Source: an uncultured Bdellovibrionales bacterium
GTDB lineage: Bacteria; Patescibacteriota; Minisyncoccia; Moranbacterales; UBA1568
Direction of reading: 5' to 3'
Length of the DNA: 64,000 nt
Assembly: GCA_964384235.1 (NCBI GenBank)
Contig: CAYLJX010000002.1
Coordinates: forward strand, 4,126 to 68,125
Shown: positions 1 through 64,000 of the stretch, piece after piece
Layout of the letters: each line of letters starts with the position of its first letter
Numbering within the stretch: the first letter of the stretch is position 1
The notes under the pieces: generated by a model
Database searches by the model: none
What the model was told of the DNA's origin: nothing
What the model saw: the letters and a program-made list of their open reading frames with translations, nothing else
Position numbers and translations under genes: made by a program

Positions 1-550
1 GGCGTAGAGGAAGTCGGGAGAGGAGGAGGTAGAAGAGGGAATATTCCCGTACGAAGAAGATGACAATGTATATCGGAACAAGAGCGGTGATGCTGAAGAT
101 GGAGAGGGGGCTCACGATGTCGGGGTTGTACCGTGAGGAGACAAGGAGAGGGATGAAGAGAATAAGCGTGACGCCGATGACGAAGGCGAAAGCGATCATC
201 TCCAGAAGGAGAACGCGAAAAAAGTTTTTCCAGAGAAAAACGAAAGAGAGCTTCCGAGAGGGAGAAGAGCCTGTTTTTTTGCGACGGGTATCGAGAGAGA
301 GAATCAGACCGGTCTTTCCGAAAAGATGGAGAAGGAGAAAAAAAACGTAGAGAAAGAAAAGAGAGAGGAGCGCGAGGAGAGGAAGTTCTTCCATCGGGGG
401 AGAAGGGGAGTCACTGAGAGAGATCGGGACGGTCTTGATGAGAAGATTACTCCCGAGAAAGGCGCAGGCCATCAGGCCACCCCAGAGGTAGAAAGAGGGG
501 TGGCTCAAAGAGATACGCCAGGCTGTGCGCAGCAGTTGGCTGAAGGGCAT
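1..550 (-). CDS. hypothetical polytopic membrane protein (N-terminal 183 aa; gene runs off window start)
   Basis: ATG at 550-548, 12 nt downstream of the ftsH stop; open to the window edge with no in-frame stop (MPFSQLLRTAWRISLSHPSFYLWGG...); several hydrophobic helices. Not in the ORF track because it has no stop inside the window. Confidence 0.4.
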   Translation of the reverse strand, partial: MPFSQLLRTAWRISLSHPSFYLWGGLMACAFLGSNLLIKTVPISLSDSPSPPMEELPLLALLSLFFLYVFFLLLHLFGKTGLILSLDTRRKKTGSSPSRKLSFVFLWKNFFRVLLLEMIAFAFVIGVTLILFIPLLVSSRYNPDIVSPLSIFSITALVPIYIVIFFVREYSLFYLLLSRLPLR

Positions 551-562
551 ATTGGTCTCGTG

Positions 563-2404
563 TTAGACGGTCGCCTCCGCGGTCGCGGGAATCTTTCCCA
601 CCAGGGCGTCGAACTCGTCCTTTTCGATCGTCTCTTTTTCCAGGAGGGTTTTGGCGATCGTATCGAGAAGCGCGCGCTTTTCGGTCAGGATCTCGGTCGC
701 TTTGCGAAAGGCTTCGTCGATCAGGTGGGCGACTTCCGCATCGATGTCTTGGGCGGTCTTTTCGGAGTAATTGCGCTCCTCGTGCATCTCGCGCCCGAGG
801 AAGACAAGCTCTTCTTTCTTGCCGAAGGTGCGGGCGCCAAGGCGACTCATGCCGTAGCGGGTGACCATGTTCCTGGCCATACTGGTGGCGCGTTCAAGGT
901 CGTTGGAAGGACCGGTCGTGGTATCACCGAAGACAAGTTTCTCACTCGCGTATCCGCCGAGGAGTACGGAGAGTTCGTCGAGGAAATAGTTGTTGGAATG
1001 GAGACTCTTGTCTTCCTGGGGAACGGCAAGCGTGTAGCCGCCGGCATGACCGCGGGAGATGATAGAGACTTTTTGGACGGGATCGGCGTTGGGGAGGCTG
1101 GCGCCCACGAGCGCGTGTCCGCCCTCGTGATAGGCGATGATCTCCTTTTCTTTCTTGTTGATGGCGCGGCTTCGGCGTTCCGGACCGAGAATGACCTTCT
1201 CGATGGATTCGGTGAGTTCCGGCATGCCGATAGTCTTCTTGTTGCGACGGGTCGCGAGGATAGCGCCTTCGTTGACGAGGTTGGCGAGATCGGCACCGGA
1301 GAAGCCCGGCGTGCGTTCCGCGAGCACCCGAAGTTTCACGTTTTCTTCCAGAGGCTTGTTCTTGGTGTGGATGGTGAGGATCTGCTCGCGTTCGTTGATG
1401 TCCGGGAGATCCATGGTGACGCGGCGATCGAAGCGGCCGGGTCGCAGGAGGGCGGGGTCGAGCACGTCGGGACGGTTGGTCGAGGCGATGACGATGACGC
1501 TCGTATCGGTCTCGAAGCCGTCCATCTCGACGAGGATCTGGTTGAGGGTCTGTTCGCGCTCGTCGTGTCCGCCGCCTAAGCCCGCGCCGCGATGGCGACC
1601 GACAGCGTCGATCTCATCGATGAAGACGATGGAAGGGGCGTTTTTCTTGGCCTGCTTGAAAAGGTCGCGGACACGGCTCGCGCCCACGCCGACGAACATC
1701 TCGACGAATTCGGAACCGCTGATATTGAAGAACGGTACGCCGGCCTCTCCAGCCACGGCTTTGGCCATGAGGGTCTTTCCGGTGCCGGGAGGGCCGAGGA
1801 GGAGGACACCCTTGGGGATCTTGGCGCCCATGTTGAGGAATTTCTTGGGGTGCTTGAGGAATTCCACGACTTCCTGGAGCTCGGTCTTGGCTTCGGTGGC
1901 GCCGGCCACGTCAGCGAAGGTGAGGCGCTTCTTCTTGTCCTTGGGGTCGAGCATGCGGGCGCGGCTCATGCCGAAGGAAAGCGCCTGGGCGTTGCCGCGC
2001 TGCGCCTGACGCATCATGAACCAGATGAAGGCGGAAATGAGGATGAACGGCAGGAGAAACGGAAGAAGAGTGGCGAGCCAGAAGCCGGCCCCGGATTCTT
2101 CCTTGATATTCACGGTCACTTCCTTGAGTTTGTCCTTGTCGACACCGTAGTTGCTCAGGGTATCGGTGAGCGAACTTTCGGATTCCTTGCTGCTTTTCTG
2201 CAGGGAGTCGTCTTTCAGGGAGATTTCCAGGCTGTTGCCCTGGACGGCGATCTCCTTCACCTGACCGGCGTTGATTTCCGTCACCAGCTGGGAGAGGGAG
2301 ATGTCCGTAGGCTTCTTCTCCGGCGACTGGTAGAGGATGAAGATACCTGAGAGCAGGAGAAAGATGAGGATGAACGTGGAGAGATTGCGAAGGAGTTTGT
2401 CCAT
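563..2404 (-). CDS. ftsH: ATP-dependent zinc metalloprotease FtsH
   Basis: N-terminal TM helices; Walker A GPPGTGKT, Walker B IVFIDEID and second region of homology; HEGGHAL zinc-binding HEXXH; 613 aa. Confidence 0.95.
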
Positions 2405-2427
2405 AATGTTGCGGAGAGAAAAGGAAA

Positions 2428-3501
2428 TTAGACGGTCTGAACCAATGTCACTGTATCACCTTTGATGGTGAGTTTCAACTTGCGGAAAACAAGGATTCGG
2501 TGTTTGTTTTTGGTGCTTTTGAGAGCCTTGATGATTTCATCGATCAGCTTTTTTTCCGGCGGTTTTTCCTGGAAATACGGCTTGAGAAGGGTGCGCAGAT
2601 GGAGACGCTTTGCCGGGAGCGGGAGATCGAGAAAGGCAGAGCGTGAAAAACGGAGAGAATGTCCTGTCTTTTTTGCCACGGGAGCAGGGAAAAGACTTTC
2701 CAAGAGAGAGTAATCTTCTGCCAAAAGCGAGGCGGTCGTCGCGAGGATCTTCTTGGTCTTCGGCTGGAATTTTTCCTCCAAAAGAGGGAGGAGTTCGTGA
2801 CGGATGCGGTTCCTCGTGAAGCGCGGATCCTGGTTGCTCTCATCTACCCGGTACGGAAGTTGTCGTTCCTCGAGGTAGCGGAGGATGTCTTTCCGGCTCG
2901 TCTCAAGGAAAGGACGGATGATACGGCCGGTTTTCGGGCGCATAGCGGAAAGTCCCTGGAATCCTGATCCGCGCAAAAGCCGGAAAAGAAAGGTTTCCGC
3001 CTGATCATCTTCACTGTGAGCTACAGCGATCATGTCGAAATCTTTCCGTTTGCGCACTGTTTCAAAGAAGTCATATCGGAGATCGCGCAGGGCGGATTCG
3101 AGGTTTCCGGTGATTTTTTTCTTCGGGTGGAGAACAGTGTACGGAAAGCCGTACGAATTGGCGCGTTCCCGGACGAGTTTTTCATCGAGATCCGAGGCGC
3201 GGCCGCGGAGCGAATAGTTCACATGGGCGACGTGGAGACGAAAGCCGTATTTGGGTGCGAGAAAGGCAAGGACGTCGAGAAGGGAGAGGCTGTCCGGTCC
3301 GCCGGAAACGCCGACGATGATGCGAGAACCCTTTTTCCAGAGCTCGTTTCGGAAAGCGAAGTCCTGGATCCGCTTGACGAAGCGGCGGGCGAAGGGAGAA
3401 AGCGTGATCTCAGCCGATCTGGGCGTGCTTTCGGATGATCTCGTACGCTTTTTGGACGGCTTCGTCGAGTTTCCCTTGTTCGTTTTCGATGGTGTAGTCA
3501 T
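2428..3501 (-). CDS. tilS: tRNA(Ile)-lysidine synthetase TilS (start uncertain)
   Basis: PP-loop SGGPDS with HVAHVNYSLRG. The ORF runs to 3597 but no ATG/GTG/TTG lies between the K/S/T-rich tail and the PP-loop. The nearest ATG (3501) overlaps gmk by 91 nt. Confidence 0.7.
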   Translation of the reverse strand: MTTPSKTNKGNSTKPSKKRTRSSESTPRSAEITLSPFARRFVKRIQDFAFRNELWKKGSRIIVGVSGGPDSLSLLDVLAFLAPKYGFRLHVAHVNYSLRGRASDLDEKLVRERANSYGFPYTVLHPKKKITGNLESALRDLRYDFFETVRKRKDFDMIAVAHSEDDQAETFLFRLLRGSGFQGLSAMRPKTGRIIRPFLETSRKDILRYLEERQLPYRVDESNQDPRFTRNRIRHELLPLLEEKFQPKTKKILATTASLLAEDYSLLESLFPAPVAKKTGHSLRFSRSAFLDLPLPAKRLHLRTLLKPYFQEKPPEKKLIDEIIKALKSTKNKHRILVFRKLKLTIKGDTVTLVQTV

Positions 3502-3973
3502 AGATATCGGTGTGTTTGAGCCATTCCCGGGTGTACTCCATGCGCTCACGCAAGCTTTCTTCAGAGGGGTTGTCCCGTCTGCGGATGCGTTCTTCAAGGA
3601 TGTCGAGCGGAGCGGTGATCAGGATGGCGATGATGTCGGGAAAGAGCCGTTTGGCGGTCATCACGCCCTGGTATTCGATCTTCCATATGCCGATTTTTTT
3701 GGAGCGGGCCACCCGGTCTATCTCTTGGTGGGTGACGCCGGCCCATTGGTCATTGTATTGCTGCGCGTATTCGATGAAGTCGCCGGCAGCTATCTTTTCT
3801 TTGAATTCGGTTTCGGAAATGAACCAGTACGGGTTGCCCTGGCTCTCACCTTGACGCATCGCGCGGCTGCGGGTTGTGATGACGCGCTCGATGGGAAGAA
3901 GCTTCTGGAGGCTGTTGATGATGGAGTCTTCGCCGGCGCCGGAGGGTCCGGAAATGATGAACACGTTCTGCAT
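3410..3973 (-). CDS. gmk: guanylate kinase
   Basis: P-loop GPSGAGEDS; sequence typical of Gmk along its length; 187 aa. Confidence 0.9.
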   Translation of the reverse strand: MQNVFIISGPSGAGEDSIINSLQKLLPIERVITTRSRAMRQGESQGNPYWFISETEFKEKIAAGDFIEYAQQYNDQWAGVTHQEIDRVARSKKIGIWKIEYQGVMTAKRLFPDIIAILITAPLDILEERIRRRDNPSEESLRERMEYTREWLKHTDIYDYTIENEQGKLDEAVQKAYEIIRKHAQIG

Positions 3974-4197
3974 AGGGGGTGTGGTTAGAGTCTATCTCAA
4001 AAATAGCTTTCAGACGATTTTTCTGTAATTTCGAGCGAAACGTTTGAAGGGTGAGGAGGAATAACGGGACTTTATTCCGACGAGCCGTGAAAGCGGTGCA
4101 GCCGAAATTCAGGAAAATCCAGTCAAAGAGTATTTTTGAGATAGACTCTGATTACGAAAACACCCTTCGGCAGGCGAGAGGGTGTTTTCCGAGAGAT

Positions 4198-5382
4198 TTA
4201 GGCTTCCTTTTCTTCTTTCTTGGCAGCGCCTTCCCGGACGGGGAGGAGTCCGAGACGGTGGCTGCGCGGCTCGATAGAGAGGATCTTCCAGGTATAGGTG
4301 TCGCCTTCCTTGAAGACTTCTTCGATCTTGCGGCCGGGATAGATGTCCTGGAACTCGGAGACATGGGCGAGACCATGGATGTCCTTGTCGAGATAGACGA
4401 AGGCGCCGAAGTGGTTGATCTTGTCGACTTTGCCCGGGACGGTGTCGCCGACCTTGTACTTGTCGAGGACGCTGTTCCATGGGTCTTCCTTGAGGGCCTT
4501 CATGGAGAGGGAGATGCGGGTGTCTTCGATGCCGATGATCTTAGCCTTGACGGAGTCGCCGGTCTTCACGATCTCGCGAGGATCGTCGATGAGCTGCCAG
4601 GCGAGCTCGGAGATGTGGACCAGGCCCTCGAGTTTCTCGGAAGGTTTCTTTTCACCTTCCTTGACGGGCGGGGAGAATTTCACGAAGGCGCCGAAGTCCA
4701 CGACGCCGCTCACCTCGCCTTCGACGGTGTCACCCACCTGGAGGAGATTGATGAGAGCGCGTTCTTTTTCGCTCTGCGCGGCCTTTTCCGAGACGATCAG
4801 CTTCTCATTGTCGCGATCGGCGTCCAGGATACGGACCTGGATCTCGAGGCCGATGAGTTTCTTGAGAAGATCGAGGATCTTGTTCTTGTCACCGTCCTCG
4901 ACGCGTGGGTAGTGCTCGCTCGCGAGCTGGGAGACCGGGAGGAAGCCGGCGATGCCGTTCACTTCGATCATGAGACCGCCCTTGTTGGCTTCGGTGACCT
5001 TGGTGGTGACGACTTCGCGGTTGGTGAGCTTGTGCTCGATGTCTTCCCAGGACTTCTCATAGGAGGCTTCACGGACGGAAAGCTCGATGTAGCCGTCCTC
5101 GTTCTCAAAGCTCATGAGGGTGGCGTTCACGGTGCTTCCGACCTTGAGTTTGCCGCCTTCGCCGAGACCGTCGCGCATTTCCTTGCCGAGAACGATACCG
5201 GTACCGAGGGGTCCGAGGTCGATGAGAGCCTGGTTGGACGTGACGTGGATGACGGTGCCCGAGATGACGTCGCCGAGCTCAGGGATGTCCACGACATGCT
5301 GAGTGAGGAGCTCTTCCATGACGGAAGGCGTCTCCTGGGTTGTTTCCGTAGTCATATGATTGATGAGGGGCAAGAGCGCCAA
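4198..5382 (-). CDS. rpsA: 30S ribosomal protein S1 (four S1 domains)
   Basis: Repeated S1 OB-fold motifs (G..V.G.V....G.FV.L); acidic C-terminus; 394 aa. Start may be the downstream ATG at 5355. Confidence 0.85.
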   Translation of the reverse strand: MALLPLINHMTTETTQETPSVMEELLTQHVVDIPELGDVISGTVIHVTSNQALIDLGPLGTGIVLGKEMRDGLGEGGKLKVGSTVNATLMSFENEDGYIELSVREASYEKSWEDIEHKLTNREVVTTKVTEANKGGLMIEVNGIAGFLPVSQLASEHYPRVEDGDKNKILDLLKKLIGLEIQVRILDADRDNEKLIVSEKAAQSEKERALINLLQVGDTVEGEVSGVVDFGAFVKFSPPVKEGEKKPSEKLEGLVHISELAWQLIDDPREIVKTGDSVKAKIIGIEDTRISLSMKALKEDPWNSVLDKYKVGDTVPGKVDKINHFGAFVYLDKDIHGLAHVSEFQDIYPGRKIEEVFKEGDTYTWKILSIEPRSHRLGLLPVREGAAKKEEKEA

Positions 5383-5419
5383 TCTTGCTGTAAATAAAGG
5401 ATTACAAGCGCTAAAAAAC

Positions 5420-5512
5420 GAAAAAACACCGACAAATGAGGGGTGTTTGGATAACCGACGAAATCGCGAGGATTAAGCATCCTCGTATTCAGTTGTGTTA
5501 ACCAATTACCTT
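5420..5512 (-). ncRNA. candidate rpsA 5' leader/attenuator or small RNA
   Basis: Minus-strand promoter TTGCCA-17 nt-TATACT (5547-5519). Hairpin CGAGGATGCTTAATCCTCG. Intrinsic terminator AACACCCCTCATTTGTCGGTGTT followed by a T-run (5448-5413), all upstream of the rpsA start at 5382. Confidence 0.4.
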
Positions 5513-5518
5513 TAAGAG

Positions 5519-5547
5519 AGTATAAGGGAAAATGCGATTTTTGGCAA
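5519..5547 (-). promoter_or_regulatory. sigma70-like promoter (-35 TTGCCA, 17-nt spacer, -10 TATACT) reading toward rpsA
   Basis: Minus strand is TTGCCA (5547-5542), a 17-nt spacer, TATACT (5524-5519). Confidence 0.4.
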
Positions 5548-5625
5548 GCCTGAAGACTTCTTTGCGCGTGACAGGGACGTAGGTTTTTGCTACAATAGTT
5601 TTGTTAAGCGGGAAAACAGCATGCT

Positions 5626-6285
5626 ATGAATATCCAATACTACGGGGATTATTGCTTCAAGATAAGCACCAAACCGGCCGGACGAGCGACGGAAGATGTG
5701 GTCATCTGGACCGATCCGTTGGAAAAGGGGGCCGGACTGCGATCGCCGCAGGGACAGGCCGATGTCGTGTTTTTGACGCACGGCGACAGCGAGGAGGCGA
5801 GGAACAGCCTCAAGGGTGAACCGATCGTTTTCGATGCGCCGGGCGAATACGCCGTAAAGGGTATCTCGGCTTTGGGCTTTGCGAGTTTTCGGGACGGAAA
5901 GGAAGGAGCTGAGCGCGGTCAGAATACGATATTTGTCTTCGAAAGCGAGGATATCCATGTGGCTTTTCTCGGCGCGTTAGGGCACGACCTGTCGCCTGAG
6001 CTTTTGGACAAACTGAACGGCGTGGACGTGCTCTTTATTCCGGTCGGCGGCTCGGACACTCTTTCTCCCAAGCTTGCTTCGGAATTGGCGCGCAAGATCG
6101 AGCCGAGCATCATCATCCCGATGCACTACAAGATACCGGGACTGACGCTTCCCTTGGAGAGCGAGAAATCTTTCTGTGACGCCATCGGGAGCTGTCCGCA
6201 GGGTGCCCAGTCGAAGTTCAATATCAAGAAGAAGGATTTTGAAGGGAAACAGTTGGAGATTGTATTGCTCGAACGAGGTTCGTAG
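5626..6285 (+). CDS. MBL-fold metal-dependent hydrolase (UPF0173-like)
   Basis: VVFLTHGDSEEA and HYK motifs of small MBL-fold hydrolases; 219 aa. Confidence 0.6.
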   Translation: MNIQYYGDYCFKISTKPAGRATEDVVIWTDPLEKGAGLRSPQGQADVVFLTHGDSEEARNSLKGEPIVFDAPGEYAVKGISALGFASFRDGKEGAERGQNTIFVFESEDIHVAFLGALGHDLSPELLDKLNGVDVLFIPVGGSDTLSPKLASELARKIEPSIIIPMHYKIPGLTLPLESEKSFCDAIGSCPQGAQSKFNIKKKDFEGKQLEIVLLERGS

Positions 6286-6287
6286 GA

Positions 6288-6407
6288 GGAACCTTGTATT
6301 TGGCACATTTCTTTGTTCCGAGCTCTGGTGCTCGACGCCGTACGTTATCAGTACGGCTTACTCCGCTCCTCGCTCGCGCCTCGAACTGTACTCAAATACA
6401 AGATTCC
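6288..6407. ncRNA. conserved structured intergenic element, copy 1 (unknown class)
   Basis: About 90-nt core nearly identical to 54921-55010, closed by a 15-bp stem (GGAACCTTGTATTTG / CAAATACAAGATTCC). Fills the whole gap between the MBL hydrolase stop and the next gene start. Confidence 0.5.
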
Positions 6408-6417
6408 TTATAAGATA

Positions 6418-6912
6418 ATGGTTATGAGAGAGACGCTCTGGGAAAAAATCGAGAAGATCCGACAGGAACCGGAGCATATCCGTCGTCGCTATGTGTATGG
6501 CTGTCTCGTCGTTTCCATGGCGTTCGTTCTCGGTATCTGGTCGCTTTCTCTCAAGGAAAGTTTCCGGAGTGTGGCCAAGGACGTGCCGCAGGCGGTCGAG
6601 AAGGGTAAGGAACTCATTCCGCAGAACAACCAGGCTTCCCTTTCCGATCTTCTGGAGCAGGAGAGATCACTCTCGACATCCGGCGAAGAGCTCTCGGGGC
6701 AGGAATATTTTCAGGAACAGCTGAAGCAACGTGCCGAAAGCCAGTCTCCCGGGATGACGGAAGAAGGTGTTGATTCCGGATCGGTCAACGACCGCACGTC
6801 GACACTGGAACTGCCTTCCCAAGGAACCTTCCCCGAAAGAAAAGAAAAGGTTTCATCTCCGGAAGATCAACCGATGAAAGAAGAAGCTGAAGATACGAAC
6901 GAATATCAGTAA
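6418..6912 (+). CDS. hypothetical membrane-anchored acidic protein
   Basis: ATG GTT ATG at 6418 in the frame of track ORF 6313-6912 (upstream part is the conserved RNA-like element). One TM helix ([18 protein letters not shown]) and an acidic C-terminus. Confidence 0.5.
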
Positions 6913-6916
6913 CAAG

Positions 6917-9376
6917 ATGAGCGCTATGTCAGAAAAAACGGCATTTCATGAAGGAAAAATCGAAGCCCGTTCCATCGCGGACGAAGTGAAGCAATCCTAC
7001 CTCGACTATGCGATGAGCGTCATCGTGGCGCGCGCCCTGCCGGACGTCCGTGACGGTCTCAAGCCGGTGCACCGCCGCATCCTCTACTCCATGTGGTCGA
7101 CGGGGCTCCGCTCCACGGCCAAGTTCCGCAAATCAGCCACCGTGGTCGGTGAGGTGCTCGGTAAATACCACCCGCATGGCGATACGGCGGTGTATGACAC
7201 GATGGTCCGCATGGCGCAGGATTTCTCGCTCCGCTACCCGTTGGTGTGGGGACAGGGAAACTTCGGCTCGATGGACGGCGACAGCGCCGCGGCCTACCGT
7301 TACACCGAAGCCAAGCTCACGCCCATTGCCGAGGAGATGCTTCTCGATATCGAAAAGGACACAGTGGACTTCGTCCCCAACTTCGACGGGATGCACGACG
7401 AGCCGCTGGTCCTCCCGGCCAAGCTCCCGCAGCTCCTCCTCAACGGTACGGTCGGTATCGCGGTCGGTATGGCGACCAATATCCCGCCGCACAATCTCAA
7501 CGAACTCGTCGACGGTATCTGTCACCTCATCGATCATCCGGAGGCGAGTGTCGAGGACCTCATGCAGTTCGTGAAGGGGCCGGACTTTCCGACGGGCGGC
7601 ATCATCTACAACCAGAAGGACATCCGCGAAGCCTATGCCACCGGCAAGGGACCGATCATGACGCGCGCCAAGGCGGAGATCGTCGAGAACAAGGCCGGAC
7701 AATTCCAGATCATCGTGACCGAGATGACCTACGCGACCAACAAGGCCTCGCTCATCATGAAGATCGCCGACCTCGTGAAGGAAGACAAGCTCCAGGGGAT
7801 CAAGGATCTGCGCGACGAGTCCGACAAGGACGGCGTGCGTATCGTGGTCGACCTCAAGAAGGAAGCCTTCCCGCAGAAGGTCCTCAACTCGCTCTACCAG
7901 ATGACGGACCTGCAGAAGAATTTCAACGTCAACATGCTGGCCCTCGTCGACGGCGTCGATCCGCAGATCCTCACGCTCAAGTCCATCCTCGAACACTATA
8001 TCGTCCACCGCGAGAAGGTGGTGACGCGGCGCGCGCAGTATGAGCTCCAGAAGGCCAAGGATCGTGCCCACATCCTCGAGGGTCTCAAGAAGGCGCTCGA
8101 CCACATCGACGCCATCATCGATACCATCAAGAAGTCCCCGACCAAGGAAGAGGCGCACGCGAACCTCATGAAGAAGTTCAAGCTCTCCGAGCGGCAGGCG
8201 ACTGCTATCCTCGAGATGCGCCTCCAGACGCTCTCCGGACTGGAGCGCAAGAAGATCGAGGACGAGCTCGACGAGAAACTCAAACTCATCGCCTACCTCG
8301 AAGACCTCCTCAAACACCGTAAGAAGATCCTCGCCCTCGTGAAGAGCGAACTCGTCGAAGTGCGCGACAAATTCGGCGATGAGCGCCGCACCCGGGTGGT
8401 CAAGACCGGTGTCTCGGAGTTCAAGCAGGAAGATCTCATCCCCAACGAGGAGGCCATCGTCACGCTCACCGAGGATGGGTACATCAAGCGCATGAACCCG
8501 AGCGTCTATCGCGTGCAGAAGCGCGGCGGCAAGGGTGTCATCGGCGCGACGACCAAGGAAGAAGACCGTATCGCCAAGGTGCTCACCATCGAGACGCACG
8601 ACAACCTCATGTTCTTCACTGACACGGGTAAGGTCTTCCAGACGAAGGCCTATGAGATCCCGGAATCGTCCCGCACGGCCAAGGGTCAGGCCATCGTCAA
8701 CTTCCTCCAGATCTCTCCGGAGGAGAAGATCACGGCCATGATCGCCCTCAAGAAGGACGGGGCGCAGAAGTACCTCTTCATGGCGACTGCGAACGGTACC
8801 ATCAAGAAATCAAAGCTCGAAGACTTCGAAAACGTCCGCCGGAGCGGTCTCATCGCCATCAATCTGGAGAAGGGAGACTTCCTCGGATGGGTGCGCGCGA
8901 CGACCGGCGGGGACGAAGTGGTGCTCACGACGTCCGAGGCGCAGGCCATCCGTTTCAAGGAATCCGATGTCCGTCCGATGGGACGCACGGCTGCTGGCGT
9001 GCGCGGGATGAAGCTCAAGGGTTCTGACAAGATCGTCGCGATGGACGTGGTCGGTAAGGATGAAAAAGGCATGGAGCTCTTCATCCTCTCGCAGAACGGC
9101 CTCGGCAAACGGAGCGAACTCAAGTCCTACAAGATTCAGAAGCGTGGCGGCTCCGGTATCAAGACCATGCATCTCACGCCGAAGACCGGTAGGCTCGTCG
9201 GCGCGAGGATCACGAGCATGGCGGATGTGGAGAACGACATCATCATCACCTCGGAGAAGGGGACGATCATCCGGGTGCCCTTCAAGAGCGTGCCGCTCCT
9301 CGGCCGCGTGACGCAGGGGGTGCGCGTCATGAAGCCCCAGGCTGGCGACAGTGTCGCAGCGTTCACGCTGCTGTAG
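6917..9376 (+). CDS. gyrA: DNA gyrase subunit A
   Basis: [27 protein letters not shown] with the active-site Tyr context; C-terminal beta-pinwheel repeats; 819 aa. Confidence 0.95.
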
Positions 9377-9393
9377 GGCTGTAGTATTGACTT

Positions 9394-9437
9394 AAAAAAG
9401 AGCAGGCTCCGAGCGCGTTGGCGTCGGAGCCTTTTTC
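9394..9437. terminator. bidirectional intrinsic terminator
   Basis: AAAAAAG GGCTCCGAGCGCGTTGGCGTCGGAGCC TTTTT between convergent gyrA and the 9462-9743 ORF. Confidence 0.7.
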
Positions 9438-9461
9438 GATGAGCCGGGTTGGGCTGTCGAG

Positions 9462-9743
9462 CTAATGGGCGGAGCTCACCAGAATTCGATGTGTGCCATC
9501 CTCTTCTTCATAAGCGAGGAGCTTGATGCTGTCCGGTTCGATGGTGTGACCGTCATAGCCGTTCTGTTCCTTGTTCCAGAAACGGAAGACAGCCTGGAGA
9601 GTCCATGAGATACCGTGGCCATCGTGATACGTTATCTTGACCGCATCCGCATCTTCGTAGGCGGCTAGGATATCGGTCCACGGGGTTTTGAGGGGAAAAT
9701 CCCCAAGAGCCACCGAACCGAAAGCAACGTCAGAGTCGATCAT
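9462..9743 (-). CDS. hypothetical protein (93 aa)
   Basis: Intact ORF ending at the bidirectional terminator; no recognisable motif. Confidence 0.4.
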   Translation of the reverse strand: MIDSDVAFGSVALGDFPLKTPWTDILAAYEDADAVKITYHDGHGISWTLQAVFRFWNKEQNGYDGHTIEPDSIKLLAYEEEDGTHRILVSSAH

Positions 9744-9917
9744 AACGTCCTCCTCATCAGGTTGAAAAGAGAATGAAAGGAACAGGTCTTTTCCACAGGT
9801 TTGTGGAGACGCTTCATTTAATCAAGTCTCAATCTGACTGTCAAGAACAAAAAAGTACTGAAAAGAAAAAGACCAGGGCGCGATGCGTCCTGGCTTGAGG
9901 AAAGATGACCGGAGGTG

Positions 9918-10259
9918 TCAGGACACTTTGGCCATGAAGAGAAGGTTGCTGATCGCGAGGGTGTGCTCGCCGCTCTTGGCGGAGATGAGGTACCCTTCTG
10001 CGGATACGGCGTGCCGGTTGACCGTGAGGGATATCTCATGCGGTGTCAGACGGATGCCATTTCCCTCCATCTTGATGTGAATCTTGTTCCCGTTCGGGAA
10101 GATGGTGTGGAGGACTCCCAGGGAGGCGGCTCCCTGCATGTCGGTCAACCGGATGGTTCTCTCGGGCCTTCTCGGCTTGACTTCCAGGGATTTGCTCCAA
10201 GGAGAATATGCCGCCCGGAGTTCCAGGGTTAGAGGTTTCGCTTCGGTTCTCTGTGCCAC
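9918..10259 (-). CDS. hypothetical protein, possibly PilZ-like
   Basis: 113 aa; RRPER...DMQGAA loosely resembles PilZ RxxxR...DxSxGG; weak. Confidence 0.3.
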   Translation of the reverse strand: MAQRTEAKPLTLELRAAYSPWSKSLEVKPRRPERTIRLTDMQGAASLGVLHTIFPNGNKIHIKMEGNGIRLTPHEISLTVNRHAVSAEGYLISAKSGEHTLAISNLLFMAKVS

Positions 10260-10441
10260 GTTGTCAATCTCCCATGAATGACGTCTCGGTTGAGGCGTTT
10301 CGGCTCATTAAAGCATGCTCTCATGGTTTCGTCAATAAAATATTTGCCAAGTCTGTAAACCCGTGGTACAGTTCTTTCGTATAATTTTTCATCACGAGCG
10401 GATGCTGGTCCTGGGATACCGGGGCGAACGTCTGGCTGACA

Positions 10442-10711
10442 ATGCTTATGGCTCTCACGCACAAGCAGAAGGAGAAAGTGGCCTCCGAAGTCAAGCGCCA
10501 CGAGAAGGATACCGGTTCGCCGGAGTACCAGATCGCCGTCTTTACGGAGCAGATCAAGCGGCTCACGAGCCACCTCAAGAAGAACAAGAAGGACTTCCAT
10601 TCGCGCCGCGGACTTCTCAAGATGGTCGCCAAGCGGAAGAAGCTCATGGCCTACCTCGAGAAGACCAACGAGAAGGCGCACAAGACGCTTGTGAAAACCC
10701 TGGGGCTCTAA
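10442..10711 (+). CDS. rpsO: 30S ribosomal protein S15
   Basis: TGSPEYQIAVFTEQIKRLTSHLKKNKKDFHSRRGLLKMVAKRKKLMAYL is a canonical S15; immediately upstream of pnp as in most bacteria. Confidence 0.9.
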   Translation: MLMALTHKQKEKVASEVKRHEKDTGSPEYQIAVFTEQIKRLTSHLKKNKKDFHSRRGLLKMVAKRKKLMAYLEKTNEKAHKTLVKTLGL

Positions 10712-10814
10712 GCCCCTTTTGTTTTTAAATAACCAATAACCAAAATCCAAGATACAAAAATCCGACCGGAGTTTTTTGGTGATTGGAGCTTGGTGATTGG
10801 TGATTGCTAAAGAT

Positions 10815-11312
10815 ATGGCGAAGTTTGCAGAACAGAGAGTCGGCGTGGTGGTGGATATTTCCAACCTCTATTACAGCGCGCGCGTCCTCTACGGAAAGAA
10901 AGTCAATTTCAAGAACGTCCTCGAAGAGGCGACGAGCGGGCGCAAGCTCATCCGAGCCCTGGCCTACGGCATCAAGACCGCGGAAGCGACGGAGGAGAAG
11001 TTTTTCGAGGCTCTCGAGAAGAGCGGATACGAGGTCAAGACCAAGGATCTCCAGATTTTTCCGGATGGATCGAAAAAGGGCGACTGGGACGTCGGTATCG
11101 CGGTGGATGCCATCAAGATGGCGCCCAAGCTCGACGCCATCGTCATCGTCTCCGGTGACGGGGACTATGTCTCGCTCGTCGAGTATCTCCAGAGTACGAG
11201 CGCCTGCCGCGTGGAAGTGATCGCCTTCGCAGAGTCGGCCAGTGCCAAGCTGGTCGAGGTCTCGGATGATTTTATCAATCTGTCCGCGAACAAACGCCGA
11301 TTTCTGATATAA
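10815..11312 (+). CDS. NYN/LabA-like (DUF88) domain protein
   Basis: VGVVVDISNLYYSA...DAIVIVSGDGDYVSLVEYLQ matches LabA/NYN PIN-like nuclease domain motifs. Confidence 0.7.
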   Translation: MAKFAEQRVGVVVDISNLYYSARVLYGKKVNFKNVLEEATSGRKLIRALAYGIKTAEATEEKFFEALEKSGYEVKTKDLQIFPDGSKKGDWDVGIAVDAIKMAPKLDAIVIVSGDGDYVSLVEYLQSTSACRVEVIAFAESASAKLVEVSDDFINLSANKRRFLI

Positions 11313-11340
11313 GAACTTGTGCTTTCGATAAAAAAAGAGC

Positions 11341-11384
11341 GGCCTGACTCGTATCGAGCAGGCCGTTTTTTTTGGCGGGCTGAT
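11341..11384. terminator. bidirectional intrinsic terminator
   Basis: AAAAAAAGAGCGGCCTGACTCGTATCGAGCAGGCCGTTTTTTTT between convergent genes. Confidence 0.7.
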
Positions 11385-11386
11385 CC

Positions 11387-12379
11387 TTAGGGAGGATCAG
11401 GGTTCTTTGGGTCTTCCGGTGAAGTGAAGGAGTAGCCTTCGCCGGGCTTGTTCCTGATGCAGCCACGAAGAGAGCTTCTGGAGAATGCTGCCCTTGTCTC
11501 TGCGATGATTCGTGCGGAATTAGCCGGATTTTCGTAGTCGAGGACATCGCAGATCTCATTCATGGAAAATACCGTTCCTTCCTTCGAGCTGAGAAGATCG
11601 AGGAGAACGAAGGCCTTCTGCGTCAGAACGATACGTATGCCATGAAAAAGAAGCTCGAGTTTGCCGTATTTGGCCCATCGCACCTCAGAGAAGTAGGATG
11701 AAGTCCAGGGAGGAAGCGGCCTTGGCGGCTTTTTGGTTTTCTGCGGCACCGTTTCGTCCGGGTCGTGTCTGGGTATGCGAGGGCTGCAATGTCGCCTTTG
11801 CTCCTCGTTTTTTCTCCGTGTATCCCAGGTTGTCGGAGGCCATTGCCGTTCATGCATCGTGATACCGGTATCGATAGTGCGCCCCGAAAAGTGGCTACTT
11901 GCCGGGAGAACGCCATCTGTAGCCCGCCTCGTTCTTTCTTTCGAGAGATGATAGCTTCCCTTGAGGTCTCCACTGAGGGTATCTCGGATGGCTTTGGCTA
12001 TCCTTGATGCGTCAAAAACGAAGTAGCCGAGAGCGGTGGTAGCTCCCGCATTGAGAAGGCCAGCGCCGGTCGGAAAGTCCCTTGTGAAGCGGTCCTTGTC
12101 ACGGCAGATGATCGCGATGATTTTGAGATCAGGCCTTTGTACGTGGAGTGACTGTAAGAGGGCTATCTGCTCGCGAAGCTCGTTTTGTTCCCGGGAGAGA
12201 AAGAGAACGACGCCATCACCTTCTTGAAGGACAACAACCATCCGCCAGACACGCATCCGATCGAGGGGAGTGAAAGCTGTGAAAGAAATCGGTTGCCCTC
12301 GGAAGGCCTCGGAGAGACTCTTAGGTAGTAACGAAGAGGAGAAGGCAAACACAGTCCGCCTAGACAGAGGCTTGTTCAT
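11387..12379 (-). CDS. OmpR/PhoB-type winged-helix transcriptional regulator with degenerate receiver-like N-domain
   Basis: C-terminal LELLFHGIRIVLTQKAFVLLDLL...EGTVFSMNEICDVLDY...PANSARIIAETRAAFSRS...IRNKPGEGYSF is a trans_reg_C domain. The N-terminal domain lacks a canonical phospho-acceptor Asp. Likely start is MNKPLS at 12379 (track ORF extends to 12442). Confidence 0.55.
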   Translation of the reverse strand: MNKPLSRRTVFAFSSSLLPKSLSEAFRGQPISFTAFTPLDRMRVWRMVVVLQEGDGVVLFLSREQNELREQIALLQSLHVQRPDLKIIAIICRDKDRFTRDFPTGAGLLNAGATTALGYFVFDASRIAKAIRDTLSGDLKGSYHLSKERTRRATDGVLPASSHFSGRTIDTGITMHERQWPPTTWDTRRKNEEQRRHCSPRIPRHDPDETVPQKTKKPPRPLPPWTSSYFSEVRWAKYGKLELLFHGIRIVLTQKAFVLLDLLSSKEGTVFSMNEICDVLDYENPANSARIIAETRAAFSRSSLRGCIRNKPGEGYSFTSPEDPKNPDPP

Positions 12380-12555
12380 AGGGAATTCCTCCTTGTTAAG
12401 GAACGATGAATGTATCCTAGGGAGGTGATCGGCCGATGTCAAGAGGGTCTTGTCCCTTTGACAGGATGAGAAAAAAGGGGGTAGAGTGTGAAATAGGGCA
12501 CTTGCCCCAAGTAATCATTTGTTGCCTGCTTGCGGGTTTATAGGTACACGGGAGT

Positions 12556-12634
12556 CAGTGAACAAAGAACAGTCAACAGTGAACAGAAATGCTGAAAACG
12601 CACATCCTGTTGACTGCTGATTGTTGACTGTTGG
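12556..12634. repeat. imperfect inverted repeat built from AACAGTCAACAGTGAACAG units upstream of pnp
   Basis: Left arm CAGTGAACAAAGAACAGTCAACAGTGAACAG; right arm CTGTTGACTGCTGATTGTTGACTGTTGG. Confidence 0.6.
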
Positions 12635-12678
12635 CTGATACCCGCGTGTTTATGAGCTTGCGAGAGGGCTGATAATCT

Positions 12679-14799
12679 ATGTCAGACGAGAAAAAGTGGT
12701 CTCTCCAGCTGGGAGGCCGCGAACTGACCATCGCGACGGGTATGCTCGCGGGGCAGGCCAACGGTGCCGTGACGGCACGGTACGGCGATACGGTGGTCCT
12801 TGCGACCGCCGTCATGAGCAAGGGTGCCTCCAAGATCACGGGGTATTTCCCTCTCATGGTGGACTACGAGGAGCGCTACTACGCCGCGGGCAAGATCAAG
12901 GGATCGCGTTTCATCAAGCGCGAAGGCCGTCCGTCGGACGACGCCGTGCTTTCGGGCCGCGCGGTCGACCGGACGATCCGGCCGCTTTTTGACAGCCGGA
13001 TGCGTAACGAAGTGCAGGTGATCGTGACGACGCTCTCCTACGACGGCGAGAACGATCCGGATCTGGTGGCGATGATCGCGGCTTCGGCGGCGCTTACGCT
13101 CTCCGATATCCCGTGGAACGGTCCTATCGGTGCCGTGCGGGTCGGTATCCAGAACGGCGGCGACCTCGTGCTCAATCCTTCGTCAGAAGAGCGCGTTTCG
13201 AGCAGTCTCGACCTTCTGTTGTCCGGTACCAAGGACAAAATCAACATGATCGAGGCCGGTGCCAAGGAAATCCCGGAAGAAAAAATGGTAGAGGCGTTCC
13301 GCTTCGGTTTCGAGGCCATCCAGAAAATCTCCTCCTTTATCGAAGACATCCGCAAAGAAGTCGGCAAGGAAAAAGGGAAAGCGGCGATCCTGCGGGGATC
13401 CGACGAGTTCGAAACGGGAGTCCGCGAGGCGTTCGTGAGCGAAGGACTCGGCGATTCGCTGTATCTGCGTCCCAAGCAGGCTATGGAGGACAAAATGGAA
13501 GCGATCAGGGAAAAAGTATCCACTTTCGCCAAGGAAACGTTCCCGGATCAGACATCCATGGATGAGCTGTTGAGCCTCATCATGGATGAGGTGTCCGACG
13601 AGATCGTCCATGAGAACATCCTCAAGGCGGAAAAGCGCCCCGATGGCCGGAAACTGACGGAAATCCGCCCGATCTGGTGCAAAGTGGGCGTGCTTCCGCG
13701 CACCCATGGAACCGGACTCTTTACCCGTGGAGAGACACAGGCCCTTACAGTGACGACACTCGGTGCGCCCGGCGACGAGATGGTCATCGACACGATGGAA
13801 ACTGACGAAAAGAAGCGCTACATGCACTTCTACAACTTCCCGCCGTATTCGGTCGGCGAAGTGCGGCCGATGCGCGGTCCGGGCCGGCGTGAAGTCGGTC
13901 ACGGAGCGCTTGCGGAAAAGGCGCTGGTACCGGTCCTCCCGAGCAAGGAAGAGTTTCCGTACACGATCCTCCTCGTTTCCGAGGTGCTTTCTTCCAACGG
14001 TTCCTCATCGATGGCTTCGACATGCGGCTCGACACTTTCCCTCATGGATGCCGGTGTCCCCATCAAGAAGCCGGTGTCCGGTATCGCCATGGGTGTCATC
14101 ACGGGAAAGAGCGGTGAATACAAGATCCTGACCGATATCCAGGGGCTCGAAGACCACTACGGCGACATGGACTTCAAGGTGGCCGGGACCAGGGACGGTA
14201 TCACCGCCATGCAGATGGACGTGAAAATCGACGGATTGACGCCGGACATGCTCGCCGTCGCGGTAGCTCAGGCCAAGGACGCGAGACTGGAAATCCTCGA
14301 AAAGATGCTCTCGGTCATCCCCGCGCCGCGTGAGACCATGTCTCCCTATGCGCCGCGCATCATCACGCTCCATATCAATCCCGACAAGATCCGCGACGTC
14401 ATCGGCCCCGGAGGTAAGATGATCAACCAGATCATCGACGAGACCGGCGTGTCCATCGATATCGAGGATGACGGCTCGGTCTTCATCACGTCCACGGACG
14501 AGACGAGCGCCAAGGAAGCCGTGGAATGGATCCGAAACATCACCCGCGAGGTGGTGGCTGGAGAGCTCTTTCAGGGGCGGATCACCCGCATCATGAACTT
14601 CGGCGCATTCGCGGAGGTACTTCCCAACCAGGAAGGACTCATCCATATTTCGGAACTGGCCGATCACCGCGTCGAGAAAGTCGAGGATGTCGTGAAAGTC
14701 GGCGACATCGTCCCGGTCATCGTCAAGGAAATCGATTCCCAGGGTCGTATCAACCTCTCGCACAAGCAGGCGCTTCGCAAGATGAGTCAGGAGAATTGA
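12679..14799 (+). CDS. pnp: polynucleotide phosphorylase
   Basis: Two RNase PH domains plus C-terminal KH and S1 domains; 706 aa. Confidence 0.95.
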   Translation: MSDEKKWSLQLGGRELTIATGMLAGQANGAVTARYGDTVVLATAVMSKGASKITGYFPLMVDYEERYYAAGKIKGSRFIKREGRPSDDAVLSGRAVDRTIRPLFDSRMRNEVQVIVTTLSYDGENDPDLVAMIAASAALTLSDIPWNGPIGAVRVGIQNGGDLVLNPSSEERVSSSLDLLLSGTKDKINMIEAGAKEIPEEKMVEAFRFGFEAIQKISSFIEDIRKEVGKEKGKAAILRGSDEFETGVREAFVSEGLGDSLYLRPKQAMEDKMEAIREKVSTFAKETFPDQTSMDELLSLIMDEVSDEIVHENILKAEKRPDGRKLTEIRPIWCKVGVLPRTHGTGLFTRGETQALTVTTLGAPGDEMVIDTMETDEKKRYMHFYNFPPYSVGEVRPMRGPGRREVGHGALAEKALVPVLPSKEEFPYTILLVSEVLSSNGSSSMASTCGSTLSLMDAGVPIKKPVSGIAMGVITGKSGEYKILTDIQGLEDHYGDMDFKVAGTRDGITAMQMDVKIDGLTPDMLAVAVAQAKDARLEILEKMLSVIPAPRETMSPYAPRIITLHINPDKIRDVIGPGGKMINQIIDETGVSIDIEDDGSVFITSTDETSAKEAVEWIRNITREVVAGELFQGRITRIMNFGAFAEVLPNQEGLIHISELADHRVEKVEDVVKVGDIVPVIVKEIDSQGRINLSHKQALRKMSQEN

Positions 14800-14828
14800 T
14801 ACGGGAGAAAAAGTTGGTGTATACTGAA

Positions 14829-14859
14829 GGGAGAGGAGAACCTCTCCCTTTCGTTTTTT
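14829..14859 (+). terminator. intrinsic terminator after pnp
   Basis: GGGAGAGGAGAACCTCTCCC followed by TTTCGTTTTTT. Confidence 0.7.
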
Positions 14860-14886
14860 CAAGTTTTCAAGATTGAAACAAACACT

Positions 14887-15999
14887 ATGGCGCTTTTTTC
14901 GGAGAAATCATCAGGCACTGACGGATCGATTCCGGACGATATCCTCTCGTCCGTTCGGACCATGGAGGAAGAACACGGGAAACAAAGTATGGGACAAGAC
15001 GGTTCTCCCTCGGTATCAAGATCCGTTCCGGAAAAGAAAGATGCCGGGAGCGCCGCTTCAGGGAGTCCTTTTCTGACGGGAGAAGTCCATACTCCGCCGG
15101 TGACATCCGCGCCCGCGGGTTTCGATGCACCGAAGAAGGAGACTGTTTCCCAGGAAAACCTGGTATTCACCAACCCTCCCACTCTTGCCATTCCGGATCC
15201 CCAGGCTGCTCCAAAAGTAGTTTCTCCGTCTCCGGAAGTCGTTTTTTCGAAATCGGGCAGTAAGAAATGGCTTGTGGTAGGGATTATCGTCGTCATCGTG
15301 GCCTTGTTCGGTCTCGGAGCCTATCTGTATTTCAGGAATGCTCCTTTGGAAAAGGTGATGGAGTCGGTTGTCCCGGACGGTCAATCGTCCGCCGAAACCC
15401 CTTCCGATCTTGTCGAGACTCCCGTTGTGGAACCGCCTTTCGCCTTGGACAAGCCGAACTACCTCTCTCTTGATACGGAAAGCATCTCTCTGGATGAAGG
15501 GAAAACGGTATTCGGGGAAGTGGCGGTCAAGATGCAGGCGGCCGGTATCGTTCAACCGGTGGAATTTCTCATTACGGATTCCAACAACAACCCCGTGGCT
15601 TTCAGTCGGTTCGCGTACCTGATGCATTTCGAGTTGTCTCCGGAACTGCTCGCCTTTTTGGATGAAGGGTTTTCGGTATTCGCCTTTATCGACGGCGGGA
15701 AGCTCCGTCTCGGTCTCGCTCTCACGATGAAGGATGCGACTGCGGCAGGAGCGCAGATCGTCAAGGAAGAGAGTTCTCTCCCTTCCGCGTTCCGTCCGCT
15801 GGTGCTGCTCAACGGAAGCATGGTGGGCATCAACCGGACATCGGTCTTCCGATCGGGATCGTACAACAGCGAGGCGGTCCGCTTCACCAATATCGATGCC
15901 AATCAGAATCTTTCTCTCGACTATACGCTGCGCGGGAACCGATGGTTCGTCGGAACGAGCAAGGATACGCTTCGTGCCATGCTCGATCAGACCCGATAG
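14887..15999 (+). CDS. hypothetical membrane-anchored protein
   Basis: 370 aa; Pro/Ser-rich N-region, single TM helix WLVVGIIVVIVALFGLGAYLYF, large C-terminal domain of unknown function. Confidence 0.5.
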   Translation: MALFSEKSSGTDGSIPDDILSSVRTMEEEHGKQSMGQDGSPSVSRSVPEKKDAGSAASGSPFLTGEVHTPPVTSAPAGFDAPKKETVSQENLVFTNPPTLAIPDPQAAPKVVSPSPEVVFSKSGSKKWLVVGIIVVIVALFGLGAYLYFRNAPLEKVMESVVPDGQSSAETPSDLVETPVVEPPFALDKPNYLSLDTESISLDEGKTVFGEVAVKMQAAGIVQPVEFLITDSNNNPVAFSRFAYLMHFELSPELLAFLDEGFSVFAFIDGGKLRLGLALTMKDATAAGAQIVKEESSLPSAFRPLVLLNGSMVGINRTSVFRSGSYNSEAVRFTNIDANQNLSLDYTLRGNRWFVGTSKDTLRAMLDQTR

Positions 16000-16137
16000 G
16001 ATGGCTTGGGAAAAGGATATTTCTTGGAAGAAAAAAAGTAAAATATTTTTTCAGAAGGGAGTTTTCTCGAAAAGAAAAAATATTTTCTCACAAGAAAGAA
16101 AAAATGCCGCGAATGAGAGAAAGTTGATGCACATGAA

Positions 16138-16166
16138 TTGACCCGGACGTTTTTTCCTGCTATAAT
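16138..16166 (+). promoter_or_regulatory. near-consensus sigma70 promoter TTGACC-17 nt-TATAAT with A/T-rich UP-like region upstream
   Basis: TTGACC (16138-16143), a 17-nt spacer, TATAAT (16161-16166). 16000-16130 is A/T-rich with repeated AAAATATTTT tracts. Confidence 0.55.
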
Positions 16167-16172
16167 GGATTT

Positions 16173-16765
16173 GTTAGCAGTGAATTCTTTGACAACTCGC
16201 TCCCCCAAACCGTCACGAACGGTGAAAGAGTTCCCAGTCACTATTTCCCCCTAATAGTGATGGGGACTCTTTCACTGTTCAAGTGTCTCGGCAATGTACC
16301 GGGACCGCCTCGTCCTAACACGAGGACCAAAACAAAAACAAAAAGAGGGGTTAGCTACACAGGGGATGGAAAGCCGAACGGCTTATGCCTCCTGCGTAGC
16401 TAACTACCAGCTCTCGAAAAAATAATAAATGTCGGGAGAAAAACAAAAAGAAACAAAAAATCGTTCTTTCAAAAAAACAACCAAAGGCGAAACGCCAGAG
16501 AACGGTGAAGGGAGAAGTGCTTGAAACGTTAGGACAAGCGCAACAACGCAAGTGCACAAACTACAGGCGTGACTTATGGATCATGATGCCACTCACCCGG
16601 GCTAAATGACCAGCATACCTGTTGGCACATGCAAGTTCGGGCGCTCCAGCCAAATATTTATTTTATTGGGCGCAAGGAGCGCCCGGACACCAACATCTTG
16701 AGCAGAAGATAGGAGATAGGAAGTGGGAAATGAGTGAGGAAGAGAAGGCCGAAAGGCTGTTTTTT
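16173..16765 (+). ncRNA. candidate ~590-nt non-coding RNA (class unidentified)
   Basis: Lies between the consensus promoter and the terminator GGCCGAAAGGCTG TTTTTT (16746-16764). No credible ORF. Contains several extended helices (e.g. GGTTAGCTACACAGG...CCTGCGTAGCTAACC; GGCGCTCC...GGAGCGCC) and A-rich single-stranded tracts. Confidence 0.45.
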
Positions 16766-16805
16766 GTTGCTTTTTTTGTTCATTTTTGCTTCAATAAAGG
16801 GAAAT

Positions 16806-17207
16806 ATGCTTTTTTCTCGAAAACAACCGAAGACCGTCGGGAGTCAGGGAGAGGATCTGGCTGAGCGCTACCTGAGAGACAAGGGATACCGGATTCTGGA
16901 ACGGAACTTTGCCAATCCGAAGGGGTATCGGCTGGGAGAAATCGATATCATCGCCAAACAAGGTGAAACGATCGTTTTTGTCGAGGTGAAGACGAGGCAT
17001 CGGCAGATCCGGGACGGTGACGGGATCATCCTGCCGGAGGCGGCCATCACGCCGGACAAGATGCGAAAGCTTTCCCGGATCGCCGAGTATTATCTGAGGA
17101 AGACCAGACAGCTTTCTCTCCCGTACCGTTTCGATGCCTTGGCTCTCGTCATCGATACGGACAGAAAAACGGCGAAAATACGCCATTTGGAGAGCATCTT
17201 TTTCTAG
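16806..17207 (+). CDS. yraN: YraN-family (UPF0102) endonuclease
   Basis: GEDLAERYLRDKGYRILERNF...GEIDIIAKQGETIVFVEVKTR is the typical UPF0102 restriction-endonuclease-like fold. Start at ATG 16806. Confidence 0.8.
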   Translation: MLFSRKQPKTVGSQGEDLAERYLRDKGYRILERNFANPKGYRLGEIDIIAKQGETIVFVEVKTRHRQIRDGDGIILPEAAITPDKMRKLSRIAEYYLRKTRQLSLPYRFDALALVIDTDRKTAKIRHLESIFF

Positions 17208-17266
17208 ACAGTGAAGGGAAATTTTGGTATACTGGGTGTAAGATAATCTTTTTGCTCTGAAGACTT

Positions 17267-17611
17267 ATGGCACTTGATACAGCGGTTCTCGCCGAACTGA
17301 AAGAGAAGCTTCTCGCCGAAAAGACCCGTCTGGAGACGGAACTCGGGCGTTTTGCCAAGCCGACCGGTGCGGAAGGTGATTATGAGACGAACTTCGAGGA
17401 CATCGGTACCGATCCGGATGAGAACGCCAGCGAAGTGGAGGAATACGTCGACAACCTCGGACTGGAGAACAATCTGGAAGGACAGCTCCGGGATGTCAAT
17501 GATGCGCTCGCCAAGATGGAGCGAGGTACCTACGGTGTCTGTGAGAAGACCGGACAGGAAATCGGCCTGGATCGCCTGCGGGTGTATCCGGCGGCCCGGA
17601 CGATCGTCTAG
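17267..17611 (+). CDS. DksA/TraR-family (YteA-like) protein
   Basis: Acidic coiled-coil N-region and C-terminal GTYGVCEKTGQEI...RL...P.A of DksA/TraR zinc-finger proteins (Cys-poor variant). Confidence 0.5.
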   Translation: MALDTAVLAELKEKLLAEKTRLETELGRFAKPTGAEGDYETNFEDIGTDPDENASEVEEYVDNLGLENNLEGQLRDVNDALAKMERGTYGVCEKTGQEIGLDRLRVYPAARTIV

Positions 17612-17628
17612 TCTGCTTTTCAGGGGTT

Positions 17629-18039
17629 ATGCGATACATGAAAGCGTGGTATGGAGGGCTTGCTCTCGCCGCGCTTTTTCTTTTGGACCGGGGAGCGAAG
17701 ATTTTCTTTTTTTCGGAAGAGAGTCTTGGATCCGTCTGTAACCAGGCGGGAGGCTGGAGTATCGGTCTGCCGGGGCCGGTGTTTGCCGTGGTCTCTTTCT
17801 TGCTTATTTCAGGCATTACTGTACTCTGGTGGAAAGAAACCTCGTCGTTTGTTTCCTGGGGTTTGCTCCTCATCATCGGGGGTGGTCTCGGGAATCTCTT
17901 TGACCGAGTCATTTACGGCTGTGTCATGGACTACATCCGTATCGGGTGGTTTCCGGTGTTCAACCTGGCGGATATATTCCTGACTGTAGGAGTAGTGCTC
18001 ATTTTTTATCACTGGTTTCAAGAAAATTTTGATTTTTGA
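17629..18039 (+). CDS. lspA: lipoprotein signal peptidase II
   Basis: GGGLGNLFDRV...GCVMDYI...FPVFNLADIFLTVG signature motifs; four TM helices. Confidence 0.85.
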   Translation: MRYMKAWYGGLALAALFLLDRGAKIFFFSEESLGSVCNQAGGWSIGLPGPVFAVVSFLLISGITVLWWKETSSFVSWGLLLIIGGGLGNLFDRVIYGCVMDYIRIGWFPVFNLADIFLTVGVVLIFYHWFQENFDF

Positions 18040-18065
18040 ATTTTAACTTTTGACTTTCTTCCGTT

Positions 18066-19586
18066 ATGTCTGCAAAGGTGTTTTCGGCGGCGACGATCGG
18101 CTTGGACAGCGTTTTGGTGGAAGTGGAAGTGGATGTGCTTCCGGCGGGGCTGCATCATTTTACGCTCGTCGGGTTGCCCGATACGGCTATCAAGGAATCA
18201 CGTGATCGGGTGAGCGCCGCACTCAAGAATAGCGGTTTCCGGCCGCCACATCAGAGCGGTCGCATCACGGCGAACCTCGCTCCGGCCGATCTGCCCAAGA
18301 ACACCCCGATCTATGACGTCCCGCTCGCCCTGGGGTTTCTCCTGGCGACAGAACAGCTCCGATTTGAACACAAGGACAAGCTCTTCGTGGGAGAACTCGC
18401 GCTCGATGGCAGCGTGCGCCGGGTGTACGGGGTGCTTCCGATCGCGCTCTTCGCCAAGGCGAAGGGCTTTTCCGAGATCTATGTCCCGGCGGAGAATGCG
18501 GCGGAAGCGGCTCTGGTGCAGGGACTCACGGTCATCCCGGTGAAGAGCCTCTTCGATCTGGCCAAGCATCTGCAGGGTGAAGCGTTGACTGCTCCCTTTG
18601 TCAGGGAGGAAAAAGACGATACGAGAGCGGAGATGCTGACTGATATCGCCCATATCAAGGGACAGGAACACGCCAAACGCTCTCTCGAGATCGTAGCGGC
18701 CGGCGGACACAATATCCTCTTTGTCGGGCCTCCCGGATCCGGTAAGACGCTCCTCGCCAAGACGCTCCCGACGATTCTCCCCAAGCTTGATTTCGAGGAG
18801 AGTCTCGAAGTGACCAAGATCTTTTCCGTCGCGGGACGATTGATGCGGGAAGAAGCACTCATTACGGAGCGACCGTTCCGGGCACCGCACCATTCTGCGA
18901 GCGCCATCTCGCTGGTCGGCGGCGGATCGATGCCTAGGCCCGGAGAGATCAGTCTCTCGCACCGAGGAGTCCTTTTTCTCGACGAGTTCGCCGAGTTCTC
19001 CCGGCCGGTCCTGGAAAATCTCCGGCAGCCGCTCGAAGACGGCGAGGTGACGGTGTCGCGCGTCCGTGGGTCGCTCAAGTTTCCGGCACGCTTCATCCTG
19101 GTGGCGGCCATGAACCCGTGTCCCTGTGGGTATGTCGGTGATCCGGAACGGGTCTGTGCCTGCGCTCCCTACCAGGTGGCCAAGTACAAGCAGAAGATTT
19201 CCGGACCGATTTTGGACCGTATCGACCTTCACGTCGAGGTGCCCCGGGTGAAATTCGAGAAGCTCGAGGCGGAGACGAACGATAACGAGACAAGTGAAGA
19301 CGTACGGAAGCGCGTAGAACGGGCGCGGACCGTCCAAAAGGAGCGCTTCGTCGATTCCGCTTTCCAGACCAATGCCGAGATGACGAGTCAGATGGTAAAG
19401 AAGTTCTGCAAACTCGACCAGGATTGCCAAGACCTCCTGCGCGACGCGGTGTCCCGGCTCAAGCTCTCCGCGCGCGGCTACATGCGCGTGCTCAAGGTGG
19501 CGCGTACCATCGCCGACCTTGCCGGGAGCGCCACTATCCAGCCGCTGCACCTCGCCGAAGCACTTCAATATCGTTTCAAAGAATAG
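18066..19586 (+). CDS. yifB: YifB/ComM-family Mg-chelatase-like AAA+ ATPase
   Basis: N-terminal Lon-like domain; Walker A ILFVGPPGSGKT; C-terminal Mg-chelatase subunit ChlI-like domain; 506 aa. Confidence 0.9.
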   Translation: MSAKVFSAATIGLDSVLVEVEVDVLPAGLHHFTLVGLPDTAIKESRDRVSAALKNSGFRPPHQSGRITANLAPADLPKNTPIYDVPLALGFLLATEQLRFEHKDKLFVGELALDGSVRRVYGVLPIALFAKAKGFSEIYVPAENAAEAALVQGLTVIPVKSLFDLAKHLQGEALTAPFVREEKDDTRAEMLTDIAHIKGQEHAKRSLEIVAAGGHNILFVGPPGSGKTLLAKTLPTILPKLDFEESLEVTKIFSVAGRLMREEALITERPFRAPHHSASAISLVGGGSMPRPGEISLSHRGVLFLDEFAEFSRPVLENLRQPLEDGEVTVSRVRGSLKFPARFILVAAMNPCPCGYVGDPERVCACAPYQVAKYKQKISGPILDRIDLHVEVPRVKFEKLEAETNDNETSEDVRKRVERARTVQKERFVDSAFQTNAEMTSQMVKKFCKLDQDCQDLLRDAVSRLKLSARGYMRVLKVARTIADLAGSATIQPLHLAEALQYRFKE

Positions 19587-19606
19587 TGTAAAATAGGAGG
19601 GGGACT

Positions 19607-20572
19607 ATGATACCAAGAAAAAAGAGTAGAAAAAAAATACCTTTTGTCTTTTTTTCGGCGGCGGTGATCGTGCTCACGTTCGTCATGCACGGGTACGCGG
19701 CCGATGACGAGAATCGTTTCGTTTCAAACGCGGGTACGAAGAGCGTACGGCTCGTAGACGATGGGCTCATTTCTTTTTTTGAGACGAAGGAGGAAACAGT
19801 ACGAACATTTCTCGATAAGGCGCACATCAACCTCCAAGAAGGTGACAGCGTCTTTCCGGTACCGGATACCAAGATTTTTTCCGGGACGCAGGTCATCGTA
19901 CGGCGGGCGCGTGCGGTGATGGTGAAAGTCGACGGGAACGAAAAACACTTTCGGACGCAGGCGGCAAGTGTCGAGGAAGCGCTCGCGGAGAATCATGTCG
20001 CACTCGGGGAGGATGATATCGTGAAACCTGGACGCGAGACATTCGTAGTCGACAAGCTCGCGGTCACTGTGACGCGTGTGGAGATCAAGGAAGAGTTCGC
20101 AGACAAAAAAATTCCCTTTGAGAAAAAATCGAACGAAGATCCGAAACTTTCTTTCCGTATCACGAAAGTGACGCAGAAAGGTGAAGAAGGGACGAAACGT
20201 ACGACGTATCGCGTCGCGTATCATGACGGCAAGGAAGTGAAACGCACCGCCCTCAAGACCGAAACCATCAAGGAACCGGTCACGGAAGTGACGACCCAAG
20301 GGACTCTCGTGAAGACAGGAAAAAGTCATCGGGGCGCGGCCTCGTGGTACGCCTGGACGGGAACGATGGCCGCCGCTAATCCGTGGCTTCCCATGGGGAG
20401 TTATGTGAAGGTGACGAACGTCGACAATGGGAAGAGTGTCATCGTCAAAATAAACGACCGTGGACCATTCGCGCCGGGCCGCATCATCGACCTCGACAAG
20501 GTCGCTTTCGCCAAGATCGCCTCTCTCGGCGCCGGCGTCGTCAACGTGAAGATGGAGGAGATAGTCAACTAA
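19607..20572 (+). CDS. G5/DUF348 plus RlpA-like 3D (double-psi beta-barrel) cell-wall protein
   Basis: Signal/TM segment, G5-like repeats, C-terminal GAASWY...MGSYVKVTNVDNGKSVIVKINDRGPF...RIIDLDKVAFAKI typical of RlpA/3D (YabE/Rpf-like) domains. Confidence 0.65.
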   Translation: MIPRKKSRKKIPFVFFSAAVIVLTFVMHGYAADDENRFVSNAGTKSVRLVDDGLISFFETKEETVRTFLDKAHINLQEGDSVFPVPDTKIFSGTQVIVRRARAVMVKVDGNEKHFRTQAASVEEALAENHVALGEDDIVKPGRETFVVDKLAVTVTRVEIKEEFADKKIPFEKKSNEDPKLSFRITKVTQKGEEGTKRTTYRVAYHDGKEVKRTALKTETIKEPVTEVTTQGTLVKTGKSHRGAASWYAWTGTMAAANPWLPMGSYVKVTNVDNGKSVIVKINDRGPFAPGRIIDLDKVAFAKIASLGAGVVNVKMEEIVN

Positions 20573-20581
20573 CAGTCAACA

Positions 20582-21436
20582 ATGAACATGGAACAAGGAA
20601 AAGTGAAAGCAAAGAAGAGTTTGGGGCAGAATTTTTTGCGGGACGAAAATGTCGTGCAGGAGATTTTGGGAATCGCCGAAGTAGCGGCGGAGGACAATGT
20701 ACTCGAGATCGGACCGGGGACGGGAGTGCTCACCGAGGCGCTCGCCCAAGCCGGGGCGCACGTCGTCGCGATCGAACTCGATCATCGGTTGATCGATGAT
20801 CTGACGAAAAAATTCTCACAATACGAAAACGTTTCCGTGATCGAAGGTGACATCCTGAAGGTGAGTATTCCCGATCTGGTACGAAACGCTTTTTCAGGCA
20901 ACAAGACCGACGAGAGCGCTTCCTTGTCTACTCACTACTCACTACCAACTACTGACTACAAGGTCATCGCCAACATTCCCTACTACATCACGGCGCCCAT
21001 CATCCGCACGCTTCTCTCACTCTCTGTGCCACCACAGTCACTCACGCTCATGGTACAGGACGAGGTAGCCGAGCGTCTCGCGGCAGAACCGGGAGACATG
21101 TCGCTCCTCTCCGTCATGGCGCAGTACTATTCTGACGTGGAAAAAAAGCTGTTTGTTCCCAAGGAATCATTCGATCCCGTACCGCAGGTCGACAGCGCGG
21201 TCATCCATATCGTCCCGAAGCGTGTCTATGACAAGGAGAATGATCGTAAGATCTTCCGTCTCGTGCGGGCCGGATTCGCGGCACGAAGGAAAACTTTGGC
21301 GAACAATCTCTCGACCAGTCTCCAGGTTCCGCGAGCGGATGTGGAAAAAATATTGGAAACGAATGCACTGCGTAAGGACATCCGGGCCCAGGCGCTCTCG
21401 ATAGAGGATTGGGAGCGACTGCAGGAAAATTTCTAA
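20582..21436 (+). CDS. rsmA: 16S rRNA (adenine1518/1519-N6)-dimethyltransferase
   Basis: LGQNFLRDENVV...LEIGPGTGVLTEAL...VVAIELDHRL are KsgA motifs. Contains a ~25-aa insertion (SGNKTDESASLSTHYSLPTTDYKV). Confidence 0.9.
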   Translation: MNMEQGKVKAKKSLGQNFLRDENVVQEILGIAEVAAEDNVLEIGPGTGVLTEALAQAGAHVVAIELDHRLIDDLTKKFSQYENVSVIEGDILKVSIPDLVRNAFSGNKTDESASLSTHYSLPTTDYKVIANIPYYITAPIIRTLLSLSVPPQSLTLMVQDEVAERLAAEPGDMSLLSVMAQYYSDVEKKLFVPKESFDPVPQVDSAVIHIVPKRVYDKENDRKIFRLVRAGFAARRKTLANNLSTSLQVPRADVEKILETNALRKDIRAQALSIEDWERLQENF

Positions 21437-21808
21437 AAAGAAGAAGCGCTCGGACCTTAGTCTGGGCGCTTGCATTTTCGTACCGATGCTTCGGTCACGG
21501 GATCGAAGCTTTGTTATGAAGGTACAAGAGGAGAAGTTCGACTGCTTCTGAAGGAAGGGTAACCGTTTGGTCGCAACTCCCATCGCAATCTCCTATGATT
21601 TCGCGAACCACCTGGGGCCTCTCGTCGCCGGGATGTATGCAAGTGGTTTGCATGAGATGAACACCGTTGCAGCAGAGATACTTGGTGTCCGTGACGGTAC
21701 CGGAATTGTCCACGTAATGACGGAATATACGAGCTCGAATCTCAGGCATCTCGGTCTCCTCGAATGTGATGGTAAGGTGCCGCTTGGGTTTGTGCCGCCA
21801 TTGTCTCT

Positions 21809-23437
21809 CTAAAAAAGAAGAAAGGCAAGAATGGCTCCGTAGAGCGTGACAAGGAAGAGGGCGGCACCGGGGAGCCGATAGTAGTCGAGCTTTGATCGCG
21901 GAGAGGCTTTCTGGATCATCCAGAAGAGCGTGCTTCCGATGAGAAGCGCGGGGAAAAACGCGGAGCGGATGTTGAGAAGAAACGGACTGGCCGTGAAGAG
22001 GAGGAACGTGAGACTCCCCAGCAGGAGTTTGGCTTTGGCTTCACCGAGGAGAACGGGAACGGTATACACATGGTCGGCGGCATCGCCCTTGATGTCCTTG
22101 AAGTCCTTGAGCGGCAGCGAGAGCGTGTAGGCGGCGAAGAGGAAAAAGAGGATGGAGGACGGAAGAGCGGAGAAATCCTGTGCCGGTGAGACGGCGATGA
22201 ATCCCGCGAGCAGGACGAAGATGCCGGCCAACCCGGCGAGGAGCGTCGCGATCCCTGGAAGGCGTTTGAGGCGGAGCGGCGAGGCGGAGTAGATCCAGGC
22301 GATGGCCTGGTACCCGAGGAGAAGCAGCATGGCGGAAAAGCTCGCGAGGCCCGAGAAGATGAGGGAGATGAGGAAAAACATCACTCCGAACGTCTTGTAC
22401 GTATCCGGCGGGATGGTATGTTCGACGAGAGGACGGTGAGGATTGGTCTCTCGGTCGATGCGGATATCGTAGCAGTCGTTGACGACGACCGAGGCGAGCC
22501 AGGCGGCTTCGACGGCTATCAGGAGGAGCAGGGCGGCCAGGATATCGAAGAACGTGGGAGAAGTCGATGCATCGGTGAAGATAAGGGCGAGCATCATGCC
22601 GAGTAAGAGGAGGCCGGCGTGGTAGACGAGCTGGGGTAATCGGGAATTCTTCCGGAGGGCATGGAAGAAAACCGGAGAGGATCGGTAGAGGGTGAGCATA
22701 CCGAAGACGAACGAAAGAGCGGCCAGTATCAGGCTCATCTTTATGTTGAGTACGTTTTGGAAATCATCAAGAGTGTGCGCGAGGATATCCTGCGGCGCCA
22801 GGAACAATCCGGCGATATGGGCGATCGAGACGGCCAGGAATCCTTTTTGGAATCCCAGGACGAGGAGGGTGATCCATGACGGGAGGGTGCCGAGGACGAA
22901 GAGGGCGGTATATGCCAGGACGGATGATAGGACGGCTCTCCCGATACTTTTCAGCTTGAGATAGGAGTAGAGGCCGATCGCGATGACGGCCGGGGCGATG
23001 AGGAAGCGGACACCGTAGGTGATGCCCATGTTCGGGGTATCGTCGAAATAGCCGAAGTAATACCGGATGAGATCATGCATGCCGCCGAAGTCATAGAAGC
23101 TCAGGTAGGTGCTGTTTCCGAAGATGAGGCGGTCGACGACGGGAGGGAAAAGGATGATCAGGAAAAAGGCGAGCAGGAGGTTGATGGTTTCCGGAAATCC
23201 CGTCTTTCCCGCGTACCGGAGGAGCGGAATGAAGATGAGAAAGGTCGTGAGAAAGAACAGGAAGGTATGGGTGAATTCGTAGAAGATGAAACCGAAAGAG
23301 TGCGCTTGGAAGAAAAACAACCCGTTTTCGACGGTCAGACGGAGGATGATGAGCGAAAAGAACGCGGTGAGCGCTGTTGCGAACGTGAGCGGAGTTTTTT
23401 CGACGGTCTCGAGGATGCGGAGGATGTTTTTTTTCAT
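21809..23437 (-). CDS. polytopic membrane protein: N-terminal domain of unknown function fused to a UbiA-family prenyltransferase domain
   Basis: True start MKKNILR at 23437; the long track ORF to 25009 is an antisense shadow of uvrD. UbiA motifs VVNDCYDIRIDRETNPHRP and KDFKDIKGDAADHV; about 14 predicted TM helices; 4-nt ATGA overlap with the upstream gene. Confidence 0.7.
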   Translation of the reverse strand: MKKNILRILETVEKTPLTFATALTAFFSLIILRLTVENGLFFFQAHSFGFIFYEFTHTFLFFLTTFLIFIPLLRYAGKTGFPETINLLLAFFLIILFPPVVDRLIFGNSTYLSFYDFGGMHDLIRYYFGYFDDTPNMGITYGVRFLIAPAVIAIGLYSYLKLKSIGRAVLSSVLAYTALFVLGTLPSWITLLVLGFQKGFLAVSIAHIAGLFLAPQDILAHTLDDFQNVLNIKMSLILAALSFVFGMLTLYRSSPVFFHALRKNSRLPQLVYHAGLLLLGMMLALIFTDASTSPTFFDILAALLLLIAVEAAWLASVVVNDCYDIRIDRETNPHRPLVEHTIPPDTYKTFGVMFFLISLIFSGLASFSAMLLLLGYQAIAWIYSASPLRLKRLPGIATLLAGLAGIFVLLAGFIAVSPAQDFSALPSSILFFLFAAYTLSLPLKDFKDIKGDAADHVYTVPVLLGEAKAKLLLGSLTFLLFTASPFLLNIRSAFFPALLIGSTLFWMIQKASPRSKLDYYRLPGAALFLVTLYGAILAFLLF

Positions 23438-24189
23438 ATTTTCCTGGTGGTGAGTGCAGAAAAGACCAATCGGATATCGGAGAACAGCCCTCTTTCGACA
23501 GGGATGAATTTCCGGTGGCTGACAAAGGCGTATCCCGCGAGAAAAAAGGCGCCGACGAGGAAGTACCAGATGGCATCCTCGACCGGTACCCCGGCATAGA
23601 CCGCTCCAAGAGGACGGATGTTCCAGAGGGCTTCTATGATATTCGGAGACAGGAGGTTGCCTATCATATAGATCGGGAGTGTCACGGTGAGCATCACTGA
23701 TCCGGAGAGGAGAGCGGGAACCAGGAGGTCTCTGCGAAGAAGGATGACAAGCAACGTGGTGATGAAAAGCGCCCAGGAGGTCGCATAGAATGAGTGGAGG
23801 TGAAATGAATAGAAAAGACTGAGGAGGAGTGAAAAGAAAACGGCGAGAAAGAGAGCCAGATGCCAGACTTTCTTTGAGAAGAGTTCGGATTGAATGACCT
23901 CGGCGGTTCTGCCGAAGCAGTAAGGATAGAGGAAAATCGGGATGCCGACATGCGTAAAGCACATAATGAGGTCTTCGATCCCGACGCGTGTCCCTGTGAT
24001 GGTAATGGGGTGCCACCAGTCGGAGGTCCAGAAGGCGTATTCGACGAAGAGGCCGAGCCACATGTATGCGAGACCGCCCCAGAGCATGAAGGTTCGGGCC
24101 TCTTTCAACCGGAAAAAAAGCCACAGCCACACGGGTACGAACGCGAGGCTGCCGAACAGGTAGGCGAGTGACGGGGGAATAAGAGGCAT
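23434..24189 (-). CDS. polytopic membrane protein, possibly lycopene-cyclase-domain-like
   Basis: 251 aa, about 7 TM helices; GVPVEDAIWYFLVGAFF resembles the PxE(E/D) motif of CrtYc/Yd-type cyclase domains (weak). Translationally coupled to the UbiA-domain gene. Confidence 0.5.
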   Translation of the reverse strand: MPLIPPSLAYLFGSLAFVPVWLWLFFRLKEARTFMLWGGLAYMWLGLFVEYAFWTSDWWHPITITGTRVGIEDLIMCFTHVGIPIFLYPYCFGRTAEVIQSELFSKKVWHLALFLAVFFSLLLSLFYSFHLHSFYATSWALFITTLLVILLRRDLLVPALLSGSVMLTVTLPIYMIGNLLSPNIIEALWNIRPLGAVYAGVPVEDAIWYFLVGAFFLAGYAFVSHRKFIPVERGLFSDIRLVFSALTTRKI

Positions 24190-24286
24190 GAGGATGACTG
24201 AAAGCTTTAGTCGATACCCTATATTTTAGCATAGAAGAGGCAGTGCAGAAGGGAGTGTGAAAATATGATAGAATGGATAAATTGCT

Positions 24287-26533
24287 ATGAAATTCTGGGA
24301 AGCGGGACTCAACGAGGAACAGATGAAGGCGGTGCTCCAGACGGAGGGACCAGTCTTGATCCTGGCCGGGGCCGGCTCGGGCAAGACCAAAACGCTCACC
24401 CACCGGATCGCCTACCTCATCGCCGAGAAGCGGGTGTCGCCCTCGAATATCCTGGCGGTCACCTTCACCAACAAGGCGGCCGGCGAGATGCGGGAGCGTA
24501 TCGAAAAGCTCCTTTCGCAAAGCGAAGCAGCGGAGTTCGGCGCACAGGTGCTGCCGCAGCATATCGGAACGTTTCACAACATCTGCTCGCGGATCCTCCG
24601 GCGAGAGATCGCGGTCTTGGGTTACGATACGCGTTTCAACATCCTTGATGCCGATGATCAGCAGTCGATCGTCAAGAAGGCCATGAAGGAGCTCGAAATG
24701 AGCACCGATCAGGTCAAGCCACGCTCCATGCTCGAGGCCATCTCGCGGGCCAAGAACTCGCAGATAAGCGAAGAGCAGTTCCTCATGCAGGCCGGAAGCT
24801 ACTTCGAGGAGCTCGCGGCCAAGGTCTATGAGCGGTACCAGAAGGAACTCCGGCAGACGAACAGTCTCGATTTCGACGACCTCATTCTCCTCACCGTCCG
24901 GCTCTTTCAGGAACATCCGGACGTGCTCGGGCGCTACCAGGATCTCTTCCGCTACATCATGGTGGACGAATACCAGGATACCAACGCGCTCCAATACACG
25001 CTCATCCACCTCCTCGCCAAGAAACGAAAAAATATCTTCGTCATCGGCGATGACTACCAGTCGATCTACGGTTGGCGTCAGGCGGATATCAAGAACATCC
25101 TTAATTTCGAGAAGGACTACCCGGAAGCGGTCGTCATCACGCTCGACCGTAATTACCGTTCGACGCAGATCATCCTCGACGCGGCGGACGGCGTCATCTC
25201 ACGCAATGTCCATCAGCGTCACAAGAAACTCTGGACCGACGTGAAGGCAGGCGAGCAGATCACACTCGTACCGGCGGAAGACGAGGAGGCGGAAGCGCGC
25301 TTCGTGGCGGAGACTGTCGGGCGGATCCGCGGGGAGGGCCGGCGTTTCGGTGACTTTGCGGTGCTCTATCGGACCAACGCCCAGTCGCGTATGGTGGAAG
25401 AGATGTTCCTTAAGCACTCCATCTCCTACCGCATCGTCGGCGGACTGAAATTCTACCAGCGCAAGGAGATCAAGGATGTGATCGCTTACGTGCGGCTTTT
25501 CGAGAATCCGCGCGATCAGCTGGCCCTGGAGCGTATCGTCAATGAGCCGCCGCGCGGCATCGGCAAGGTGACGTTGGAAAAATGGGTGGGCGCGGCGCGG
25601 GAGCATTCGCAGGATTTTTTCGACGCGGCGTACGCGCTCACGACGGAGAACGGCATCAATCAGGGGAAAATCGCGGCCATCAGGCAGTTCGCGGACATGT
25701 TTTTGAGACTGCGCGAGGAGATGAAGGCGAAACAAGAGATGAAGCTCGCGGAACTCCTGAAACATCTCATCACGGACAGCGGCTACCTCAAGAGTCTCGC
25801 GGACGGGACGAGTGAAGGCGAAACGCGCCAGGAGAACGTCCAGGAACTTCTTTCCGTCGCCAAGAAATATGATGGGGTTGTCTTGAGCGAGGCGCTCTCT
25901 TTGTTCCTCGAAGAAGTGGCGCTCGCCTCGGATACGGATGAGATCAACCGCGAGCAGGATGCCGTGCACCTTATGACCGTCCATAGCGCCAAGGGGCTGG
26001 AATTCCCGATCGTCTTCATCATCGGTCTGGAGGAGGGGGTTTTTCCGCATTCGCGGAGCAACCTTTCGCAGCAGGAGATGGAAGAAGAGCGCCGGCTCAT
26101 GTACGTCGGTCTCACCCGGGCCAAGGAAAAAGTCCATCTTTTGTATACTGAACAGCGGACGATTTTCGGTTCGACCCAGGTCAATCCGCCGTCACGCTTC
26201 CTCTCCGAGATTCCCGAACACCTGGTGGAAGAAAAAGAGTGCGTCAGTTCCGGCATGATGGCAAAGAAGTATTTCAGGAAAAATTTCCACTCTTTCCCGC
26301 GAACGATGAAGACCAGCATCTCGTTTGAGGAAAAACCGAAAAGCGTTGAAGGGTCGGGGGCTTTCGTGAAACCGGTGGCGCCGGAAGATGTCCGGCCGGG
26401 CGATATGGTGGAGCATCCGCAGTTCGGCGGAGGACTGATCGTCTCCATCGCGGGAACGCTTGCTACCATTGCCTTCAAGCGCGCCGGCGTCAAAAAGATG
26501 ATGCTCGGCGTCGCACCGTTGAGAAAGCAATAA
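24287..26533 (+). CDS. uvrD: UvrD/PcrA-family ATP-dependent DNA helicase
   Basis: Walker A AGAGSGKTKTLTHRIAYL; helicase motifs II-VI (VDEYQDTN, TVHSAKGLEF etc.); 748 aa. Confidence 0.95.
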   Translation: MKFWEAGLNEEQMKAVLQTEGPVLILAGAGSGKTKTLTHRIAYLIAEKRVSPSNILAVTFTNKAAGEMRERIEKLLSQSEAAEFGAQVLPQHIGTFHNICSRILRREIAVLGYDTRFNILDADDQQSIVKKAMKELEMSTDQVKPRSMLEAISRAKNSQISEEQFLMQAGSYFEELAAKVYERYQKELRQTNSLDFDDLILLTVRLFQEHPDVLGRYQDLFRYIMVDEYQDTNALQYTLIHLLAKKRKNIFVIGDDYQSIYGWRQADIKNILNFEKDYPEAVVITLDRNYRSTQIILDAADGVISRNVHQRHKKLWTDVKAGEQITLVPAEDEEAEARFVAETVGRIRGEGRRFGDFAVLYRTNAQSRMVEEMFLKHSISYRIVGGLKFYQRKEIKDVIAYVRLFENPRDQLALERIVNEPPRGIGKVTLEKWVGAAREHSQDFFDAAYALTTENGINQGKIAAIRQFADMFLRLREEMKAKQEMKLAELLKHLITDSGYLKSLADGTSEGETRQENVQELLSVAKKYDGVVLSEALSLFLEEVALASDTDEINREQDAVHLMTVHSAKGLEFPIVFIIGLEEGVFPHSRSNLSQQEMEEERRLMYVGLTRAKEKVHLLYTEQRTIFGSTQVNPPSRFLSEIPEHLVEEKECVSSGMMAKKYFRKNFHSFPRTMKTSISFEEKPKSVEGSGAFVKPVAPEDVRPGDMVEHPQFGGGLIVSIAGTLATIAFKRAGVKKMMLGVAPLRKQ

Positions 26534-26607
26534 ACAGTCAACAGTTAACAAAAAACGGGTTCCATAGGGATCCGTTTTTTCTATTCCTTGTTAATTGTTA
26601 ACTGTTA
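26533..26607. terminator. bidirectional terminator hairpin nested inside an AACAGTCAACAGTTAACAA inverted repeat
   Basis: AACAGTCAACAGTTAACAA, then AAAACGGGTTCCATAGGGATCCGTTTTTT, then TTGTTAATTGTTAACTGTT between convergent uvrD and xerC. Confidence 0.65.
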
Positions 26608-26612
26608 TTTGT

Positions 26613-27605
26613 TTATCTCTTCTTCCTTTTGGCGTGGAAGGTTTGGTGGATCTCCTTAAGACGCTCGTTGGTGATGTGGGTGTAGATCTGGGTGGTGGTG
26701 ATGGAGGAGTGGCCGAGCATGGCTTGGACGGAGCGGATATCGGCGCCGTTCACCAAGAGGTCGGTGGCAAAGGAATGACGGAGGGTATGCGGGTGGACAT
26801 CCTTCACGATGCCGGCCTTTTTGGCATAGTGTTTGACGAGGCGCTGGATACTGCGTGGCGTGAGGCGCAAACTCTCACGTTTCCCGTTTTTCTTGTTGAA
26901 GAGGCCCTTCTTGGGGAAAGAGACGAAGAGGGCCGGATCGATGTCAGCCCGCTTGTCGAGGTAGGCTTTGAGCGTGGTCTTGGCCGAAGGAGAAATGAAG
27001 ACGACCCGGAGTTTCCCACCCTTCCCGCGCACGCTGAACTCCTCCTTGTCGAGGTTGAAAGAGTGCCGGTCGAGCGAGACGAGCTCGGAGACACGCAGGC
27101 CGGAGGAAAAAAGGAGCTCGAGGATGGCTCTGTCGCGCAGGTGACGGACATCTTTTCCTCCCGCCTCGCCGAGACCGGTTTTGCGAGTCGAGGCTGGGTC
27201 CGTGGCCTGAATAAGTCGCTCCACTTCCTCGAATTCGAGGAAGTCCACCTGTCGATCGGGGATTTTTCCGACCTCGATCTTTTCTGCCGGGAGGGTCTCG
27301 ATGTCTTGTTTGGCTAGGTATTTGAGGAAGGAGCGGAGCACGATGGCGTGATAGGCCTGTGTGTTTTTCTTGAGGGTGGTTTCGCGACGGGTCGGCTTGC
27401 GATTGAGGTGAATCCGGTACTCCCGGACTTTTTCGGCGGTGATATCGGCCGGTTTGTGGATCGGACCCCATCCGAAAAAGGCGGAAAGGACGTTTTCGTA
27501 GCTTTCGAGGGTGCGAGGGGAGCGGTTCATCTCGATTTCCAGATGTTCCAGGAACTCCTTGGCCAGAGTTTCGATCTCGTTTTTCGGTTTTTCAAAGGCT
27601 CTCAT
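26613..27605 (-). CDS. xerC: tyrosine site-specific recombinase XerC/XerD family
   Basis: HPHTLRHSFATDLLVNGADIRSVQAMLGHSSITTTQIYTHI with catalytic Tyr; N-terminal SAM-like core-binding domain. Likely start MRAFEKP at 27605 (track ORF extends to 27677). Confidence 0.9.
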   Translation of the reverse strand: MRAFEKPKNEIETLAKEFLEHLEIEMNRSPRTLESYENVLSAFFGWGPIHKPADITAEKVREYRIHLNRKPTRRETTLKKNTQAYHAIVLRSFLKYLAKQDIETLPAEKIEVGKIPDRQVDFLEFEEVERLIQATDPASTRKTGLGEAGGKDVRHLRDRAILELLFSSGLRVSELVSLDRHSFNLDKEEFSVRGKGGKLRVVFISPSAKTTLKAYLDKRADIDPALFVSFPKKGLFNKKNGKRESLRLTPRSIQRLVKHYAKKAGIVKDVHPHTLRHSFATDLLVNGADIRSVQAMLGHSSITTTQIYTHITNERLKEIHQTFHAKRKKR

Positions 27606-27748
27606 GGGAGAAAATATTAGACGACATTGGAATTGTAGCATTTTTTTAGTTGTCATTCTCGCGGAAGCGGAAATCAAGGAGTCTCAAGGCTGATACATGA
27701 GAACAAGACGGAATTCTGTGGTGCCGGGATCCCTGCCTGCGCGGGGAT

Positions 27749-27772
27749 GATTCCGATGTATACGTCGGAATC
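27749..27772. promoter_or_regulatory. 24-bp near-perfect palindrome GATTCCGATGTATACGTCGGAATC, candidate dif-like Xer site
   Basis: Central TGTATA flanked by inverted 9-bp arms, 144 bp upstream of the xerC start. Confidence 0.3.
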
Positions 27773-28063
27773 ACTTATCCACAACTAAGATGCTTCAAAT
27801 AAGCCATAAATATAGGAATATGGTGTAATATTCATTGACCGAAAGGGGAAAACGCGCTAAACTGACTTTTGTAAAAATTAGGGTAAAGGCCCGATAGGGC
27901 GATATTTCTGCCTTTGGTGGAACGCGCTTTTTAAGGCCTTTGCTATCGAAAGATCCATCCTATTCGTACTCTTACGACTCATGTCCTTTCTTTTTTCCGG
28001 AACGGTTTCCGGAAGCTTTCGAGAAGGACGGCCGACAGGGCTGTCCAGACGGAAAAAAGAGGG

Positions 28064-29242
28064 ATGAAGGAGCGGTTGGAGGACCTGCACACCAAGACCC
28101 ACCATATCCAGACCAAGGTGCTGCAGTTTATCAAGGAAATTTCCGGCTACCGTGTCGTGCGGGTTTTTCGTAACTATTCGGCCTTTTCCATCGTGGCGTC
28201 GAGCGCCCTCCTGGTGTCCGCGAGCAACCTCACCCAGGGCAAAGAGGCCGGGAGCGTGCTGTTCGGCTATGCCGGAGGCGATACGGCGGAGGAAAGCCTT
28301 TCTTCCAAACATCGTATCGCAGCTCAGGTGAGCAAAAAAGAGAACCTTTCGCTCGTGCCTTTGGCAAGCGCTTCCAATACCGTCGATCCGAGCCAAAAGG
28401 ACGAGATATCGCTCCTGGATGTCCAGGGAACGGCGCTTTCCGGGCAGGTGCTCCTTTCGACCCAGACCGCCGATATTGCCAAGGATCCGGAGGAGGACGG
28501 TGGCGTCAAGATCTATACCGTCGAATCCGGCGATACGGTGAGCTCCATCGCGGCAGCCCATGCGATCACGGTCAATACGATCCTCTGGGCCAACGACCTG
28601 GCCAACGTCGATGAGATCAAGCCGGGGGACCAGCTCTTCATCCTGCCGGTCGCCGGGTTCTCCTATGCCGTCAAGGACGGGGACACGATCGAGAAGATCG
28701 CCGAAAAATACAAGGCCGAAAAGGAAAAGATCATCGCCTACAACGAACTGCCGGCCAACGGCGAGGTGCGCGCGGGAGACGTGATCATCATTCCGGACGG
28801 TCGTAAGGAAGAAACCGCTCCCAAGCCGGCTCCGAGTACGGGCGAACTGGAGCGTCGTCAGTACGCGAGCTCGGCCGGTGGCGTGGCGACGGACATCTCC
28901 TCCGGTTTCCGCAAGCTCGAGGGTAAAGCCGGGACCGGACACCGGTTCCCGTACGGGTGGTGTACCTGGTACGTGGCGCAGAAGCGCTTCGTCCCGTGGG
29001 GTGGGAATGCCGGTACGTGGCTCTATAAAGCCAAGGCGCTCGGCTATCGCACCGGACGCAAGCCGACCGTCGGATCGATCATGGTGACGACGGAAAATCG
29101 CTACTACGGCCACGTGGCCCTCGTCGAGAAGGTGAGCGGCGATACCATCACCGTGAGCGAGATGAACTATGTCGGTTGGGGCAAGGTGAACCGCCGTACC
29201 CTCTCGGCCTCCAGCCGCGCGATCAAGGGATTCATTTACTAG
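28064..29242 (+). CDS. peptidoglycan hydrolase with two LysM domains and a C-terminal CHAP domain
   Basis: YTVESGDTVSSIAAAH...IKPGDQLFILP and YAVKDGDTIEKIAEKY (LysM). C-terminal FPYGWCTWYVAQKR...YGHVALVEKV (CHAP Cys/His). Start position uncertain. Confidence 0.75.
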   Translation: MKERLEDLHTKTHHIQTKVLQFIKEISGYRVVRVFRNYSAFSIVASSALLVSASNLTQGKEAGSVLFGYAGGDTAEESLSSKHRIAAQVSKKENLSLVPLASASNTVDPSQKDEISLLDVQGTALSGQVLLSTQTADIAKDPEEDGGVKIYTVESGDTVSSIAAAHAITVNTILWANDLANVDEIKPGDQLFILPVAGFSYAVKDGDTIEKIAEKYKAEKEKIIAYNELPANGEVRAGDVIIIPDGRKEETAPKPAPSTGELERRQYASSAGGVATDISSGFRKLEGKAGTGHRFPYGWCTWYVAQKRFVPWGGNAGTWLYKAKALGYRTGRKPTVGSIMVTTENRYYGHVALVEKVSGDTITVSEMNYVGWGKVNRRTLSASSRAIKGFIY

Positions 29243-29289
29243 CTTGTAGCTGGTAGGAAATAGCTTGTAGGATAATATGCAAGGAGAGA

Positions 29290-29315
29290 ATCCGGGTGAG
29301 AGCCCGGATTTTTTC
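29290..29315 (+). terminator. intrinsic terminator nested in a larger inverted repeat (29241-29339)
   Basis: ATCCGGGTGAGAGCCCGGAT TTTTTT flanked by AGCTTGTAGCTGGTAGG / CTACCAGCTACCAGCT arms. Confidence 0.65.
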
Positions 29316-29416
29316 TACCAGCTACCAGCTATTTCCTATCATCCTCACGAAGACTGTGGTATACTTCTAAGTGAAAAATCTTTCTTTCGAAACGACTGGC
29401 TTCTCTCGGGCAAGCT

Positions 29417-31306
29417 ATGACTTTTTTCAAAAAAAACAAAAAGAAAAATCTTTTCGTGTTTTTCTTGCTCCTCTTTATCGTGGGAGGTGTTTTGTTTTTC
29501 ATAGGGAACGATGCGGCTTTAGCTCAGGAAGCTAGTGGAGCACCAGAGGGGGACTCCTCTTGGATAGGAGACAAGGTAACCATTCTTTTCAAGGCGATAT
29601 TTTACGGGGTTTTCGTAGCGTTCGGATATCTGACCTCTCTCGCAGTAACCATCTTTGGTTGGGCTGTCAAACCGGAATTCATCTCCGGAAACACGGGGTT
29701 TCTCAACCGGGCGGCGATTTACGATCTTTGGAAATTCATCCGTGACTTCTTCAACCTGTTCTTCATCATCGTACTTCTTTACACGGCCTTCACTATCGTC
29801 TTCCAAGTGGCCAAGGATTACAAGAAAGCGCTCCTCAATCTCGTCATCATGGCGCTTCTGGTGAACTTCAGTTTCCCTATTTCGCGCTTCATCATCGACA
29901 CCGCCAATGTCCCGATGTATTTTTTCATCAATCAGGCCATGCCAAGTAACAAGGGAGAGGAGGCTTTCGGGACGATTCTCAGCGCATCGAAGATTCAGGA
30001 TATCCTCATCCCCGGGTATAGTTCCGGCAATGGGTGGGATTATGTCAAACAGGACAGCGTGTATTTCAGCTACCTCATCATAGCGATCATCTTCATGTTC
30101 CTTTTTTCCATATCGCTTCTGGTCCTGGCAGTAATGCTCGTCGTTCGTCTCATTGCGCTCGTCATCCTGGTGATCTTCTCCTCGGTCGGGTTCGCGGCGA
30201 CGATCATGCCCGGCTTCGACAAGTACGCCAAGATGTGGTGGGACAACCTGCTCAAGTACGCCTTCTTCGGTCCGGCCGCCATGCTCATGATGCTCATCGC
30301 GGTACGGTTCCTCGGGGCGATGCGGGAGGATGCCACATACAGCAATATCAAAAGTGTGGCGCTCAATAATGCCAGTTCGGCCGATTATATCGCCTCCATG
30401 GCGCTTTTCAGTATTCCGATCATCCTCATTTGGTTCTCTATCGGTCTCGCGCAGCAGTTCTCCATCGCCGGCGCGAGCATGGTCACTGGTAGGGGGAAGC
30501 AGTACGGAAAGTGGCTTGCGAAAAAGACATACAATAATCCATTGACGAATAATGCTTGGACAAGGGGAACTGCCTCCGGTCTGAAAGAGCGTGCTGAGAG
30601 CAATAAGTATGTCAAGTGGGTCATGCCGAAGACGTATTCCGATTTGAGCAAGAAGAAAGAGGAACAATATAAGGGATATGCATCCGGCGGAGCTACCGGA
30701 AAGGCAAGGGTTATCGAGAATCAACACAACAAGAAGGTGGCGGAGAAAGAGAAGGGGATGGATGAACTTCGCATAAGCGAGTCCCAGATGAAGCAAATGA
30801 TCGACCCGGCCAATAGTGGTAAATATAGTGCGGCGGAAAAGGAGGCCGCAGTGAATCTCTTGAATAAGAAAGAGAAGTTCGGCAATGCCGGCGAACTGCA
30901 TAACGCCGTCGAGGCGATCAAGGCTGCCAACAAGAACGAAAGCGCCCAGAAGGAAAAGATCACCGAACTCCTTAAGAAGGTAAAGGGTGATGGTCTCGAT
31001 GGTATGAGTGTGGCGCAGTATGACAATATCGCGAACCTTGGTCCGGAAATGAAGAAGGAGCTTGATAAGAAGCTGAAGAAAGAAGGAAAAACAAATGTGC
31101 TCGTTGAAGTCGAGATGAGAACTCCGGGCGCGAATCGTGCACAAATTGTCGGAGATATGCTTAAGGGGATGAAGACGGAGGATGTCGCGAAGCAAGATCT
31201 CTTTAAGGCAGGTAGTCCGAATAAGGCAGAAGCGGATGCTTGGCTCAGTTATGTCCGTACTCAGAACCCGGAGCGTTATCAGAAAATCAAGGCAGACCTT
31301 CCATAA
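29417..31306 (+). CDS. VirB6/TrbL-like polytopic membrane protein with long K/E-rich C-terminal extension
   Basis: Signal peptide, about 6 TM helices with an N-terminal extracytoplasmic region, hydrophilic coiled C-terminus; first gene of a T4SS-like cluster. Confidence 0.5.
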   Translation: MTFFKKNKKKNLFVFFLLLFIVGGVLFFIGNDAALAQEASGAPEGDSSWIGDKVTILFKAIFYGVFVAFGYLTSLAVTIFGWAVKPEFISGNTGFLNRAAIYDLWKFIRDFFNLFFIIVLLYTAFTIVFQVAKDYKKALLNLVIMALLVNFSFPISRFIIDTANVPMYFFINQAMPSNKGEEAFGTILSASKIQDILIPGYSSGNGWDYVKQDSVYFSYLIIAIIFMFLFSISLLVLAVMLVVRLIALVILVIFSSVGFAATIMPGFDKYAKMWWDNLLKYAFFGPAAMLMMLIAVRFLGAMREDATYSNIKSVALNNASSADYIASMALFSIPIILIWFSIGLAQQFSIAGASMVTGRGKQYGKWLAKKTYNNPLTNNAWTRGTASGLKERAESNKYVKWVMPKTYSDLSKKKEEQYKGYASGGATGKARVIENQHNKKVAEKEKGMDELRISESQMKQMIDPANSGKYSAAEKEAAVNLLNKKEKFGNAGELHNAVEAIKAANKNESAQKEKITELLKKVKGDGLDGMSVAQYDNIANLGPEMKKELDKKLKKEGKTNVLVEVEMRTPGANRAQIVGDMLKGMKTEDVAKQDLFKAGSPNKAEADAWLSYVRTQNPERYQKIKADLP

Positions 31307-31327
31307 ATTACCTCCTAAGCAGTTCGT

Positions 31328-32458
31328 GTGAGTCCGGAGAGAAAAAACAACCCGATCTATTATCCAATGCTTGTTTCTGATCAAGGCACTGCTGATGCAG
31401 CGGATCAGAAGATTGAGGATGCGCGTTGGAAAACGCTTCGTGCTTTATCCAAAGAAAAGCGCGATCTTCTTGTTTCTACGGAACTTCCTTTGGCTCTGAT
31501 GAGCTTACAAGACACGTATCATTTGAGCGATGTGGTCATTGGCAGCATAAGTCTCTTCATCCGAAAGATCTTTTTCGGCGAGTTGACGCTGGAACAGGCG
31601 GAGGCGAAGATCGGGAGCATACTCATGACGACCGGGGGAGGCGATCCCAACCAGGCCAAGGCAATCGTGGAGTTCATCCGAAAGGACATCATGACGATCA
31701 AGCCGAAACCGGAAGTGGAGGAGAACGATGAGATGAAGGAGGAAGAGAAGCCGGCTGCGGGAACGGTCAGTATGCCGCTCTTGCAGGCGCTGTCCAAGTA
31801 CGAGCAGCTGGCCAATCAGTTGATCACCGGAGAGCGGATCAGGATCAAGGGTCAAGGGGAGGCCGTGCGGCCGTCGCTTCTCAACTGGATCAAGTATTAT
31901 CGCGACGAGCTCGGCGTGGGCTATCACGATAACGTGCAGCGCGGACAGTTCCTCTTCCGTTCGGAGAACGGCAAGCACCTCTCCACCGAGGAGCGCGAGC
32001 GCATCAATCTCGTCCTGCGTTCCATCGAGGAGAACCTGCCAGTCCAGATCGATACGGAACGCAGTGAGATCGTGTTTCCGCGAAGCAACGCTCCCACTCA
32101 GTCGAAACCAAGAACGGACAGGGCGGACGTGATGGCCACGGCCAAAGTGGAGAAGGGACCGGCTCTCCCTGGTACTCCGGCGCATGAGACTCCGGCCAAC
32201 AGCGCGTTCGTGAGCGGTAATCTGGGTATGGTGCAGGGGACGCATTTCGGGACTTCGGAACAGAAAGCTTCAGAGAAGGGGTCGCTCAGCTTTTCTTCCT
32301 CACATGTCTTCCCGGCTGAGAAAGAGAAGGCCTCGAACCCTTCGACAAGCTCAGGGCAAGCACCGAAATCTGCTCCGCAAACTCCCCAGGCTCCCGTATC
32401 GAAACCCAATCCCTTCCGTATCCGCCCAGTCAGTCTGTCGAAGAAGAATGGCAAGTGA
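31328..32458 (+). CDS. hypothetical protein (T4SS-like cluster)
   Basis: 376 aa soluble protein; Pro/Ser/Ala-rich low-complexity C-terminus. Confidence 0.45.
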   Translation: MSPERKNNPIYYPMLVSDQGTADAADQKIEDARWKTLRALSKEKRDLLVSTELPLALMSLQDTYHLSDVVIGSISLFIRKIFFGELTLEQAEAKIGSILMTTGGGDPNQAKAIVEFIRKDIMTIKPKPEVEENDEMKEEEKPAAGTVSMPLLQALSKYEQLANQLITGERIRIKGQGEAVRPSLLNWIKYYRDELGVGYHDNVQRGQFLFRSENGKHLSTEERERINLVLRSIEENLPVQIDTERSEIVFPRSNAPTQSKPRTDRADVMATAKVEKGPALPGTPAHETPANSAFVSGNLGMVQGTHFGTSEQKASEKGSLSFSSSHVFPAEKEKASNPSTSSGQAPKSAPQTPQAPVSKPNPFRIRPVSLSKKNGK

Positions 32459-32560
32459 TAGCACGCGTGAGAGAAGAGCCGGAACGTGATATAATTGACA
32501 AGCTCTGGTATTTTTCCTCATTTCCTATCTCCTATCTCCTACTTCCTATCTCCTGTTTTT

Positions 32561-32998
32561 ATGATGTTCAGTGTCCCACAATTCATCGATGTCGAGGACA
32601 AGATCGCCGGTCCGCTCACCTGGAGGCAGCTCCTGTGGATGATCGGGATGGGAGCGATACTCCTTTTCTTTTACAGTATCTTCGATACGGCGCTCTTCAT
32701 CGTCATCGCGGTGCCGACGACGCTCCTCTTCATCGGGCTGGCCTTCTATCGGCCGAACGGCGTCTCGCTCACCACATTCATCTTTCATGGCATCCTCTTC
32801 TTCTTCCGTCCCAAGGTAGCAGTGTGGGAGCGGCCGGTACGGTCTCTCGGAGCGTCGCAGCGGACCGCCGAGGAGGCTGAGAAGAAGCGTCAGGCGGCCC
32901 TGGCGGCGGAGGCCGAGATGAAGGCGAAAAAGGATCTGAGCCAGGACAAGCTTCGTGAATTGGCGCGTATTCTGGATAGCCGAGGACGGGGAGTGTAA
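32561..32998 (+). CDS. PrgI/VirB3-like small membrane protein
   Basis: MMFSVPQFIDVEDKIAGPLTWRQLLWMIGMGAILLFF... has the two-TM architecture of PrgI-family proteins. Start at ATG 32561 within track ORF 32495-32998. Confidence 0.55.
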   Translation: MMFSVPQFIDVEDKIAGPLTWRQLLWMIGMGAILLFFYSIFDTALFIVIAVPTTLLFIGLAFYRPNGVSLTTFIFHGILFFFRPKVAVWERPVRSLGASQRTAEEAEKKRQAALAAEAEMKAKKDLSQDKLRELARILDSRGRGV

Positions 32999-33037
32999 GC
33001 GAGTTTTCTCTCCCACAATACAAACAACTCTCGAAAA

Positions 33038-33721
33038 ATGGAATTACTCAAACCAAAAAACAAGCCGGCAAGCGGCGGCAGCACACAGAAATACGTGGAC
33101 GTCGAGGAGATCCGCGACAGCGTCATCGTGCTCAAGAGCGGTGCGCTTCGTTCGGTATTGCTCGTGTCATCGCTTAACTTCGATCTCAAGTCGAGCGAGG
33201 AGCAGGATGCCATCATCGGGCAGTACCAGAATTTCCTCAACTCGCTCGATTTCCCCGTGCAGATCGTCATTTCTTCGCGACGTTTCAACATCGAGCCGTA
33301 CCTCGAGCTCCTCAAGGATCAGGAGAAGCAGCAGGAAAACGAGCTCCTGCGCTTCCAGATTTCCGAATACAAGGGCTTCATCAAGAACCTGACGGAAGTC
33401 TCGAACATCATGGCCAAGTACTTCTACGTGGTCATACCCTTTTCTCCGGTGGAGGACAAGAAGAGTGGGTTCTTCTCGCAGCTCTCCGGCATCTTCCAAC
33501 CCAAGCAGAGCATCGGGCTCCGCGGCGATCTCTTCGATACGTACAAGAGCCAGCTTTTCCAGCGCGTGGACCATGTCGCGGCGGCCCTCTCCGGAACGGG
33601 ACTGCGCGTCACGCAGCTCAATACCGAAGAGATCATCGAACTCCTGTACAACACCTACAACCCTTCGCTCTTCACGACTGCCATCGTCAAGAACATCGAA
33701 GCGGTGGAACTCGCCCCCTAA
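33038..33721 (+). CDS. VirB4-family N-terminal domain protein (split from the ATPase)
   Basis: YVDVEEIRDSVIVLKSGALRSVLLVSS...QDAIIGQYQNFLNSLDFPVQIVI resembles the N-terminal domain of VirB4/TrsE/PrgJ. Ends 12 nt before the ATPase ORF in a different frame. Confidence 0.55.
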   Translation: MELLKPKNKPASGGSTQKYVDVEEIRDSVIVLKSGALRSVLLVSSLNFDLKSSEEQDAIIGQYQNFLNSLDFPVQIVISSRRFNIEPYLELLKDQEKQQENELLRFQISEYKGFIKNLTEVSNIMAKYFYVVIPFSPVEDKKSGFFSQLSGIFQPKQSIGLRGDLFDTYKSQLFQRVDHVAAALSGTGLRVTQLNTEEIIELLYNTYNPSLFTTAIVKNIEAVELAP

Positions 33722-33732
33722 AACACATCGAC

Positions 33733-35754
33733 ATGAGCGGTATTTTTTTCAAAGACAGATATGGATCGGAGGAACTTTCCGTTCCCGACATCTCTCCGGT
33801 GACGGCCGGAGCCGCTTCGGCTGAGCCGTCTGCCGGGGTGAAGTCTTCGCCGGTCGCTACTCCTCCCTCTGTTCCCGCTCCCGCTCCTGCGGCTGTTTCT
33901 CCAAGGAGAGTCCAGGAGAAAGTCACCGAGAGGCGTCCTGAGAAAAAGGAACCGGCTCCCGGATTGTTTTCCCCGTCCCGCAGCACGAGCGAGAGCGAAC
34001 GCCTCTACCAGCAGGGTATCGCGACTATCAAGGATCTGATCGCTCCGCCCGCCATCAAGCTCTCGCCCAACAGCATGCACATCGGTGACGTGATCGCTCG
34101 CACCTACTTCGTCATCGCCTATCCGCGTTTCCTCTCGACCAACTGGTTCTCGCCGATCATCAACATCGACTTCGCGATGGATATCTCGCTCTTCGTCCAC
34201 CCGATCGACACGGCGGAGATCCTCAAGAACCTGCGCAAGTCAGCCACCCAGGTGCAGTCGCAGATCCATATCGAGGCCGAGGAGGGAAAGATCCGCAATC
34301 CCGTCCTGGAGACCGCCCTGGAAGACATCGAGAGTCTCCGTGACAAACTTCAGCAGGGGACGGAGAAATTCTTCCGCTTCGGTCTCTACATGACCATCTA
34401 CGCGCAAGATGAAAAGGATCTCAATGACAAGTGTCAGGCGGTGGAATCCATCCTCGAGGCCCAGCTCGTCTATACCAAGCCGGCCGTGCTCCGCATGGAT
34501 CAGGGATTCGCGGCGACCCGGCCGCTCGCGAACGATGTCTTGGATGTAGCCAACAACCTCAACACCGAACCGCTCTCGACGACCTTTCCGTTTGTCTCGT
34601 CCGACCTTTCTTCCAACGAGGGCATCCTCTACGGTATCAACCGGCACAACAACTCGCTCGTGCTCTTCGACCGTTTCAAGATGGAGAACGCCAACATGGT
34701 GGTCTTTGCCAAGTCCGGTGCCGGTAAGAGCTATACCGTCAAGCTCGAGGTGCTCCGCTCCATGATGTTCGGGGCGAGCGTCATCATCATCGATCCGGAA
34801 AACGAATACAAGCATCTCACCGAGACGGTGGGCGGGACGTTCCTCCAGGTCGCGCTCAATTCCGACGTGCACCTCAATCCCTTCGATCTGCCGAAGAAGA
34901 TCGACGACGAGGATAGTCAGGGTGTCTTCCGCAACACCATCGCCAACCTGGTCGGCCTCCTCCATCTCATGCTGGGATCGGTGACGCCGGAGGAGGATTC
35001 GATCCTCGACCGGGCCATCCGCGAGACTTATGCCATCCGGGATATCACGGAGATGAGCGACTTCTCACAGCTTACCCCGCAGTCGTTTCCGACCATGTCG
35101 GACCTCTATACCGTCCTCCAGAACATGGACGGGGCTGAATCGCTCGCGGCGCGTCTCGAGCGCTATACCGAGGGCATCTTCGGCGGCTTCCTCAACCGGC
35201 AGACCAACGTCGAGACGGACAATCAGCTGGTGACCTTCAATATCCGCGACCTGGAGGAGGAGCTCCGTCCCATCGCCATGTACATCATCCTGCAGTTCAT
35301 CTGGAACGAAATCCGCACGAAGATGAAGAAACGCCTCGTCGTCGTCGACGAAGCCTGGGTCATGATGCAGCATGACGATGCCGCGTCGTTCCTCTTCGGT
35401 ATCGCCAAGCGCTGCCGCAAGTACTACACGGGTCTCACCACCATCACGCAGGACATCGCGGACTTCGCCTCGTCGCGCTACGGCAAGCCAATCATCACCA
35501 ACTCCTCGATGCAGCTCCTCCTGCGCCAGTCGCCGGCCTCCATCGATTTCGTGTCGGAGACCTTTTATCTCACCGACCACGAGAAGTTCCTCCTCCTGGA
35601 GAGCAACGTCGGCGAGGGTATCTTCTTCGCGGGACAGAAGCATGCCGCCATCAAGGTGATCGCCTCCTACAGCGAGGACCAGATCATCACGTCCGACCCG
35701 CGCCAGCTCCTGGAAATCGAGGAGGCTAAGAAGGATTTCGATTCGGGAAATTAA
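33733..35754 (+). CDS. VirB4/TrsE/PrgJ-like conjugal-transfer ATPase
   Basis: Walker A VVFAKSGAGKSYT, Walker B LVVVDEAWVMM, C-terminal VirB4 motifs; about 100-aa Pro/Ala-rich low-complexity N-terminal segment. Confidence 0.85.
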   Translation: MSGIFFKDRYGSEELSVPDISPVTAGAASAEPSAGVKSSPVATPPSVPAPAPAAVSPRRVQEKVTERRPEKKEPAPGLFSPSRSTSESERLYQQGIATIKDLIAPPAIKLSPNSMHIGDVIARTYFVIAYPRFLSTNWFSPIINIDFAMDISLFVHPIDTAEILKNLRKSATQVQSQIHIEAEEGKIRNPVLETALEDIESLRDKLQQGTEKFFRFGLYMTIYAQDEKDLNDKCQAVESILEAQLVYTKPAVLRMDQGFAATRPLANDVLDVANNLNTEPLSTTFPFVSSDLSSNEGILYGINRHNNSLVLFDRFKMENANMVVFAKSGAGKSYTVKLEVLRSMMFGASVIIIDPENEYKHLTETVGGTFLQVALNSDVHLNPFDLPKKIDDEDSQGVFRNTIANLVGLLHLMLGSVTPEEDSILDRAIRETYAIRDITEMSDFSQLTPQSFPTMSDLYTVLQNMDGAESLAARLERYTEGIFGGFLNRQTNVETDNQLVTFNIRDLEEELRPIAMYIILQFIWNEIRTKMKKRLVVVDEAWVMMQHDDAASFLFGIAKRCRKYYTGLTTITQDIADFASSRYGKPIITNSSMQLLLRQSPASIDFVSETFYLTDHEKFLLLESNVGEGIFFAGQKHAAIKVIASYSEDQIITSDPRQLLEIEEAKKDFDSGN

Positions 35755-35763
35755 CGTTCGCTT

Positions 35764-36258
35764 ATGGGTGTCCGTGAGATGCGGGAAGACCTGAGGACGA
35801 TGAAGCGTGTCTCATCGCAATCGCGACGTATACAGACGGTCGTGCGCCAGGAATCCGGAGAAGGGAACTTCACAGGGGAAAAACCATCCAAGCTCCTGTA
35901 TATGGGAGTGGCGATGATCGCTCTTTTCAAGGATACCCTGGACCTGGCCATCGGTCCGCTTTTGGGGATCGTGACGGTCATCGGACTGTGTACCTCGTTT
36001 CTCATCTGGATCCTCCTCCTGGTCTTCGACCGCTCCGGCGGAAGGCACAACATGAAGCTGGCCCGAAGCGTCCTGCAGCTGGTCGTGGCCATCATAGAGT
36101 CGCTGGGCATCGGCCTCAACTATCTTCCCTGGCAGACGGCGACAGTCGTCATCCTCTATGTGATGGCCAAGAAGGCCTGGCGGAAACAGGCAAAGGAAGC
36201 GAGTGCGCAGAGGGGGCAGGGGACAGGGTATGTCGATGAGGATTTTCTCGAAGTATAG
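35764..36258 (+). CDS. small membrane protein (T4SS-like cluster)
   Basis: 164 aa with 3-4 TM helices. Confidence 0.45.
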   Translation: MGVREMREDLRTMKRVSSQSRRIQTVVRQESGEGNFTGEKPSKLLYMGVAMIALFKDTLDLAIGPLLGIVTVIGLCTSFLIWILLLVFDRSGGRHNMKLARSVLQLVVAIIESLGIGLNYLPWQTATVVILYVMAKKAWRKQAKEASAQRGQGTGYVDEDFLEV

Positions 36259-36272
36259 TCCAGAATGTATCT

Positions 36273-36926
36273 ATGGTTTCTCTCCCTTTCGATCAGAAGC
36301 GTTTCATCGTGACGGGACTGCTCGTCCTGTTTTCTCTCGGTTTTTTCGGGTTTTTCGAGGAGAGCGAAACGGTCAGTCCGGTGATCCAGAGTCTCATCGT
36401 GAGCACGGTGCTCTTCTTGGTGATTCCGGTTTTGTATTGTAAAATGGTACTCAAAGAGCCCTTGAAAAACATAGGTTGGCAGGACGGTAACGCGAAGGCC
36501 GGGACGGTTTCCGGTATCCTGGGAGTGGCTTCGGCGATCGCAGCGATATTCGCACTCATCACCTTTTCATCATTCGAGGACCACTATGGTTTTCCCGCCC
36601 TCGTGGAGGAAAACTTCTGGTGGTTCATGCTGTATGAGCTGGTTCTGGTGAGTTTCATCGCGTTCCTTTATGAGGTTTTCTTCCGCGGACTGATACAGCT
36701 TTCCTGGCTCAAGTCTCTCGGGGTGTGGGGTGTCGTGGCCCAGGCGCTGCTCTTCACGAGTCTCCTGTTTTTGAGCGGGGATATCTCCTGGCAGCAGGCG
36801 CCGCTCCTCCTCTTCAGTCCCATCGCTGGTCTCGTGGCGCACTTCTCCCGTTCCGTGTGGTATTCTTTCGCTGCCAGCTGGGTGTTCCTTTTCCTGACCG
36901 ACGTGCTTCTGCTCATCCTTCGATAA
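36273..36926 (+). CDS. CPBP-family (CAAX/Abi) intramembrane metalloprotease
   Basis: YEVFFRGL (EExxxR-type motif) and later FxxxH/H motifs; 6 TM helices. Confidence 0.6.
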   Translation: MVSLPFDQKRFIVTGLLVLFSLGFFGFFEESETVSPVIQSLIVSTVLFLVIPVLYCKMVLKEPLKNIGWQDGNAKAGTVSGILGVASAIAAIFALITFSSFEDHYGFPALVEENFWWFMLYELVLVSFIAFLYEVFFRGLIQLSWLKSLGVWGVVAQALLFTSLLFLSGDISWQQAPLLLFSPIAGLVAHFSRSVWYSFAASWVFLFLTDVLLLILR

Positions 36927-36931
36927 TCCCT

Positions 36932-39694
36932 ATGCGGTTTTTCAAAAAACAAAAATACATCCTTGCGCTGTTTCTGGTCGCGGAACTTTTCGTGACTACC
37001 GCTTCCCCTGCGATGGCGGGTCTGTTCGGTGGTGGCGGGGCCAAGCTCCCTTCGGTGTCCAAGGTCGCCGGAGAGCTGGAAAAGCGCTACCATCTGAACC
37101 TTGAATCGATCCAGGACAACGGCGAGTCTTTCAATACTACCGGCAACAAGGTGCCGACTCCGGAAGTGACCCTGTTTTTCAGCCCGAGTGATCCGAAGTC
37201 CGGAGAGAAGCTGACGGCGAGGGCTCTCCCTGTCTATTATTCGAATACCAAGGAGAACCTCTACTTCACCTGGTATCTGAAACGGAAGGGTTGCAATATC
37301 GGCGGCTCCGCCCCGGCAGGCTGTGACTTGGACGGCAACGGCAGCGTGACGGTCGAGGACTGGAAGATCGCGGCCGCGCAGATTCTGGCTCAGAACGGAT
37401 TCGATACGACGAGAGCGAACTACTCGAGCAATACGGATAACGACGGGTATCGGGCCAAGTTCGGCGGGGATAGCCGTACCAATACTCCGGACCGCTGCTA
37501 TGTCCATGATAACTCGTCCGGGATCAACTATGAGTTGACCGAGAACGACAACGGTATCGACTTCAGCTGTCCGAGCGGGACGTCACCGGTCTGTCTGGTC
37601 GGAGAGGGTGATGTGACGAGCGGTACGAACGACACACTGGGAGGAAATTCATACTTCGATATCACCGATTCAAATACCTGTACGGTCTCCGGGTATCCGT
37701 ATTGCGCGAGCGGCGGGGTGGCGACATGCAATAACGGGACGCCGCGCTGTGTCGCTGATCCGAACGCCCTGACGAACGATTGCGGGACGGCGCTTTCTTC
37801 CTGCAGTTCGACCTCCGAGCGGAGTACCAATCCGGTCTGCGAGCACCTGTTTCCGGATGCTCCCGGCGATCGGACGGGCGACGGGTCGTTCGGGGCGAGC
37901 GAGGAGCGTTTCTGGGGGACGGACCCGAGCGATTCCGATACGGCCGACAACGGCAACAAGGACGAGGCGAATATCGCAGGACTAGGGAGAGATACTTTCA
38001 CCTGGAACTACGCTCCCGGCGACAAGGTCGGTGTGGCGGTCGAGGGGGTGTCCACGATCGCGACCAAGCATGACGATGCCTCGATGATGATCATGTGGGC
38101 CATGCCCAAGAAGGATTGTCCGGTGCGCAACACTGGCTCCTATACCAAGACGATCAAGGGTTACAAAGTCGTCATCCCTACGGCGAGCATGGACCTCAAT
38201 GACTGCCTCGAGAGAAACCTGGTCGATCCGACGGAAGGCGGCCAGGCGACCAACCTGGATGTTTCCGTGAACGCGACTCCCGATTACCCGATCAATGACG
38301 AGACTCCCGACAAGGGCGGGGATGTCGTGACGGCCACCGCGAGCGTTGCCAACGCCGATCGGAACCTGACCAAGATACTTTTCGATTGGCGGGTGGATAT
38401 AAGCGACAACGTCCAGTTCAGCCGGACGTCGGGGGATGTGGCGACCGGTATCCAGGAAGAGCTCCGTGCCTTAGGCCTTCTGGGGAATACCAAAGGGAAC
38501 GCGCTCGATACGGTCCAGCTCAAACTCGATATTTCTACCGGAACGATCCTCGGCGGTCGTCCGCTCACCTCCTATCTCAACAACGGTGCCGGGTACCTGC
38601 GCTTCGCGGTCGAGGTATCGGAGAGTTTCGAAGGAGGCATCACCCGGCGCGGCCGAAGCGACGTCATCGTGAAGTTCACTTCGACCAACCGCAAGATCAC
38701 GGCGTACCGGGTAGAACCGACCCTGGTCGGGGGAGCGATGCGGGCCAGACTGGCGGCCGCCCCGGCAGGCATCATCTGCAACGGCAATGCCCTGGACCGC
38801 AATGCCTGTCGCGTGATCAAGAATGAGATCATCGGCCTGCGGATCGACCCGACCGGACTCAGTAATTTCCAGTGGACCATCAATGGCGATACGCTCAGTT
38901 GCAGTACCAAGGTTTCTCCGGATTGTCCGGATGACCGGCAGAACGAGATGAACTTCTTCCCGGTCGCAGGCAATGTCGGTGACACCTATACGGTATCCGT
39001 GACCGCCAACGAGATCGCGACGGACAAGGTGGTGACCCTGGCACGGACCTTTCACGTCGTCCAGCCGGAGGTATCGATCGTGACGCTCGATCAGGAGGCC
39101 GCCTGGCCGAAGTTCCTCGGACAGTATCGGGATATCACGGACGCCTCCAATTGCAGCGGAGGGCTCTGCGATGACTACAGTACGACGATCTTCCAGGCCT
39201 TTTCCGGAAGCGGTGTGCGCTTCAAGGCGGATTTTCTCCCGGGATTCCTGGGGGCGACGGCCGAGCGTCAGTGGAATATCGACGGTTTCGATGTCCCGGA
39301 GAACGCTCCCGGCGAGATCGCCTTTCAGGCCACCAAGGAGGCACCGAGCGTGTACAATGTGAGTCTTAACGCCTTGGTCGTGCAGTCCCCGGAAACCCGT
39401 CGGGCGCTCCTGGACATATGGAATATCTCGCCGCTTGATTCCCCGGAAATCCATTTTTCGAGCACGAATCAGGTGGAGCTCCAGGACCCCGAGTTCGTCA
39501 AGGGACCGAGTACCGGAACCGGGAAATTCCTGGCGGCGATAGCCGGGTATGTCCCCTCGAGCCTCCTCTTCGCGTTCCGGATGCTCCTCTCCGGGTTCCT
39601 CATCCTCTTCACGACCGGATTCATCATGGCGCTCATCCCCGAGCAGCGGGCCGCCAGAGCCTCGTCTTCCCGCAGGGGAGAGGATATCGGATGA
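36932..39694 (+). CDS. large Cys/Gly/Thr/Asn-rich cell-surface protein with signal peptide and C-terminal TM anchor
   Basis: Start MRFFKKQKYILALFLVAELFV (signal); about 920 aa; many Cys in apparent disulfide-rich modules; C-terminal FLAAIAGYVPSSLLFAFRMLLSGFLILFTTGFIMALI anchor then basic tail. Confidence 0.6.
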   Translation: MRFFKKQKYILALFLVAELFVTTASPAMAGLFGGGGAKLPSVSKVAGELEKRYHLNLESIQDNGESFNTTGNKVPTPEVTLFFSPSDPKSGEKLTARALPVYYSNTKENLYFTWYLKRKGCNIGGSAPAGCDLDGNGSVTVEDWKIAAAQILAQNGFDTTRANYSSNTDNDGYRAKFGGDSRTNTPDRCYVHDNSSGINYELTENDNGIDFSCPSGTSPVCLVGEGDVTSGTNDTLGGNSYFDITDSNTCTVSGYPYCASGGVATCNNGTPRCVADPNALTNDCGTALSSCSSTSERSTNPVCEHLFPDAPGDRTGDGSFGASEERFWGTDPSDSDTADNGNKDEANIAGLGRDTFTWNYAPGDKVGVAVEGVSTIATKHDDASMMIMWAMPKKDCPVRNTGSYTKTIKGYKVVIPTASMDLNDCLERNLVDPTEGGQATNLDVSVNATPDYPINDETPDKGGDVVTATASVANADRNLTKILFDWRVDISDNVQFSRTSGDVATGIQEELRALGLLGNTKGNALDTVQLKLDISTGTILGGRPLTSYLNNGAGYLRFAVEVSESFEGGITRRGRSDVIVKFTSTNRKITAYRVEPTLVGGAMRARLAAAPAGIICNGNALDRNACRVIKNEIIGLRIDPTGLSNFQWTINGDTLSCSTKVSPDCPDDRQNEMNFFPVAGNVGDTYTVSVTANEIATDKVVTLARTFHVVQPEVSIVTLDQEAAWPKFLGQYRDITDASNCSGGLCDDYSTTIFQAFSGSGVRFKADFLPGFLGATAERQWNIDGFDVPENAPGEIAFQATKEAPSVYNVSLNALVVQSPETRRALLDIWNISPLDSPEIHFSSTNQVELQDPEFVKGPSTGTGKFLAAIAGYVPSSLLFAFRMLLSGFLILFTTGFIMALIPEQRAARASSSRRGEDIG

Positions 39695-39760
39695 GACTTC
39701 TCTTTTGATGTGAGTACACAAAAACCCGACATCTCATAAGGTGTCGGGTTTTCTCATATG

Positions 39761-39842
39761 TGGGTAGGGAGAGACTCGAACTCTCATGGATTGCTCCGCT
39801 AGCTCCTAAGGCTAGTGCGTATACCAATTCCGCCACCTACCC
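39761..39842 (-). tRNA. tRNA-Leu(TAG)
   Basis: Minus-strand GGGTAGG TG GCGG..ACGC A CTAGC CTTAGGA GCTAG (anticodon loop CUUAGGA, anticodon UAG); variable arm; T-arm GAGAG TTCGAGT CTCTC; acceptor CCTACCC A. CCA not encoded. Confidence 0.75.
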
Positions 39843-39853
39843 AGCATCTTTTC

Positions 39854-40165
39854 CTAAATGATTTTCGCCTTTTCTCCGAACACTGAGAGGAGTCGTTCGG
39901 TTTCTTCCTTCACCGGACCCTCGTTGTCATACTCTCCGTGATGACGCGTGGTCTCACCGTACGTGTGTTTCTTCTGGTCCAGATGGAGACTGAGGAAGAG
40001 TTTTGTGCCTTCCAACCGGGTGTAGCAGTGGAAACGCGGATACCCTGAACTACCTAAGACCCGGACGAAACTCATTTCCTTATTTTCCTCACGCTGGAAA
40101 GCGTACCCGGCCCGTCGGAGGAGCGAGACCGGATTTTCAGGGATTGATTCGATGAGGAGTTTCAT
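39854..40165 (-). CDS. hypothetical protein (103 aa) between two tRNA genes
   Basis: Intact ORF; no recognisable motif. Confidence 0.4.
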   Translation of the reverse strand: MKLLIESIPENPVSLLRRAGYAFQREENKEMSFVRVLGSSGYPRFHCYTRLEGTKLFLSLHLDQKKHTYGETTRHHGEYDNEGPVKEETERLLSVFGEKAKII

Positions 40166-40201
40166 AAGATTCCAAAAAAGCCCCTTTCAGGGCTTGTCTT
40201 G

Positions 40202-40272
40202 TCGGAGTGCCGAGAATCGAACTCGGATTACACGCACCCGAAGCGTGCGTAATACCATTATACCACACTCCG
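40202..40272 (-). tRNA. tRNA-Pro(CGG)
   Basis: Minus-strand CGGAGTG ... CACGC TTCGGGT GCGTG (anticodon CGG, U33, G37) ... CCGAG TTCGATT CTCGG CACTCCG A. 3-bp D-stem; CCA not encoded. Confidence 0.75.
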
Positions 40273-40375
40273 ATATTTGATTGCTGATTTTTGGATTGCA
40301 GATTTCAGATTGAAAATCTGGTCTGGATTTTGTATCCGTATCCCGATTCTGCAATCATCAATCTCCAATCTGCAA

Positions 40376-41902
40376 TCATTCCACCCAGTGTCTCTTCTTG
40401 ATCTTTTCGTCGTCGGCCTCGCGTTTCTCCTCGATGCGTTCCTTGGCGAGATCACGGAGGTGTTCGAGTTCCTTGTCCTGGAGTTCCACGGCCCGCTTCA
40501 GGAGAGTTTCCCTTACGTTCTTTTTCGGGTCTTCGATGACTTCCGAGAGGAGGACATCGAGGATGGCACCGATGATGGGCCCGGCAGGAATCTTGAGGTC
40601 CTCGATCAGATCCGTGCCTTTGATGGCGAGCATCTTGACGGAGACGGGGTCCCGCGAGACCTTCTCGATCATGTATTCGAGATGGCGGAGCTTGTAGGGT
40701 TTCGCCTTGGGGACACCGGAACCCAGTCTATCACCGATTCGCACCGCCATCAAGTCGTCCATGTTTTCCAGGCCGACCCGCTTGATGAGGCGGCGCACCG
40801 AGGCCTCGGTGACTTCCCCGACGTTGTAGTAGAAGAGGTGGTTGTCGACGAGGAGGGTCGCCTTTTTGACGACAGCCTGCGGGAAGCGCAGACGGGTGAG
40901 GATCTTGTCTGTCATGCGGGCGCCGACATGATCGTGGTTGTAGAAGGTGGAGCGGTAGCCCTCGCCGCGCTTGGTACGGGGTTTGCCTACGTCGTGGAGT
41001 AGTGCCGCGAGACGCACGGAGAGTTTTTTGGAGGGACAGGTCGCGAGCGCGCGCAGGTTGTGCTCCCACACCGTATAGATGTGGTGGAGGTTCTGGGTGA
41101 CACCGATCCCTTCGCACAGTTCCGGCAGGATGAAGCGGAGAAGTCCCGCTTCCTCGAGCATGTCGATGCCTTCGCTCGGGCTTTCCGAGAGGATGATCTT
41201 TGAGAGTTCGTCACGCACGCGTTCCTTGGAAATGGCTTCGAGCGAGGGGGCGAGCTTTTGGATGGCGGCGAAAGTCGCTTCCTCGATGTGCCAGTTGTGA
41301 CTCTCCTTCGTTTCCTTCGGATCGCGGAGTTCGGCATAGAAGCGGACGGCGCGCATGAGTCGCAGGGCGTCCTCATTGAAACGCTCTTCGGGATTGCCGA
41401 CGGTGCGGATGATTTTGTTTTTCAGGTCCTCTGATCCTCCGAAGAGATCGACGAGTTCCCATTCAATATTTGTATCTTGCCTGACACCGTAGGCGAGGGC
41501 GTTCACGGTGAAGTCGCGACGGGCCAGGTCAGCCTCGAGTGAAGTCGTGAACTTTACTTCTTTGGGGCGGCGCTTGTCGGTGTATTCGGACTCGATGCGG
41601 TAGGTGGTCACTTCGATGACATCATGTTCCTTGTCTTCCGGTGTGTCCATATGAAAGCGCGGTACTTTGACACCGACTGTGCCGAAATCATTCTCATAGA
41701 AGCTCTCCGGGAAGAGTTCCATGATCTTTTCCGGGGTGGCGTCGGTCGTCACGTCCCAGTCCTTAGGAGGGCGTCCGAGGAGGAGGTCTCGTACGCACCC
41801 GCCCACCACGAACGCCTCAAACCCGGCCTCATTCATGGCCTTGACGACGTCGATAACCGGTTGTGGAATCTCACGGATCATAAAAAAAGAATCAGGAATC
41901 AA
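40376..41902 (-). CDS. cca: CCA-adding tRNA nucleotidyltransferase with HD domain
   Basis: GGCVRDLLLGRPPKDWDVTT head motif, HD domain (HDVGK). Start is either TTG 41902 or ATG 41881. Confidence 0.85.
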   Translation of the reverse strand: MIPDSFFMIREIPQPVIDVVKAMNEAGFEAFVVGGCVRDLLLGRPPKDWDVTTDATPEKIMELFPESFYENDFGTVGVKVPRFHMDTPEDKEHDVIEVTTYRIESEYTDKRRPKEVKFTTSLEADLARRDFTVNALAYGVRQDTNIEWELVDLFGGSEDLKNKIIRTVGNPEERFNEDALRLMRAVRFYAELRDPKETKESHNWHIEEATFAAIQKLAPSLEAISKERVRDELSKIILSESPSEGIDMLEEAGLLRFILPELCEGIGVTQNLHHIYTVWEHNLRALATCPSKKLSVRLAALLHDVGKPRTKRGEGYRSTFYNHDHVGARMTDKILTRLRFPQAVVKKATLLVDNHLFYYNVGEVTEASVRRLIKRVGLENMDDLMAVRIGDRLGSGVPKAKPYKLRHLEYMIEKVSRDPVSVKMLAIKGTDLIEDLKIPAGPIIGAILDVLLSEVIEDPKKNVRETLLKRAVELQDKELEHLRDLAKERIEEKREADDEKIKKRHWVE

Positions 41903-41964
41903 GAATCGGGAATCAGGAAAAGCTCTTTACTCTTGATTCGTGATTCTCAATTCTTGATTCTTCC

Positions 41965-43725
41965 TTACAGGCTGCGGCGCTTCTCTTCTTCCTTGTAGCA
42001 GATGAGGGTGTCACCGACTTGGATCTTGACGGAGCCTTCGAAGACGACGCCGCATTCGTTGCCCTGACCGACTTCGTCCGCGTTCTGTTTGTTCTGCTGG
42101 AGATTGAGCATCTTGCCCTGACCGACGATCTCGTCGCCTCGCTTCACCTCGAGGAGCGAACCGCGAAGCAGCTTGCCTTCGGAGACGCGGCCGCCGACGA
42201 TCATGTCGCGCTTGCCCGTCTTGAAGATGGCGAGGACGGAGAGACGGCCGGAATCGGTGCGGATGATCTCGGGCGGGAGCATGGCAGCGAGTCGTTCCTT
42301 GATGGCCTCGACGAGTTTGTAGATGATGTTGTACGTTTCGATCTCGATCTTGGAGTTTTCAGCCATGCGTTTGGCGACGGAGGTCGGTTCCTCGTTGAAA
42401 CCGACGATGAGGGCGCCGGCGCTCTCAGCGATACGGACGTCGGATTCGGTGATACTTCCTACGCCGGACTGGAGGATCTCCACGGCGACCTCTTCTGACT
42501 CGATGGTGGAGAGGATCTGCTCGATGGCTTCGAGGGAACCCTGCACGTCTGCCTTGAGGATGATCGAGAGTTTTTTGATACCTCCTTCGTCCTCGGTCTG
42601 GATCTTGGCAAGCTTGGTCTTGGCACCGGCGGCCTCCTTGGAGCGCAGGCGGGCGAGACTCTTGTCGCTCACCACCTGGACGACGTCATTGACCTGGGGG
42701 GCGGTGTTGAAGCCGTAGATGGTCGCAGGGACGGAAGGACCGGCGGTCTCAAGACTCTTGCCGGAAAAGTCCTCGATGCGGCGGATGCGACCGAAGGCGC
42801 CGCCGGCCACGAGGTCCTGGCCGACCTTGAGGGTGCCGGTACGGACGAGGGCGGTGGCGACGGGACCCTTCTGCGGGTCGAGGTGGGATTCGAGGACGAC
42901 CGCCAGGCCGTCGCGTTTCGAGTCAGCGCGGAAATCCTCGACTTCCGCGATGAGGAGGATGTTTTCCAGGAGCTTGTCGATATTGATATTGCTCTTGGCG
43001 CTGATCTCGGCGCACAGGGTGTCACCGCCCCACCCTTCGAAGAGGATGCCGTGCTCGGCGAGTTCCTGTTTGACACGCTCGGGGTTGGCCTCGGGCTTGT
43101 CGATCTTGTTGATGGCGACGATGACGGGGAGCTTGCGTTCCTTGAGGTATTCGATGACTTCCCTGGTCTGGGGGCGGACACCGTCGTCGGCCGCGACCAC
43201 GAGGATGGCGATGTCGGCGATGGAGAGACCGCGCTTGCGCATGGCGGCAAAAGCCTCGTGTCCCGGCGTGTCGACGAAGGTGATGAGTTCCTTGTGCTTT
43301 TTGACCTGGTAGGCGCTGATGTGCTGGGTAATGCCGCCCGCCTCGCCGGCTGCGACGTTCGCCTTGCGGATGGTGTCGAGGAGGGTGGTCTTGCCGTGGT
43401 CGACATGGCCGAGGATGGTGACGACCGGTGCGCGAGGGGAGAGGTTTTTGCCGGAATTCTTCTCTTCAGTAAGGGTCTTGTTGAGGCCTTCGAGCGTCAT
43501 GTTTCCTTCAGCTGCCTCTTCTTCGGCCAGGGTCGCCTCGAAGCCGAGGTCGGCAGCGATGATGCTCGCCGTCTCGAAATCGATCTCCTCGTTGATGGTC
43601 GCGAGGATGCCGTTCTTCATGAGCTCGGTGATGACGGTCGCGACCGGCAGATGCAGAAGCTCGGAGAGTTTCTTGACGGTCACCGAGGAGGGGAGAACGA
43701 CGTTGTTTGTGGTGGATTCGGTCAT
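41965..43725 (-). CDS. infB: translation initiation factor IF-2 (short N-terminus)
   Basis: G-domain [21 protein letters not shown]; C-terminal beta-barrel domains; 586 aa. Confidence 0.95.
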
Positions 43726-43819
43726 GAGGGTGCGTGATTAAAAGGGAGAAAAATTAAAAGGGAGTAATGGGAGTAAAGGGAAATGGAAAGGTGATGAGAG
43801 AGGAAGAGAATGAAATTGC

Positions 43820-44338
43820 CTACACCGCGGTCGGTTTTCCTTGGATGGCCTGGGCGATGGCGGCTTTCTCCTCTTCGGTGAAGGGGAAGTGCTCGGCTGC
43901 TCCGGCTGTCACGGGCTTGGCGTAGACACGGGTGCCTTCGCGGGTGTGGAGCGAGGAGAGGACGACGCCGGAATTCTTGCCATCAAGCAGGGCCACCGAG
44001 AAGCTCTGGTTGCCGCCCACTTCCTTGAAGGGATTGAAGCGCAGCACGCTTGTTTTGTGGACGCTCTTGATGACGAGTTCGCGCAGACGGTTGGAAATCT
44101 CGAAAAGCTCCTGGATTTCCCCGTCGAGTTCCTTGGTCTCTTCGAGTTGTTTCAAAAGAACGGTTTCCAGATCCTTGGCTTCCTTTCCGGAAAAGAACGT
44201 CTCGAGCTTCTGTTTCTGCCTGCGGTTCTGAATGAGGAGGTAGACGACCATTCCCAGGAGGACGAGCTCCCCGAACACGAGTACGGCGAAGGCGATCATG
44301 GCGAAGGTGGGGAGGGTTTCGAGCATAGGAATCCGCAA
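43820..44338 (-). CDS. DUF4446-like membrane-anchored protein
   Basis: N-terminal TM, coiled region, then RFNPFKEVGGNQSFSVALLDGKNSGVVLSSLHTREGTRVYAKPV core. Confidence 0.5.
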   Translation of the reverse strand: MRIPMLETLPTFAMIAFAVLVFGELVLLGMVVYLLIQNRRQKQKLETFFSGKEAKDLETVLLKQLEETKELDGEIQELFEISNRLRELVIKSVHKTSVLRFNPFKEVGGNQSFSVALLDGKNSGVVLSSLHTREGTRVYAKPVTAGAAEHFPFTEEEKAAIAQAIQGKPTAV

Positions 44339-44475
44339 ACGGGCCTTTCTGTTACGCTACCACGATTTTTTCTCTTTGTAAAGGGAAAATTTTGAGTCCG
44401 TCTTGACTCCCTTTCGTTATCATCTGGGATGAAGTGCTATACTGAAAACATCCCATTATTTTTTAATCACATTCC

Positions 44476-45118
44476 TATGAAAAGGCTTCTCATCGTCGCC
44501 TTCGTGCTGGTCCTCATCGCGGTCGTCGCGCTCTTTGTCTGGAAGCAGAGCGGTTCGCCCAAGCCCGGGAAAGAGTCCGTCATGAAGCAGGAGACCCAAG
44601 GGATGCCCAAGCAGGCGGAGAGCACGGTCATCGATTCCATCAAGGACGCCATGGGTCTGGGCAAGGCTATGCAGTGTACCTACATGGCCGATGGACAGGC
44701 TTCTTTCAAGTCTTCCGTCATCGTGAACGGCGACAAGTTCAAGTCCGTGACCGAGGTCGCCGGCAAGAAGATGTACGGCCTCTTCGACGGGGAGGCGCAG
44801 TACGTGTGGACGGAAGGCGAGAGCAAGGGTTTCAAGATGAGCAAGGGTTGCCTCGACGAGCTCAAGGCCAACCTGCCTGCCGGAAGCGATACGAATACGG
44901 GAGCTGGCGTGAAGGATCTCTCGGAAGGATTCGACATGGCCAAGAACGTGACATGCGAGGCGGCTCCCTCGGCTTCAGCGGATCTTTCCGTCCCGACGGA
45001 TGTCATGTTTGCCGATCAGTGCGAGATGATGCGGCAGAGCCTCGAAATGATGAAGAACGTACAGAAGCAGATGCCAGAAGGGACGAAGTTCCCCGGCACG
45101 ATGCCGCAACCGTACTGA
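44476..45118 (+). CDS. hypothetical secreted/membrane-anchored protein
   Basis: Start MKRLLIVAFVLVLIAVVALF; 214 aa; several Cys. Confidence 0.45.
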
Positions 45119-45164
45119 AATTCCCGCGGGATTCCGCACGTAATTCGTTTTTCAATCACAACCT

Positions 45165-45602
45165 ATGGGCAAGATACTCGGTATCATCATCGTCATCGTC
45201 CTTGTGGCAGTCGGCTGGTTCTTCTTCGGTTCCAAGCAGTCCTCGGCACCGACCGGGGATGGCGCCAAGATGACCAAAGAAAATACGTCGGAACCGACGA
45301 TCGGCGGCACTGCAGGAAAAGTGGGAGCGACGAAGGAATTCGTCATCGAGAGCGCCAACTTTTCCTTTGCGCCGAACACTATGACGGTCAAGAAGGGCGA
45401 CTTGGTCAAGATCACGCTCAAGAACAAGGAGGGTCTTCATGATCTCAAGATCGACGAGCTCGGCGTCGCGACCAGCCGTCTCAACGGTGTCGGCGAGGAG
45501 AAAGTGGAGTTCGTCGCGGACAAGACCGGGACGTTCGAATACTACTGTTCCGTCGGCGAGCATCGCGCCATGGGTATGAAGGGCACGCTTAAGGTGGAGT
45601 AG
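45165..45602 (+). CDS. cupredoxin (plastocyanin/azurin-like) copper-binding protein
   Basis: N-terminal TM; type-1 copper ligands H (GLHDL), C..H (YYCSVGEH), M (AMGM). Confidence 0.7.
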   Translation: MGKILGIIIVIVLVAVGWFFFGSKQSSAPTGDGAKMTKENTSEPTIGGTAGKVGATKEFVIESANFSFAPNTMTVKKGDLVKITLKNKEGLHDLKIDELGVATSRLNGVGEEKVEFVADKTGTFEYYCSVGEHRAMGMKGTLKVE

Positions 45603-45631
45603 ACTCCTCTTTTTTGGAAGAAAAACAAAGA

Positions 45632-45652
45632 CCCCGCTCCTGGCGGGGTTTT
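45632..45652 (+). terminator. intrinsic terminator
   Basis: CCCCGCTCCTGGCGGGG TTTT. Confidence 0.65.
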
Positions 45653-45656
45653 GTTA

Positions 45657-45745
45657 TGGCGGAAAGGGAGAGATTCGAACTCTCGATACCGTTTCCGGTA
45701 TGCCGCTTTTCGAGAGCGGTGCCTTCAACCACTCGGCCACCTTTC
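45657..45745 (-). tRNA. tRNA-Ser(CGA)
   Basis: Minus-strand GGAAAGG TG GCCGAGTGGTTGAAGGC A CCGCT CTCGAAA AGCGG (anticodon CGA); long variable arm; GAGAG TTCGAAT CTCTC CCTTTCC G CCA (CCA encoded). Confidence 0.8.
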
Positions 45746-45953
45746 CGTACTGATCAGCCAAGGCTGATCGAAAAAACTGTCGGCCTCGTGCTTCCGGGGT
45801 TTCCATCGAAACCCGCACGGTGTTCGCTTGCTCACACCGTGCCCACTCGGCCACTTCTCCATATGACGAGATGATTGTATACGAAAACGCTTTATTGTAC
45901 AATAGAAACACCTTGGAATCTTTCGGAACAAACAAAAAATTAACCTTTCGTGT

Positions 45954-46502
45954 ATGCAAACGCCCCTCGGACTGACCTTTGTCGATCCGGCGACCGTGAC
46001 GAGACAGCTCTCCATCGAGGAGGGGAGCAAAGTGGCCGATTTCGGCTGCGGGTCGGGTTTCTTTTCCTTCGAATTCGCCAAACGGATCGGGAGCGACGGT
46101 CTCGTTTACGCGCTCGACGTGTTGCCGTCGGCTTTGGAGGCGGTGGCGAGCCGGGCCAAGACACTCGGTCTCGGCAACATCGTGACCAAACGCGTCAATC
46201 TGGAGCGGGACAACGGTTCGATGCTTTCGCCCGGGAGTGTCGATTGGGTGGTGCTCAAGGACATGCTCTTTCAGAACGAGCGCAAGGAAGTGATCATCCG
46301 CGAGGTGGCCCGGGTCCTCAAGCAGGGCGGACAGGCCATCGTCATGGAGTGGAATCCCAAGGACACGATGGTCGGACCGGATGCCAAGCTCCGTATCGCT
46401 CCGGAAACGCTCAAGCAGATGGCGGAGAAGGTGGGGCTTTCCATCAATCAGGAACTGAACGTCGGCGGGTTCCATTACGCGTTCGTGGTAAGCAAAGGCT
46501 GA
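45954..46502 (+). CDS. class I SAM-dependent methyltransferase
   Basis: Motif I VADFGCGSGFFS, motif post-I LVYALDV; 182 aa. Confidence 0.8.
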   Translation: MQTPLGLTFVDPATVTRQLSIEEGSKVADFGCGSGFFSFEFAKRIGSDGLVYALDVLPSALEAVASRAKTLGLGNIVTKRVNLERDNGSMLSPGSVDWVVLKDMLFQNERKEVIIREVARVLKQGGQAIVMEWNPKDTMVGPDAKLRIAPETLKQMAEKVGLSINQELNVGGFHYAFVVSKG

Positions 46503-46505
46503 GAT

Positions 46506-57564: not shown

Positions 57565-58089
57565 ATGGCGAAAGTCTTTCAGAAGGGCGGCGGCGTCAAA
57601 CTGCCGCAGCGTCACAAGGAGGCGCAGCACGGCGAGTACGGGGATGCCCATCGCGGCATCACGGTCTGCGAGCGCTGCAACAACGTCCTTTTCAAGAAAG
57701 AGTGGCACCACTCGGGAGACAAGCTCCTGGAGCAGCTCCGGATCGCCGAAAAAGGCGTCTCGTTCACGCTCTGTCCGGCCTGCAGGATGGTGACCGACAA
57801 CCTCTTCGAGGGCGAGGTGCTCATCGAGAACATCCCGGAGAAATACGAAAGCGAGCTCCTGCGGCTCATCGCGGCCTACGGGAGGCGGGCTGTGGGTATC
57901 GACCCGCAGCATCGGATCATCCGGACGGATCGGACCAAGAAGGGTTTGCGGGTCATCACGACCGAGAATCAGCTGGCGGTGAGGCTCGGCAAGAAGATCC
58001 GCGACGTCTTCAAGAAGGTGAAGCTTCATATCGCCTACTCCGCCGAACCGGCCGAGGTCGACCAGGTCCGCGCGGTGTTTCAGATGTAG
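57565..58089 (+). CDS. hypothetical C4 zinc-ribbon protein
   Basis: CERC...CPAC zinc-ribbon followed by a basic domain; 174 aa. Confidence 0.45.
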   Translation: MAKVFQKGGGVKLPQRHKEAQHGEYGDAHRGITVCERCNNVLFKKEWHHSGDKLLEQLRIAEKGVSFTLCPACRMVTDNLFEGEVLIENIPEKYESELLRLIAAYGRRAVGIDPQHRIIRTDRTKKGLRVITTENQLAVRLGKKIRDVFKKVKLHIAYSAEPAEVDQVRAVFQM

Positions 58090-58213
58090 TTCGTGAAGTC
58101 TATAAAGTCTATAAAGTCCGTAAGATTAAAGACATGAAGGGTTGCTCTGGCAGGGGCCCAGGGTTTAGAATACTTTATGACTTTACGGACTTGTAACTTG
58201 ACGGACTTATTTT

Positions 58214-58735
58214 ATGGACATCGTTTCGCACGGCTTGTGGGGGTCGCTCGCGTTCGGTCGCAAAAACCGAAAGAGTTTTTGGACAGCCTTTTTCTTCGGG
58301 ATCGCGCCGGACCTTTTCTCGTTCGGATTGTTCACGATAGGCGTGTGGCTGGGCCTCGAACACGGGACTGACTGGTCGGGCGGGCCGCCTGACCCGAGCC
58401 GTATCCCGTCGTACGTCCATCAGCTGTACAACGTGACGCATAGTCTTGTCGTCTTTGCGATCGTTTTCGTCCTCGTGATGCTCATCCGTCGAAAACCCTG
58501 GTGGGAGATGTCCGCCTGGGGACTGCACATCCTTGTCGATATCCCGACCCATTCGGAGCGATTTTTCCCCACTCCGTTTCTCTGGCCGTTCTCTGATTTC
58601 CATATCAACGGCATCTCGTGGGGACAGCCGATTATCTTCATTCCCAATGTGATCTTGCTTCTCGCTCTGTATTTCTGGTATTTCGTCATCCGCCGCCGAG
58701 CGTGGTTTTTCGCGAAAAAACCAGAAAAACCTTGA
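58214..58735 (+). CDS. YdjM/DUF457-family membrane-bound metal-dependent hydrolase
   Basis: MDIVSHGLWG N-terminus and spaced His residues across four TM helices. Confidence 0.6.
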   Translation: MDIVSHGLWGSLAFGRKNRKSFWTAFFFGIAPDLFSFGLFTIGVWLGLEHGTDWSGGPPDPSRIPSYVHQLYNVTHSLVVFAIVFVLVMLIRRKPWWEMSAWGLHILVDIPTHSERFFPTPFLWPFSDFHINGISWGQPIIFIPNVILLLALYFWYFVIRRRAWFFAKKPEKP

Positions 58736-58835
58736 TTTTATCGGAAAAACGTGCTATACTGGATATACAACTGAAAAAACGGGTGCCAGACGGGTGCCCG
58801 TTTTTTCTTTATCTTAGGGGATTTTTCCATCATTT

Positions 58836-59471
58836 ATGGCCAAAAAACTGAAAAATAGCCGAGAATGGCTCCGCCGGAAATGGCAGGAGCTTTTGTCCCG
58901 GGACCTGACCAAGGTCAATTTCAGCGGAAACGCTTTTTATAGTTTTTTCGCGGTTTTCGGTCTTGCTATGACCGGCCTGTTGTACGGTGCGGCGTGGGGG
59001 ACGACCGCTTCGCTCCCGGTACCCGAAGTGGTGGTACCCGATATGCGGGCAGCGTTCCGGAACAATATCGGCACGCTCGTCGACGGCTACCCGATCGAGA
59101 GCATGGTTTCGGATATCGCCAAGCAGGACAAGACGACCGCGGCCTTTCTCGTCGGTATCGCCAAGAAGGAGAGCAACTGGGGCAAGCGTGTCCCGCGAGC
59201 CGAGGACGGGAGCGACTGTTACAACTACTGGGGCTATCGCGGTGCGGGGAGCCGCGGCATCGCCATGGGACACGGCTGTTTCGGCAGTCCCGAGGAAGCG
59301 GTTGCGGTTGTGGGAGGCCGGATCGGGACCTTTGTCCATGAGTATAATTTCAGGACGCCGCAGGAACTCATCGTGTGGAAGTGCGGCTGGAGCTGCGACG
59401 GGCACAGTTCCCAGAGCGTCAAGAAGTGGATCGCCGACGTCGGCTACTACGCCCGAAAGGTCAAACAGTAG
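58836..59471 (+). CDS. hypothetical membrane-anchored protein
   Basis: N-terminal TM (FYSFFAVFGLAMTGLLY); 211 aa; conserved Cys/Trp-rich C-terminal half. Confidence 0.4.
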   Translation: MAKKLKNSREWLRRKWQELLSRDLTKVNFSGNAFYSFFAVFGLAMTGLLYGAAWGTTASLPVPEVVVPDMRAAFRNNIGTLVDGYPIESMVSDIAKQDKTTAAFLVGIAKKESNWGKRVPRAEDGSDCYNYWGYRGAGSRGIAMGHGCFGSPEEAVAVVGGRIGTFVHEYNFRTPQELIVWKCGWSCDGHSSQSVKKWIADVGYYARKVKQ

Positions 59472-59662
59472 GTGTTTTCTTGGAAATTTATCCATACCCT
59501 TCAGGAAACCTTCCCGGAGGGTTTTTCATTTGACAAACGGACGAATATCGTTCTAATATGACGTTTCATACAAAAAGATAAAAACCAAACGGCAGCACCG
59601 CTCTTCATACCGGAAAATAACAGGAGGGAAGCTTCTCAGTCGGGCACTAAAAAGGCACAGGA

Positions 59663-62600
59663 ATGCGACAGGATACGTTGTCGGTGATCGTCCCCACCTT
59701 GAACGAGGAGGGCAATATCGAGGCATTGGTAAAACGTTTGGATCGAGCTCTTTCAGGGGCTCAGATTGAGTATGAGGTCGTCTTTGTTGATGACCACTCG
59801 GTCGATCAGACCAGGGAAAAGATAGAGTCGCTCAAGAAAGAATACCCCCTCGCTGTCTTTCTGAAAGAAGGGGCGCGCGGCAAAGCACAATCCCTGCTTG
59901 AGGGATTCCGGTATGTCCAGTACGAGCATATCGCTTTCATCGACGCGGACCTCCAGTATCCGCCGGAAGCGCTGCCGGGAATGCTCGAGAAACTCCATCA
60001 GGGCTTGGATATCGTGGTGGCGGACCGCCGAGCCGATACCGCGGGAGGATGGGGGAGAAACCTCACCAGCCGGGCGTTCCATTTTTTCTTTTCGAAACTG
60101 CTCCACGACCTCGATATCGATACCCAGGCAGGACTGAAGGTCTTCAAGGCGCGCATCGCCAAGGAAGTGAACGTCAGCCCTTCGCCCTGGACGTTCGATC
60201 TGGAATTCCTCCTCAGCGCCCGCAATTACGGGTACGTCATCGGAAGCTTTCCGATCACGTTCGCCGATCGTTTTTCCGGCAGTTCCAAGATCGTCGTATG
60301 GAAAGCGATCTTTGAAATCGGCTGGAACGCGCTCAAGCTGAAAACGAAACGCCGCTCGCCGCTCCTCATCCATCCTGAAAAGGACGGCTCGATGGTGGGC
60401 GCAGGCGTCGCACACAACACGCAGCGCTTCGTGACGCACACCACCCTGGAACACCATGTGTCGGCGCTCAATACCTTCGTCCCGTGGCAGAGAAACCTCA
60501 TCCTCGGTGTCCTGCTGATCATAGGGATCGGACTGATCTGGAACGCTCTCTTCACCGGCATCCTGGTCGTAGCTTCCCTTACGGCTTTCTACTTCATCGA
60601 CGCCGTCTTCAATCTCTTCCTCGTCATGAAGAGCCTCAAGACCCCGCCGGAAATTGGGAGCACGGACGAGGAACTTGCGGCCCTTGATCAAGAACAGCTC
60701 CCGGTCTATTCCGTCCTCTGTCCGCTCTACAAAGAAGCCCACATGCTTCCGACTTTCGTGCAGGCGATGGGTGGTCTCGACTGGCCGAAGAACAAGCTCG
60801 ACGTGCTTCTCCTTTTGGAAGAGAACGATGAGGAAACGATCGCCGCAGCACGGGCGATGGATCTCCCAGCCTTCGTGAAGATCGTCGTGGTCCCGCACTC
60901 CATGCCCAAGACCAAGCCGAAGGCCTGCAACTACGGTCTCTCCTTCGCGAGCGGGGAGTACGTCGTCATCTACGACGCCGAGGACATCCCCGATCCGCTG
61001 CAGCTCAAGAAGGCCTACCTCGGTTTTCAAAAGGCCAAGCCGGAAGTGCGCTGCCTCCAGGCCAAGCTCAACTATTTCAACCCGCACCAGAACTTCCTGA
61101 CGCGTCTCTTCACCGCCGAGTACTCGCTGTGGTTCGATGTCATCCTGCCGGGACTCCAGTCCATCAACACGAGCATTCCTCTCGGCGGGACGAGCAACCA
61201 CTTCCGGACGCGCGACCTCCTCGAGCTCGAGGGCTGGGATCCCTTCAACGTGACGGAGGACTGCGATCTCGGCGTGCGCATCTTCAAGCGCGGCTACCAG
61301 ACCGCCATCATCGACTCGGTGACGCTCGAGGAAGCGAACAGCAATGTCAGGAACTGGATCCGTCAGCGCTCCCGCTGGATCAAGGGCTACATGCAGACCT
61401 ACCTCGTGCACATGCGCCACCCGGTGACCTTTCTTCGGGAGAACGGCTGGCACGCCTTCATCTTCCAGATCGTCATCGGTGGCAAGATCGCGGTCATGTT
61501 CATCAATCCCTTCCTGTGGCTCGCGACGCTCGCGTATTTCACACTCTACGCCTTCGTCGGACCGACGCTCGAGGCCCTGTATCCGCCGCACATCTTCTAC
61601 TTCGCGGCCATCACGCTCGTCTTCGGCAACTACCTCTACCTCTACTACTACATGATCGGGACGGCCAAGCGTGAGCACTTCGATACCGTCAAGTACGTCT
61701 TCTTCGTGCCGTTCTACTGGATCCTGGTGAGTTATGCGGCCTTCATCGGGCTCTATCAGCTCGTCACCAAGCCGCACTACTGGGAGAAGACCCACCACGG
61801 CCTGCACCTGAAGAAGGAGGAAAAGAAGAAGCGTCTCACGGAAATCGCCGAGAGCCTTACGCTTGGCCGACCATGGTTTCCCAAGAGTCCCCTCTCATTT
61901 CCGATGGCTAAATGGCTCCTGTCCAAGGAGAGTGTCTTGATCGGGGCGTTGCTTGCCTCCAGTCTCCTGAACTTCGTCTTCAATGCATATCTCGGCAGAC
62001 AGCTCTCGTTCGAGGAACTCGGTCTGGTGACCTTCGTCAACACGCTGTGGTACATCACGATGATATTCTTCAGCGCGTTTTCCACGACGCTTAATCACCA
62101 CACCGCGTATCTTACGGGCAAGAAAAAGGGGAACATACAGGAACGGATTTTCTCTTACAGCCTGAAAAAGGGATTGCGTATCATGGTCGGTTTCTCGGTC
62201 GTTTGGTTCGTTTTCTCTCCGCTTTTGGCGCGCTTCTTTCAGATCGAGAGCATCTTCACTCTCCTTCTCTTCACACCGGTCTTCATTTTCGGTCTTATCA
62301 CGGCGGCAAGCCGAGGTTTTTTTCAGGGAACGTTCCGTTTCACGTATACTGCCTTTCTTCTGGTCTTCGAGGCGCTTATAAAGCTTCTTATCGCGATAGC
62401 GTTCGTGTCGTTCGAAGCGCCTGAGCTCGTCTACCTTTCCATTCCGGCATCGATTTTCCTTTCGGCACTCCTGGCACTCTTCCTTTCCGGTCTGGCTGTA
62501 CGTGAGAAAACCAAGGAAATATCGTCGACGGAACGTTTCCATTTTCCGAAACGCTTCTTCGGGGCGACGCTTCTCTCCAATGTTTCGGTGATGGTATTCC

Positions 62601-64000
62601 TGAGCTTCGATGTTCTCCTGGTGAAGCACTACATGGATCCGTATGCGGCCGGAGAGTACGCGCTGGTGTCGCTTGCCGGGAAAATGATATTTTTCTTCGG
62701 TTCGCTCGCGAGCACGTTCCTCCTCACGTACGTGAGCCGGAACGAAGGCCGTCAGGTGAGTTCCAAGAAGATTTTCAGCTATACGTACGGTGCGACGTTC
62801 TTCCTGGTTTCCGTCGGCGTGCTTGTTTTGGGTCTTTTCGGTGACACGTTCGCGCCGCTTCTCTTCGGCGAGAAGGCGCTTGTCATCACCGATTATCTTT
62901 TCCTCTACACTCTGTCCCTTTCCTTGTTCACGCTTGCAGGTGTCGTGGTGACCTACCATCTCGCCCGTCGGGAATATTTTCATACGTTCATTTCGCTTGC
63001 CGGATCGCTCTCCATGGCTGCAGGCATCGTCTTCTTTCATGAGTCGCTCGAAAGCGTCGTTTGGGTCATCTTTTTCTCAAGCGCGGCGACATGGGGTCTC
63101 GTGGAGTTCTTCCATCTCTTCGGCAGGAAGACACGGTTCGTCGCGCGTGCCTTCCAGGACCTCTTTGAGATCTTCAGTCGTCGTCTGTTGCCGTCCGCAA
63201 CCAAGGACAATGCCTTGGGACAGAGGATCCTCATCTTCAATTGGCGTGACATGCGGCACAAGTTCGCCGGTGGGGCGGAACTCTACGTCGAGGAGATAGC
63301 CCGTGATTTCGTGCGTCAAGGGAACCAGGTGACGCTTTTCTGCGGCAATGATGGGAATTCCCCGCGCATCGAGACGGTAGAAGGTGTTCGGATCATCCGT
63401 CGAGGAGGTTTCTACCTGGTATATTTCTGGGCCTTCGTCTATTACATGCTCCGTTTCCGGGGACGGTATGACGTGATTGTCGATTCGCAGAACGGCATCC
63501 CGTTCTTCACACCGCTGTATGCCAAGGAAACGACATACTGTCTCATGCATCATGTGCACCAGGAAGTCTTCCGTCGTTCGCTTCCCTGGCCGCTTTCGAC
63601 GTTCGCCCGCTTTCTTGAAAAGGACCTGATGCCGATCGTCTACAAGAAGGTGCGTTTTATCACCGTTTCCGAATCGAGCCGCCAGGAGATGGAGGAAATC
63701 GGTCTGGGGCAGGCCGGTATCGAGATCGTCCATCCAGGCGTCCATTTGAAACGTCTGGCTATCGGAACAAAGACACCGCAGCCGACCATTCTTTATCTGG
63801 GACGTCTCAAGGCGTATAAGTCAGTCGACGTTCTCATTCGCGCCTTCCAAATGGTCGTCAAAGAGCGTCCCGAGGCGAAGCTTCTCATAGCCGGATGTGG
63901 AGAAGAGGAAGGATATCTCAAGCGGCTGGCCCGCGATCTCCGGCTCAATGACCGTCAGATACAGTTTTTGGGCCGGGTGTCCGAAGAAGAGAAGGTGAAG
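59663..64000 (+). CDS. giant multidomain glycan synthase/exporter: GT2 (DPM1-like), processive GT2 (QxxRW), Wzx/MOP flippase-like 12-TM domain, GT4. 3' end beyond the window
   Basis: Frame (codon starts congruent to 2 mod 3) read codon-by-codon from ATG 59663 to 64000 with no stop. Domains: VIVPTLNEEGNIE...VFVDDHS...FIDADLQ (GT2); VYSVLCPLYKE...YDAEDIP...QRSRWIKG (processive GT2); 12 TM helices with MOP-like organisation; ILIFNWRDM...LYLGRL..KLLIAGCGEEEGYL (GT4). Not in the ORF track. Confidence 0.8.
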   Translation, partial: MRQDTLSVIVPTLNEEGNIEALVKRLDRALSGAQIEYEVVFVDDHSVDQTREKIESLKKEYPLAVFLKEGARGKAQSLLEGFRYVQYEHIAFIDADLQYPPEALPGMLEKLHQGLDIVVADRRADTAGGWGRNLTSRAFHFFFSKLLHDLDIDTQAGLKVFKARIAKEVNVSPSPWTFDLEFLLSARNYGYVIGSFPITFADRFSGSSKIVVWKAIFEIGWNALKLKTKRRSPLLIHPEKDGSMVGAGVAHNTQRFVTHTTLEHHVSALNTFVPWQRNLILGVLLIIGIGLIWNALFTGILVVASLTAFYFIDAVFNLFLVMKSLKTPPEIGSTDEELAALDQEQLPVYSVLCPLYKEAHMLPTFVQAMGGLDWPKNKLDVLLLLEENDEETIAAARAMDLPAFVKIVVVPHSMPKTKPKACNYGLSFASGEYVVIYDAEDIPDPLQLKKAYLGFQKAKPEVRCLQAKLNYFNPHQNFLTRLFTAEYSLWFDVILPGLQSINTSIPLGGTSNHFRTRDLLELEGWDPFNVTEDCDLGVRIFKRGYQTAIIDSVTLEEANSNVRNWIRQRSRWIKGYMQTYLVHMRHPVTFLRENGWHAFIFQIVIGGKIAVMFINPFLWLATLAYFTLYAFVGPTLEALYPPHIFYFAAITLVFGNYLYLYYYMIGTAKREHFDTVKYVFFVPFYWILVSYAAFIGLYQLVTKPHYWEKTHHGLHLKKEEKKKRLTEIAESLTLGRPWFPKSPLSFPMAKWLLSKESVLIGALLASSLLNFVFNAYLGRQLSFEELGLVTFVNTLWYITMIFFSAFSTTLNHHTAYLTGKKKGNIQERIFSYSLKKGLRIMVGFSVVWFVFSPLLARFFQIESIFTLLLFTPVFIFGLITAASRGFFQGTFRFTYTAFLLVFEALIKLLIAIAFVSFEAPELVYLSIPASIFLSALLALFLSGLAVREKTKEISSTERFHFPKRFFGATLLSNVSVMVFLSFDVLLVKHYMDPYAAGEYALVSLAGKMIFFFGSLASTFLLTYVSRNEGRQVSSKKIFSYTYGATFFLVSVGVLVLGLFGDTFAPLLFGEKALVITDYLFLYTLSLSLFTLAGVVVTYHLARREYFHTFISLAGSLSMAAGIVFFHESLESVVWVIFFSSAATWGLVEFFHLFGRKTRFVARAFQDLFEIFSRRLLPSATKDNALGQRILIFNWRDMRHKFAGGAELYVEEIARDFVRQGNQVTLFCGNDGNSPRIETVEGVRIIRRGGFYLVYFWAFVYYMLRFRGRYDVIVDSQNGIPFFTPLYAKETTYCLMHHVHQEVFRRSLPWPLSTFARFLEKDLMPIVYKKVRFITVSESSRQEMEEIGLGQAGIEIVHPGVHLKRLAIGTKTPQPTILYLGRLKAYKSVDVLIRAFQMVVKERPEAKLLIAGCGEEEGYLKRLARDLRLNDRQIQFLGRVSEEEKVK

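What the first reader, a model, noticed from the sequence alone, without database searches (positions are those of the whole stretch)
6288..6407. ~120-nt intergenic element present twice with compensatory base-pair changes (copy 1)
The cores 6303-6392 and 54921-55010 are about 90% identical at the nucleotide level, but the copies sit in different frames and contexts, so the conservation is not protein-coding. The outer 15-bp closing stems have unrelated sequences in the two copies (GGAACCTTGTATTTG/CAAATACAAGATTCC versus AGACTTTTTCGTTCG/CGAACGAAAAAAGTCT), yet both pair. An inner helix also covaries (CGAGC/GCTCG versus GCAAGC/GCTTGC). A CCGTAC-loop-GTACGG hairpin keeps its stem while the loop differs. 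This is the signature of a structured RNA (or a protein-recognised DNA structure), not a simple repeat or MITE.
Basis: seen in the sequence. Interest (0 to 1): 0.75.

Follow-up and report, generated by a model that had tools for sequence, protein, structure and literature searches.

The report
Rod-shaped structured element of Patescibacteria
The two ~120-base copies belong to an undescribed family of strand-specific, rod-shaped hairpins scattered through ultra-small (CPR/Patescibacteria) bacteria; dozens of compensatory changes preserve the pairing, and it is most likely a small non-coding RNA gene that relocates between sites, with unknown function.

Summary
Copies at 6286-6408 and 54903-55027 share a 94% identical core, while their outer stems are only 47% identical yet both pair.

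- **Known families:** Rfam 15, phage and plasmid collections and the literature give no match.
- **Homologues:** pattern scans recovered 24 further copies in Patescibacteria MAGs and metagenomes.
- **Structure:** all copies fold into one unbranched rod. 95% of pair cells are standard pairs, and 32 of 39 pairs change on both sides.
- **Strand:** the folded strand is the window's minus strand. G.U outnumbers A.C 73 to 12, and 23 of 24 copies fold better on that strand.
- **Insertions:** relatives have 5-42 nt at both sites, so both copies are lineage-specific insertions of the whole hairpin. No target duplication, conserved termini or recurring neighbour gene was found.
- **Polarity:** the 3' end of the folded strand abuts a gene or tRNA boundary (median 3 nt). 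The 5' side keeps an AT-rich spacer (median 81 nt).
- **Related family:** a second rod lies at 3981-4155 on the plus strand.

Best reading: a relocating small structured RNA gene of unknown function. The main rival is a selfish hairpin element moved through a single-stranded intermediate. No transcript data were available.

The parts
6286..6408 (-). Copy 1 of the rod element (family A). The whole hairpin is read on the minus strand.
   Evidence: CM R1 scores it 126.8 bits, E 7e-33. RNA MFE is -53.6 kcal/mol on the minus strand against -43.6 on the plus strand. Four Moranbacteria relatives lack it at the orthologous site.
6288..6302 (-). Copy 1 outer stem P1, the arm next to the MBL-hydrolase stop codon (TAG 6283-6285). 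On the folded strand this is the 3' arm.
   Evidence: It pairs with 6393-6407: 15 bp with one G.U on the minus strand.
6393..6407 (-). Copy 1 outer stem P1, the 5' arm on the folded strand. The 10 nt AT-rich spacer 6408-6417 separates it from the ATG at 6418.
6327..6372 (-). Copy 1 conserved apex. It comprises helix GG.GC/GC.CC with an A.A mismatch, purine-rich internal loops (GGAGUAA / GUCGA on the folded strand) and the terminal hairpin 6337-6343/6351-6357 with a variable loop.
   Evidence: These are the most conserved columns of alignments A3 and A4. Part of that invariance comes from the search patterns.
6319..6323 (-). Copy 1 helix P4 (CGAGC), pairing with 6373-6377 (GCTCG). It covaries with copy 2 (GCAAGC/GCTTGC).
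   Evidence: All 5 P4 pairs change on both sides across the homologues.
54903..55027 (-). Copy 2 of the rod element (family A). It lies between the HMA-DsbD_2-cupredoxin gene (stop TGA 54903-54905) and copA (ATG 55045).
   Evidence: CM R1 scores it 120.4 bits. The site is empty in L058 (91% aa identity, 5 nt spacer) and in L059 (84%, 16 nt spacer).
54905..54919 (-). Copy 2 outer stem P1, the arm that overlaps the last base of the stop codon.
   Evidence: It pairs with 55011-55026 with a one-base bulge.
55011..55026 (-). Copy 2 outer stem P1, the 5' arm on the folded strand. An 18 nt AT-rich spacer (55027-55044), absent from L058, follows it.
3981..4155 (+). Third rod-like hairpin, related 'family B'. 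It has a 19 bp perfect outer stem (3987-4005/4131-4149) and is antisense to its neighbours gmk and rpsA.
   Evidence: MFE is -83.6 kcal/mol (z -11) on the plus strand against -53.8 on the minus strand. It is 71% similar over 83 nt to a rod in another Moranbacteria genome, L056:9181-9260. It shares the motifs UUCGAG...GAGGAG...GNCGAGC...CGAAAU with family A.

Best explanation
The element is a gene, present in at least two copies per genome, for a small structured RNA of about 120 nt. It belongs to a previously undescribed Patescibacteria family and is read from the window's minus strand.

Shown:
- The single strand folds into one unbranched rod of six helices.
- The outer stem of 15-20 bp is free to change in sequence but must pair.
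- The inner two-thirds is conserved in sequence and carries several purine-rich (tandem G.A-type) internal loops below a hairpin with a variable loop.
- Copies sit at non-orthologous places in different genomes, and both window copies are absent from the same sites in relatives.

Inferred:
- The unit consists of an AT-rich 5' spacer that holds its promoter, followed by the rod.
- No dedicated terminator is needed. The 3' end would be made by processing: by RNase P where a tRNA follows directly, and elsewhere at the base of the outer stem or at the neighbour's terminator.
- The long outer stem would protect the RNA ends.
- The conserved loops near the apex would be the binding platform for a conserved protein, so the RNA would act in trans as a scaffold or decoy.
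- New copies would arise by duplication or horizontal transfer of the small unit.
For: Structure:
- RNAalifold gives a single rod with 28 of 39 pairs compensated on an unfitted MAFFT alignment.
- On the CM alignment 95.3% of cells pair, 32 of 39 pairs change on both sides, 0 of 500 shuffles reach the observed values, and slid controls give 31-38%.

Strand:
- G.U outnumbers A.C 73 to 12 in paired cells, and 41 to 12 without the two conserved wobble columns.
- 23 of 24 copies fold better on this strand, by about 9 kcal/mol on average.
- The family B rod differs by 30 kcal/mol between strands.
- The usual mutation biases (C-to-T changes on the sense or leading strand) would put the G.T pairs on the opposite strand (my reasoning, using the GC skew).

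Selection on each copy:
- The core is 94% identical between the two window copies, but the outer stem is only 47% identical and still fully paired.
- No decayed copies turn up with the CM and filters off.

Gene-like layout:
- The median gap to the neighbour is 81.5 nt on the 5' side and 3 nt on the 3' side. Only 1 of 24 gaps is 10 nt or less on the 5' side, against 16 of 23 on the 3' side.
- The 5' flank is AT-rich, and -10-like hexamers are enriched 6-9 nt upstream of the first paired base: 10 hits in 27 sequences, against about 0.44 hits per offset further upstream.
- Three copies end 0-8 nt before a tRNA on the same strand (L028, L027:5615-5735, L038).
- The family B rod is followed 10 nt later by a hairpin plus U-run terminator on its own strand.

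Not cis-regulatory:
- Orientation to the neighbours is mixed and no neighbouring protein family recurs.
Against: - No transcript data were available, so RNA was never observed.
- The sigma-70 scan finds no promoter on either strand near either window copy.
- In the window the 5' spacers are only 10 and 18 nt long, so a promoter would have to overlap the neighbouring gene's start.
- There is no U-run after the rod in most copies.
- DNA energy parameters give the same strand preference, so a single-stranded DNA form is not excluded.
- The distribution is sporadic: 8 species among 185,579 GTDB representatives carry the exact 19-mer. Together with the lineage-specific insertions, this fits a mobile or accessory element as well as a gene.
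- No partner protein was identified.
- The apparent invariance of the apex is partly imposed by the search patterns.
Confidence: 0.42

Rival explanations
1. A selfish, non-autonomous mobile hairpin. The rod, as RNA or as single-stranded DNA, is recognised through its conserved apex by an enzyme encoded elsewhere in the genome, such as an HUH/Y1 nuclease or a reverse transcriptase, and is copied into new intergenic sites. The conserved structure would then serve mobility, not the host.
For: - Both window copies and the family B rod are absent from the same sites in relatives.
- No two genomes carry a copy at a syntenic site.
- The taxonomic distribution is sporadic, yet the core is near-identical across distant Patescibacteria lineages.
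- Related subfamilies coexist: L052:7486-7607, L027:5615-5735 and family B.
- Six copies abut tRNA genes.
- Insertion has a polarity: one fixed end of the element sits against the gene boundary.
- The strand asymmetry also holds with DNA parameters.
Against: - Copy number is low: about 2 per genome, including a 1.36 Mb contig and the 64 kb window searched with filters off.
- There are no decayed copies or fragments.
- The outer stems stay perfectly paired after diverging to 47-61% identity within one genome. That needs selection on resident copies, which a selfish element does not get.
- The termini are not conserved and there is no target-site duplication.
- No transposase or reverse transcriptase lies next to any copy.
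- Nothing was found in the viral, phage or plasmid collections.
Confidence: 0.3
2. A DNA-level site: a cruciform or hairpin bound by a protein, used for recombination, replication or nucleoid organisation, in the manner of attC, REP or single-strand origin sites.
For: - It is a long imperfect palindrome with a conserved centre.
- It folds strand-specifically with DNA parameters as well.
- Where two copies lie on one contig they are in direct orientation (window; L027:4567 and L027:5813; L052; and both pattern matches on the 1.36 Mb contig fall on the same strand).
- A XerC-like recombinase gene is present in the window.
Against: - By GC skew the folded strand of copies 1 and 2 is the leading-strand template, while that of the family B rod is the lagging-strand template. 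There is therefore no consistent replication polarity.
- The family B rod carries so many G.U pairs that its two strands differ by 30 kcal/mol. As G.T mismatches these would weaken a DNA hairpin (inference).
- No attC R/L boxes, no arrays and no GTAG-type REP heads were seen on reading the sequences.
- Templated correction of a palindrome would not favour G.T over A.C on one strand.
Confidence: 0.12
3. A cis-acting part of the neighbouring mRNAs: a 3'-end stabiliser or terminator hairpin placed just after the stop codon, an RNase III processing site between genes of an operon, or a 5' leader or riboswitch.
For: - Many copies start 0-3 nt after a stop codon or a tRNA 3' end.
- Even the weaker strand folds at -44 to -50 kcal/mol.
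- In the tRNA-linked copies of L027 and L032 the outer stem ends in a U-run.
- RNase III is encoded in at least one carrier genome (L028).
Against: - Where the element abuts a stop codon, the mRNA always carries the complement of the selected strand: about 10 cases with the 3' end of the folded strand against the stop or tRNA end, against none or one with the 5' end.
- Orientation and neighbouring genes are otherwise unrelated.
- There is no U-run in most copies, and the terminator scan is negative at both window copies.
- In L047, L049 and at the family B rod the neighbouring gene has its own separate terminator between its stop codon and the element.
- Close relatives manage without the element, with 5-42 nt spacers.
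Confidence: 0.1
4. A chance or neutral palindromic duplication with no function.
For: None beyond the fact that function was not tested.
Against: - CM E-values of about 1e-31.
- 24 further copies in other genomes, with 236 doubly changed pair cells.
Confidence: 0.02

Closest known systems
Dispersed imperfect-palindrome repeats of bacteria (ERIC of enterobacteria, Correia/NEMIS of Neisseria, RPE of Rickettsia, RUP/BOX of Streptococcus)
   Same: About 100-150 bp intergenic imperfect palindromes that fold as long RNA hairpins, occur in either orientation and are present or absent between related genomes. Here they also occur in reduced genomes and sometimes lie in frame with a neighbouring ORF (window ORF 6313-6912).
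   Different: Those families have conserved termini (terminal inverted repeats), often TA target duplications, and tens to hundreds of copies per genome, and each is confined to one genus or family. Here the termini are the most variable part and the centre the most conserved. There is no target duplication, only about 2 copies per genome, and the same core appears in distant Patescibacteria classes.
Rod-like protein-binding small RNAs (6S RNA, bacterial SRP 4.5S RNA)
   Same: Unbranched, end-paired rods with conserved internal loops. Such genes relocate during evolution and are often processed rather than terminated, and some genomes carry two 6S paralogues.
   Different: No Rfam match even at E up to 10. 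There is no large central bubble as in 6S and no SRP domain IV loops or GNRA tetraloop. The distribution is sporadic rather than universal.
tRNA-linked small RNA genes (plant dicistronic tRNA-snoRNA genes, cited in PMC12045711 refs 66-67; viral tRNA-miRNA units, from my own knowledge)
   Same: Three copies end 0-8 nt before a tRNA on the same strand, so RNase P cleavage would define the 3' end of the rod.
   Different: Only a minority of copies are tRNA-linked, and three others are convergent with a tRNA 3' end.
Integron attC sites
   Same: Imperfect palindromes of about 60-140 bp in which structure, not sequence, is conserved. They fold strand-specifically and lie right after stop codons.
   Different: In attC the ends (R/L boxes) are conserved and the centre varies, which is the reverse of this element. 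The sites come in cassette arrays next to an integrase. Here the copies are solitary, sit among housekeeping genes and show no R-box consensus.
Guide-bearing hairpin RNAs: IS110 bridge RNA and TIGR stem-loop units (PMC12045711)
   Same: Hairpin RNAs with functional internal loops. TIGR systems are reported to be frequent in CPR bacteria.
   Different: In those RNAs the loops are the variable (guide) part, and the RNA is encoded next to its protein or in arrays. Here the loops are conserved, the variable part is fully base-paired, and no Tas or IS110 gene or array is nearby.
Group II intron domain V
   Same: The apical hairpin AAGCCGUA(C/U)...(G/A)UACGG(U/C)GU resembles the lower helix of domain V, including an AGC with a G.U wobble. 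This resemblance is recalled from memory.
   Different: There is no 2-nt bulge, upper helix or GNRA loop, no domain VI, and no Rfam Intron_gpII hit. I take the resemblance to be coincidental.

Membership tests
Any Rfam 15 family | Covariance-model match at or above the gathering score, or at least a suggestive E-value | tested here: not met
   The window and 8 homologous loci at gathering score gave only tRNAs. Permissive E<=10 scans of copy 1 and of L023 gave nothing except a chance rteR hit at E 3.2.
MITE / DDE-transposon derivative | Terminal inverted repeats conserved among the copies of one genome | tested here: not met
   Outer-stem identity between copies in one genome is 0.47 (window) and 0.61 (L047 versus L051), while the core is 0.94-0.96 identical.
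MITE / DDE-transposon derivative | Target-site duplication flanking the element | tested here: not met
   Flanking direct repeats are 0-2 nt in 25 of 27 copies. The two longer ones are a 3-nt match and a low-complexity A-run.
MITE / DDE-transposon derivative | Presence/absence polymorphism between related genomes | tested here: met
   Relatives have empty sites at both window loci.
REP / BIME | Short (20-40 bp) G+C-rich palindromes with a GTAG or CGTC head, in high copy number and often clustered, with a RAYT gene in the genome | tested here: not met
   The element is about 120 nt, has 2 copies in 64 kb and no such head. RAYT presence elsewhere in the genome could not be tested.
Integron attC | Conserved R''/L''...L'/R' boxes (RYYYAAC / GTTRRRY) at the ends, a variable centre, and cassette arrays | tested here: not met
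   Reading the sequences found no R-box consensus at the ends. The centre is conserved and the ends vary. The copies are solitary among housekeeping genes.
Intrinsic terminator | G+C-rich hairpin immediately followed by a U-run | tested here: not met
   The terminator scan is negative at both copies. Most copies have no U-run on either strand.
Riboswitch / cis-regulatory leader | Constant orientation upstream of a recurring set of genes | tested here: not met
   Orientation is mixed, and no neighbouring family recurs across loci.
Retron ncRNA (msr-msd) | Adjacent reverse-transcriptase gene and a branched msr/msd fold closed by a1/a2 repeats | tested here: not met
   The rod is unbranched and the neighbours are housekeeping genes.
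6S RNA | A rod of about 150-200 nt with a large central bubble, and an Rfam 6S match | tested here: not met
   The largest loops are 6x7 and 7x5 nt, and there is no Rfam hit.
Structured non-coding RNA (generic) | Statistically supported covariation for a consensus secondary structure | tested here: met
Structured non-coding RNA (generic) | Evidence that the folded strand is transcribed | not testable with these tools
   No transcriptome data were available. The only evidence is indirect: the G.U bias, the AT-rich 5' spacer with -10-like boxes and the tRNA linkage.

The most novel reading that the evidence does not exclude
The rods (families A and B and the variant apex types) form a superfamily of horizontally spreading structured RNAs specific to episymbiotic CPR bacteria. 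One possibility is an RNA that propagates itself through a single-stranded intermediate using only a conserved apex as its handle, which would be a new mode of mobility with neither terminal repeats nor target duplication. The other is the RNA subunit of an unrecognised ribonucleoprotein that these reduced genomes exchange.
Probability: 0.2. Interest if true: 0.85.

Novelty: new variant of a known kind. Interest (0 to 1): 0.6.

Why it matters
Very few non-coding RNAs are known from Patescibacteria beyond the universal ones, and these organisms are largely uncultured. A family with this much covariation, a clear strand, a defined architecture and a second related family is a ready-made candidate for a new RNA class.

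Its behaviour is also unusual. It relocates like a mobile element but lacks the hallmarks of one, and each resident copy stays under selection for pairing. Working out how it spreads and what binds its conserved purine-rich loops could reveal either a new RNA-protein system of reduced genomes or a new route of small-element mobility.

There are practical consequences too. The element breaks short-read assemblies and misleads gene callers about the start of the downstream gene.

Tried and rejected
- **Rfam:** gathering and permissive scans found nothing.
- **Public collections:** three viral-contig pattern scans gave only chance hits, checked by alignment score or by the CM. Phage and plasmid BLAST gave no match.
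- **Literature:** searches by topic and by the core sequence itself found nothing relevant.
- **TIGR and IS110:** the TIGR-Tas paper was read because it mentions CPR hairpin RNAs. I rejected the link because guide loops are variable and array-linked, and these are not.
- **Core inserted into a pre-existing terminator palindrome:** rejected. Outer stems are homologous between copies at unrelated loci in different genomes (L023, L037, L046, L047), and the empty sites contain no palindrome.
- **Special mechanism for outer-stem divergence:** considered because the core is 94% identical. It is not needed. The flanking coding DNA is only about 78% identical to the relative with the empty site (my count from the sequences printed), so there was time for near-neutral compensatory change.
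- **Neighbour genes:** no recurring partner protein.
- **Promoters and terminators:** the sigma-70 and terminator consensus scans were negative.
- **Replication-strand polarity:** inconsistent between family A and family B.
- **Other ideas:** coding potential was rejected because of the covariation. The hammerhead-like CUGAUGA in some loops is not conserved. K-turn and sarcin-ricin readings of the loops were tried by eye and do not fit cleanly.
- **Dead ends:** L052:11921-12067 was checked as a possible further rod and is branched, so it is not one. Extending the window leftwards with the FtsH-like ORF at 563-2404 failed because that exact protein is not on record.

Full report
**The observation.** Aligned, a core of about 91 nt (6302-6392 and 54919-55010) is 92-94% identical, and the similarity stops sharply at both ends. 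Each core is enclosed by its own 15-16 bp inverted repeat: 6288-6302/6393-6407 and 54905-54919/55011-55026. The inner helix CGAGC/GCTCG versus GCAAGC/GCTTGC differs by a true compensatory change. The GCCGTAC/GTACGGC hairpin keeps its stem around different loops. A 23-mer of the core occurs twice against none expected. Both copies fold far better than shuffled sequence, with z from -5 to -9.

**Setting.** Best protein matches place the genome in Candidatus Moranbacteria (Patescibacteria/CPR).
- Copy 1 begins 1-2 nt after the stop codon of an MBL-fold hydrolase gene (5626-6285). It ends 10 nt before the ATG (6418) of a small membrane-protein gene that precedes gyrA.
- Copy 2 overlaps the last base of the stop codon of an HMA-DsbD_2-cupredoxin gene (53553-54905). 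It ends 18 nt before copA (55045), inside a copper operon.
- All four flanking genes are on the plus strand.

**Known families.** Rfam 15 gives only three tRNAs in the window. Permissive scans at E up to 10 give nothing at copy 1 and only one chance hit (rteR, E 3.2) at a homologue. Phage and plasmid collections, viral contigs and the literature give nothing, and no paper contains the core sequence.

**Homologues.**
- An exact 19-mer scan of one genome per GTDB species found nine copies in seven MAGs (L027 carries two) plus one chance hit.
- A two-block pattern scan of JGI metagenomes found 17 real matches, some of them the same sequences again, plus five chance hits.
- A covariance model built from 24 copies then found two variant copies in the fetched loci. 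L052:7486-7607 scores 79.5 bits and has a different apex on the same lower rod. L027:5615-5735 scores 38.9 bits.
- The carriers are labelled Patescibacteria, Uhrbacteria and Saccharibacteria, or are unnamed. Three are labelled Bdellovibrionales or Gammaproteobacteria. At least one of these (L026) shares YraN and ComM genes in the neighbourhood with Moranbacteria, so those labels are doubtful.
- Caveat: the fully invariant apex columns are exactly the bases the two patterns demanded. The unrequired neighbouring bases are still highly conserved, but 'invariant' overstates it, and all counts of carriers are lower bounds.

**Structure.** Every copy folds into one unbranched rod. On the folded strand it reads as follows:
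- P1, 15-20 bp and variable in sequence;
- P2, UGCA/UGYG, with a U.G in 18 of 25 sequences;
- P3, UUC/GAA or covarying equivalents;
- an internal loop, GAGGCG/CAACGAA;
- P4, 5-6 bp and variable;
- a GA/GCA loop;
- P5, GG-A-GC/GC-A-CC, with an A.A mismatch;
- a loop GGA-G-UAA/GU-C-GA with a lone G-C pair;
- P6, GCCGUAC/GUACGGU, whose closing G.U is present in 14 of 25 sequences;
- a variable terminal loop of 3-9 nt.

On the unfitted MAFFT alignment 28 of 39 pairs show compensatory changes. On the model-fitted alignment:
- 95.3% of 966 pair cells are standard pairs. Column shuffles give 70.2%, with 0 of 500 reaching the observed value, and slid partners give 31-38%.
- 32 of 39 pairs change on both sides, in 236 cells.

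The purine-rich loops look like tandem G.A-type non-canonical pairs. I could not assign them to a named 3D motif.

**Strand.** The folded strand is the reverse complement of the window's plus strand.
- In paired cells G.U outnumbers A.C by 73 to 12, or 41 to 12 without the two conserved wobble columns. The other strand would therefore have 89% standard pairs rather than 95%.
- 23 of 24 copies fold better on this strand, by about 9 kcal/mol on average.
- Transcription- or replication-linked C-to-T bias would put G.T on the plus strand here (GC skew; my reasoning). The asymmetry therefore looks selected.
- DNA parameters give the same preference, so this test does not separate RNA from single-stranded DNA.

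**Both copies are insertions.**
- Four Moranbacteria relatives at about 80% protein identity have the same gene order, MBL hydrolase, small protein, gyrA, with only 10-42 nt after the hydrolase stop codon and no element.
- At the copper operon, relatives at 91% and 84% identity have 5 and 16 nt between the same stop codon and the same copA start.
- In the window that space holds the rod plus 18 nt of AT-rich sequence on the 5' side of the folded strand.
- The model with filters off finds no canonical copy in 66 kb of four relatives, and with default filters none in the 24 kb of L058 and L059.
- No two genomes carry a copy at a syntenic site, and no neighbouring protein family recurs.

**It does not look like a transposon.**
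- The ends are the least conserved part. Within a genome the cores are 0.94-1.00 identical, but P1 identity is as low as 0.47 (window) and 0.61 (L047 versus L051).
- P1 is nonetheless part of the unit and not a pre-existing target. Similar P1 sequences occur at unrelated loci in different genomes (L023, L037, L046, L047). By my reading of the aligned sequences, the differences among those P1 stems are transitions matched on both arms.
- There is no target-site duplication.
- There are no fragments or decayed copies.
- Only about two copies were found per genome, including the two pattern matches on a 1.36 Mb contig.
- P1 stays fully paired after that much divergence. This indicates selection for pairing on each resident copy, which favours a functional element over pure selfish DNA.

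**Layout relative to neighbours.**
- The 3' end of the folded strand abuts a gene boundary. The median gap is 3 nt, and 16 of 23 gaps are 10 nt or less.
- That boundary is either the stop codon of a convergent gene or the 3' CCA end of a convergent tRNA, or else the start of a gene or tRNA on the same strand. It is never a conserved sequence.
- The 5' side keeps a spacer with a median of 81.5 nt, and only 1 of 24 gaps is 10 nt or less. The true gap at copy 1 is 10 nt to the ATG at 6418, because the script skipped the small gene that overlaps the element.
- The 5' spacer is AT-rich (about 0.6, against about 0.5 on the 3' side). It carries -10-like hexamers enriched 6-9 nt upstream of the first paired base: 10 hits in 27 sequences, against about 0.44 hits per offset further upstream.
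- Three copies end 0-8 nt before a tRNA on the same strand.
- Inside co-directional gene pairs the rod is antisense to the genes in 11 cases and sense in 3.
- In a genome under deletion pressure, this is the expected layout for a unit that needs its upstream flank (a promoter) but nothing downstream.
- Against that, the consensus scans see no sigma-70 promoter or terminator at either window copy, and there the spacers are only 10 and 18 nt.

**A second family.** An inverted-repeat scan revealed a third rod at 3981-4155.
- It has a 19 bp perfect outer stem. It folds at -83.6 kcal/mol (z -11) on the plus strand but only -53.8 on the minus strand.
- It lies between gmk and rpsA, antisense to both. 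A hairpin plus U-run terminator follows it 10 nt downstream on its own strand.
- It is 71% similar over 83 nt to a rod between yidC and rnpA in another Moranbacteria genome, also antisense to its neighbours.
- It shares with family A the motif series UUCGAG...GAGGAG...[hairpin]...GNCGAGC...CGAAAU.
- In the relative L054 only 59 nt separate gmk from rpsA.
- Together with the variant apex types in L052 and L027, this points to a wider superfamily of such rods.

**Interpretation.** The best-supported reading (about 0.4) is a relocating small RNA gene.
- Shown: the rod, its covariation, its strand, the insertions and the polar layout.
- Inferred: transcription from the 5' spacer, 3'-end formation by processing, and a trans-acting, protein-binding role for the conserved loops.

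The rivals are these:
- The main rival (about 0.3) is a selfish hairpin element moved through a single-stranded intermediate and recognised through its apex. It explains the insertions and the sporadic distribution. It explains poorly the low copy number, the intact and selected resident copies, and the lack of any nearby enzyme.
- A DNA-level site (about 0.12) and a cis-acting mRNA hairpin (about 0.1) fit less well, for the reasons listed under the rivals.

**Novelty.** The element matches no described family. It resembles dispersed palindromic repeats such as ERIC or Correia in size, fold and presence/absence behaviour. It inverts their conservation pattern, with a conserved centre and free ends, and it crosses class-level boundaries. 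I rate it a new variant of a known kind, of solid but not extraordinary interest until its transcription and partner are known.

Noticed in passing
window 3981-4155 (+): A third, larger rod-like hairpin ('family B') lies between gmk and rpsA. It folds at -83.6 kcal/mol on the plus strand against -53.8 on the minus strand. It is related to a rod at L056:9171-9271 and shares sequence motifs with the element under study.
   Followed up: partly
window 4160-4190: A hairpin flanked by an A-run and a T-run (ACACCCTTC...GAGGGTGT) looks like a bidirectional intrinsic terminator. It would serve rpsA on the minus strand and the family B rod on the plus strand.
   Followed up: no
window 12556-12632, 16217-16280, 26525-26621, 29240-29341, 40294-40377, 41877-41960: Long AT-rich, low-complexity inverted repeats (20-32 nt arms) lie in intergenic regions and are probably this genome's terminators. 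Two of them share the word ACAGTCAACAG. They give weak, non-specific hits to the rod model.
   Followed up: no
window 6313-6912; loci L004, L005: An ORF reads in frame through copy 1 into the small membrane-protein gene. Some public gene calls therefore start that protein inside the element (194 aa instead of 164 aa).
   Followed up: partly
L002 (contig end) and L060:1-50 (contig start): Short-read contigs of the same strain break inside the repeated core of copy 1 and of copy 2. The repeat fragments assemblies.
   Followed up: partly
window 51290-57408: A copper-resistance operon: multicopper oxidase, CsoR-like repressor, HMA-DsbD_2-cupredoxin membrane protein, then CopA. Close relatives have 5 or 16 nt between the last two genes, but here copy 2 separates them by 139 nt.
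   Followed up: partly
window 26613-39694: A XerC-like tyrosine recombinase (26613-27677, minus strand), a LysM-CHAP hydrolase (28064-29242) and a TraC/VirB4-like ATPase (33733-35754) lie among unannotated large ORFs. This is a type IV secretion or conjugation-like cluster next to tRNA genes at 39760-40272.
   Followed up: no
L052:7486-7607 and 8909-9031; L027:5615-5735 and 5813-5932: In two other genomes a single gene is bracketed by two rods of different subtypes: ftsA in L052 (direct orientation) and tRNA-Val in L027 (inverted orientation).
   Followed up: partly
L054:530-930: A relative's locus holds an array of the perfect 16 bp palindrome TGTTCCACGTGGAACA, repeated at least six times at 30-120 nt spacing.
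   Followed up: no
L026, L027, L030 (record titles): MAGs labelled Bdellovibrionales or Gammaproteobacteria carry the element. At least L026 shares YraN and ComM genes in the neighbourhood with Moranbacteria, so these taxonomic labels are probably wrong.
   Followed up: partly

What the first reader, a model, noticed from the sequence alone, without database searches (positions are those of the whole stretch)
16000..16768. Candidate highly expressed ~590-nt non-coding RNA driven by a textbook promoter
TTGACC-17-TATAAT (16138-16166) is a near-perfect sigma70 promoter preceded by an A/T-rich UP-like region, the arrangement typical of stable-RNA promoters. The next 590 nt have no credible ORF (the 80-aa track ORF 16622-16864 reads through the terminator). 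The region contains long helices and A-rich tracts and ends at a GAAA-tetraloop hairpin plus T-run (16746-16764), just before yraN. I could not match tmRNA (no tRNA-like ends) or RNase P RNA. It has local resemblance to P4/J11-12 motifs but in the wrong order. It may be a lineage-specific large ncRNA.
Basis: partly seen in the sequence, partly recalled or inferred. Interest (0 to 1): 0.65.

Follow-up and report, generated by a model that had tools for sequence, protein, structure and literature searches.

The report
New large structured RNA in Moranbacteria
The intergenic stretch is a real, stand-alone gene for a ~590-nucleotide, elaborately folded non-coding RNA that is kept at the same spot in every sampled relative of this ultra-small (CPR/Moranbacteria) bacterium and matches no described RNA family, so it is a candidate new class of large bacterial RNA whose job is still unknown.

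Summary
In detail: TTGACC-17-TATAAT (16138-16166, extended -10), an A/T-rich upstream stretch, about 590 nt without a conserved ORF, and a short GAAA hairpin plus U-run (16747-16765). The organism is a Moranbacteria-like CPR bacterium.

Homologues of the RNA lie on the same strand directly after the same membrane-protein gene in 71 of 79 genome loci, 115 of 118 metagenome loci and 3 further genomes. Promoter and terminator are conserved.

On a sequence-only alignment of 61 members, 87% of cells in a 117-pair model are paired, against 36-43% for slid controls, and 85 pairs show compensatory changes. A long-range loop-loop pairing is 100% kept at six of seven positions. One strand of the big 5' hairpin can pair with either of two partners, and both pairings covary.

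Rfam 15 and ARAGORN give no hit (RNase P, tmRNA, 6S, SRP, OLE, ROOL, GOLLD). Nothing turned up in the paper library.

It is neither a leader for yraN nor mobile. The RNA persists where the downstream gene differs or is convergent, and it is single-copy.

Best reading: a new family of abundant, trans-acting large structured RNA. Its function is only inferred: a scaffold or assembly whose invariant loops and A-tracts act as contact surfaces. Expression is untested.

The parts
14887..15999 (+). Gene for 'p370', a 370-aa protein of unknown function. It has a disordered N-terminal region, one TM helix at residues 126-151, and a C-terminal alpha/beta domain. It always lies directly upstream of the RNA.
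   Evidence: ORF. No Pfam match. 51 homologues, all from CPR/Moranbacteria. A homologue sits upstream of the RNA in all loci, including divergent group B where the other neighbours differ. AF2 model has pLDDT >90 for residues 190-370. Foldseek against the PDB gives nothing at E<=0.001, only weak DcrB/PknH-sensor-like resemblance.
16000..16137 (+). A/T-rich UP-like region containing two copies of the palindrome AAAATATTTT (16040-16049 and 16077-16086).
   Evidence: GC 0.345. Inverted repeat I11. Partly conserved in L001. Function not tested.
16138..16166 (+). Sigma-70-type promoter: -35 TTGACC, 17-nt T-rich spacer, extended -10 TGc at 16158-16160, and -10 TATAAT at 16161-16166.
   Evidence: 11 of 12 matches, with TG. 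Conserved in about 56 of 61 relatives, consensus ATTGACc..g..g..ttTTTTcTGCTATAAT.
16173..16765 (+). The RNA gene, about 590 nt. The TSS is inferred at about 7 nt after the -10, and the 3' end in the U-run.
   Evidence: nhmmer profile of 61 homologues matches window 16154-16784 as a single copy, E = 1.7e-139. Conserved in 71 of 79, 115 of 118 and 3 of 3 related loci. The ends are inferred, not mapped.
16187..16196 (+). Conserved 5' block CUUUGACAAC, apparently single-stranded.
   Evidence: At least 90% conserved at several positions in A2. No covarying partner found.
16217..16280 (+). H1, a hairpin of about 28 bp. Its outer 5' strand is X1 (16217-16230) and its outer 3' strand is X1' (16267-16280). 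The apical loop UCCCCCU (16246-16252) is invariant.
   Evidence: 27 pairs, 91.3% paired, 19 with compensatory change. The tip stem covaries (CACAAUU/AAUUGUG to CGCGAUU/AUUCGCG) while the loop stays the same.
16285..16305 (+). H2, a 7-bp hairpin.
   Evidence: All 7 pairs show compensatory changes; 89.5% paired.
16308..16325 (+). H3 hairpin. Its loop UCCUAAC (16313-16319) pairs with the H7 loop.
   Evidence: For the loop-loop helix, 6 of 7 pairs are kept in 98-100% of the 61 sequences. The two most variable pairs read CG:36/UA:25 and AU:37/GC:22.
16329..16345 (+). A-rich tract 1, AAAACAAAAACAAAAAG.
   Evidence: Most positions are invariant in 61 sequences. The motif is far above chance in the window, with 0 expected.
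16348..16406 (+). Optional hairpin module.
   Evidence: Present at this site only in window, L001, L036 and L060. A homologous hairpin sits inside the H6 internal loop in L007, L009, L023, L029, L031 and L033. Most members lack it.
16411..16438 (+). H5, a hairpin with an A-rich loop.
   Evidence: 6 pairs, all with compensatory change, but only 59.5% paired on the MAFFT alignment, which is shaky in this region.
16439..16461 (+). A-rich tract 2, AAAAACAAAAAGAAACAAAAAAU.
   Evidence: Conserved. Expanded to more than 70 nt of (A5N)n in L144.
16462..16504 (+). H6. The outer helix is (C)GUUCUUU / AGAGAAC(G), where the 5' strand is segment Y. It encloses an A-rich internal loop and the GGC-loop-GCC hairpin at 16486-16496.
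   Evidence: 97.7% and 99.5% paired, but almost invariant, so there is little covariation evidence.
16500..16514 (+). X2, GAACGGUGAAGGGAG. This is a near copy of X1 and an alternative partner for X1'.
   Evidence: 13 pairs with X1', 95.2% paired, 7 with compensatory change, against 40-64% for slid controls. The triplets change together in five divergent groups. Duplex energy is -17.2 kcal/mol, against -20.0 for X1:X1'.
16517..16541 (+). H7 hairpin. Its loop carries GUUAGGA (16528-16534), the partner of the H3 loop.
   Evidence: helices 5 and 10-12.
16548..16632 (+). 3' domain, first arm. It comprises H8 (16548-16555/16625-16632), H9 (16563-16567/16618-16622), H10, H11 and H12, with the invariant loop CUCACCCG (16592-16599).
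   Evidence: Covariance model R1 finds unseen group D members at 83-100 bits. On that alignment 91.6% of cells are paired and 36 of 41 pairs are compensatory.
16635..16688 (+). H13, a GC-rich helix with an inner GCCAA/UUGGGC stem and an AU-rich loop.
   Evidence: 99.2% paired; 9 of 10 pairs compensatory.
16690..16695 (+). CCAACA, a candidate pseudoknot strand pairing with UGUUGG (16620-16625).
   Evidence: 6 pairs, 92.9% paired, 3 with compensatory change, e.g. CCAGC/GCUGG in L037 and L054. It competes with part of H8/H9 and is unresolved.
16696..16746 (+). Variable purine-rich tail.
   Evidence: Poorly conserved in A2.
16747..16765 (+). Intrinsic-terminator-like hairpin, GGCC GAAA GGCU, followed by U6.
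   Evidence: Read directly from the sequence. A hairpin plus U7 is conserved in position and its stem covaries (helix 22). It is weak (4 bp) in this genome.
16806..17207 (+). yraN (UPF0102), the first gene of the downstream yraN, dksA/traR-like, lspA, comM block. It is not part of the RNA.
   Evidence: Pfam. Synteny. This block is absent downstream of the RNA in L001, L021, L077, L151, L168 and L213-L215.

Best explanation
The region is a stand-alone gene for a large (about 590 nt here, about 430-640 nt in relatives), compactly folded, trans-acting non-coding RNA. It belongs to a family not yet described and, as far as sampled, confined to Moranbacteria-like Patescibacteria (CPR).

Shown:
- It has its own conserved strong promoter and a terminator.
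- It is single-copy and sits at a fixed locus after the p370 gene.
- It folds into a 5' half (long hairpin H1, then H2 and H3, then two conserved single-stranded A-tracts, then H5 and H6) and a 3' domain (H8-H13).
- The two halves are tied by a covarying loop-loop helix (H3 loop CCUAAC with H7 loop GUUAGG).
- The outer 3' strand of H1 (X1') has two alternative partners that are both evolutionarily maintained: X1 nearby and X2 about 230 nt downstream.

Inferred:
- The RNA is abundant and acts as a structural scaffold, either a ribonucleoprotein or an RNA-only assembly.
- Its invariant unpaired elements are the contact surfaces for partners: the apical loop UCCCCCU, the loop CUCACCCG, the 5' block UUUGACAA and the A-tracts.
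- The X1'/X2 exchange either switches the molecule between two folds, possibly after cleavage of the long H1 duplex, or joins copies of the RNA to one another. Intermolecular helices of that kind have been seen in OLE, ROOL and GOLLD.

The cellular process it serves is not known.
For: Promoter and terminator.

Conservation:
- nhmmer finds the RNA in 71 of 79 genome loci reached through the neighbouring protein. The other 8 include several contigs that end at or just after that gene.
- It is in 115 of 118 metagenome loci reached through a 21-nt H1-tip pattern.
- It is in 3 of 3 further genomes reached through PNPase homologues.
- Sequence identity to the window runs from 88% (L001) down to 54%, median 69%.

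Structure:
- 117 pairs on the MAFFT alignment A2 give 87.4% of cells paired, against 36-43% when partners are slid.
- 85 pairs show compensatory change, and 0 of 500 shuffles reach the observed values.
- The top mutual-information pairs are almost all pairs of the model.
- In the loop-loop helix, 6 of 7 pairs are kept in 98-100% of sequences, and two of them switch between CG/UA or AU/GC in over a third of sequences.
- X1':X2 is 95.2% paired with 7 compensatory pairs. Different triplets occur in groups A, B, D and E.
- The 3' domain model recovers unseen members, with 36 of 41 pairs compensatory.

Strand: many conserved G.U pairs, which would be C.A mismatches on the other strand. Fold z-score is -9.35 on the + strand against -5.14 on the - strand.

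Not coding.

Not a leader: the RNA is retained where the downstream gene is different or convergent.

No known family.

No literature hit.
Against: - Transcription, RNA ends and abundance were not measured.
- No partner was identified. The p370 model shows no RNA-binding fold, and its folded domain looks extracytoplasmic.
- The conserved p370-RNA adjacency could be plain synteny.
- The scaffold or oligomer idea rests on analogy (PMC12286853), not on data for this RNA.
- 'No Rfam hit' is weaker evidence in CPR than elsewhere, because diverged RNase P RNAs there escape default thresholds (PMC8172020).
- Distribution outside Moranbacteria-like genomes was not surveyed with a structure-aware search.
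Confidence: 0.65

Rival explanations
1. The RNA is a regulatory 'sponge'. Its conserved single-stranded A-rich tracts, (A4-5N)n, titrate an RNA-binding protein or the 30S subunit (ribosomal protein S1-, Hfq- or KH-type binding), and the folded domains only present the tracts. It would work like CrcZ or CsrB.
For: - Two A-tracts are nearly invariant across 61 members.
- The tracts are multiplied and lengthened in some lineages, e.g. more than 70 nt in L144.
- The organism shows very few Shine-Dalgarno motifs (3 of 47 ORFs), so A-rich unstructured leaders may be what its ribosomes recognise. That last step is inference.
- There is a weak, non-significant CrcZ hit on tract 2 (9.9 bits).
Against: - There are only two tracts in most members, whereas classic sponges carry many repeated sites.
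- About 400 nt of covarying, pseudoknotted structure and several other invariant loops are unexplained by a pure sponge model.
- No candidate binding protein was identified.
Confidence: 0.15
2. The RNA works together with the neighbouring p370 membrane protein as a membrane-associated RNP, in the way OLE RNA works with OapA.
For: A p370-like gene is directly upstream on the same strand in all loci examined. This holds even in group B and in L213-L215, where PNPase and/or the yraN block are replaced by other genes. Size (~600 nt) and lineage restriction resemble OLE (PMC3413148, abstract seen).
Against: - The p370 confident domain (residues 190-370) follows the TM helix and resembles extracytoplasmic sensor or lipoprotein domains only weakly.
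- No RNA-binding fold is seen, and the N-terminal 125 aa are predicted to be disordered.
- In group C (L098, L176) the upstream 509-aa gene is not detectably homologous.
- Adjacency alone may be inherited synteny.
Confidence: 0.1
3. It is a highly diverged housekeeping RNA, above all RNase P RNA. CPR versions of that RNA are known to escape Rfam thresholds.
For: - It is universal in the lineage, strongly conserved, pseudoknotted, several hundred nt long and driven by a stable-RNA-type promoter.
- Lui et al. 2021 found that 10 of 35 circular CPR genomes had RNase P RNA missed at default thresholds (PMC8172020).
- Short strings resemble P4/J11-12: CCCGGGCU at 16596-16603, AGUUCGGG at 16634-16641, and GGUGAAAG.
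Against: - There was no RNase P, tmRNA, SRP or 6S match, either at gathering thresholds or at E<=10 with permissive filters. This covers the 1-kb region, the whole window, 7 divergent loci and the short L215 version. The diverged CPR RNase P RNAs of Lui et al. were still found by RF00010 at lowered thresholds.
- The P4-like strings occur in the wrong order, and each lies in a local helix (H12, H13) backed by many compensatory changes.
- The invariant elements (UCCCCCU, A-tracts) have no RNase P counterpart.
- ARAGORN finds no tmRNA.
Confidence: 0.05
4. It is a cis-acting leader or attenuator controlling read-through into the yraN, dksA-like, lspA, comM genes. The X1'/X2 alternative pairing would be the switch.
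For: In most loci yraN starts 40-150 nt after the terminator on the same strand. The window terminator is weak (4 bp), and no strong yraN promoter is seen between 16766 and 16805. Mutually exclusive helices are typical of attenuators.
Against: - The RNA is kept at 88% identity in L001, where the next gene is on the opposite strand.
- It is kept in L021 and L077 without the yraN block.
- It is kept in L151, L168 and L213-L215, where a convergent Ile-tRNA-synthetase-like gene follows.
- The switch elements lie 250-500 nt upstream of the terminator and are not complementary to it.
- Its size and 3' domain are far beyond those of known leaders.
Confidence: 0.03
5. It encodes one or more small proteins, or is a mobile or repeat element (MITE-like hairpins).
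For: Several 30-80-aa ORFs exist in the window copy. One 34-42-aa ORF recurs in about 18 of 61 homologues. The near-perfect long hairpins look MITE-like, and one hairpin module occupies two different sites in different members.
Against: - No ORF is conserved across the family, and L034 has none of 30 aa or more.
- Substitutions are compensatory in stems, not synonymous.
- It is single-copy in the window and sits at a fixed syntenic position in about 190 loci.
- It is absent from viral contigs for the pattern tried.
Confidence: 0.02

Closest known systems
OLE RNA (Rfam RF01071), the ornate large extremophilic RNA of Firmicutes
   Same: It is about 600 nt with many conserved helices and conserved unpaired nucleotides. 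It is restricted to one bacterial lineage. Its gene is adjacent to a gene for a membrane protein of unknown function. High abundance is presumed, and the biochemical function is unknown.
   Different: There is no sequence or structure match. The phylum is different. p370 is unrelated to OapA as far as tested, with no Pfam match and no fold match. Membrane localisation and dimer formation are untested here.
ROOL and GOLLD RNAs, large ornate RNAs that form homo-oligomeric cages
   Same: They are large, heavily structured RNAs. Long-range or kissing pairings seen by covariation could be intermolecular. Here the H3/H7 loop-loop helix and the X1':X2 helix are candidates for such contacts.
   Different: There is no Rfam match. 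ROOL and GOLLD are often phage- or tRNA-associated and patchily distributed. This RNA is chromosomal, single-copy, universal in its lineage, and was not found in viral contigs. Oligomerisation is untested.
Bacterial RNase P RNA (RF00010/RF00011), including the diverged CPR forms of Lui et al. 2021
   Same: It is universal within the lineage, several hundred nt long, has a pseudoknotted core and a strong promoter. A few short P4/J11-12-like strings are present.
   Different: There is no covariance-model match, even at E<=10. The P4-like strings are engaged in other, covariation-supported helices. No CR-I/CR-V consensus is present.
CrcZ/CsrB-type protein-sequestering RNAs
   Same: They carry conserved single-stranded A-rich motifs presented between hairpins. 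The motifs are multiplied in some members.
   Different: There are only two tracts in most members. The motif period is about 6 nt rather than the AAnAAnAA or GGA of the known sponges. A large additional folded core is present.
RsaE/RoxS-type sRNAs with C-rich apical loops
   Same: An invariant C-rich loop (UCCCCCU) sits on a covarying stem, which is the arrangement used to pair with G-rich targets. There is a weak RsaE hit on H1 in L077 (29.6 bits, E = 0.72).
   Different: The RNA is about six times larger. SD-like G-rich targets are rare in this genome. No target was identified.

Membership tests
RNase P RNA (bacterial type A/B) | Match to the RF00010/RF00011 covariance models. Diverged CPR forms are still found at lowered thresholds. 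| tested here: not met
   No RNase P hit at gathering thresholds. None at E<=10 on window 15900-16900, E<=1 on the whole window, E<=5 on 7 divergent loci, or E<=10 on the L215 RNA.
RNase P RNA (bacterial type A/B) | P4 long-range helix flanked by the universal GGAAAGUCC and ACAGAAnCCGGCUUA consensus. | tested here: not met
   The only P4-like strings (16596-16603 and 16634-16641) are in reversed order. They belong to H12 and H13, which are 89-99% paired with compensatory changes.
RNase P RNA (bacterial type A/B) | It is the only rnpB candidate in the genome, and it has pre-tRNA cleavage activity. | not testable with these tools
   Only 64 kb of this genome and about 9-16 kb of each relative are held.
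tmRNA | A tRNA-like domain (acceptor stem, T-arm, 3' CCA) and a tag reading frame. | tested here: not met
   ARAGORN finds only 3 tRNAs in the window. There is no Rfam tmRNA hit.
6S RNA / SRP RNA | Match to the Rfam models. For 6S, a ~180-nt rod with a central bubble. For SRP, the domain IV motif. | tested here: not met
   No hits. H1 is a continuous duplex without a central bubble.
OLE RNA | Match to RF01071, with oapA adjacent. | tested here: not met
   No Rfam hit. The adjacent protein has no Pfam match and no fold match.
ROOL / GOLLD / raiA / HEARO and other Rfam large RNAs | Match to the family covariance model. | tested here: not met
   Nothing at E<=10 other than chance miRNA-type hits on the hairpins.
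Cis-regulatory leader or riboswitch | Always upstream of the same regulated gene(s), on the same strand. | tested here: not met
   The downstream gene is different or convergent in L001, L021, L077, L151, L168 and L213-L215, while the RNA is retained.
Structured non-coding RNA gene (generic) | Conserved secondary structure supported by compensatory substitutions, on an alignment not fitted to the structure. | tested here: met
   87.4% of cells paired against 36-43% for slid controls, 85 of 117 pairs compensatory, and 0 of 500 shuffles reach the observed values.
Structured non-coding RNA gene (generic) | Its own promoter and terminator, and no conserved reading frame. | tested here: met
Structured non-coding RNA gene (generic) | A discrete transcript detected. 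| not testable with these tools
   No expression data are available.
Protein-sponge RNA (CsrB/CrcZ type) | Many repeats of one short single-stranded binding motif. | tested here: inconclusive
   Most members carry two conserved A-tracts. The tracts are multiplied in groups B, C and D. The binding protein is unknown.

The most novel reading that the evidence does not exclude
This would be a new class of ornate large RNA that is universal in Moranbacteria-like CPR bacteria, organisms with ~1-Mb genomes and almost no spare DNA. Its covarying loop-loop helix (H3/H7) and its strand exchange (X1' pairing with X2 instead of X1) would be intermolecular contacts that build a homo-oligomeric RNA assembly, or a two-state machine. 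That would extend the OLE/ROOL/GOLLD phenomenon to a chromosomal, lineage-essential RNA.
Probability: 0.25. Interest if true: 0.85.

Novelty: categorically new. Interest (0 to 1): 0.78.

Why it matters
Large, intricately folded bacterial RNAs beyond rRNA, RNase P, tmRNA and introns are rare. Each one found so far (OLE, GOLLD, ROOL, raiA, HEARO) has opened new biochemistry or structural biology.

This RNA sits in CPR/Patescibacteria, which have minimal genomes and are mostly uncultivated. Keeping a 0.4-0.6-kb non-coding gene with a top-strength promoter at one locus across the whole lineage argues for an important function.

The family comes with about 190 natural sequence variants and a well-supported secondary structure. 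It has a clear tertiary contact and an unusual, evolutionarily maintained pair of mutually exclusive helices. That makes it immediately usable for structure probing, cryo-EM and metatranscriptome mining.

It also gives annotators a model for a region now left blank in Moranbacteria genomes.

Tried and rejected
- **Rfam 15.** I ran gathering and permissive E-value thresholds on the window, the 1-kb region, 16 plus 7 relatives and the short L215 form. Only tRNAs and chance miRNA-type hits on hairpins came back.
- **ARAGORN.** No tmRNA.
- **Coding potential.** No conserved ORF.
- **Viral contigs.** The pattern GTTCTTTN{8,38}CCAGAGAAYGGT gave 15 hits, none matching the family profile, so they are chance hits.
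- **H1-tip pattern outside the family.** Three metagenome hits (L101, L163, L179) have no other similarity and are chance hits.
- **Third A-tract-like match at 29433.** It lies in the Lys-rich N-terminus of a 629-aa ORF.
- **Second copies of the optional hairpin.** None found in the window.
- **p370 as an RNA-binding partner.** The AF2 model and a Foldseek search of the PDB give no RNA-binding fold. The afdb50 library was unavailable.
- **Partner for the 5' block UUUGACAA.** Mutual information finds none.
- **H1 loop UCCCCCU as an anti-Shine-Dalgarno mimic.** SD-like motifs are rare in this genome, so this is unsupported.
- **Intramolecular partner for UCCCCCU, such as the GGGAG in X2.** There is no covariation: members with altered loops keep the same X2.
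- **P4-like pairing 16596-16603 with 16634-16641.** Rejected, because both strands are in covarying local helices.
- **Literature searches** for a CPR/Moranbacteria large ncRNA found nothing.
Full report
**1. Observation**

- TTGACC (16138-16143), a 17-nt spacer and TATAAT (16161-16166) score 11 of 12, with a TG extended -10.
- The 140 nt upstream have GC 0.345, against 0.55-0.60 in the flanking genes.
- The stretch to 16765 contains only short ORFs. One is the 80-aa ORF 16622-16864, which runs through the terminator.
- The stretch ends in GGCC-GAAA-GGCU plus U6 at 16747-16765. That stem has only 4 bp, so the terminator scan, which needs 5, did not list it.
- yraN (UPF0102) follows at 16806-17207.

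A promoter-like site alone is within chance for this region: 3 were found against 2.0 +/- 1.5 expected. The case therefore rests on what follows. The + strand folds far better than shuffles (-226.2 kcal/mol, z = -9.35). The - strand folds less well (z = -5.14).

**2. Organism and context**

The upstream gene (14887-15999, 'p370') has 51 homologues. All come from metagenomes or MAGs, and the named ones are Moranbacteria. The local gene order is pnp, p370, RNA, yraN, dksA/traR-like, lspA, comM.

**3. Relatives**

- The closest relative is a Logan contig, L001. Its p370 is 57% identical and its PNPase fragment 95%. It carries the same promoter and RNA at 88% nucleotide identity. Its next gene, however, is different and on the opposite strand.
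- A scan of one genome per GTDB species with a p370 alignment gave 78 Moranbacteria-type loci. An nhmmer search with the window RNA finds a homologue in 71 of the 79 loci, always on the same strand and 150-250 nt after the p370 stop. The other 8 include several contigs that end at or just after that gene.
- A metagenome scan with a 21-nt pattern from the H1 tip gave 118 loci. Of these, 115 carry the whole RNA in the same place.
- Those hits include more divergent groups: B (e.g. L099, L144, L151), C (L098, L176) and D (e.g. L129, L147, L173).
- Three more genomes reached through PNPase homologues of group B also have the RNA, in a shorter form. They are L213-L215, and one is a 1.3-Mb contig.
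- Identity to the window ranges from 88% to 54%, median 69%.
- The promoter TTGAC(C/T)-17-TGcTATAAT is conserved in about 56 of 61 aligned members. A hairpin plus U7 is conserved at the 3' end.
- The RNA is single-copy in the window.

**4. Secondary structure**

I defined 117 pairs in 22 helix segments, guided by RNAalifold and by reading the alignment. I then counted them on the plain MAFFT alignment A2 (61 sequences), which was not fitted to any structure.

| Measure | Result |
|---|---|
| Cells forming standard pairs | 87.4% |
| Same, with 3' partners slid by 1-3 columns | 36-43% |
| Pairs with compensatory (both-sides) changes | 85 of 117 |
| Shuffles (of 500) reaching any observed measure | 0 |

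The highest mutual-information column pairs are almost all pairs of this model. Many conserved G.U pairs fix the strand as +.

The 3' domain was tested separately. RNAalifold predicts 27 pairs, 21 of them compensatory. A covariance model built from the genome-derived sequences (R1, 157 positions, 41 bp) finds metagenome group D members at 83-100 bits and groups B and E at 21-23 bits. On those matches 91.6% of cells are paired and 36 of 41 pairs are compensatory. That alignment is fitted to the model, so it leans towards it.

**5. Architecture in window coordinates**

- 5' leader with the conserved block CUUUGACAAC (16187-16196).
- H1 (16217-16280, about 28 bp), with the invariant apical loop UCCCCCU.
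- H2 (16285-16305).
- H3 (16308-16325).
- A-tract 1 (16329-16345).
- An optional hairpin (16348-16406).
- H5 (16411-16438).
- A-tract 2 (16439-16461).
- H6 (16462-16504).
- X2 (16500-16514).
- H7 (16517-16541).
- 3' domain: H8-H12 (16548-16632, with loop CUCACCCG) and H13 (16635-16688).
- CCAACA (16690-16695).
- A variable purine-rich tail.
- The terminator.

Two higher-order features stand out.

(a) The H3 loop (16313-16319) and the H7 loop (16528-16534) are complementary, and they change together: CCUAAC/GUUAGG, UCUGAC/GUCAGA, UCCGAC/GUCGGA, UUCUAAGC/GCUUAGAA, UUCUGGU/ACCAGAA. Six of the seven pairs are kept in 98-100% of the 61 sequences.

(b) The outer 3' strand of H1 (X1', 16267-16280) can pair with the 5' strand X1 (16217-16230) or with X2 (16500-16514), a near copy of X1.

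- X1':X2 is 95.2% paired over 13 pairs, with 7 compensatory.
- When X1/X1' change radically, X2 follows. In L072 the triplet is GGUACUCACG / CGUGAGUACU / GGUACUUCAC. Group B has ...GGCAGAAGAA / UUCUUCUGCUGU / ACAGCGGAAGAA. Group D has GCCAAUGAG / CUCAUUGGCUUCCCCAU / GUGGGGAGGUUAGUGA.
- Duplex energies are similar: -20.0 against -17.2 kcal/mol in the window.
- X1':X2 overlaps both H1 and H6, so the pairings exclude each other within one molecule.

A further candidate pseudoknot, CCAACA with UGUUGG (16620-16625), has modest support and competes with H8/H9.

**6. What it is not**

- **Not protein-coding.** No ORF of 30 aa or more is shared across the family. One member has none, and substitutions are compensatory rather than synonymous.
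- **Not a leader for yraN.** The RNA persists where the downstream gene differs or converges: L001, L021, L077, L151, L168 and L213-L215.
- **Not mobile.** It is single-copy at a fixed locus, and the viral-contig hits were chance.
- **Not a described RNA family.** Rfam 15 gives nothing at gathering thresholds in the window or in 16 relatives. Permissive searches gave only chance miRNA-type hits on the hairpins. Those searches covered the 1-kb region, the whole window, 7 divergent loci and the short L215 form. ARAGORN finds no tmRNA.
- **RNase P needed special care.** Lui et al. 2021 report diverged CPR RNase P RNAs missed at default thresholds (PMC8172020). Those were still recovered by RF00010 at lowered thresholds. 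Here nothing appears. I keep RNase P as a 5% rival, because I could not scan a complete Moranbacteria genome for an ordinary rnpB.
- **Literature.** Searches of the held paper library found no description of a large ncRNA in Moranbacteria or CPR.

**7. Neighbour**

A p370-like gene is directly upstream on the same strand wherever the RNA occurs. This holds in group B and in L213-L215, where the other neighbours have changed (hmmsearch E from 1e-6 to 1e-12).

The AF2 model has a disordered N-terminal 125 residues, one TM helix and a confident C-terminal alpha/beta domain. That domain has no significant PDB match and only faint resemblance to extracytoplasmic sensor or lipoprotein domains. The adjacency is a lead for an OLE/OapA-like partnership, but there is no positive sign of RNA binding.

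**8. Mechanism**

Shown: an independent transcription unit, a conserved and complex fold, a long-range tertiary contact, two maintained alternative helices, and several invariant unpaired elements with no partner inside the RNA.

Inferred:
- The RNA is abundant, judging from the promoter.
- It acts in trans as a scaffold, either an RNP or an RNA-only assembly, that uses the invariant loops and A-tracts as contact surfaces.
- The X1'/X2 exchange is one of three things: a conformational switch, a re-pairing after cleavage of the long perfect H1 duplex, or an intermolecular helix joining copies. Covariation cannot separate these.

Cryo-EM of OLE, ROOL and GOLLD shows that natural large RNAs do use intermolecular helices (PMC12286853, abstract).

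An alternative is a sponge role for the A-tracts. This fits their multiplication in some lineages and the near absence of Shine-Dalgarno motifs in this genome. It leaves the large folded core unexplained.

**9. Novelty and limits**

By every test available, this is a previously undescribed RNA family in the loose category of large ornate bacterial RNAs. I rate it categorically new as an RNA class, with four limits:
- Function is unknown.
- Expression is untested.
- The phylogenetic range beyond Moranbacteria-like genomes was not surveyed with a structure-aware search.
- A very diverged housekeeping RNA is not fully excluded.

Noticed in passing
window 16040-16049 and 16077-16086: Two copies of the palindrome AAAATATTTT lie 37 nt apart in the A/T-rich stretch upstream of the -35. 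Together they form a 13-nt perfect inverted repeat. The second copy is kept in L001. This could be an operator, an UP or curvature element, or the p370 terminator.
   Followed up: no
window 16348-16406; L007, L009, L023, L029, L031 and L033 (A2 columns about 575-640): The same hairpin module (GUUAGCUACACAGG...CCUGCGUAGCUAAC) occurs at two different insertion points in different members. In some it follows A-tract 1, and in others it sits inside the H6 internal loop. Most members lack it.
   Followed up: partly
window, upstream of the 47 longest ORFs: Shine-Dalgarno-like motifs are very rare: GGAG or GAGG occurs in 3 of 47 upstream regions. Many upstream regions are A-rich. The start codons were only roughly placed.
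   Followed up: partly
window 14887-15999 (p370): This is a lineage-specific protein family with no Pfam domain. It has a disordered N-terminus with the conserved motifs IPxExLxAVRxMxDD and SPFL, one TM helix, and a confidently modelled C-terminal alpha/beta domain with no significant structural match.
   Followed up: partly
L144 (about 4900-4300, minus strand), L098, L176: In some divergent members the A-rich tracts are expanded to more than 70 nt of (A5-7 N) repeats.
   Followed up: no
window 14826-14851: There is a strong terminator-like hairpin (11 bp) with a U-run right after pnp. A promoter-like site lies at 14796-14825, in front of p370.
   Followed up: no
L213-L215, L151, L168: In the more distant lineages the RNA is followed by a convergent Ile-tRNA-synthetase-like gene instead of the yraN block. 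PSP1, tsf and rpsB precede pnp in those genomes.
   Followed up: no
L059, about 5640-5670: A run of N (an assembly gap) falls inside the RNA in this MAG, at A-tract 2. Low-complexity A-tracts may break assemblies here.
   Followed up: no
window 40170-40276 and 39761-39842, 45657-45746: The only Rfam and ARAGORN hits in the 64-kb window are three tRNA genes: Pro-CGG, Leu-TAG and Ser-CGA. No rRNA, RNase P RNA, tmRNA or SRP RNA lies in this window.
   Followed up: yes

What the first reader, a model, noticed from the sequence alone, without database searches (positions are those of the whole stretch)
28064..39694. Gram-positive-style type IV secretion/pilus-like gene cluster next to a tyrosine recombinase
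A co-directional run encodes a LysM-CHAP cell-wall hydrolase (PrgK/TcpG-like function), a VirB6/TrbL-like protein, a PrgI/VirB3-like protein, a VirB4 ATPase, small membrane proteins, a CPBP protease and a >900-aa Cys-rich surface protein with signal peptide and C-terminal anchor. No relaxase, coupling protein (VirD4) or VirB11 was seen. That argues for a minimal T4SS-like apparatus (pilus, DNA uptake or adhesion as reported for ultra-small bacteria) rather than a conjugative element. The giant surface protein is a plausible pilin, adhesin or substrate.
Basis: partly seen in the sequence, partly recalled or inferred. Interest (0 to 1): 0.6.

Follow-up and report, generated by a model that had tools for sequence, protein, structure and literature searches.

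The report
Moranbacteria chromosomal type IV secretion locus
This is the chromosomal, non-conjugative type IV secretion gene cluster already described for ultra-small Patescibacteria, here in a Candidatus Moranbacteria genome, with a lineage-specific surface-protein add-on, so it is real but not a new kind of system.

Summary
The gene run at 28064-39694 is real. It is the Patescibacteria-type type IV secretion system (T4SS), a relative of Gram-positive conjugation machinery, published in 2023 and 2025.

- **Source:** a Candidatus Moranbacteria chromosome.
- **Firm parts:** PrgI/VirB3, a TrsD protein that is the split-off N-terminal domain of VirB4, and a VirB4 ATPase of the CD1110 family.
- **Weakly supported part:** the 629-aa membrane protein looks VirB6-like only by weak sequence and fold evidence. 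It has no TrbL HMM hit.
TrsD and a 376-aa orphan cytoplasmic protein.
- **Core:** PrgI-TrsD-VirB4 plus a 164-aa membrane protein.
- **Downstream pair:** a CPBP-like protein and a 920-aa surface protein follow VirB4 in this lineage. The surface protein has 20 conserved Cys, tandem Ig-like domains and a conserved C-terminal anchor. The CPBP-like protein lacks the catalytic Glu and His residues, so it is probably not a protease.
- **Not a mobile element:** the recombinase is a housekeeping Xer. The whole neighbourhood keeps its gene order across about 60 species. There are no att repeats, and no relaxase or VirD4 in 64 kb.
- **LysM-CHAP hydrolase:** it tracks Xer, not VirB4.
- **Pilins:** no VirB2-like pilin is detectable here, although a sister lineage has two beside PrgI.

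Function is inferred to be host contact and secretion, not conjugation. Novelty: a new member of a known kind. Interest: about 0.3.

The parts
28064..29242 (+). Membrane-anchored LysM-LysM-CHAP peptidoglycan hydrolase. It is a possible VirB1/PrgK-like helper, but its membership of the system is uncertain.
   Evidence: Pfam LysM 3.8e-22 and CHAP 7.3e-19. The CHAP domain is 35% identical to pCF10 PrgK residues 753-859, E 3e-9. The catalytic Cys (GWCTWY) and His (GHVALVE) are readable in the sequence. A 174-bp gap separates it from the next gene. It sits next to Xer in 41 of 41 loci, including sister-lineage loci where it lies 8 kb from virB4. It is directly upstream of the 629-aa gene in only 38 of 45 loci.
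29417..31306 (+). 629-aa polytopic membrane protein: a signal/TM segment, about 7 TM helices, and a 220-aa cytoplasmic all-helical domain. It is the candidate VirB6-like channel subunit.
   Evidence: No Pfam hit in 28 members and no PDB profile hit. NCBIfam: 6 of 28 members hit the CD3337/EF1877 mobilome membrane protein family (best E 1.3e-8), 2 hit pLS20_p028 and 1 hits TraJ. AF2 model pLDDT 82. The top Foldseek PDB hits are TrwI/VirB6 of R388, with E 0.2-0.45, probability 0.89-0.96 and target-normalised TM-score (TMt) 0.35-0.46. The architecture matches SEML1_0011/0013 of Southlakia.
31328..32458 (+). 376-aa soluble orphan protein. It has a conserved central domain, a Pro-rich linker, and two conserved short C-terminal motifs (LSFSSxHVLPAEK and NPFxIRPVS).
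   Evidence: Alignment A6. 288 homologues, all hypothetical and all from Moranbacteria, with no Pfam domain. No Pfam or NCBIfam hit. No TM segment. It always sits between the 629-aa gene and PrgI.
32495..32998 (+). PrgI/VirB3-like protein with two TM helices. The true start is probably the ATG at 32561, because homologues are about 135 aa long.
   Evidence: PF12666, 42.5 bits against a cut-off of 27. Two TM segments. Found upstream of TrsD-VirB4 in 72 of 72 loci.
33038..33721 (+). TrsD-like protein: the N-terminal domain of VirB4 encoded as a separate polypeptide.
   Evidence: NCBIfam: VirB4_plasma positions 100-233, E 5.4e-11; TrsD/TraD family E 8.1e-7; CD1110 positions 3-119, E 4.7e-4. All are below the curated cut-offs. 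The VirB4 gene product aligns only to PrgJ 223-772, so the first 220 residues or so are missing there. Median identity across species is 70%.
33733..35754 (+). VirB4-family ATPase of the CD1110/MPF_FATA type, with a variable Pro/Ala/Ser-rich N-terminal extension of about 85 aa.
   Evidence: NCBIfam NF045971, 360 bits against a cut-off of 325. Pfam TraG P-loop 2.2e-26. BLASTP to pCF10 PrgJ, E 4e-43. Walker A (AKSGAGKS) and Walker B (LVVVDE) are present. Median identity across 80 species is 80%, higher than for IF-2.
35764..36258 (+). 164-aa membrane protein with 3-4 TM helices and the motif ALLKDLLDLxGIGSLPGIGT...FDRS...GFGLNFLPIET. It is the fourth member of the conserved core.
   Evidence: Alignment A4. 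It follows VirB4 in both lineages, including L076 and L077. 147 representative clusters in 1.84 billion proteins; some carry long cytoplasmic extensions. No Pfam or NCBIfam hit. It is not a PF18895 pilin.
36273..36926 (+). CPBP/Abi-like protein with 6-7 TM helices that lacks the canonical catalytic residues. It is the probable membrane partner of the surface protein.
   Evidence: Pfam Rce1-like, 22.9 bits against a cut-off of 22.4. NCBIfam MrtA 9e-7, far below cut-off. Alignment of 32 homologues: [Y/F]EVFFRG in place of EExxFRG, no conserved His anywhere, and D210 retained. The reference motifs come from PMC11980579 and PMC3578759. It is followed by the surface-protein gene in 60 of 61 loci, and the exception is an ORF-calling artefact.
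36932..39694 (+). 920-aa surface protein: Sec signal peptide, Cys-rich N-terminal region, about 5-6 Ig-like beta-sandwich domains, a conserved C-terminal segment (KYLAAIASYIPASVMFSFRILLS..LILFT...LPE), a TM helix and a basic tail.
   Evidence: 20 Cys, each conserved in 52-56 of 56 homologues. 406 homologues, none with a name or a Pfam domain. AF2 pLDDT 79. Foldseek matches tandem Ig/FN3/cadherin adhesion molecules, E 4e-8 to 1e-5. The start at 36932 agrees with the deposited protein P0121.
26613..27677 (-). Context only: a Xer-type tyrosine recombinase, which is housekeeping and not an element integrase.
   Evidence: NCBIfam XerD 244 bits, XerC 240 bits and XerA 242 bits (the last above its cut-off of 220). 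Conserved at this position in 45 loci at 68% median identity.
39760..40272 (-). Context only: tRNA-Leu (39760-39842), a conserved 103-aa ORF (39854-40165) and tRNA-Pro (40201-40272). These mark the downstream boundary of the cluster.
   Evidence: ARAGORN and Rfam. The ORF is conserved in 42 loci. No direct repeat of the tRNA ends occurs at the upstream boundary.

Best explanation
The region is the chromosomal, vertically inherited Patescibacteria-type T4SS locus of a Candidatus Moranbacteria bacterium. This system descends from the monoderm MPF_FATA conjugation machinery.

Shown:
- Eight genes (29417-39694) lie 5-39 bp apart on one strand, like an operon.
- They encode a polytopic membrane protein, an orphan cytoplasmic protein, PrgI/VirB3, TrsD, VirB4, a 164-aa membrane protein, a CPBP-like membrane protein and a 920-aa disulfide-rich surface protein.
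- TrsD is the detached N-terminal domain of VirB4. VirB4 has intact Walker motifs.
- The surface protein carries multiple Ig-like domains and a conserved C-terminal anchor.

Inferred mechanism:
- PrgI and TrsD tether the VirB4 ATPase to the membrane.
- The 629-aa protein serves as the VirB6-like translocon and platform.
- The 164-aa protein is an obligatory core accessory.
- The surface protein is exported by Sec and stays anchored by its C-terminal helix.
- The catalytically degenerate CPBP-like protein holds or positions that helix.
- The surface protein projects outward as the contact or adhesin element towards a host cell.

The machine then moves proteins, or possibly nucleic acid, across the epibiont envelope in support of a host-dependent lifestyle. 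It does not carry out conjugation. The LysM-CHAP hydrolase may help the apparatus pass the cell wall, but it may equally be a general wall hydrolase.
For: - Domain and family hits for VirB4, PrgI, TrsD, CHAP and CPBP.
- Direct comparison with pCF10 PrgJ and PrgK.
- Weak but consistent VirB6-type signals for the 629-aa protein.
- 80 related loci, most labelled Moranbacteria or Patescibacteria; a large share carry an 'uncultured Bdellovibrionales' label that looks wrong.
- VirB4 is 70-88% identical across them, and the gene order Xer-LysMCHAP-629-376-PrgI-TrsD-VirB4-164-CPBP-Surf-tRNA-CCA-IF2 is conserved.
- Flanking housekeeping genes diverge to the same degree as the cluster genes.
- No ORF I scanned with Pfam across the 64 kb hit a relaxase, VirD4 or VirB11 family.
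- No att-like repeats and no G+C anomaly.
- The surface protein has 20 conserved Cys, an Ig-like fold and a conserved C-terminal segment.
- CPBP-Surf adjacency holds in 60 of 61 loci.
- Literature: the Patescibacteria T4SS with VirB4, TrsD, PrgI and VirB6 and usually no relaxase, with KsgA often nearby (PMC12102498). It is essential in Southlakia epibionticum and has a similar gene order (PMC10633639).
Against: - No experiment exists for any Moranbacteria, so the function is inferred entirely from homology and from Saccharibacteria genetics.
- The VirB6 assignment is not statistically significant: best Foldseek E is 0.19, hhalign against PrgH gives probability 0.9%, and Pfam finds nothing.
- No VirB8-like component was identified.
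- A VirD4 or a relaxase could lie elsewhere in the genome, because only 64 kb were seen.
- The CPBP-Surf pair is absent from the virB4 neighbourhood of the sister lineage (L071-L080), so it is not a universal part of the machine.
- Its link to the T4SS rests on conserved adjacency alone.
Confidence: 0.8

Rival explanations
1. The cluster is an integrated conjugative or mobilisable element, or its remnant. It would have inserted next to tRNA genes by the adjacent tyrosine recombinase and then lost its relaxase and coupling protein.
For: - A tyrosine recombinase lies immediately upstream.
- tRNA-Leu and tRNA-Pro lie immediately downstream.
- The T4SS genes belong to the family used by Gram-positive ICEs and plasmids.
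Against: - The recombinase scores as Xer (240 bits to XerD, XerC and XerA).
- It is conserved at this position together with PcrA, CCA-adding enzyme and IF-2 in dozens of species, at identities like those of the T4SS genes.
- There are no flanking direct repeats and no compositional break.
- No ORF I scanned with Pfam hit a relaxase or VirD4 family.
- VirB4 is more conserved than IF-2.
- Published analysis finds this T4SS to be chromosomal and clade-specific (PMC12102498).
Confidence: 0.03
2. The apparatus is a DNA or nucleotide import machine, working like the archaeal Ced system or Helicobacter ComB. It would feed a bacterium that cannot make nucleotides, rather than acting as an export or effector system.
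For: - The VirB4 has secondary hits to the Ced import ATPases CedB (E 1.6e-15) and CedD.
- There is no relaxase or T4CP.
- PcrA/UvrD helicase and ComM lie in the neighbourhood. In the sister lineage ComM sits immediately after the 164-aa core gene.
- The literature notes comF, recG and radA next to virB4 in class ABY1.
Against: - The CedB hit scores 57 bits against a cut-off of 700 and is far weaker than the conjugative VirB4 families.
- In this lineage ComM is 14 kb away, among housekeeping genes.
- The Saccharibacteria paper describes the T4SS as essential for growth on the host and discusses it as a DNA or protein delivery system (PMC10633639).
- No DNA-binding component is recognisable in the operon.
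Confidence: 0.12
3. The CPBP-like gene and the 920-aa surface protein form an independent surface module: a sorting enzyme with its single target, or simply an adhesin. On this view it happens to sit downstream of virB4 in this lineage and has no functional tie to the T4SS.
For: - The pair is absent from the virB4 neighbourhood of the sister lineage, which keeps PrgI-TrsD-VirB4-164.
- Two-gene 'CPBP sorting enzyme plus one C-terminally tagged target' neighbourhoods are a known pattern unrelated to T4SS (PMC11980579).
- The C-terminus of the surface protein is tripartite-like: a conserved motif, a TM helix and a basic tail.
Against: - Only 5-14 bp separate the genes from VirB4 through to the surface protein.
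- The order is invariant in 60 of 61 loci, across species whose surface proteins are only 35-60% identical.
- The lineage that has the pair lacks a detectable VirB2 pilin near virB4, while the lineage that lacks the pair has two pilins. This suggests substitution of the extracellular part.
- The CPBP-like protein lacks the catalytic Glu and both His, so a sortase-like cleavage role is unlikely.
Confidence: 0.3

Closest known systems
Patescibacteria (CPR) T4SS, as surveyed by Quinonero-Coronel et al. 2025 (PMC12102498) and shown to be essential in Southlakia epibionticum ML1, genes SEML1_0006-0019 (Wang et al. 2023, PMC10633639)
   Same: - Chromosomal location and a VirB4 related to the MPF_FATA class.
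- A separate TrsD-like protein, PrgI/VirB3, and a large VirB6-like membrane protein with a helical cytoplasmic domain placed upstream.
- Exported or wall-active proteins downstream of VirB4.
- No relaxase or coupling protein nearby.
- KsgA in the vicinity.
- Core gene order (VirB6-like ... PrgI-TrsD-VirB4) is the same as in Southlakia.
   Different: - No PF18895/VirB2-like pilin array is detectable in the 64-kb window or within 10 kb of virB4 in about 70 related loci.
- Downstream of VirB4 there are no M15/M23 or lysozyme proteins.
- Instead there is a 164-aa membrane protein, a CPBP-like protein without catalytic residues, and a 920-aa Cys-rich multi-Ig surface protein. The paper does not mention these and states that no adhesins were detected.
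- There is also an orphan 376-aa cytoplasmic protein.
Enterococcus faecalis pCF10 Prg/Pcf conjugative T4SS (an MPF_FATA prototype)
   Same: - PrgI family protein.
- VirB4 of the same NCBIfam family (CD1110), at 25% identity over 550 residues.
- CHAP domain like that of PrgK.
- A polytopic membrane protein just upstream of PrgI, as with PrgH.
- A large surface protein in the same transfer region (PrgB).
   Different: - No PcfC/VirD4, relaxase or PrgL/VirB8-like protein was found.
- The VirB4 N-terminal domain is split off as TrsD.
- The hydrolase has no lytic transglycosylase or lysozyme domain and lies upstream.
- The surface protein has a TM anchor rather than LPXTG and no similarity to PrgB.
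- The locus is chromosomal and vertically inherited.
pGO1/pSK41 Trs system (the MPF_FATA subclass that carries TrsD)
   Same: A separate TrsD-type protein homologous to the VirB4 N-terminal region sits next to the VirB4-type ATPase (NCBIfam NF041427, E 8e-7; described in PMC12102498).
   Different: - The score is far below the family cut-off (29 against 200 bits).
- The rest of the Trs gene set was not found.
CPBP 'myxosortase' sorting systems (MrtX/MrtJ plus MYXO-CTERM or JDVT-CTERM targets; PMC11980579)
   Same: - A CPBP-fold membrane protein is encoded next to a single surface protein.
- That surface protein's C-terminus has a conserved motif, a TM helix and a basic tail.
- The best NCBIfam hits of the CPBP-like protein are MrtA, MrtS and MrtP.
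   Different: - All hits are far below the cut-offs.
- The first Glu of EExxxR and both His are missing from the whole family.
- The C-terminal motif has no invariant Cys.
- The closer functional analogy is a non-catalytic Abi/CPBP protein that binds the TM helices of a partner, such as Abx1-CovS (PMC3578759).

Membership tests
Type IV secretion system, MPF_FATA-derived Patescibacteria type | VirB4-family ATPase (the hallmark of all T4SS) | tested here: met
   NCBIfam CD1110 VirB4-like, 360 bits against a cut-off of 325. TraC and VirB4_CagE also hit. Pfam TraG P-loop 2e-26. BLASTP to PrgJ, E 4e-43. Walker A and B are present.
Type IV secretion system, MPF_FATA-derived Patescibacteria type | VirB3/PrgI membrane protein adjacent to VirB4 | tested here: met
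   PF12666, 42.5 bits against a cut-off of 27. Two TM helices. Adjacent in 72 of 72 loci.
Type IV secretion system, MPF_FATA-derived Patescibacteria type | TrsD-like protein homologous to the VirB4 N-terminal region (the commonest accessory component in Patescibacteria) | tested here: met
   E 5.4e-11 to the VirB4_plasma N-terminal region and 8.1e-7 to the TrsD/TraD family, both below curated cut-offs. The VirB4 ORF lacks the first 220 residues or so of PrgJ. Pairwise BLAST to PrgJ is not significant.
Type IV secretion system, MPF_FATA-derived Patescibacteria type | VirB6/PrgH/TrbL-type polytopic channel protein | tested here: inconclusive
   - No Pfam hit in 28 members.
- hhalign against PrgH gives probability 0.9%.
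- 6 of 28 members hit the CD3337/EF1877 mobilome membrane family (E 1.3e-8), 2 hit pLS20_p028 and 1 hits TraJ.
- The Foldseek top hits are TrwI/VirB6, with probability 0.89-0.96 but E 0.2-0.45.
Type IV secretion system, MPF_FATA-derived Patescibacteria type | VirB4 falls inside the monophyletic Patescibacteria clade of the VirB4 tree | not tested
   No tree was built. Indirect evidence: the 80 nearest loci mostly carry Moranbacteria or Patescibacteria titles, at 70-88% identity.
Type IV secretion system, MPF_FATA-derived Patescibacteria type | Cell-wall hydrolase (VirB1/PrgK/TrsG-like) belonging to the system | tested here: inconclusive
   The CHAP domain is homologous to the PrgK CHAP domain and the gene is co-directional. 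However, it is next to Xer in 41 of 41 loci, directly upstream of the T4SS genes in only 38 of 45, and 8 kb from virB4 in the sister lineage.
VirB2 / T4SS_pilin (PF18895) pilus | Small pilin with two TM helices, encoded near virB4 | tested here: not met
   No cluster protein hits PF18895 or PF04956. An HMM built from sister-lineage pilins (themselves PF18895, E 1e-10 and 5e-13) finds nothing among window ORFs of 50 aa or more, or in about 70 related loci. The rest of the genome was not seen.
Conjugative element (ICE or plasmid transfer region) | Relaxase and type IV coupling protein (VirD4/TcpA) | tested here: not met
   No relaxase or VirD4/TcpA family was hit by any ORF I scanned with Pfam across the 64 kb. 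Only a trivial P-loop hit of VirB4 to VirD4-type models appears. The genome outside the window was not seen.
Conjugative element (ICE or plasmid transfer region) | Element integrase, att repeats, and presence that varies between related genomes | tested here: not met
   The recombinase is Xer-type. There are no flanking direct repeats. Synteny with housekeeping flanks is conserved across species.
CPBP (Rce1-like/Abi) intramembrane glutamic protease | Rce1-like domain recognised by the Pfam model | tested here: met
   22.9 bits against a gathering score of 22.4 for the window protein, and 23.4 for L021. The L061 homologue fails. Membership is borderline.
CPBP (Rce1-like/Abi) intramembrane glutamic protease | Invariant catalytic residues: EExxxR, the His of FxxxH, and HxxxN (PMC11980579; PMC3578759) | tested here: not met
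   In 32 homologues motif 1 reads [Y/F/L]EVFFRG, so the first Glu is lost. No His is conserved anywhere in the protein. Only the second Glu, the Arg and a C-terminal Asp (D210) remain. I mapped the motifs by eye.
Myxosortase-type C-terminal sorting signal (MYXO/JDVT/Synerg-CTERM) | Tripartite C-terminus with an invariant Cys in the signature motif | tested here: not met
   The C-terminus has a conserved YIPAS motif, a TM helix and a basic tail, but no Cys. MrtA, MrtS and MrtP hits are far below the cut-offs.
Ced / ComB-type DNA import T4SS | Import-type ATPase (CedB) and partner proteins | tested here: not met
   CedB scores 56.8 bits against a cut-off of 700 and CedD 21 bits against 600. No other Ced or ComB component was recognised.

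The most novel reading that the evidence does not exclude
In this Moranbacteria lineage the extracellular part of the Patescibacteria T4SS has been swapped. The VirB2-like pilins kept by a sister lineage beside PrgI are replaced by a membrane-anchored, ten-disulfide, multi-Ig-domain protein. That protein docks to the machine through a catalytically dead CPBP-fold partner, which recognises its conserved C-terminal helix. The result would be a pilus-less, adhesin-tipped contact apparatus.
Probability: 0.3. Interest if true: 0.5.

Novelty: new member of a known kind. Interest (0 to 1): 0.3.

Why it matters
The Patescibacteria T4SS is thought to be central to how these ultra-small, host-dependent bacteria live. 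It is essential in the one genetically tractable species, yet its substrate and mechanism are unknown.

This locus adds no new principle. It does give a clean inventory for Moranbacteria, a group with no cultured or genetically studied member:
- a four-gene invariant core (PrgI, TrsD, VirB4 and a 164-aa membrane protein);
- a lineage-specific set of an orphan cytoplasmic protein, a degenerate CPBP-like protein and a large Ig-like surface protein.

The published survey reported no adhesins. If the surface protein really is the contact element of the machine, it is a concrete candidate for host recognition in this lineage. It would also be an example of modular replacement of the pilus.

Tried and rejected
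- **TrbL/VirB6 by HMM.** Pfam on 28 homologues of the 629-aa protein gave nothing. A PDB sequence-profile search gave only noise. hhalign against pCF10 PrgH was not significant.
- **PF19590.** A few homologues carry precomputed PF19590 hits, but these were not reproduced by this Pfam copy. The accession was not found in the literature.
- **164-aa protein as PrgL/VirB8 or as a pilin.** hhalign against PrgL was not significant, and there were no Pfam or NCBIfam hits in 35 members.
- **376-aa protein.** No family hit in 28 members. All 288 homologues are unannotated.
- **CPBP-like profile against PDB sequences.** No hit.
- **Rosetta-stone fusions.** The long proteins that carry the 164-aa module have extensions unrelated to any cluster protein and no Pfam domain.
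- **att sites and island signals.** Only chance-level short repeats turned up, and there is no G+C shift.
- **Promoter and terminator scan.** Not above the shuffled expectation in any useful way.
- **Pilins near the SBP gene.** In the sister lineage the pilins sit next to the SBP gene. In the window, the region downstream of the SBP gene holds TypA/BipA instead.

Full report
**Observation**

The co-directional gene run is real and its coordinates are accurate. Pfam and NCBIfam scans give the following.

| Coordinates | Call | Evidence |
|---|---|---|
| 28064-29242 | LysM-LysM-CHAP hydrolase | Pfam 3.8e-22 and 7.3e-19 |
| 32495-32998 | PrgI family protein | PF12666, 42.5 bits, cut-off 27 |
| 33733-35754 | VirB4 ATPase | NF045971 'CD1110 family', 360 bits, cut-off 325; TraC and VirB4_CagE also hit |
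| 36273-36926 | Borderline Rce1-like/CPBP protein | 22.9 against 22.4 bits |
| 36932-39694 | 920-aa protein | Signal peptide, 20 Cys, C-terminal TM helix; no family hit |

The ORF at 33038-33721 is a TrsD-like protein that matches the N-terminal part of VirB4 models (E 5.4e-11 and 8.1e-7). The ORF at 31328-32458 is a conserved 376-aa gene. The large antisense ORFs in the region have no hits and look like by-products of the 55% G+C content.

**Source and context**

A scan of one genome per species with the VirB4 protein returned 80 loci. Most carry Candidatus Moranbacteria, Moraniibacteriota or Patescibacteria titles, at 70-88% VirB4 identity. This phylum lies in the Parcubacteria/Patescibacteria group. 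Many other records are labelled 'uncultured Bdellovibrionales', which looks like a deposit error.

The rest of the window is ordinary chromosome:
- FtsH, TilS, GyrA, PNPase, ComM, a G5-DPBB protein, KsgA, UbiA and PcrA upstream;
- two tRNAs, CCA-adding enzyme, IF-2, TypA and a copper-handling cluster downstream.

No ORF I scanned with Pfam across the 64 kb hit a relaxase, VirD4/TcpA or VirB11 family.

**Not a mobile element**

The recombinase at 26613-27677 scores about 240 bits to XerD, XerC and XerA models. tblastn of every window protein against the 80 loci shows the following conserved order in the window's lineage (about 70 loci):

PcrA(+) Xer(-) LysM-CHAP(+) 629(+) 376(+) PrgI(+) TrsD(+) VirB4(+) 164(+) CPBP(+) Surf(+) 103-aa ORF(-) CCA(-) IF2(-)

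Here 629, 376 and 164 are the proteins of those lengths, and Surf is the 920-aa surface protein. Median identities are:

| Protein | Median identity (%) |
|---|---|
| VirB4 | 80 |
| IF-2 | 75.5 |
| TrsD | 70 |
| Xer | 68 |
| CCA-adding enzyme | 68 |
| PrgI | 51 |
| Surf | 49 |
| CPBP-like | 46 |
| 164-aa protein | 44 |
| 376-aa protein | 42 |
| 629-aa protein | 37 |

 The cluster and its housekeeping flanks have therefore diverged together. VirB4 is more conserved than IF-2. There are no att-like direct repeats and no compositional break.

**Components**

- **VirB4 and TrsD.** Against pCF10, the window VirB4 aligns to PrgJ residues 223-772 (E 4e-43). The first 220 residues or so of a full-length VirB4 are missing. 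TrsD matches that N-terminal region of VirB4 profiles, so the VirB4 is split. Walker A (AKSGAGKS) and Walker B (LVVVDE) are intact.
- **The CHAP domain.** It is 35% identical to the PrgK CHAP domain (E 3e-9).
- **The 629-aa protein.** It has about 8 hydrophobic segments and a confidently modelled helical cytoplasmic domain (AF2 pLDDT 82).
  - Pfam finds nothing in 28 family members.
  - 6 of 28 members hit the CD3337/EF1877 'mobilome membrane protein' family (E 1.3e-8). Others hit pLS20_p028 and TraJ.
  - The top Foldseek PDB hits are TrwI/VirB6 chains of the R388 T4SS (probability 0.89-0.96, E 0.2-0.45).
  - The same TM-plus-helical-domain architecture is annotated as VirB6-like in Southlakia SEML1_0011/0013.
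  - I rate it as probably a VirB6 analogue, but not proven.
- **The 164-aa protein.** It has 3-4 TM helices and a strongly conserved motif. It follows VirB4 in both lineages. It defines a small family of 147 representative clusters with no known relatives.
- **The 376-aa protein.** It is soluble, has two conserved C-terminal short motifs and is restricted to this lineage.

**Two lineages**

Loci L071-L080 keep PrgI-TrsD-VirB4-164 but differ around it.
- Upstream of PrgI they carry one or two PF18895 T4SS pilin genes, where the sequence extends that far (E 1e-10 and 5e-13).
- Downstream they carry ComM, G5-DPBB, KsgA, PcrA, Xer and LysM-CHAP.

An HMM built from those pilins finds nothing in the window or in the window-lineage loci. 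The LysM-CHAP gene is next to Xer in 41 of 41 loci. It is directly upstream of the 629-aa gene in only 38 of 45 loci, and it is absent upstream in L002, L061 and L070. Its assignment to the T4SS is therefore uncertain.

**The CPBP-Surf pair**

The pair follows VirB4-164 in 60 of 69 loci. The exceptions are the sister lineage and one ORF-calling artefact. CPBP is followed by Surf in 60 of 61 loci, with a gap of only 5 bp in the window.

The surface protein:
- has 406 unannotated homologues;
- has all 20 Cys conserved;
- gives an AF2 model (pLDDT 79) with a Cys-rich N-terminal part and a string of beta-sandwich domains;
- matches tandem Ig/FN3/cadherin adhesion molecules in Foldseek (E 4e-8 to 1e-5);
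- ends in an unusually conserved C-terminus: KYLAAIASYIPASVMFSFRILLS..LILFT...LPE followed by basic residues.

The CPBP-like protein:
- has best NCBIfam hits to the myxosortase-type proteins MrtA, MrtS and MrtP, all far below cut-off;
- shows [Y/F]EVFFRG instead of EExxFRG in an alignment of 32 homologues, with no conserved His at all.

The family's catalytic set is EExxxR, the TM5 His and HxxxN (PMC11980579; PMC3578759). I therefore read it as a non-catalytic CPBP fold. Abx1, which binds the TM helices of CovS without needing its catalytic residues, is a precedent for such a protein acting as a membrane partner.

**Mechanism**

Shown: gene content, operon-like spacing, intact ATPase motifs, the split VirB4, strong conservation, the surface-protein architecture, and the absence of conjugation-specific genes in 64 kb.

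Inferred:
- PrgI and TrsD tether the VirB4 motor.
- The 629-aa protein forms the membrane translocon.
- The 164-aa protein is a core accessory.
- The Sec-exported surface protein stays anchored, is held by the CPBP-like protein, and provides contact with a host cell.
- The machine supports the host-dependent lifestyle by exporting proteins, or less likely by importing nucleic acid.

The import rival draws on the ComM and PcrA neighbours and weak CedB similarity. I cannot exclude it.

**Comparison with what is known**

This is the system described by Quinonero-Coronel et al. 2025. In that survey:
- VirB4 was present in about 80% of Patescibacteria genomes and formed a clade nested in MPF_FATA;
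- TrsD was the commonest accessory, followed by PrgI/VirB3 and VirB6;
- VirB2 pilin arrays were frequent and relaxases rare;
- KsgA and replication genes were often nearby;
- VirB1-type hydrolases were associated with VirB4 mainly in Paceibacteria.

Wang et al. 2023 showed the Saccharibacteria version to be essential. The survey does not mention CPBP proteins and states that no adhesins were detected. The CPBP-Surf module, the 376-aa protein and the 164-aa core protein are lineage-level details that appear undescribed.

**Verdict**

The locus is a new member of a known kind. Interest is 0.3. The most novel reading still open is a swap of pilin for anchored adhesin, with a dead CPBP partner. 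I give it about 0.3 probability and moderate interest.

Noticed in passing
window 45165-45602 and 51290-57408: A copper-handling gene set. It comprises a plastocyanin/azurin-like protein, a multicopper oxidase with an extra cupredoxin domain (51290-53230), a CsoR-type metal-sensing repressor (53243-53521), an HMA-DsbD_2-cupredoxin fusion (53553-54905) and a P-type ATPase with an HMA domain (55045-57408). This is a sizeable investment for a reduced genome.
   Followed up: no
L071-L080, e.g. L077 6663-8237: A sister lineage keeps PrgI-TrsD-VirB4-164 but has one or two PF18895 T4SS pilin genes directly upstream of PrgI. These carry Cys-rich N-terminal extensions, and one is a tandem double pilin domain. 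ComM, G5-DPBB and KsgA lie directly downstream. The 629/376/CPBP/Surf genes are absent from that neighbourhood.
   Followed up: partly
window 31328-32458; protein P0241: The deposited gene call for the 376-aa protein starts 57 codons further downstream, giving 319 aa. The alignment shows conserved residues (YYPML, W34) in the region that call leaves out, which favours the longer GTG-start ORF.
   Followed up: partly
window 29417-29440 and 36932-36955: The 629-aa membrane protein and the 920-aa surface protein begin with near-identical N-termini (MTFFKKNKKK and MRFFKKQK). This shows up as a 26-nt direct repeat (D19).
   Followed up: no
proteins P0376, P0380, P0457: In other lineages the roughly 100-aa membrane module of the 164-aa core protein is fused to cytoplasmic extensions of 400-900 aa. 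These have Pro-rich linkers plus globular parts, no Pfam domain, and no similarity to other cluster proteins.
   Followed up: partly
loci L004, L005, L008 and many others: Dozens of public MAG records holding this Moranbacteria-type locus at 75-88% VirB4 identity are titled 'uncultured Bdellovibrionales bacterium'. This looks like a systematic taxonomic mislabel in one deposit series.
   Followed up: no
window 18066-21436: ComM (Mg-chelatase-like), a G5/DUF348/DPBB (RpfB-like) wall protein and KsgA form a block. In the sister lineage this block sits immediately after the T4SS core. In the window it is 12-15 kb upstream, which indicates a rearrangement between the lineages.
   Followed up: partly
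window 50169-51230: A membrane-anchored protein with a long coiled-coil region and a C-terminal matrixin-type (M10) zinc-protease motif, HELGHALGIEH.
   Followed up: no
window 21809-25009(-), 48057-49955(-), 59753-63745(-): Very long ORFs lie antisense to, or overlap, real genes (UbiA/PcrA and TypA). They are rich in D, E, L, V and R and have no family hits. They inflate naive ORF lists in this 55% G+C sequence. The real genes at 59.7-63.7 kb were not resolved.
   Followed up: no

What the first reader, a model, noticed from the sequence alone, without database searches (positions are those of the whole stretch)
59663..64000. A single open reading frame of at least 1446 codons fusing two GT2 domains, a flippase-like domain and a GT4 domain, missed by the ORF track
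A polysaccharide assembly line normally spread over several genes (initiating GT2, processive D,D,D,QxxRW synthase, Wzx-like flippase, GT-B glycosyltransferase) appears as one uninterrupted frame with no stop to the window end. The ORF track shows only antisense shadows here (59753-61807, 61895-63040, 63077-63745 minus). I have not seen such a four-module fusion described; if genuine it could be a self-contained glycan synthesis and export machine, but I cannot judge its novelty without a database search.
Basis: seen in the sequence. Interest (0 to 1): 0.8.

Follow-up and report, generated by a model that had tools for sequence, protein, structure and literature searches.

The report
Four-enzyme glycan-synthesis fusion gene in Patescibacteria
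The open frame is a real gene, cut off by the window end, for a roughly 1,550-residue membrane protein joining four sugar-polymer enzymes; it is widely conserved in the tiny Patescibacteria, sits in databases only as "glycosyltransferase", and probably leads their main surface-glycan pathway.

Summary
The frame is open from ATG 59663 to base 64000 (1446 codons, chance about 2e-26). All four domains are real: a DPMS/GtrB/ArnC-type GT2, a BcsA/HAS-type GT2 synthase with D, DxD, TED and QRSRW, a 12-helix MOP (Wzx/MurJ) fold, and a GT4. The ORF track missed the frame only because it runs off the window.

The fusion is not an assembly artefact. More than 120 independent database clusters share 50-71% identity over the full length, at 1540-1640 aa, so about 110 residues lie beyond the window. 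Related genomes carry the same modules split or recombined in every order.

The protein is not self-contained. In related loci it leads a conserved operon: variable GT2/GT4/deacetylase/methyltransferase genes, then two GT-C glycosyltransferases, a secreted glycosidase-like protein, an LAxTG surface protein and a sortase.

[quoted passage not shown] It sits next to a DPMS-like GT2 and the same GT-C.

Best reading: the protein is a hub combining a processive backbone synthase with a "three-component" lipid-linked-sugar supply (synthase plus flippase) for outside GT-C enzymes.

Eight full-text searches found no description of it. I rate it a new variant of known kinds, of moderate interest.

The parts
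59530..59559 (+). Promoter-like site (TTGACA, 18 nt spacer, TAATAT) in the 190-bp gap upstream of the gene
   Evidence: Consensus scan only, 10 of 12 matches. Not evidence of function.
59663..64000 (+). 3'-truncated CDS of the four-module glycan-synthesis protein (1446 codons here; about 1550 expected)
   Evidence: Open frame. Codon-position GC matches real genes. Shares 50-71% identity over 100% of its length with more than 120 protein clusters of 1540-1640 aa.
59663..60382 (+). Module 1 (residues 1-240): GT-A fold GT2, polyprenyl-phosphate glycosyltransferase type (DPMS/GtrB/ArnC-like). Invariant D43 D44, and D94-x-D96 at 90% or more.
   Evidence: Pfam, 122.8 bits. PDB sequence hits: PfDPMS 5mlz 4.7e-27, GtrB 5ekp 7e-19, ArnC 9hwj 7.5e-15. 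Foldseek rmsd 2.9-3.0 A over about 230 residues to 5mlz and 9asc. Conservation.
60482..60640 (+). Transmembrane helical hairpin (helices 274-293 and 295-326) between the two GT2 domains. It belongs to the module-2 family unit.
   Evidence: AF2 model with block pLDDT 86-96 across these helices. Hydropathy. Homologs that have only module 2 align from about residue 250-300 onward.
60680..61447 (+). Module 2 catalytic domain (residues 340-595): BcsA/HAS-type processive GT2. Invariant D389, D438-A-E-D441, T531-E-D533 (TED), Q568-R-S-R-W572, PLGGTSNHF 506-514.
   Evidence: Pfam. PDB sequence hit to BcsA 7lby, 6.8e-15. Foldseek: CvHAS 7sp7 2e-15, BcsA 4p00 rmsd 5.7 A over 468 columns. hhalign to BcsA 98.8%, E = 1e-16. 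Invariant columns.
61448..61804 (+). Module 2 membrane part: helices 596-627, 642-669 and 679-702, then the invariant cytoplasmic motif YWEKTxHGL (706-714)
   Evidence: AF2 secondary structure. Charge and hydropathy analysis. This motif was one of the two patterns that retrieved 593 relatives.
61805..61924 (+). Variable, low-confidence linker. This is where related genomes split the gene or carry insertions.
   Evidence: Column conservation 0.09 for residues 726-750. pLDDT 35-47. Natural splits into GT2a-GT2b and MOP-GT4 genes occur here.
61925..63175 (+). Module 3 (residues 755-1171): 12-helix MOP-superfamily (Wzx/MurJ/MATE) transporter fold. Invariant N770, G889, E903, K907, D983, K1007.
   Evidence: Pfam Polysacc_synt 43.8 bits. 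AF2 pLDDT 91.6, pTM 0.89. Foldseek: MurJ 9nu8 TM-score 0.73, WzxE 9g9o 0.70.
63230..64000 (+). Module 4 (residues 1190-1446, cut by the window end): GT4 (GT-B) glycosyltransferase. The EX7E motif lies beyond the window in homologs.
   Evidence: Pfam Glyco_transf_4 62 bits and Glycos_transf_1 50.4 bits. PimB' 3oka 1.9e-7. Homolog consensus ...MEGWGIVxIEANACGTP....
59753..63745 (-). Three antisense shadow ORFs (59753-61807, 61895-63040, 63077-63745). Not genes.
   Evidence: Listed. No Pfam family at E <= 0.01. The opposite strand carries the conserved protein.

Best explanation
This is a genuine gene, cut off by the window end, for a membrane protein of about 1550 aa and roughly 16 transmembrane helices. 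The protein is conserved across Patescibacteria and leads a cell-surface glycan operon. The four modules and their catalytic motifs are shown directly.

The mechanism is inferred, as two coupled tracks. Track 1: module 2, a BcsA/HAS-type processive GT2, polymerises a beta-linked glycan from a nucleotide sugar and feeds it across the membrane. Track 2: module 1, a DPMS/GtrB-type enzyme, loads a sugar onto polyprenyl phosphate at the inner face. Module 4 (GT4) and the accessory GT2/GT4, deacetylase and methyltransferase genes may elaborate lipid-linked sugars. Module 3 (MOP) flips the lipid-linked sugar or sugars to the outer face. There, the two conserved GT-C enzymes encoded downstream in related loci transfer them onto the exported polymer or another envelope acceptor. 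A secreted glycosidase-like protein trims the product.

The protein therefore fuses a synthase-dependent pathway with the donor-synthase and flippase parts of a three-component extracytoplasmic glycosylation system.
For: Fusion genuine: more than 120 independent clusters with 100% coverage. The frame and codon bias also support a real gene.

Module identities: Pfam, NCBIfam and PDB sequence hits. High-confidence AF2 models. Foldseek hits to DPMS/ArnC/GtrB, HAS/BcsA and MurJ/WzxE. Catalytic motifs are invariant in 121 sequences.

Functional linkage of the modules: in 85 related loci they occur as one gene, as GT2a-GT2b plus MOP-GT4, as GT2b-MOP-GT4, as GT2a-GT2b-GT4, and in other arrangements.

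Link to GT-C enzymes: one neighbour family occurs in 54 of 81 loci, across phyla. A second occurs in 33 Patescibacteria-type loci. Their members hit PMT_2/PMT in 16 of 47 and 4 of 34 cases, with best E-values 2.6e-8 and 5.4e-6. In Sporolactobacillus the order is MshEN-GT2b, then a DPMS-like GT2 with a GtrA_DPMS_TM domain, then the GT-C. In a Dormibacterota genome, a DPMS-like GT2 is fused to this GT-C and to a GH5 domain.

Operon order is conserved in Patescibacteria-type loci.

A polymer product is suggested by GH5 or other glycosidase-like partners and by CE4 or PIG-L deacetylases.

There is precedent for a Wzx-type protein proposed to flip a polyprenyl-P-monosaccharide: GacK in the GacI/J/K/L system (bioRxiv 10.1101/180810).
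Against: No biochemistry exists; donor sugars, acceptors and product are unknown.

The window ends before the downstream genes, so the operon is inferred from homologs of 55-71% identity.

Module 2 appears to have only four membrane-crossing helices plus one hydrophobic helix of unresolved topology. That is fewer than BcsA, so an autonomous channel is not shown.

The MOP clade is most often fused to GT4 or soluble GT2 domains rather than to module 1. This fits flipping of an elaborated lipid-linked oligosaccharide at least as well as flipping of a simple polyprenyl-P-sugar.

Some related genomes lack the MOP module near the gene.
Confidence: 0.5

Rival explanations
1. Single-track assembly line. 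Module 1 initiates on polyprenyl monophosphate, as the archaeal AglJ does. Module 2, module 4 and the accessory GT2/GT4 enzymes extend one lipid-linked oligosaccharide at the inner face. The MOP domain flips it. The GT-C enzymes then ligate or polymerise it outside. In this reading module 2 is not an autonomous polymer exporter.
For: The MOP clade is promiscuously fused to GT4, GT2, GT4+GT2 and GT4+GNAT domains, as expected if cytoplasmic GTs build the flippase's cargo. The middle of the operon is variable, like a glycan-specific region. No Bac_transf or Glycos_transf_4 initiating phosphoglycosyl transferase was recorded within 10 kb in L001, L004 or L005. Module 1 hits AglJ at 5.8e-16. Module 2 seems to have only four crossing helices.
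Against: Module 2 keeps the full signature of membrane-embedded processive synthases (TED, QxxRW on an interface helix), and its fold matches HAS and BcsA. Its roughly 50%-identical homologs outside Patescibacteria occur with neither MOP nor GT4, but with a c-di-GMP receptor domain typical of exopolysaccharide synthases.
Confidence: 0.25
2. A lipoglycan or glycoprotein pathway with PIM/LM- or GPI-like logic. Module 4 (GT4) glycosylates a membrane lipid at the inner face. The MOP domain flips that glycolipid. The GT-C enzymes then extend it, or O-glycosylate the adjacent LAxTG stalk protein, using polyprenyl-P-sugar made by module 1.
For: The best solved relative of module 4 is the phosphatidylinositol-mannoside mannosyltransferase PimB'. 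MOP-GT4 is the commonest fusion of this MOP clade, in 37 of 149 representatives. PIG-L-type de-N-acetylases recur in the operon. The GT-C families hit the PMT/PMT_2 protein-mannosyltransferase models. A Ser/Thr/Gly-rich sortase substrate is encoded next to them in at least 11 loci. The pathway analogy itself (PimA/PimB', Ppm1, GT-C mannosyltransferases; PIG-A/PIG-L/DPM1) rests on established knowledge and was not tested here.
Against: This reading gives no role to module 2, the most conserved part of the protein. The PimB' hit is weak (1.9e-7 over 77 residues) and GT4 acceptor specificity cannot be read from sequence. The sortase and stalk-protein genes are absent from many loci.
Confidence: 0.15
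3. Artefact. Adjacent same-strand genes were fused by sequencing or assembly error, or the real genes are the long antisense ORFs.
For: Some related genomes do carry the modules as separate adjacent genes in different frames, so a one-base error could in principle create or destroy a fusion.
Against: The same co-linear architecture appears in more than 120 independent clusters from NCBI, JGI, ENA and Logan assemblies, including closed 1-Mb genomes. The GT2a-to-GT2b junction is conserved and well folded. The antisense ORFs have no family hits and have shadow-type codon GC.
Confidence: 0.01

Closest known systems
Polyprenyl-phosphate glycosyltransferases: GtrB, ArnC, archaeal/eukaryotic DPMS, GacI, PgfS, AglJ (module 1)
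   Same: Both have a GT-A fold with a DxD motif. Sequence match to PfDPMS is 4.7e-27 and structural match is 2.9-3.0 A rmsd over about 230 residues. An amphipathic helix follows the catalytic core.
   Different: Module 1 has no transmembrane hairpin or GtrA-like domain of its own and runs straight into the module-2 hairpin. It scores far below every NCBIfam equivalog cutoff, for example ArnC 61.5 vs 529 and AglJ 58.7 vs 325. The sugar it transfers is unknown.
Membrane-integrated processive GT2 synthases: BcsA, hyaluronan synthase, PgaC/IcaA, E. coli NfrB (module 2)
   Same: It carries the D, DxD, TED and QxxRW motifs, an interface helix bearing QRSRW, and flanking transmembrane helices. Foldseek gives HAS 2e-15 and BcsA 4p00 rmsd 5.7 A. 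hhalign gives BcsA 98.8%, NfrB 97.1% and PgaC 95.7%. The terminal W(D/E)KTxH motif is shared with NfrB.
   Different: It is a distinct family, with CelA 84 vs 699 bits and PgaC 97 vs 422 bits. Identity to BcsA and NfrB is only about 23-25%. It probably has four crossing helices. The Patescibacteria copies have no PilZ or MshEN domain, whereas the roughly 50%-identical copies in Bacillota, Actinomycetota and Chloroflexota carry N-terminal MshEN.
Three-component extracytoplasmic glycosylation systems: GtrA/B/C, CsbB/GtcA/YfhO, GacI/J/K/L (PMC7389260, PMC11127046, bioRxiv 10.1101/180810)
   Same: All combine a polyprenyl-P-sugar synthase, a flippase and a GT-C transferase, encoded together. As with GacK, the flippase candidate here is Wzx-like.
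   Different: Here the synthase and flippase are fused to each other and to two further glycosyltransferases. There are two GT-C paralogs. The acceptor polymer appears to be made by the same polypeptide rather than by an ABC-transporter or Wzy pathway.
MOP-superfamily lipid-linked glycan flippases: Wzx/WzxE, MurJ (module 3)
   Same: It has 12 helices in two six-helix lobes, TM-scores of 0.70-0.73, and a Pfam Polysacc_synt hit above threshold.
   Different: No PDB relative is detectable by sequence. It belongs to a small dedicated clade, with 130 representatives at E <= 1e-30 among 1.84 billion. That clade is usually fused to cytoplasmic GT domains. Its cargo is unknown.
Mycobacterial PIM/LM/LAM and eukaryotic GPI pathways (established knowledge, not tested)
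   Same: The parts list matches: a GT4 acting at the inner face, a DPMS-type donor synthase, a flipping step, and GT-C enzymes outside. A PIG-L-type de-N-acetylase is present in many of the related operons.
   Different: Those pathways use separate proteins and include no BcsA-type synthase. No evidence here identifies a lipid acceptor.

Membership tests
GT2 polyprenyl-phosphate glycosyltransferase (GtrB/DPMS/ArnC type), module 1 | GT-A fold with a conserved DxD and acidic residues, similar to solved members | tested here: met
   D43 and D44 are invariant; D94-x-D96 is at least 90% conserved. 5mlz 4.7e-27. Rmsd 2.9-3.0 A to 5mlz and 9asc.
GT2 polyprenyl-phosphate glycosyltransferase (GtrB/DPMS/ArnC type), module 1 | Own C-terminal membrane anchor (GtrB transmembrane hairpin or GtrA_DPMS_TM domain) | tested here: inconclusive
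   The only helices that follow (274-326) belong to the module-2 family unit. The stand-alone Sporolactobacillus neighbour does have GtrA_DPMS_TM.
GT2 polyprenyl-phosphate glycosyltransferase (GtrB/DPMS/ArnC type), module 1 | Transfers a sugar to polyprenyl phosphate | not testable with these tools
   Needs an enzyme assay.
Named equivalogs ArnC, AglJ, PgfS, PgaC/IcaA, CelA (NCBIfam) | Score at or above the curated cutoff | tested here: not met
   Scores vs cutoffs: 61.5 vs 529, 58.7 vs 325, 69.5 vs 500, 97.3 vs 422, 84.1 vs 699.
Membrane-embedded processive GT2 synthase (BcsA/HAS/PgaC/NfrB type), module 2 | D, DxD, TED and Q(R/Q)xRW motifs | tested here: met
   D389, D438AED441, T531E532D533 and Q568RSRW572 are invariant in 121 and in 19 cross-phylum sequences.
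Membrane-embedded processive GT2 synthase (BcsA/HAS/PgaC/NfrB type), module 2 | GT domain packed on interface helices and a transmembrane bundle forming a polymer channel | tested here: inconclusive
   The fold matches HAS and BcsA. However, only about four crossing helices are inferred, and helix 679-702 has unresolved topology.
Membrane-embedded processive GT2 synthase (BcsA/HAS/PgaC/NfrB type), module 2 | c-di-GMP receptor module (PilZ in BcsA, MshEN in NfrB) | tested here: not met
   There is no PilZ or MshEN hit in the window protein. MshEN is present in non-Patescibacteria homologs.
MOP flippase (Wzx/MurJ), module 3 | 12-14 helix MOP fold and a Polysacc_synt-type profile match | tested here: met
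   Pfam 43.8 vs 28.2 bits. AF2 pLDDT 91.6. TM-score 0.73 to MurJ and 0.70 to WzxE.
MOP flippase (Wzx/MurJ), module 3 | Translocates a lipid-linked glycan | not testable with these tools
   Inferred only from fusion partners and gene context.
GT4 retaining glycosyltransferase, module 4 | Glyco_transf_4 plus Glycos_transf_1 halves, and an EX7E motif | tested here: inconclusive
   Both halves are found. EX7E lies past the window end but is conserved in homologs (EGWGIVxIE).
Three-component extracytoplasmic glycosylation system | Co-encoded polyprenyl-P-sugar synthase, flippase and GT-C transferase | tested here: inconclusive
   This is met in homologous loci: GT-C families occur in 54 and 33 loci with PMT_2 hits. 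The window ends before the expected GT-C genes and the contig could not be extended.
Wzx/Wzy-dependent pathway | Initiating phosphoglycosyl transferase (WbaP/WecA type) and Wzy polymerase in the cluster | tested here: not met
   Neither Bac_transf nor Glycos_transf_4 is recorded among genes within 10 kb in L001, L004 and L005. Other loci were not screened systematically.

The most novel reading that the evidence does not exclude
The fusion may be natural 'Rosetta stone' evidence that a MOP-family transporter is the dedicated flippase for polyprenyl-monophosphate-linked sugars. The identity of such flippases is still unsettled. It would also mean that Patescibacteria build their main envelope glycopolymer on a monophosphate lipid carrier without a classical initiating phosphoglycosyl transferase. 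One polypeptide would couple backbone synthesis, donor synthesis and donor flipping.
Probability: 0.2. Interest if true: 0.8.

Novelty: new variant of a known kind. Interest (0 to 1): 0.55.

Why it matters
Patescibacteria make up a large share of bacterial diversity, have genomes of about 1 Mb, and live attached to other cells. Almost nothing is known about their surface glycans.

This 1,550-residue gene is conserved from Saccharibacteria and Microgenomates to Parcubacteria, which marks it and its operon as a core envelope pathway.

The fusions give unusually direct genomic evidence that four activities work together: a BcsA-type synthase, a DPMS-type donor synthase, a Wzx-type flippase and GT-C transferases. 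They also supply a single expressible protein for testing what a MOP flippase carries.

The link to MshEN-bearing homologs in Bacillota, Actinomycetota and Chloroflexota points to an uncharacterised c-di-GMP-controlled exopolysaccharide system outside Patescibacteria.

Tried and rejected
Contig extension failed. An exact-protein look-up of the upstream YdjM-like gene found only Logan contigs of 2-4 kb that end before the gene. The ATPase gene is not on record. Two exact-pattern scans of metagenome contigs with the window's last bases found nothing.

The afdb50 fold library was unavailable.

PDB sequence searches found nothing for the MOP module or for the two GT-C families.

Literature: eight full-text searches returned no paper describing this architecture. 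They returned only background on NfrB, MshEN and three-component systems.

I considered NfrB as the closest studied relative of module 2, because of the shared MshEN association and the WxKTxH motif. The profile comparison ranks BcsA higher, so I treat module 2 as a separate family of the same superfamily.

The upstream window genes (copper resistance, peptidase M10, BipA) are unrelated to glycans.

A second apparent giant ORF, 21809-25009 on the minus strand, turned out to be real only from about Met521.

The model coordinates are not exposed, so channel geometry and packing between the MOP and synthase modules could not be examined.

Full report
**Observation.** The + strand frame beginning at 59651 has its last stop at 59648-59650 and none up to base 64000. 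The first start codon after that stop is ATG 59663, which gives 1446 codons. A promoter-like TTGACA-18-TAATAT lies at 59530-59559. With the window's composition, a stop-free run of this length has probability about 2e-26. GC at codon positions 1/2/3 is 0.56/0.37/0.74, matching the well-supported genes of the window.

They are antisense shadows. The ORF lister omits ORFs that run off the source, which is why the frame was 'missed'.

**Domains.** Pfam places five matches above their gathering scores:
- Glycos_transf_2 at residues 7-144
- Glyco_tranf_2_3 / Glyco_trans_2_3 at 349-630
- Polysacc_synt at 757-1002
- Glyco_transf_4 at 1203-1364
- Glycos_transf_1 at 1368-1443

*Module 1* is specifically of the polyprenyl-phosphate glycosyltransferase type. 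Its best solved relatives are Pyrococcus dolichol-P-mannose synthase (4.7e-27), GtrB and ArnC. The NCBIfam matches are PgfS, ArnC, AglJ and similar, all far below the equivalog cutoffs.

*Module 2* resembles BcsA (6.8e-15).

*Module 3* has no solved relative detectable by sequence.

*Module 4* weakly resembles PimB'.

In an alignment with 120 homologs, the catalytic signatures are invariant or nearly so:
- D43 D44 and D94xD96 in module 1
- D389, D438AED441, T531ED533 and Q568RSRW572 in module 2
- charged intramembrane residues E903, K907, D983 and K1007 in module 3
- EX7E in the homologs' GT4 C-termini

**Structure.** AlphaFold2 models built on 80-sequence alignments are confident. Residues 1-745 give pLDDT 90.0 and pTM 0.85. 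Residues 740-1190 give pLDDT 91.6 and pTM 0.89.

Foldseek against the PDB gave these matches:
- Module 1 matches ArnC, DPMS and GtrB at about 3 A rmsd over about 230 residues.
- Module 2 with its helices matches Chlorella virus hyaluronan synthase (2e-15) and BcsA (4p00, rmsd 5.7 A over 468 columns).
- Module 3 matches MurJ (TM-score 0.73), MATE transporters and WzxE (0.70).

The secondary structure shows a helical hairpin at 274-326, the QRSRW-bearing interface helix at 562-583, helices 596-627, 642-669 and 679-702, and twelve long helices in module 3.

Both GT2 domains and the GT4 must face the cytoplasm, and MOP proteins are N-in. The number of crossings between the domains must therefore be even. 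Helix 679-702 is flanked by K/R on both sides but is not amphipathic, so its disposition is unresolved. I infer about 16 crossings in all, of which only four belong to module 2.

**The fusion is genuine and conserved.** A search of 5.8 billion protein clusters returned 1678 relatives at E <= 1e-10. The best 120 are nearly all 1540-1730 aa with the same Pfam content. Most cover 100% of the query at 48-71% identity, and about a dozen longer ones align in two pieces. They come from NCBI, JGI, ENA and Logan assemblies, including closed genomes of about 1 Mb. Where named, they are called only 'glycosyltransferase', and their sources are Moranbacteria, Falkowbacteria, Niyogibacteria, Parcubacteria and Patescibacteria MAGs.

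The window therefore lacks about 110 C-terminal residues. The peptidase-M10 and P-type ATPase genes upstream in the window also precede the homolog in a closed Moraniibacteriota genome. This supports a Moranbacteria-like origin.

A scan of one genome per species found 593 relatives. Mapping the four modules onto the 85 loci fetched up to that point gave these architectures:

| Architecture | Count |
|---|---|
| GT2a-GT2b-MOP-GT4 | 11 |
| GT2b-MOP-GT4 | 9 |
| GT2a-GT2b-GT4 | 5 |
| GT2b-GT4 | 2 |
| GT2a-GT2b | 12 |
| Separate MOP-GT4 gene, next to GT2a-GT2b or GT2b in six loci and 3 kb away in one | 7 |
| Stand-alone MOP next to GT2b | 4 |

The split point is the variable, low-confidence linker at residues 715-754. 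Some MAGs that carry the gene are labelled Bdellovibrionales, Gammaproteobacteria, Verrucomicrobiia or Fimivivens. I did not verify those labels.

**The module-2 family outside Patescibacteria.** Homologs about 50% identical occur in Chloroflexota, Actinomycetota (Nocardioides, Paraconexibacter, Solirubrobacterales), Bacillota (Paenibacillus macquariensis, Sporolactobacillus) and Dormibacterota.

Several of these carry N-terminal MshEN domains, a known c-di-GMP receptor (PMC5013675). The studied MshEN-linked synthase is E. coli NfrB, which makes the N4 phage receptor glycan, probably from UDP-ManNAc (PMC8669469).

NfrB aligns with the Paraconexibacter protein at 22% identity over 438 residues, including the terminal W(D/E)KTxH motif. 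Profile comparison of the module-2 family ranks BcsA first (98.8%, 1e-16), then NfrB (97.1%, 5e-11), then PgaC (95.7%, 1e-8). Module 2 is thus a separate family of the processive synthase superfamily. The Patescibacteria copies have lost the c-di-GMP domain.

**Gene context.** The window ends inside the gene, so context comes from homologs. In the locus of the closest homolog (71% identity) and in Moraniibacteriota, the gene is followed by several genes:
- GT2 genes
- a CE4 deacetylase
- methyltransferase, SDR and GT4 genes
- two proteins of about 520-545 aa with no Pfam hit
- a secreted protein with a CarboxypepD_reg domain

I clustered all ORFs from 81 loci. One of the roughly 540-aa families occurs in 54 loci, including non-Patescibacteria ones. 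The other occurs in 33. The secreted protein occurs in 24, a roughly 305-aa GT2 in 32, and CE4 in 14.

Scanning every member against Pfam shows that both membrane families are GT-C-like. PMT_2/PMT hits occur in 16 of 47 members (best 2.6e-8) and 4 of 34 members (best 5.4e-6).

The gene order is strikingly constant in Patescibacteria-type loci:
1. the core gene
2. a variable block of GT2, GT4, CE4 or PIG-L, GNAT, methyltransferase and SDR genes
3. GT-C 2
4. GT-C 1
5. the glycosidase-like protein
6. a small secreted protein with a Gly/Ser/Thr-rich stalk and an LPKTG/LAxTG sorting signal
7. a sortase

In Sporolactobacillus the order is MshEN-GT2b, then a DPMS-like GT2 with a GtrA_DPMS_TM domain, then the GT-C. 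In a Dormibacterota genome, a DPMS-like GT2, this GT-C and a GH5 domain form one protein. In a Woesebacteria genome, the GT-C carries a GH5 domain.

**The MOP clade.** A full HMMER pass over 1.84 billion representatives found only 130 at E <= 1e-30. Classified with the module sequences and sampled with Pfam, the best 149 divide as follows:
- about 70 stand-alone MOP
- 37 MOP-GT4
- about 20 MOP joined to a roughly 300-residue extension, which is a soluble GT2 in five of the seven sampled
- 12 GT2b-MOP-GT4
- 7 four-module proteins
- a few MOP-GT4-GT2 and MOP-GT4-GNAT

This flippase family is therefore habitually welded to cytoplasmic glycosyltransferases.

**Interpretation.** The module identities, conserved catalytic residues, genuineness of the fusion and the operon in relatives are shown. 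The mechanism is inferred.

GT-C enzymes use lipid-phosphate-linked sugars at the outer face; this rests on established knowledge of ArnT, PMT, GtrC, YfhO and GacL. The recurrent linkage and fusion of a DPMS-type enzyme with these GT-C proteins therefore argues that module 1 makes their donor. A MOP domain in the same polypeptide is the obvious candidate to flip it, as proposed for GacK.

Module 2 has every hallmark of a processive exporter and is accompanied by glycosidase-like partners, as in cellulose, PNAG and Pel/Psl systems. So I favour a dual-track model (confidence 0.5): a backbone synthase plus an outside decoration system.

The main rival is a single lipid-linked oligosaccharide assembly line (0.25). 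The promiscuous MOP-GT fusions, the variable operon middle, the apparent lack of an initiating phosphoglycosyl transferase near three loci and the small helix count of module 2 support it.

A lipoglycan or protein O-glycosylation variant (0.15) is suggested by the PimB'-like GT4, the PIG-L genes, the PMT-type GT-C hits and the adjacent sortase substrate.

An artefact is essentially excluded (0.01).

The recurrent CE4 and PIG-L de-N-acetylases hint at an N-acetylhexosamine-containing product. The sugars remain unknown.

**Novelty and limits.** All four modules are known kinds, and the family is already in databases. The window copy is thus another member of an existing but uncharacterised protein family. 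I found no paper describing the architecture, its operon or its link to MshEN synthases. The searchable library is incomplete. I rate it a new variant of known kinds, with interest 0.55.

I could not extend the contig, search the AlphaFold database or inspect model coordinates.

Noticed in passing
L015 21042-21608, L024 22050-22625, L025 22613-23239 (and 9 other loci): A small secreted protein family. It has a signal peptide, a Cys-containing domain of about 100 aa (FPSC..QCFC..GIQTNWWK..WGL..YLAKN), a Gly/Ser/Thr-rich stalk, and an LPKTG/LAxTG sorting signal with a hydrophobic tail. It sits next to a sortase and just downstream of the two GT-C genes, so it is a candidate wall-anchored glycosylation target.
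   Followed up: partly
L078 9119-11425 and 14616-16913; L085 9086-11407; L061 9065-11326; L063 7511-11389; L080 6934-10944: Outside Patescibacteria, the module-2 synthase carries one to six N-terminal MshEN (c-di-GMP receptor) repeats. This looks like an uncharacterised c-di-GMP-controlled exopolysaccharide synthase family in Bacillota, Actinomycetota and Chloroflexota. Paenibacillus macquariensis has two copies, each preceded by an NTP_transferase gene and followed by a GT2 gene.
   Followed up: partly
L069 11308-14607; L046 17169-19931: The conserved GT-C family is fused to a GH5 cellulase-type domain in a Woesebacteria genome. In a Dormibacterota genome it is fused to an N-terminal DPMS-like GT2 and a C-terminal GH5 domain.
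   Followed up: partly
window 21809-25009 (-): This 1066-codon ORF is real only from about Met521. The real part is a UbiA-family prenyltransferase domain (residues 815-1032, 4.9e-30) preceded by extra transmembrane helices. The first 520 codons are Arg/His/Pro-rich shadow sequence.
   Followed up: partly
window 26613-39694 and tRNAs at 39760-40272: A tyrosine integrase (26613-27677, minus strand) and a TraG/VirB4-like P-loop ATPase (33733-35754) lie near two large proteins with no Pfam hit (29417-31306; 36725-39694, 989 aa). tRNA-Leu and tRNA-Pro are adjacent. This may be an integrated mobile element or a secretion/conjugation-like module.
   Followed up: no
window 50169-57408: A copper-handling block: a multicopper oxidase with a cupredoxin domain, an HMA-DsbD_2-cupredoxin membrane protein and a P-type ATPase with an HMA domain, preceded by a peptidase-M10 protein. 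The M10 and ATPase pair is syntenic with a closed Moraniibacteriota genome.
   Followed up: partly
L089-L091 (Logan runs SRR25392349, SRR14932582, SRR16481186): Short contigs from three public sequencing runs encode a protein identical to the window's YdjM-like gene product (58214-58735), with the same neighbouring genes. The same or a near-identical organism is therefore present in those samples.
   Followed up: no
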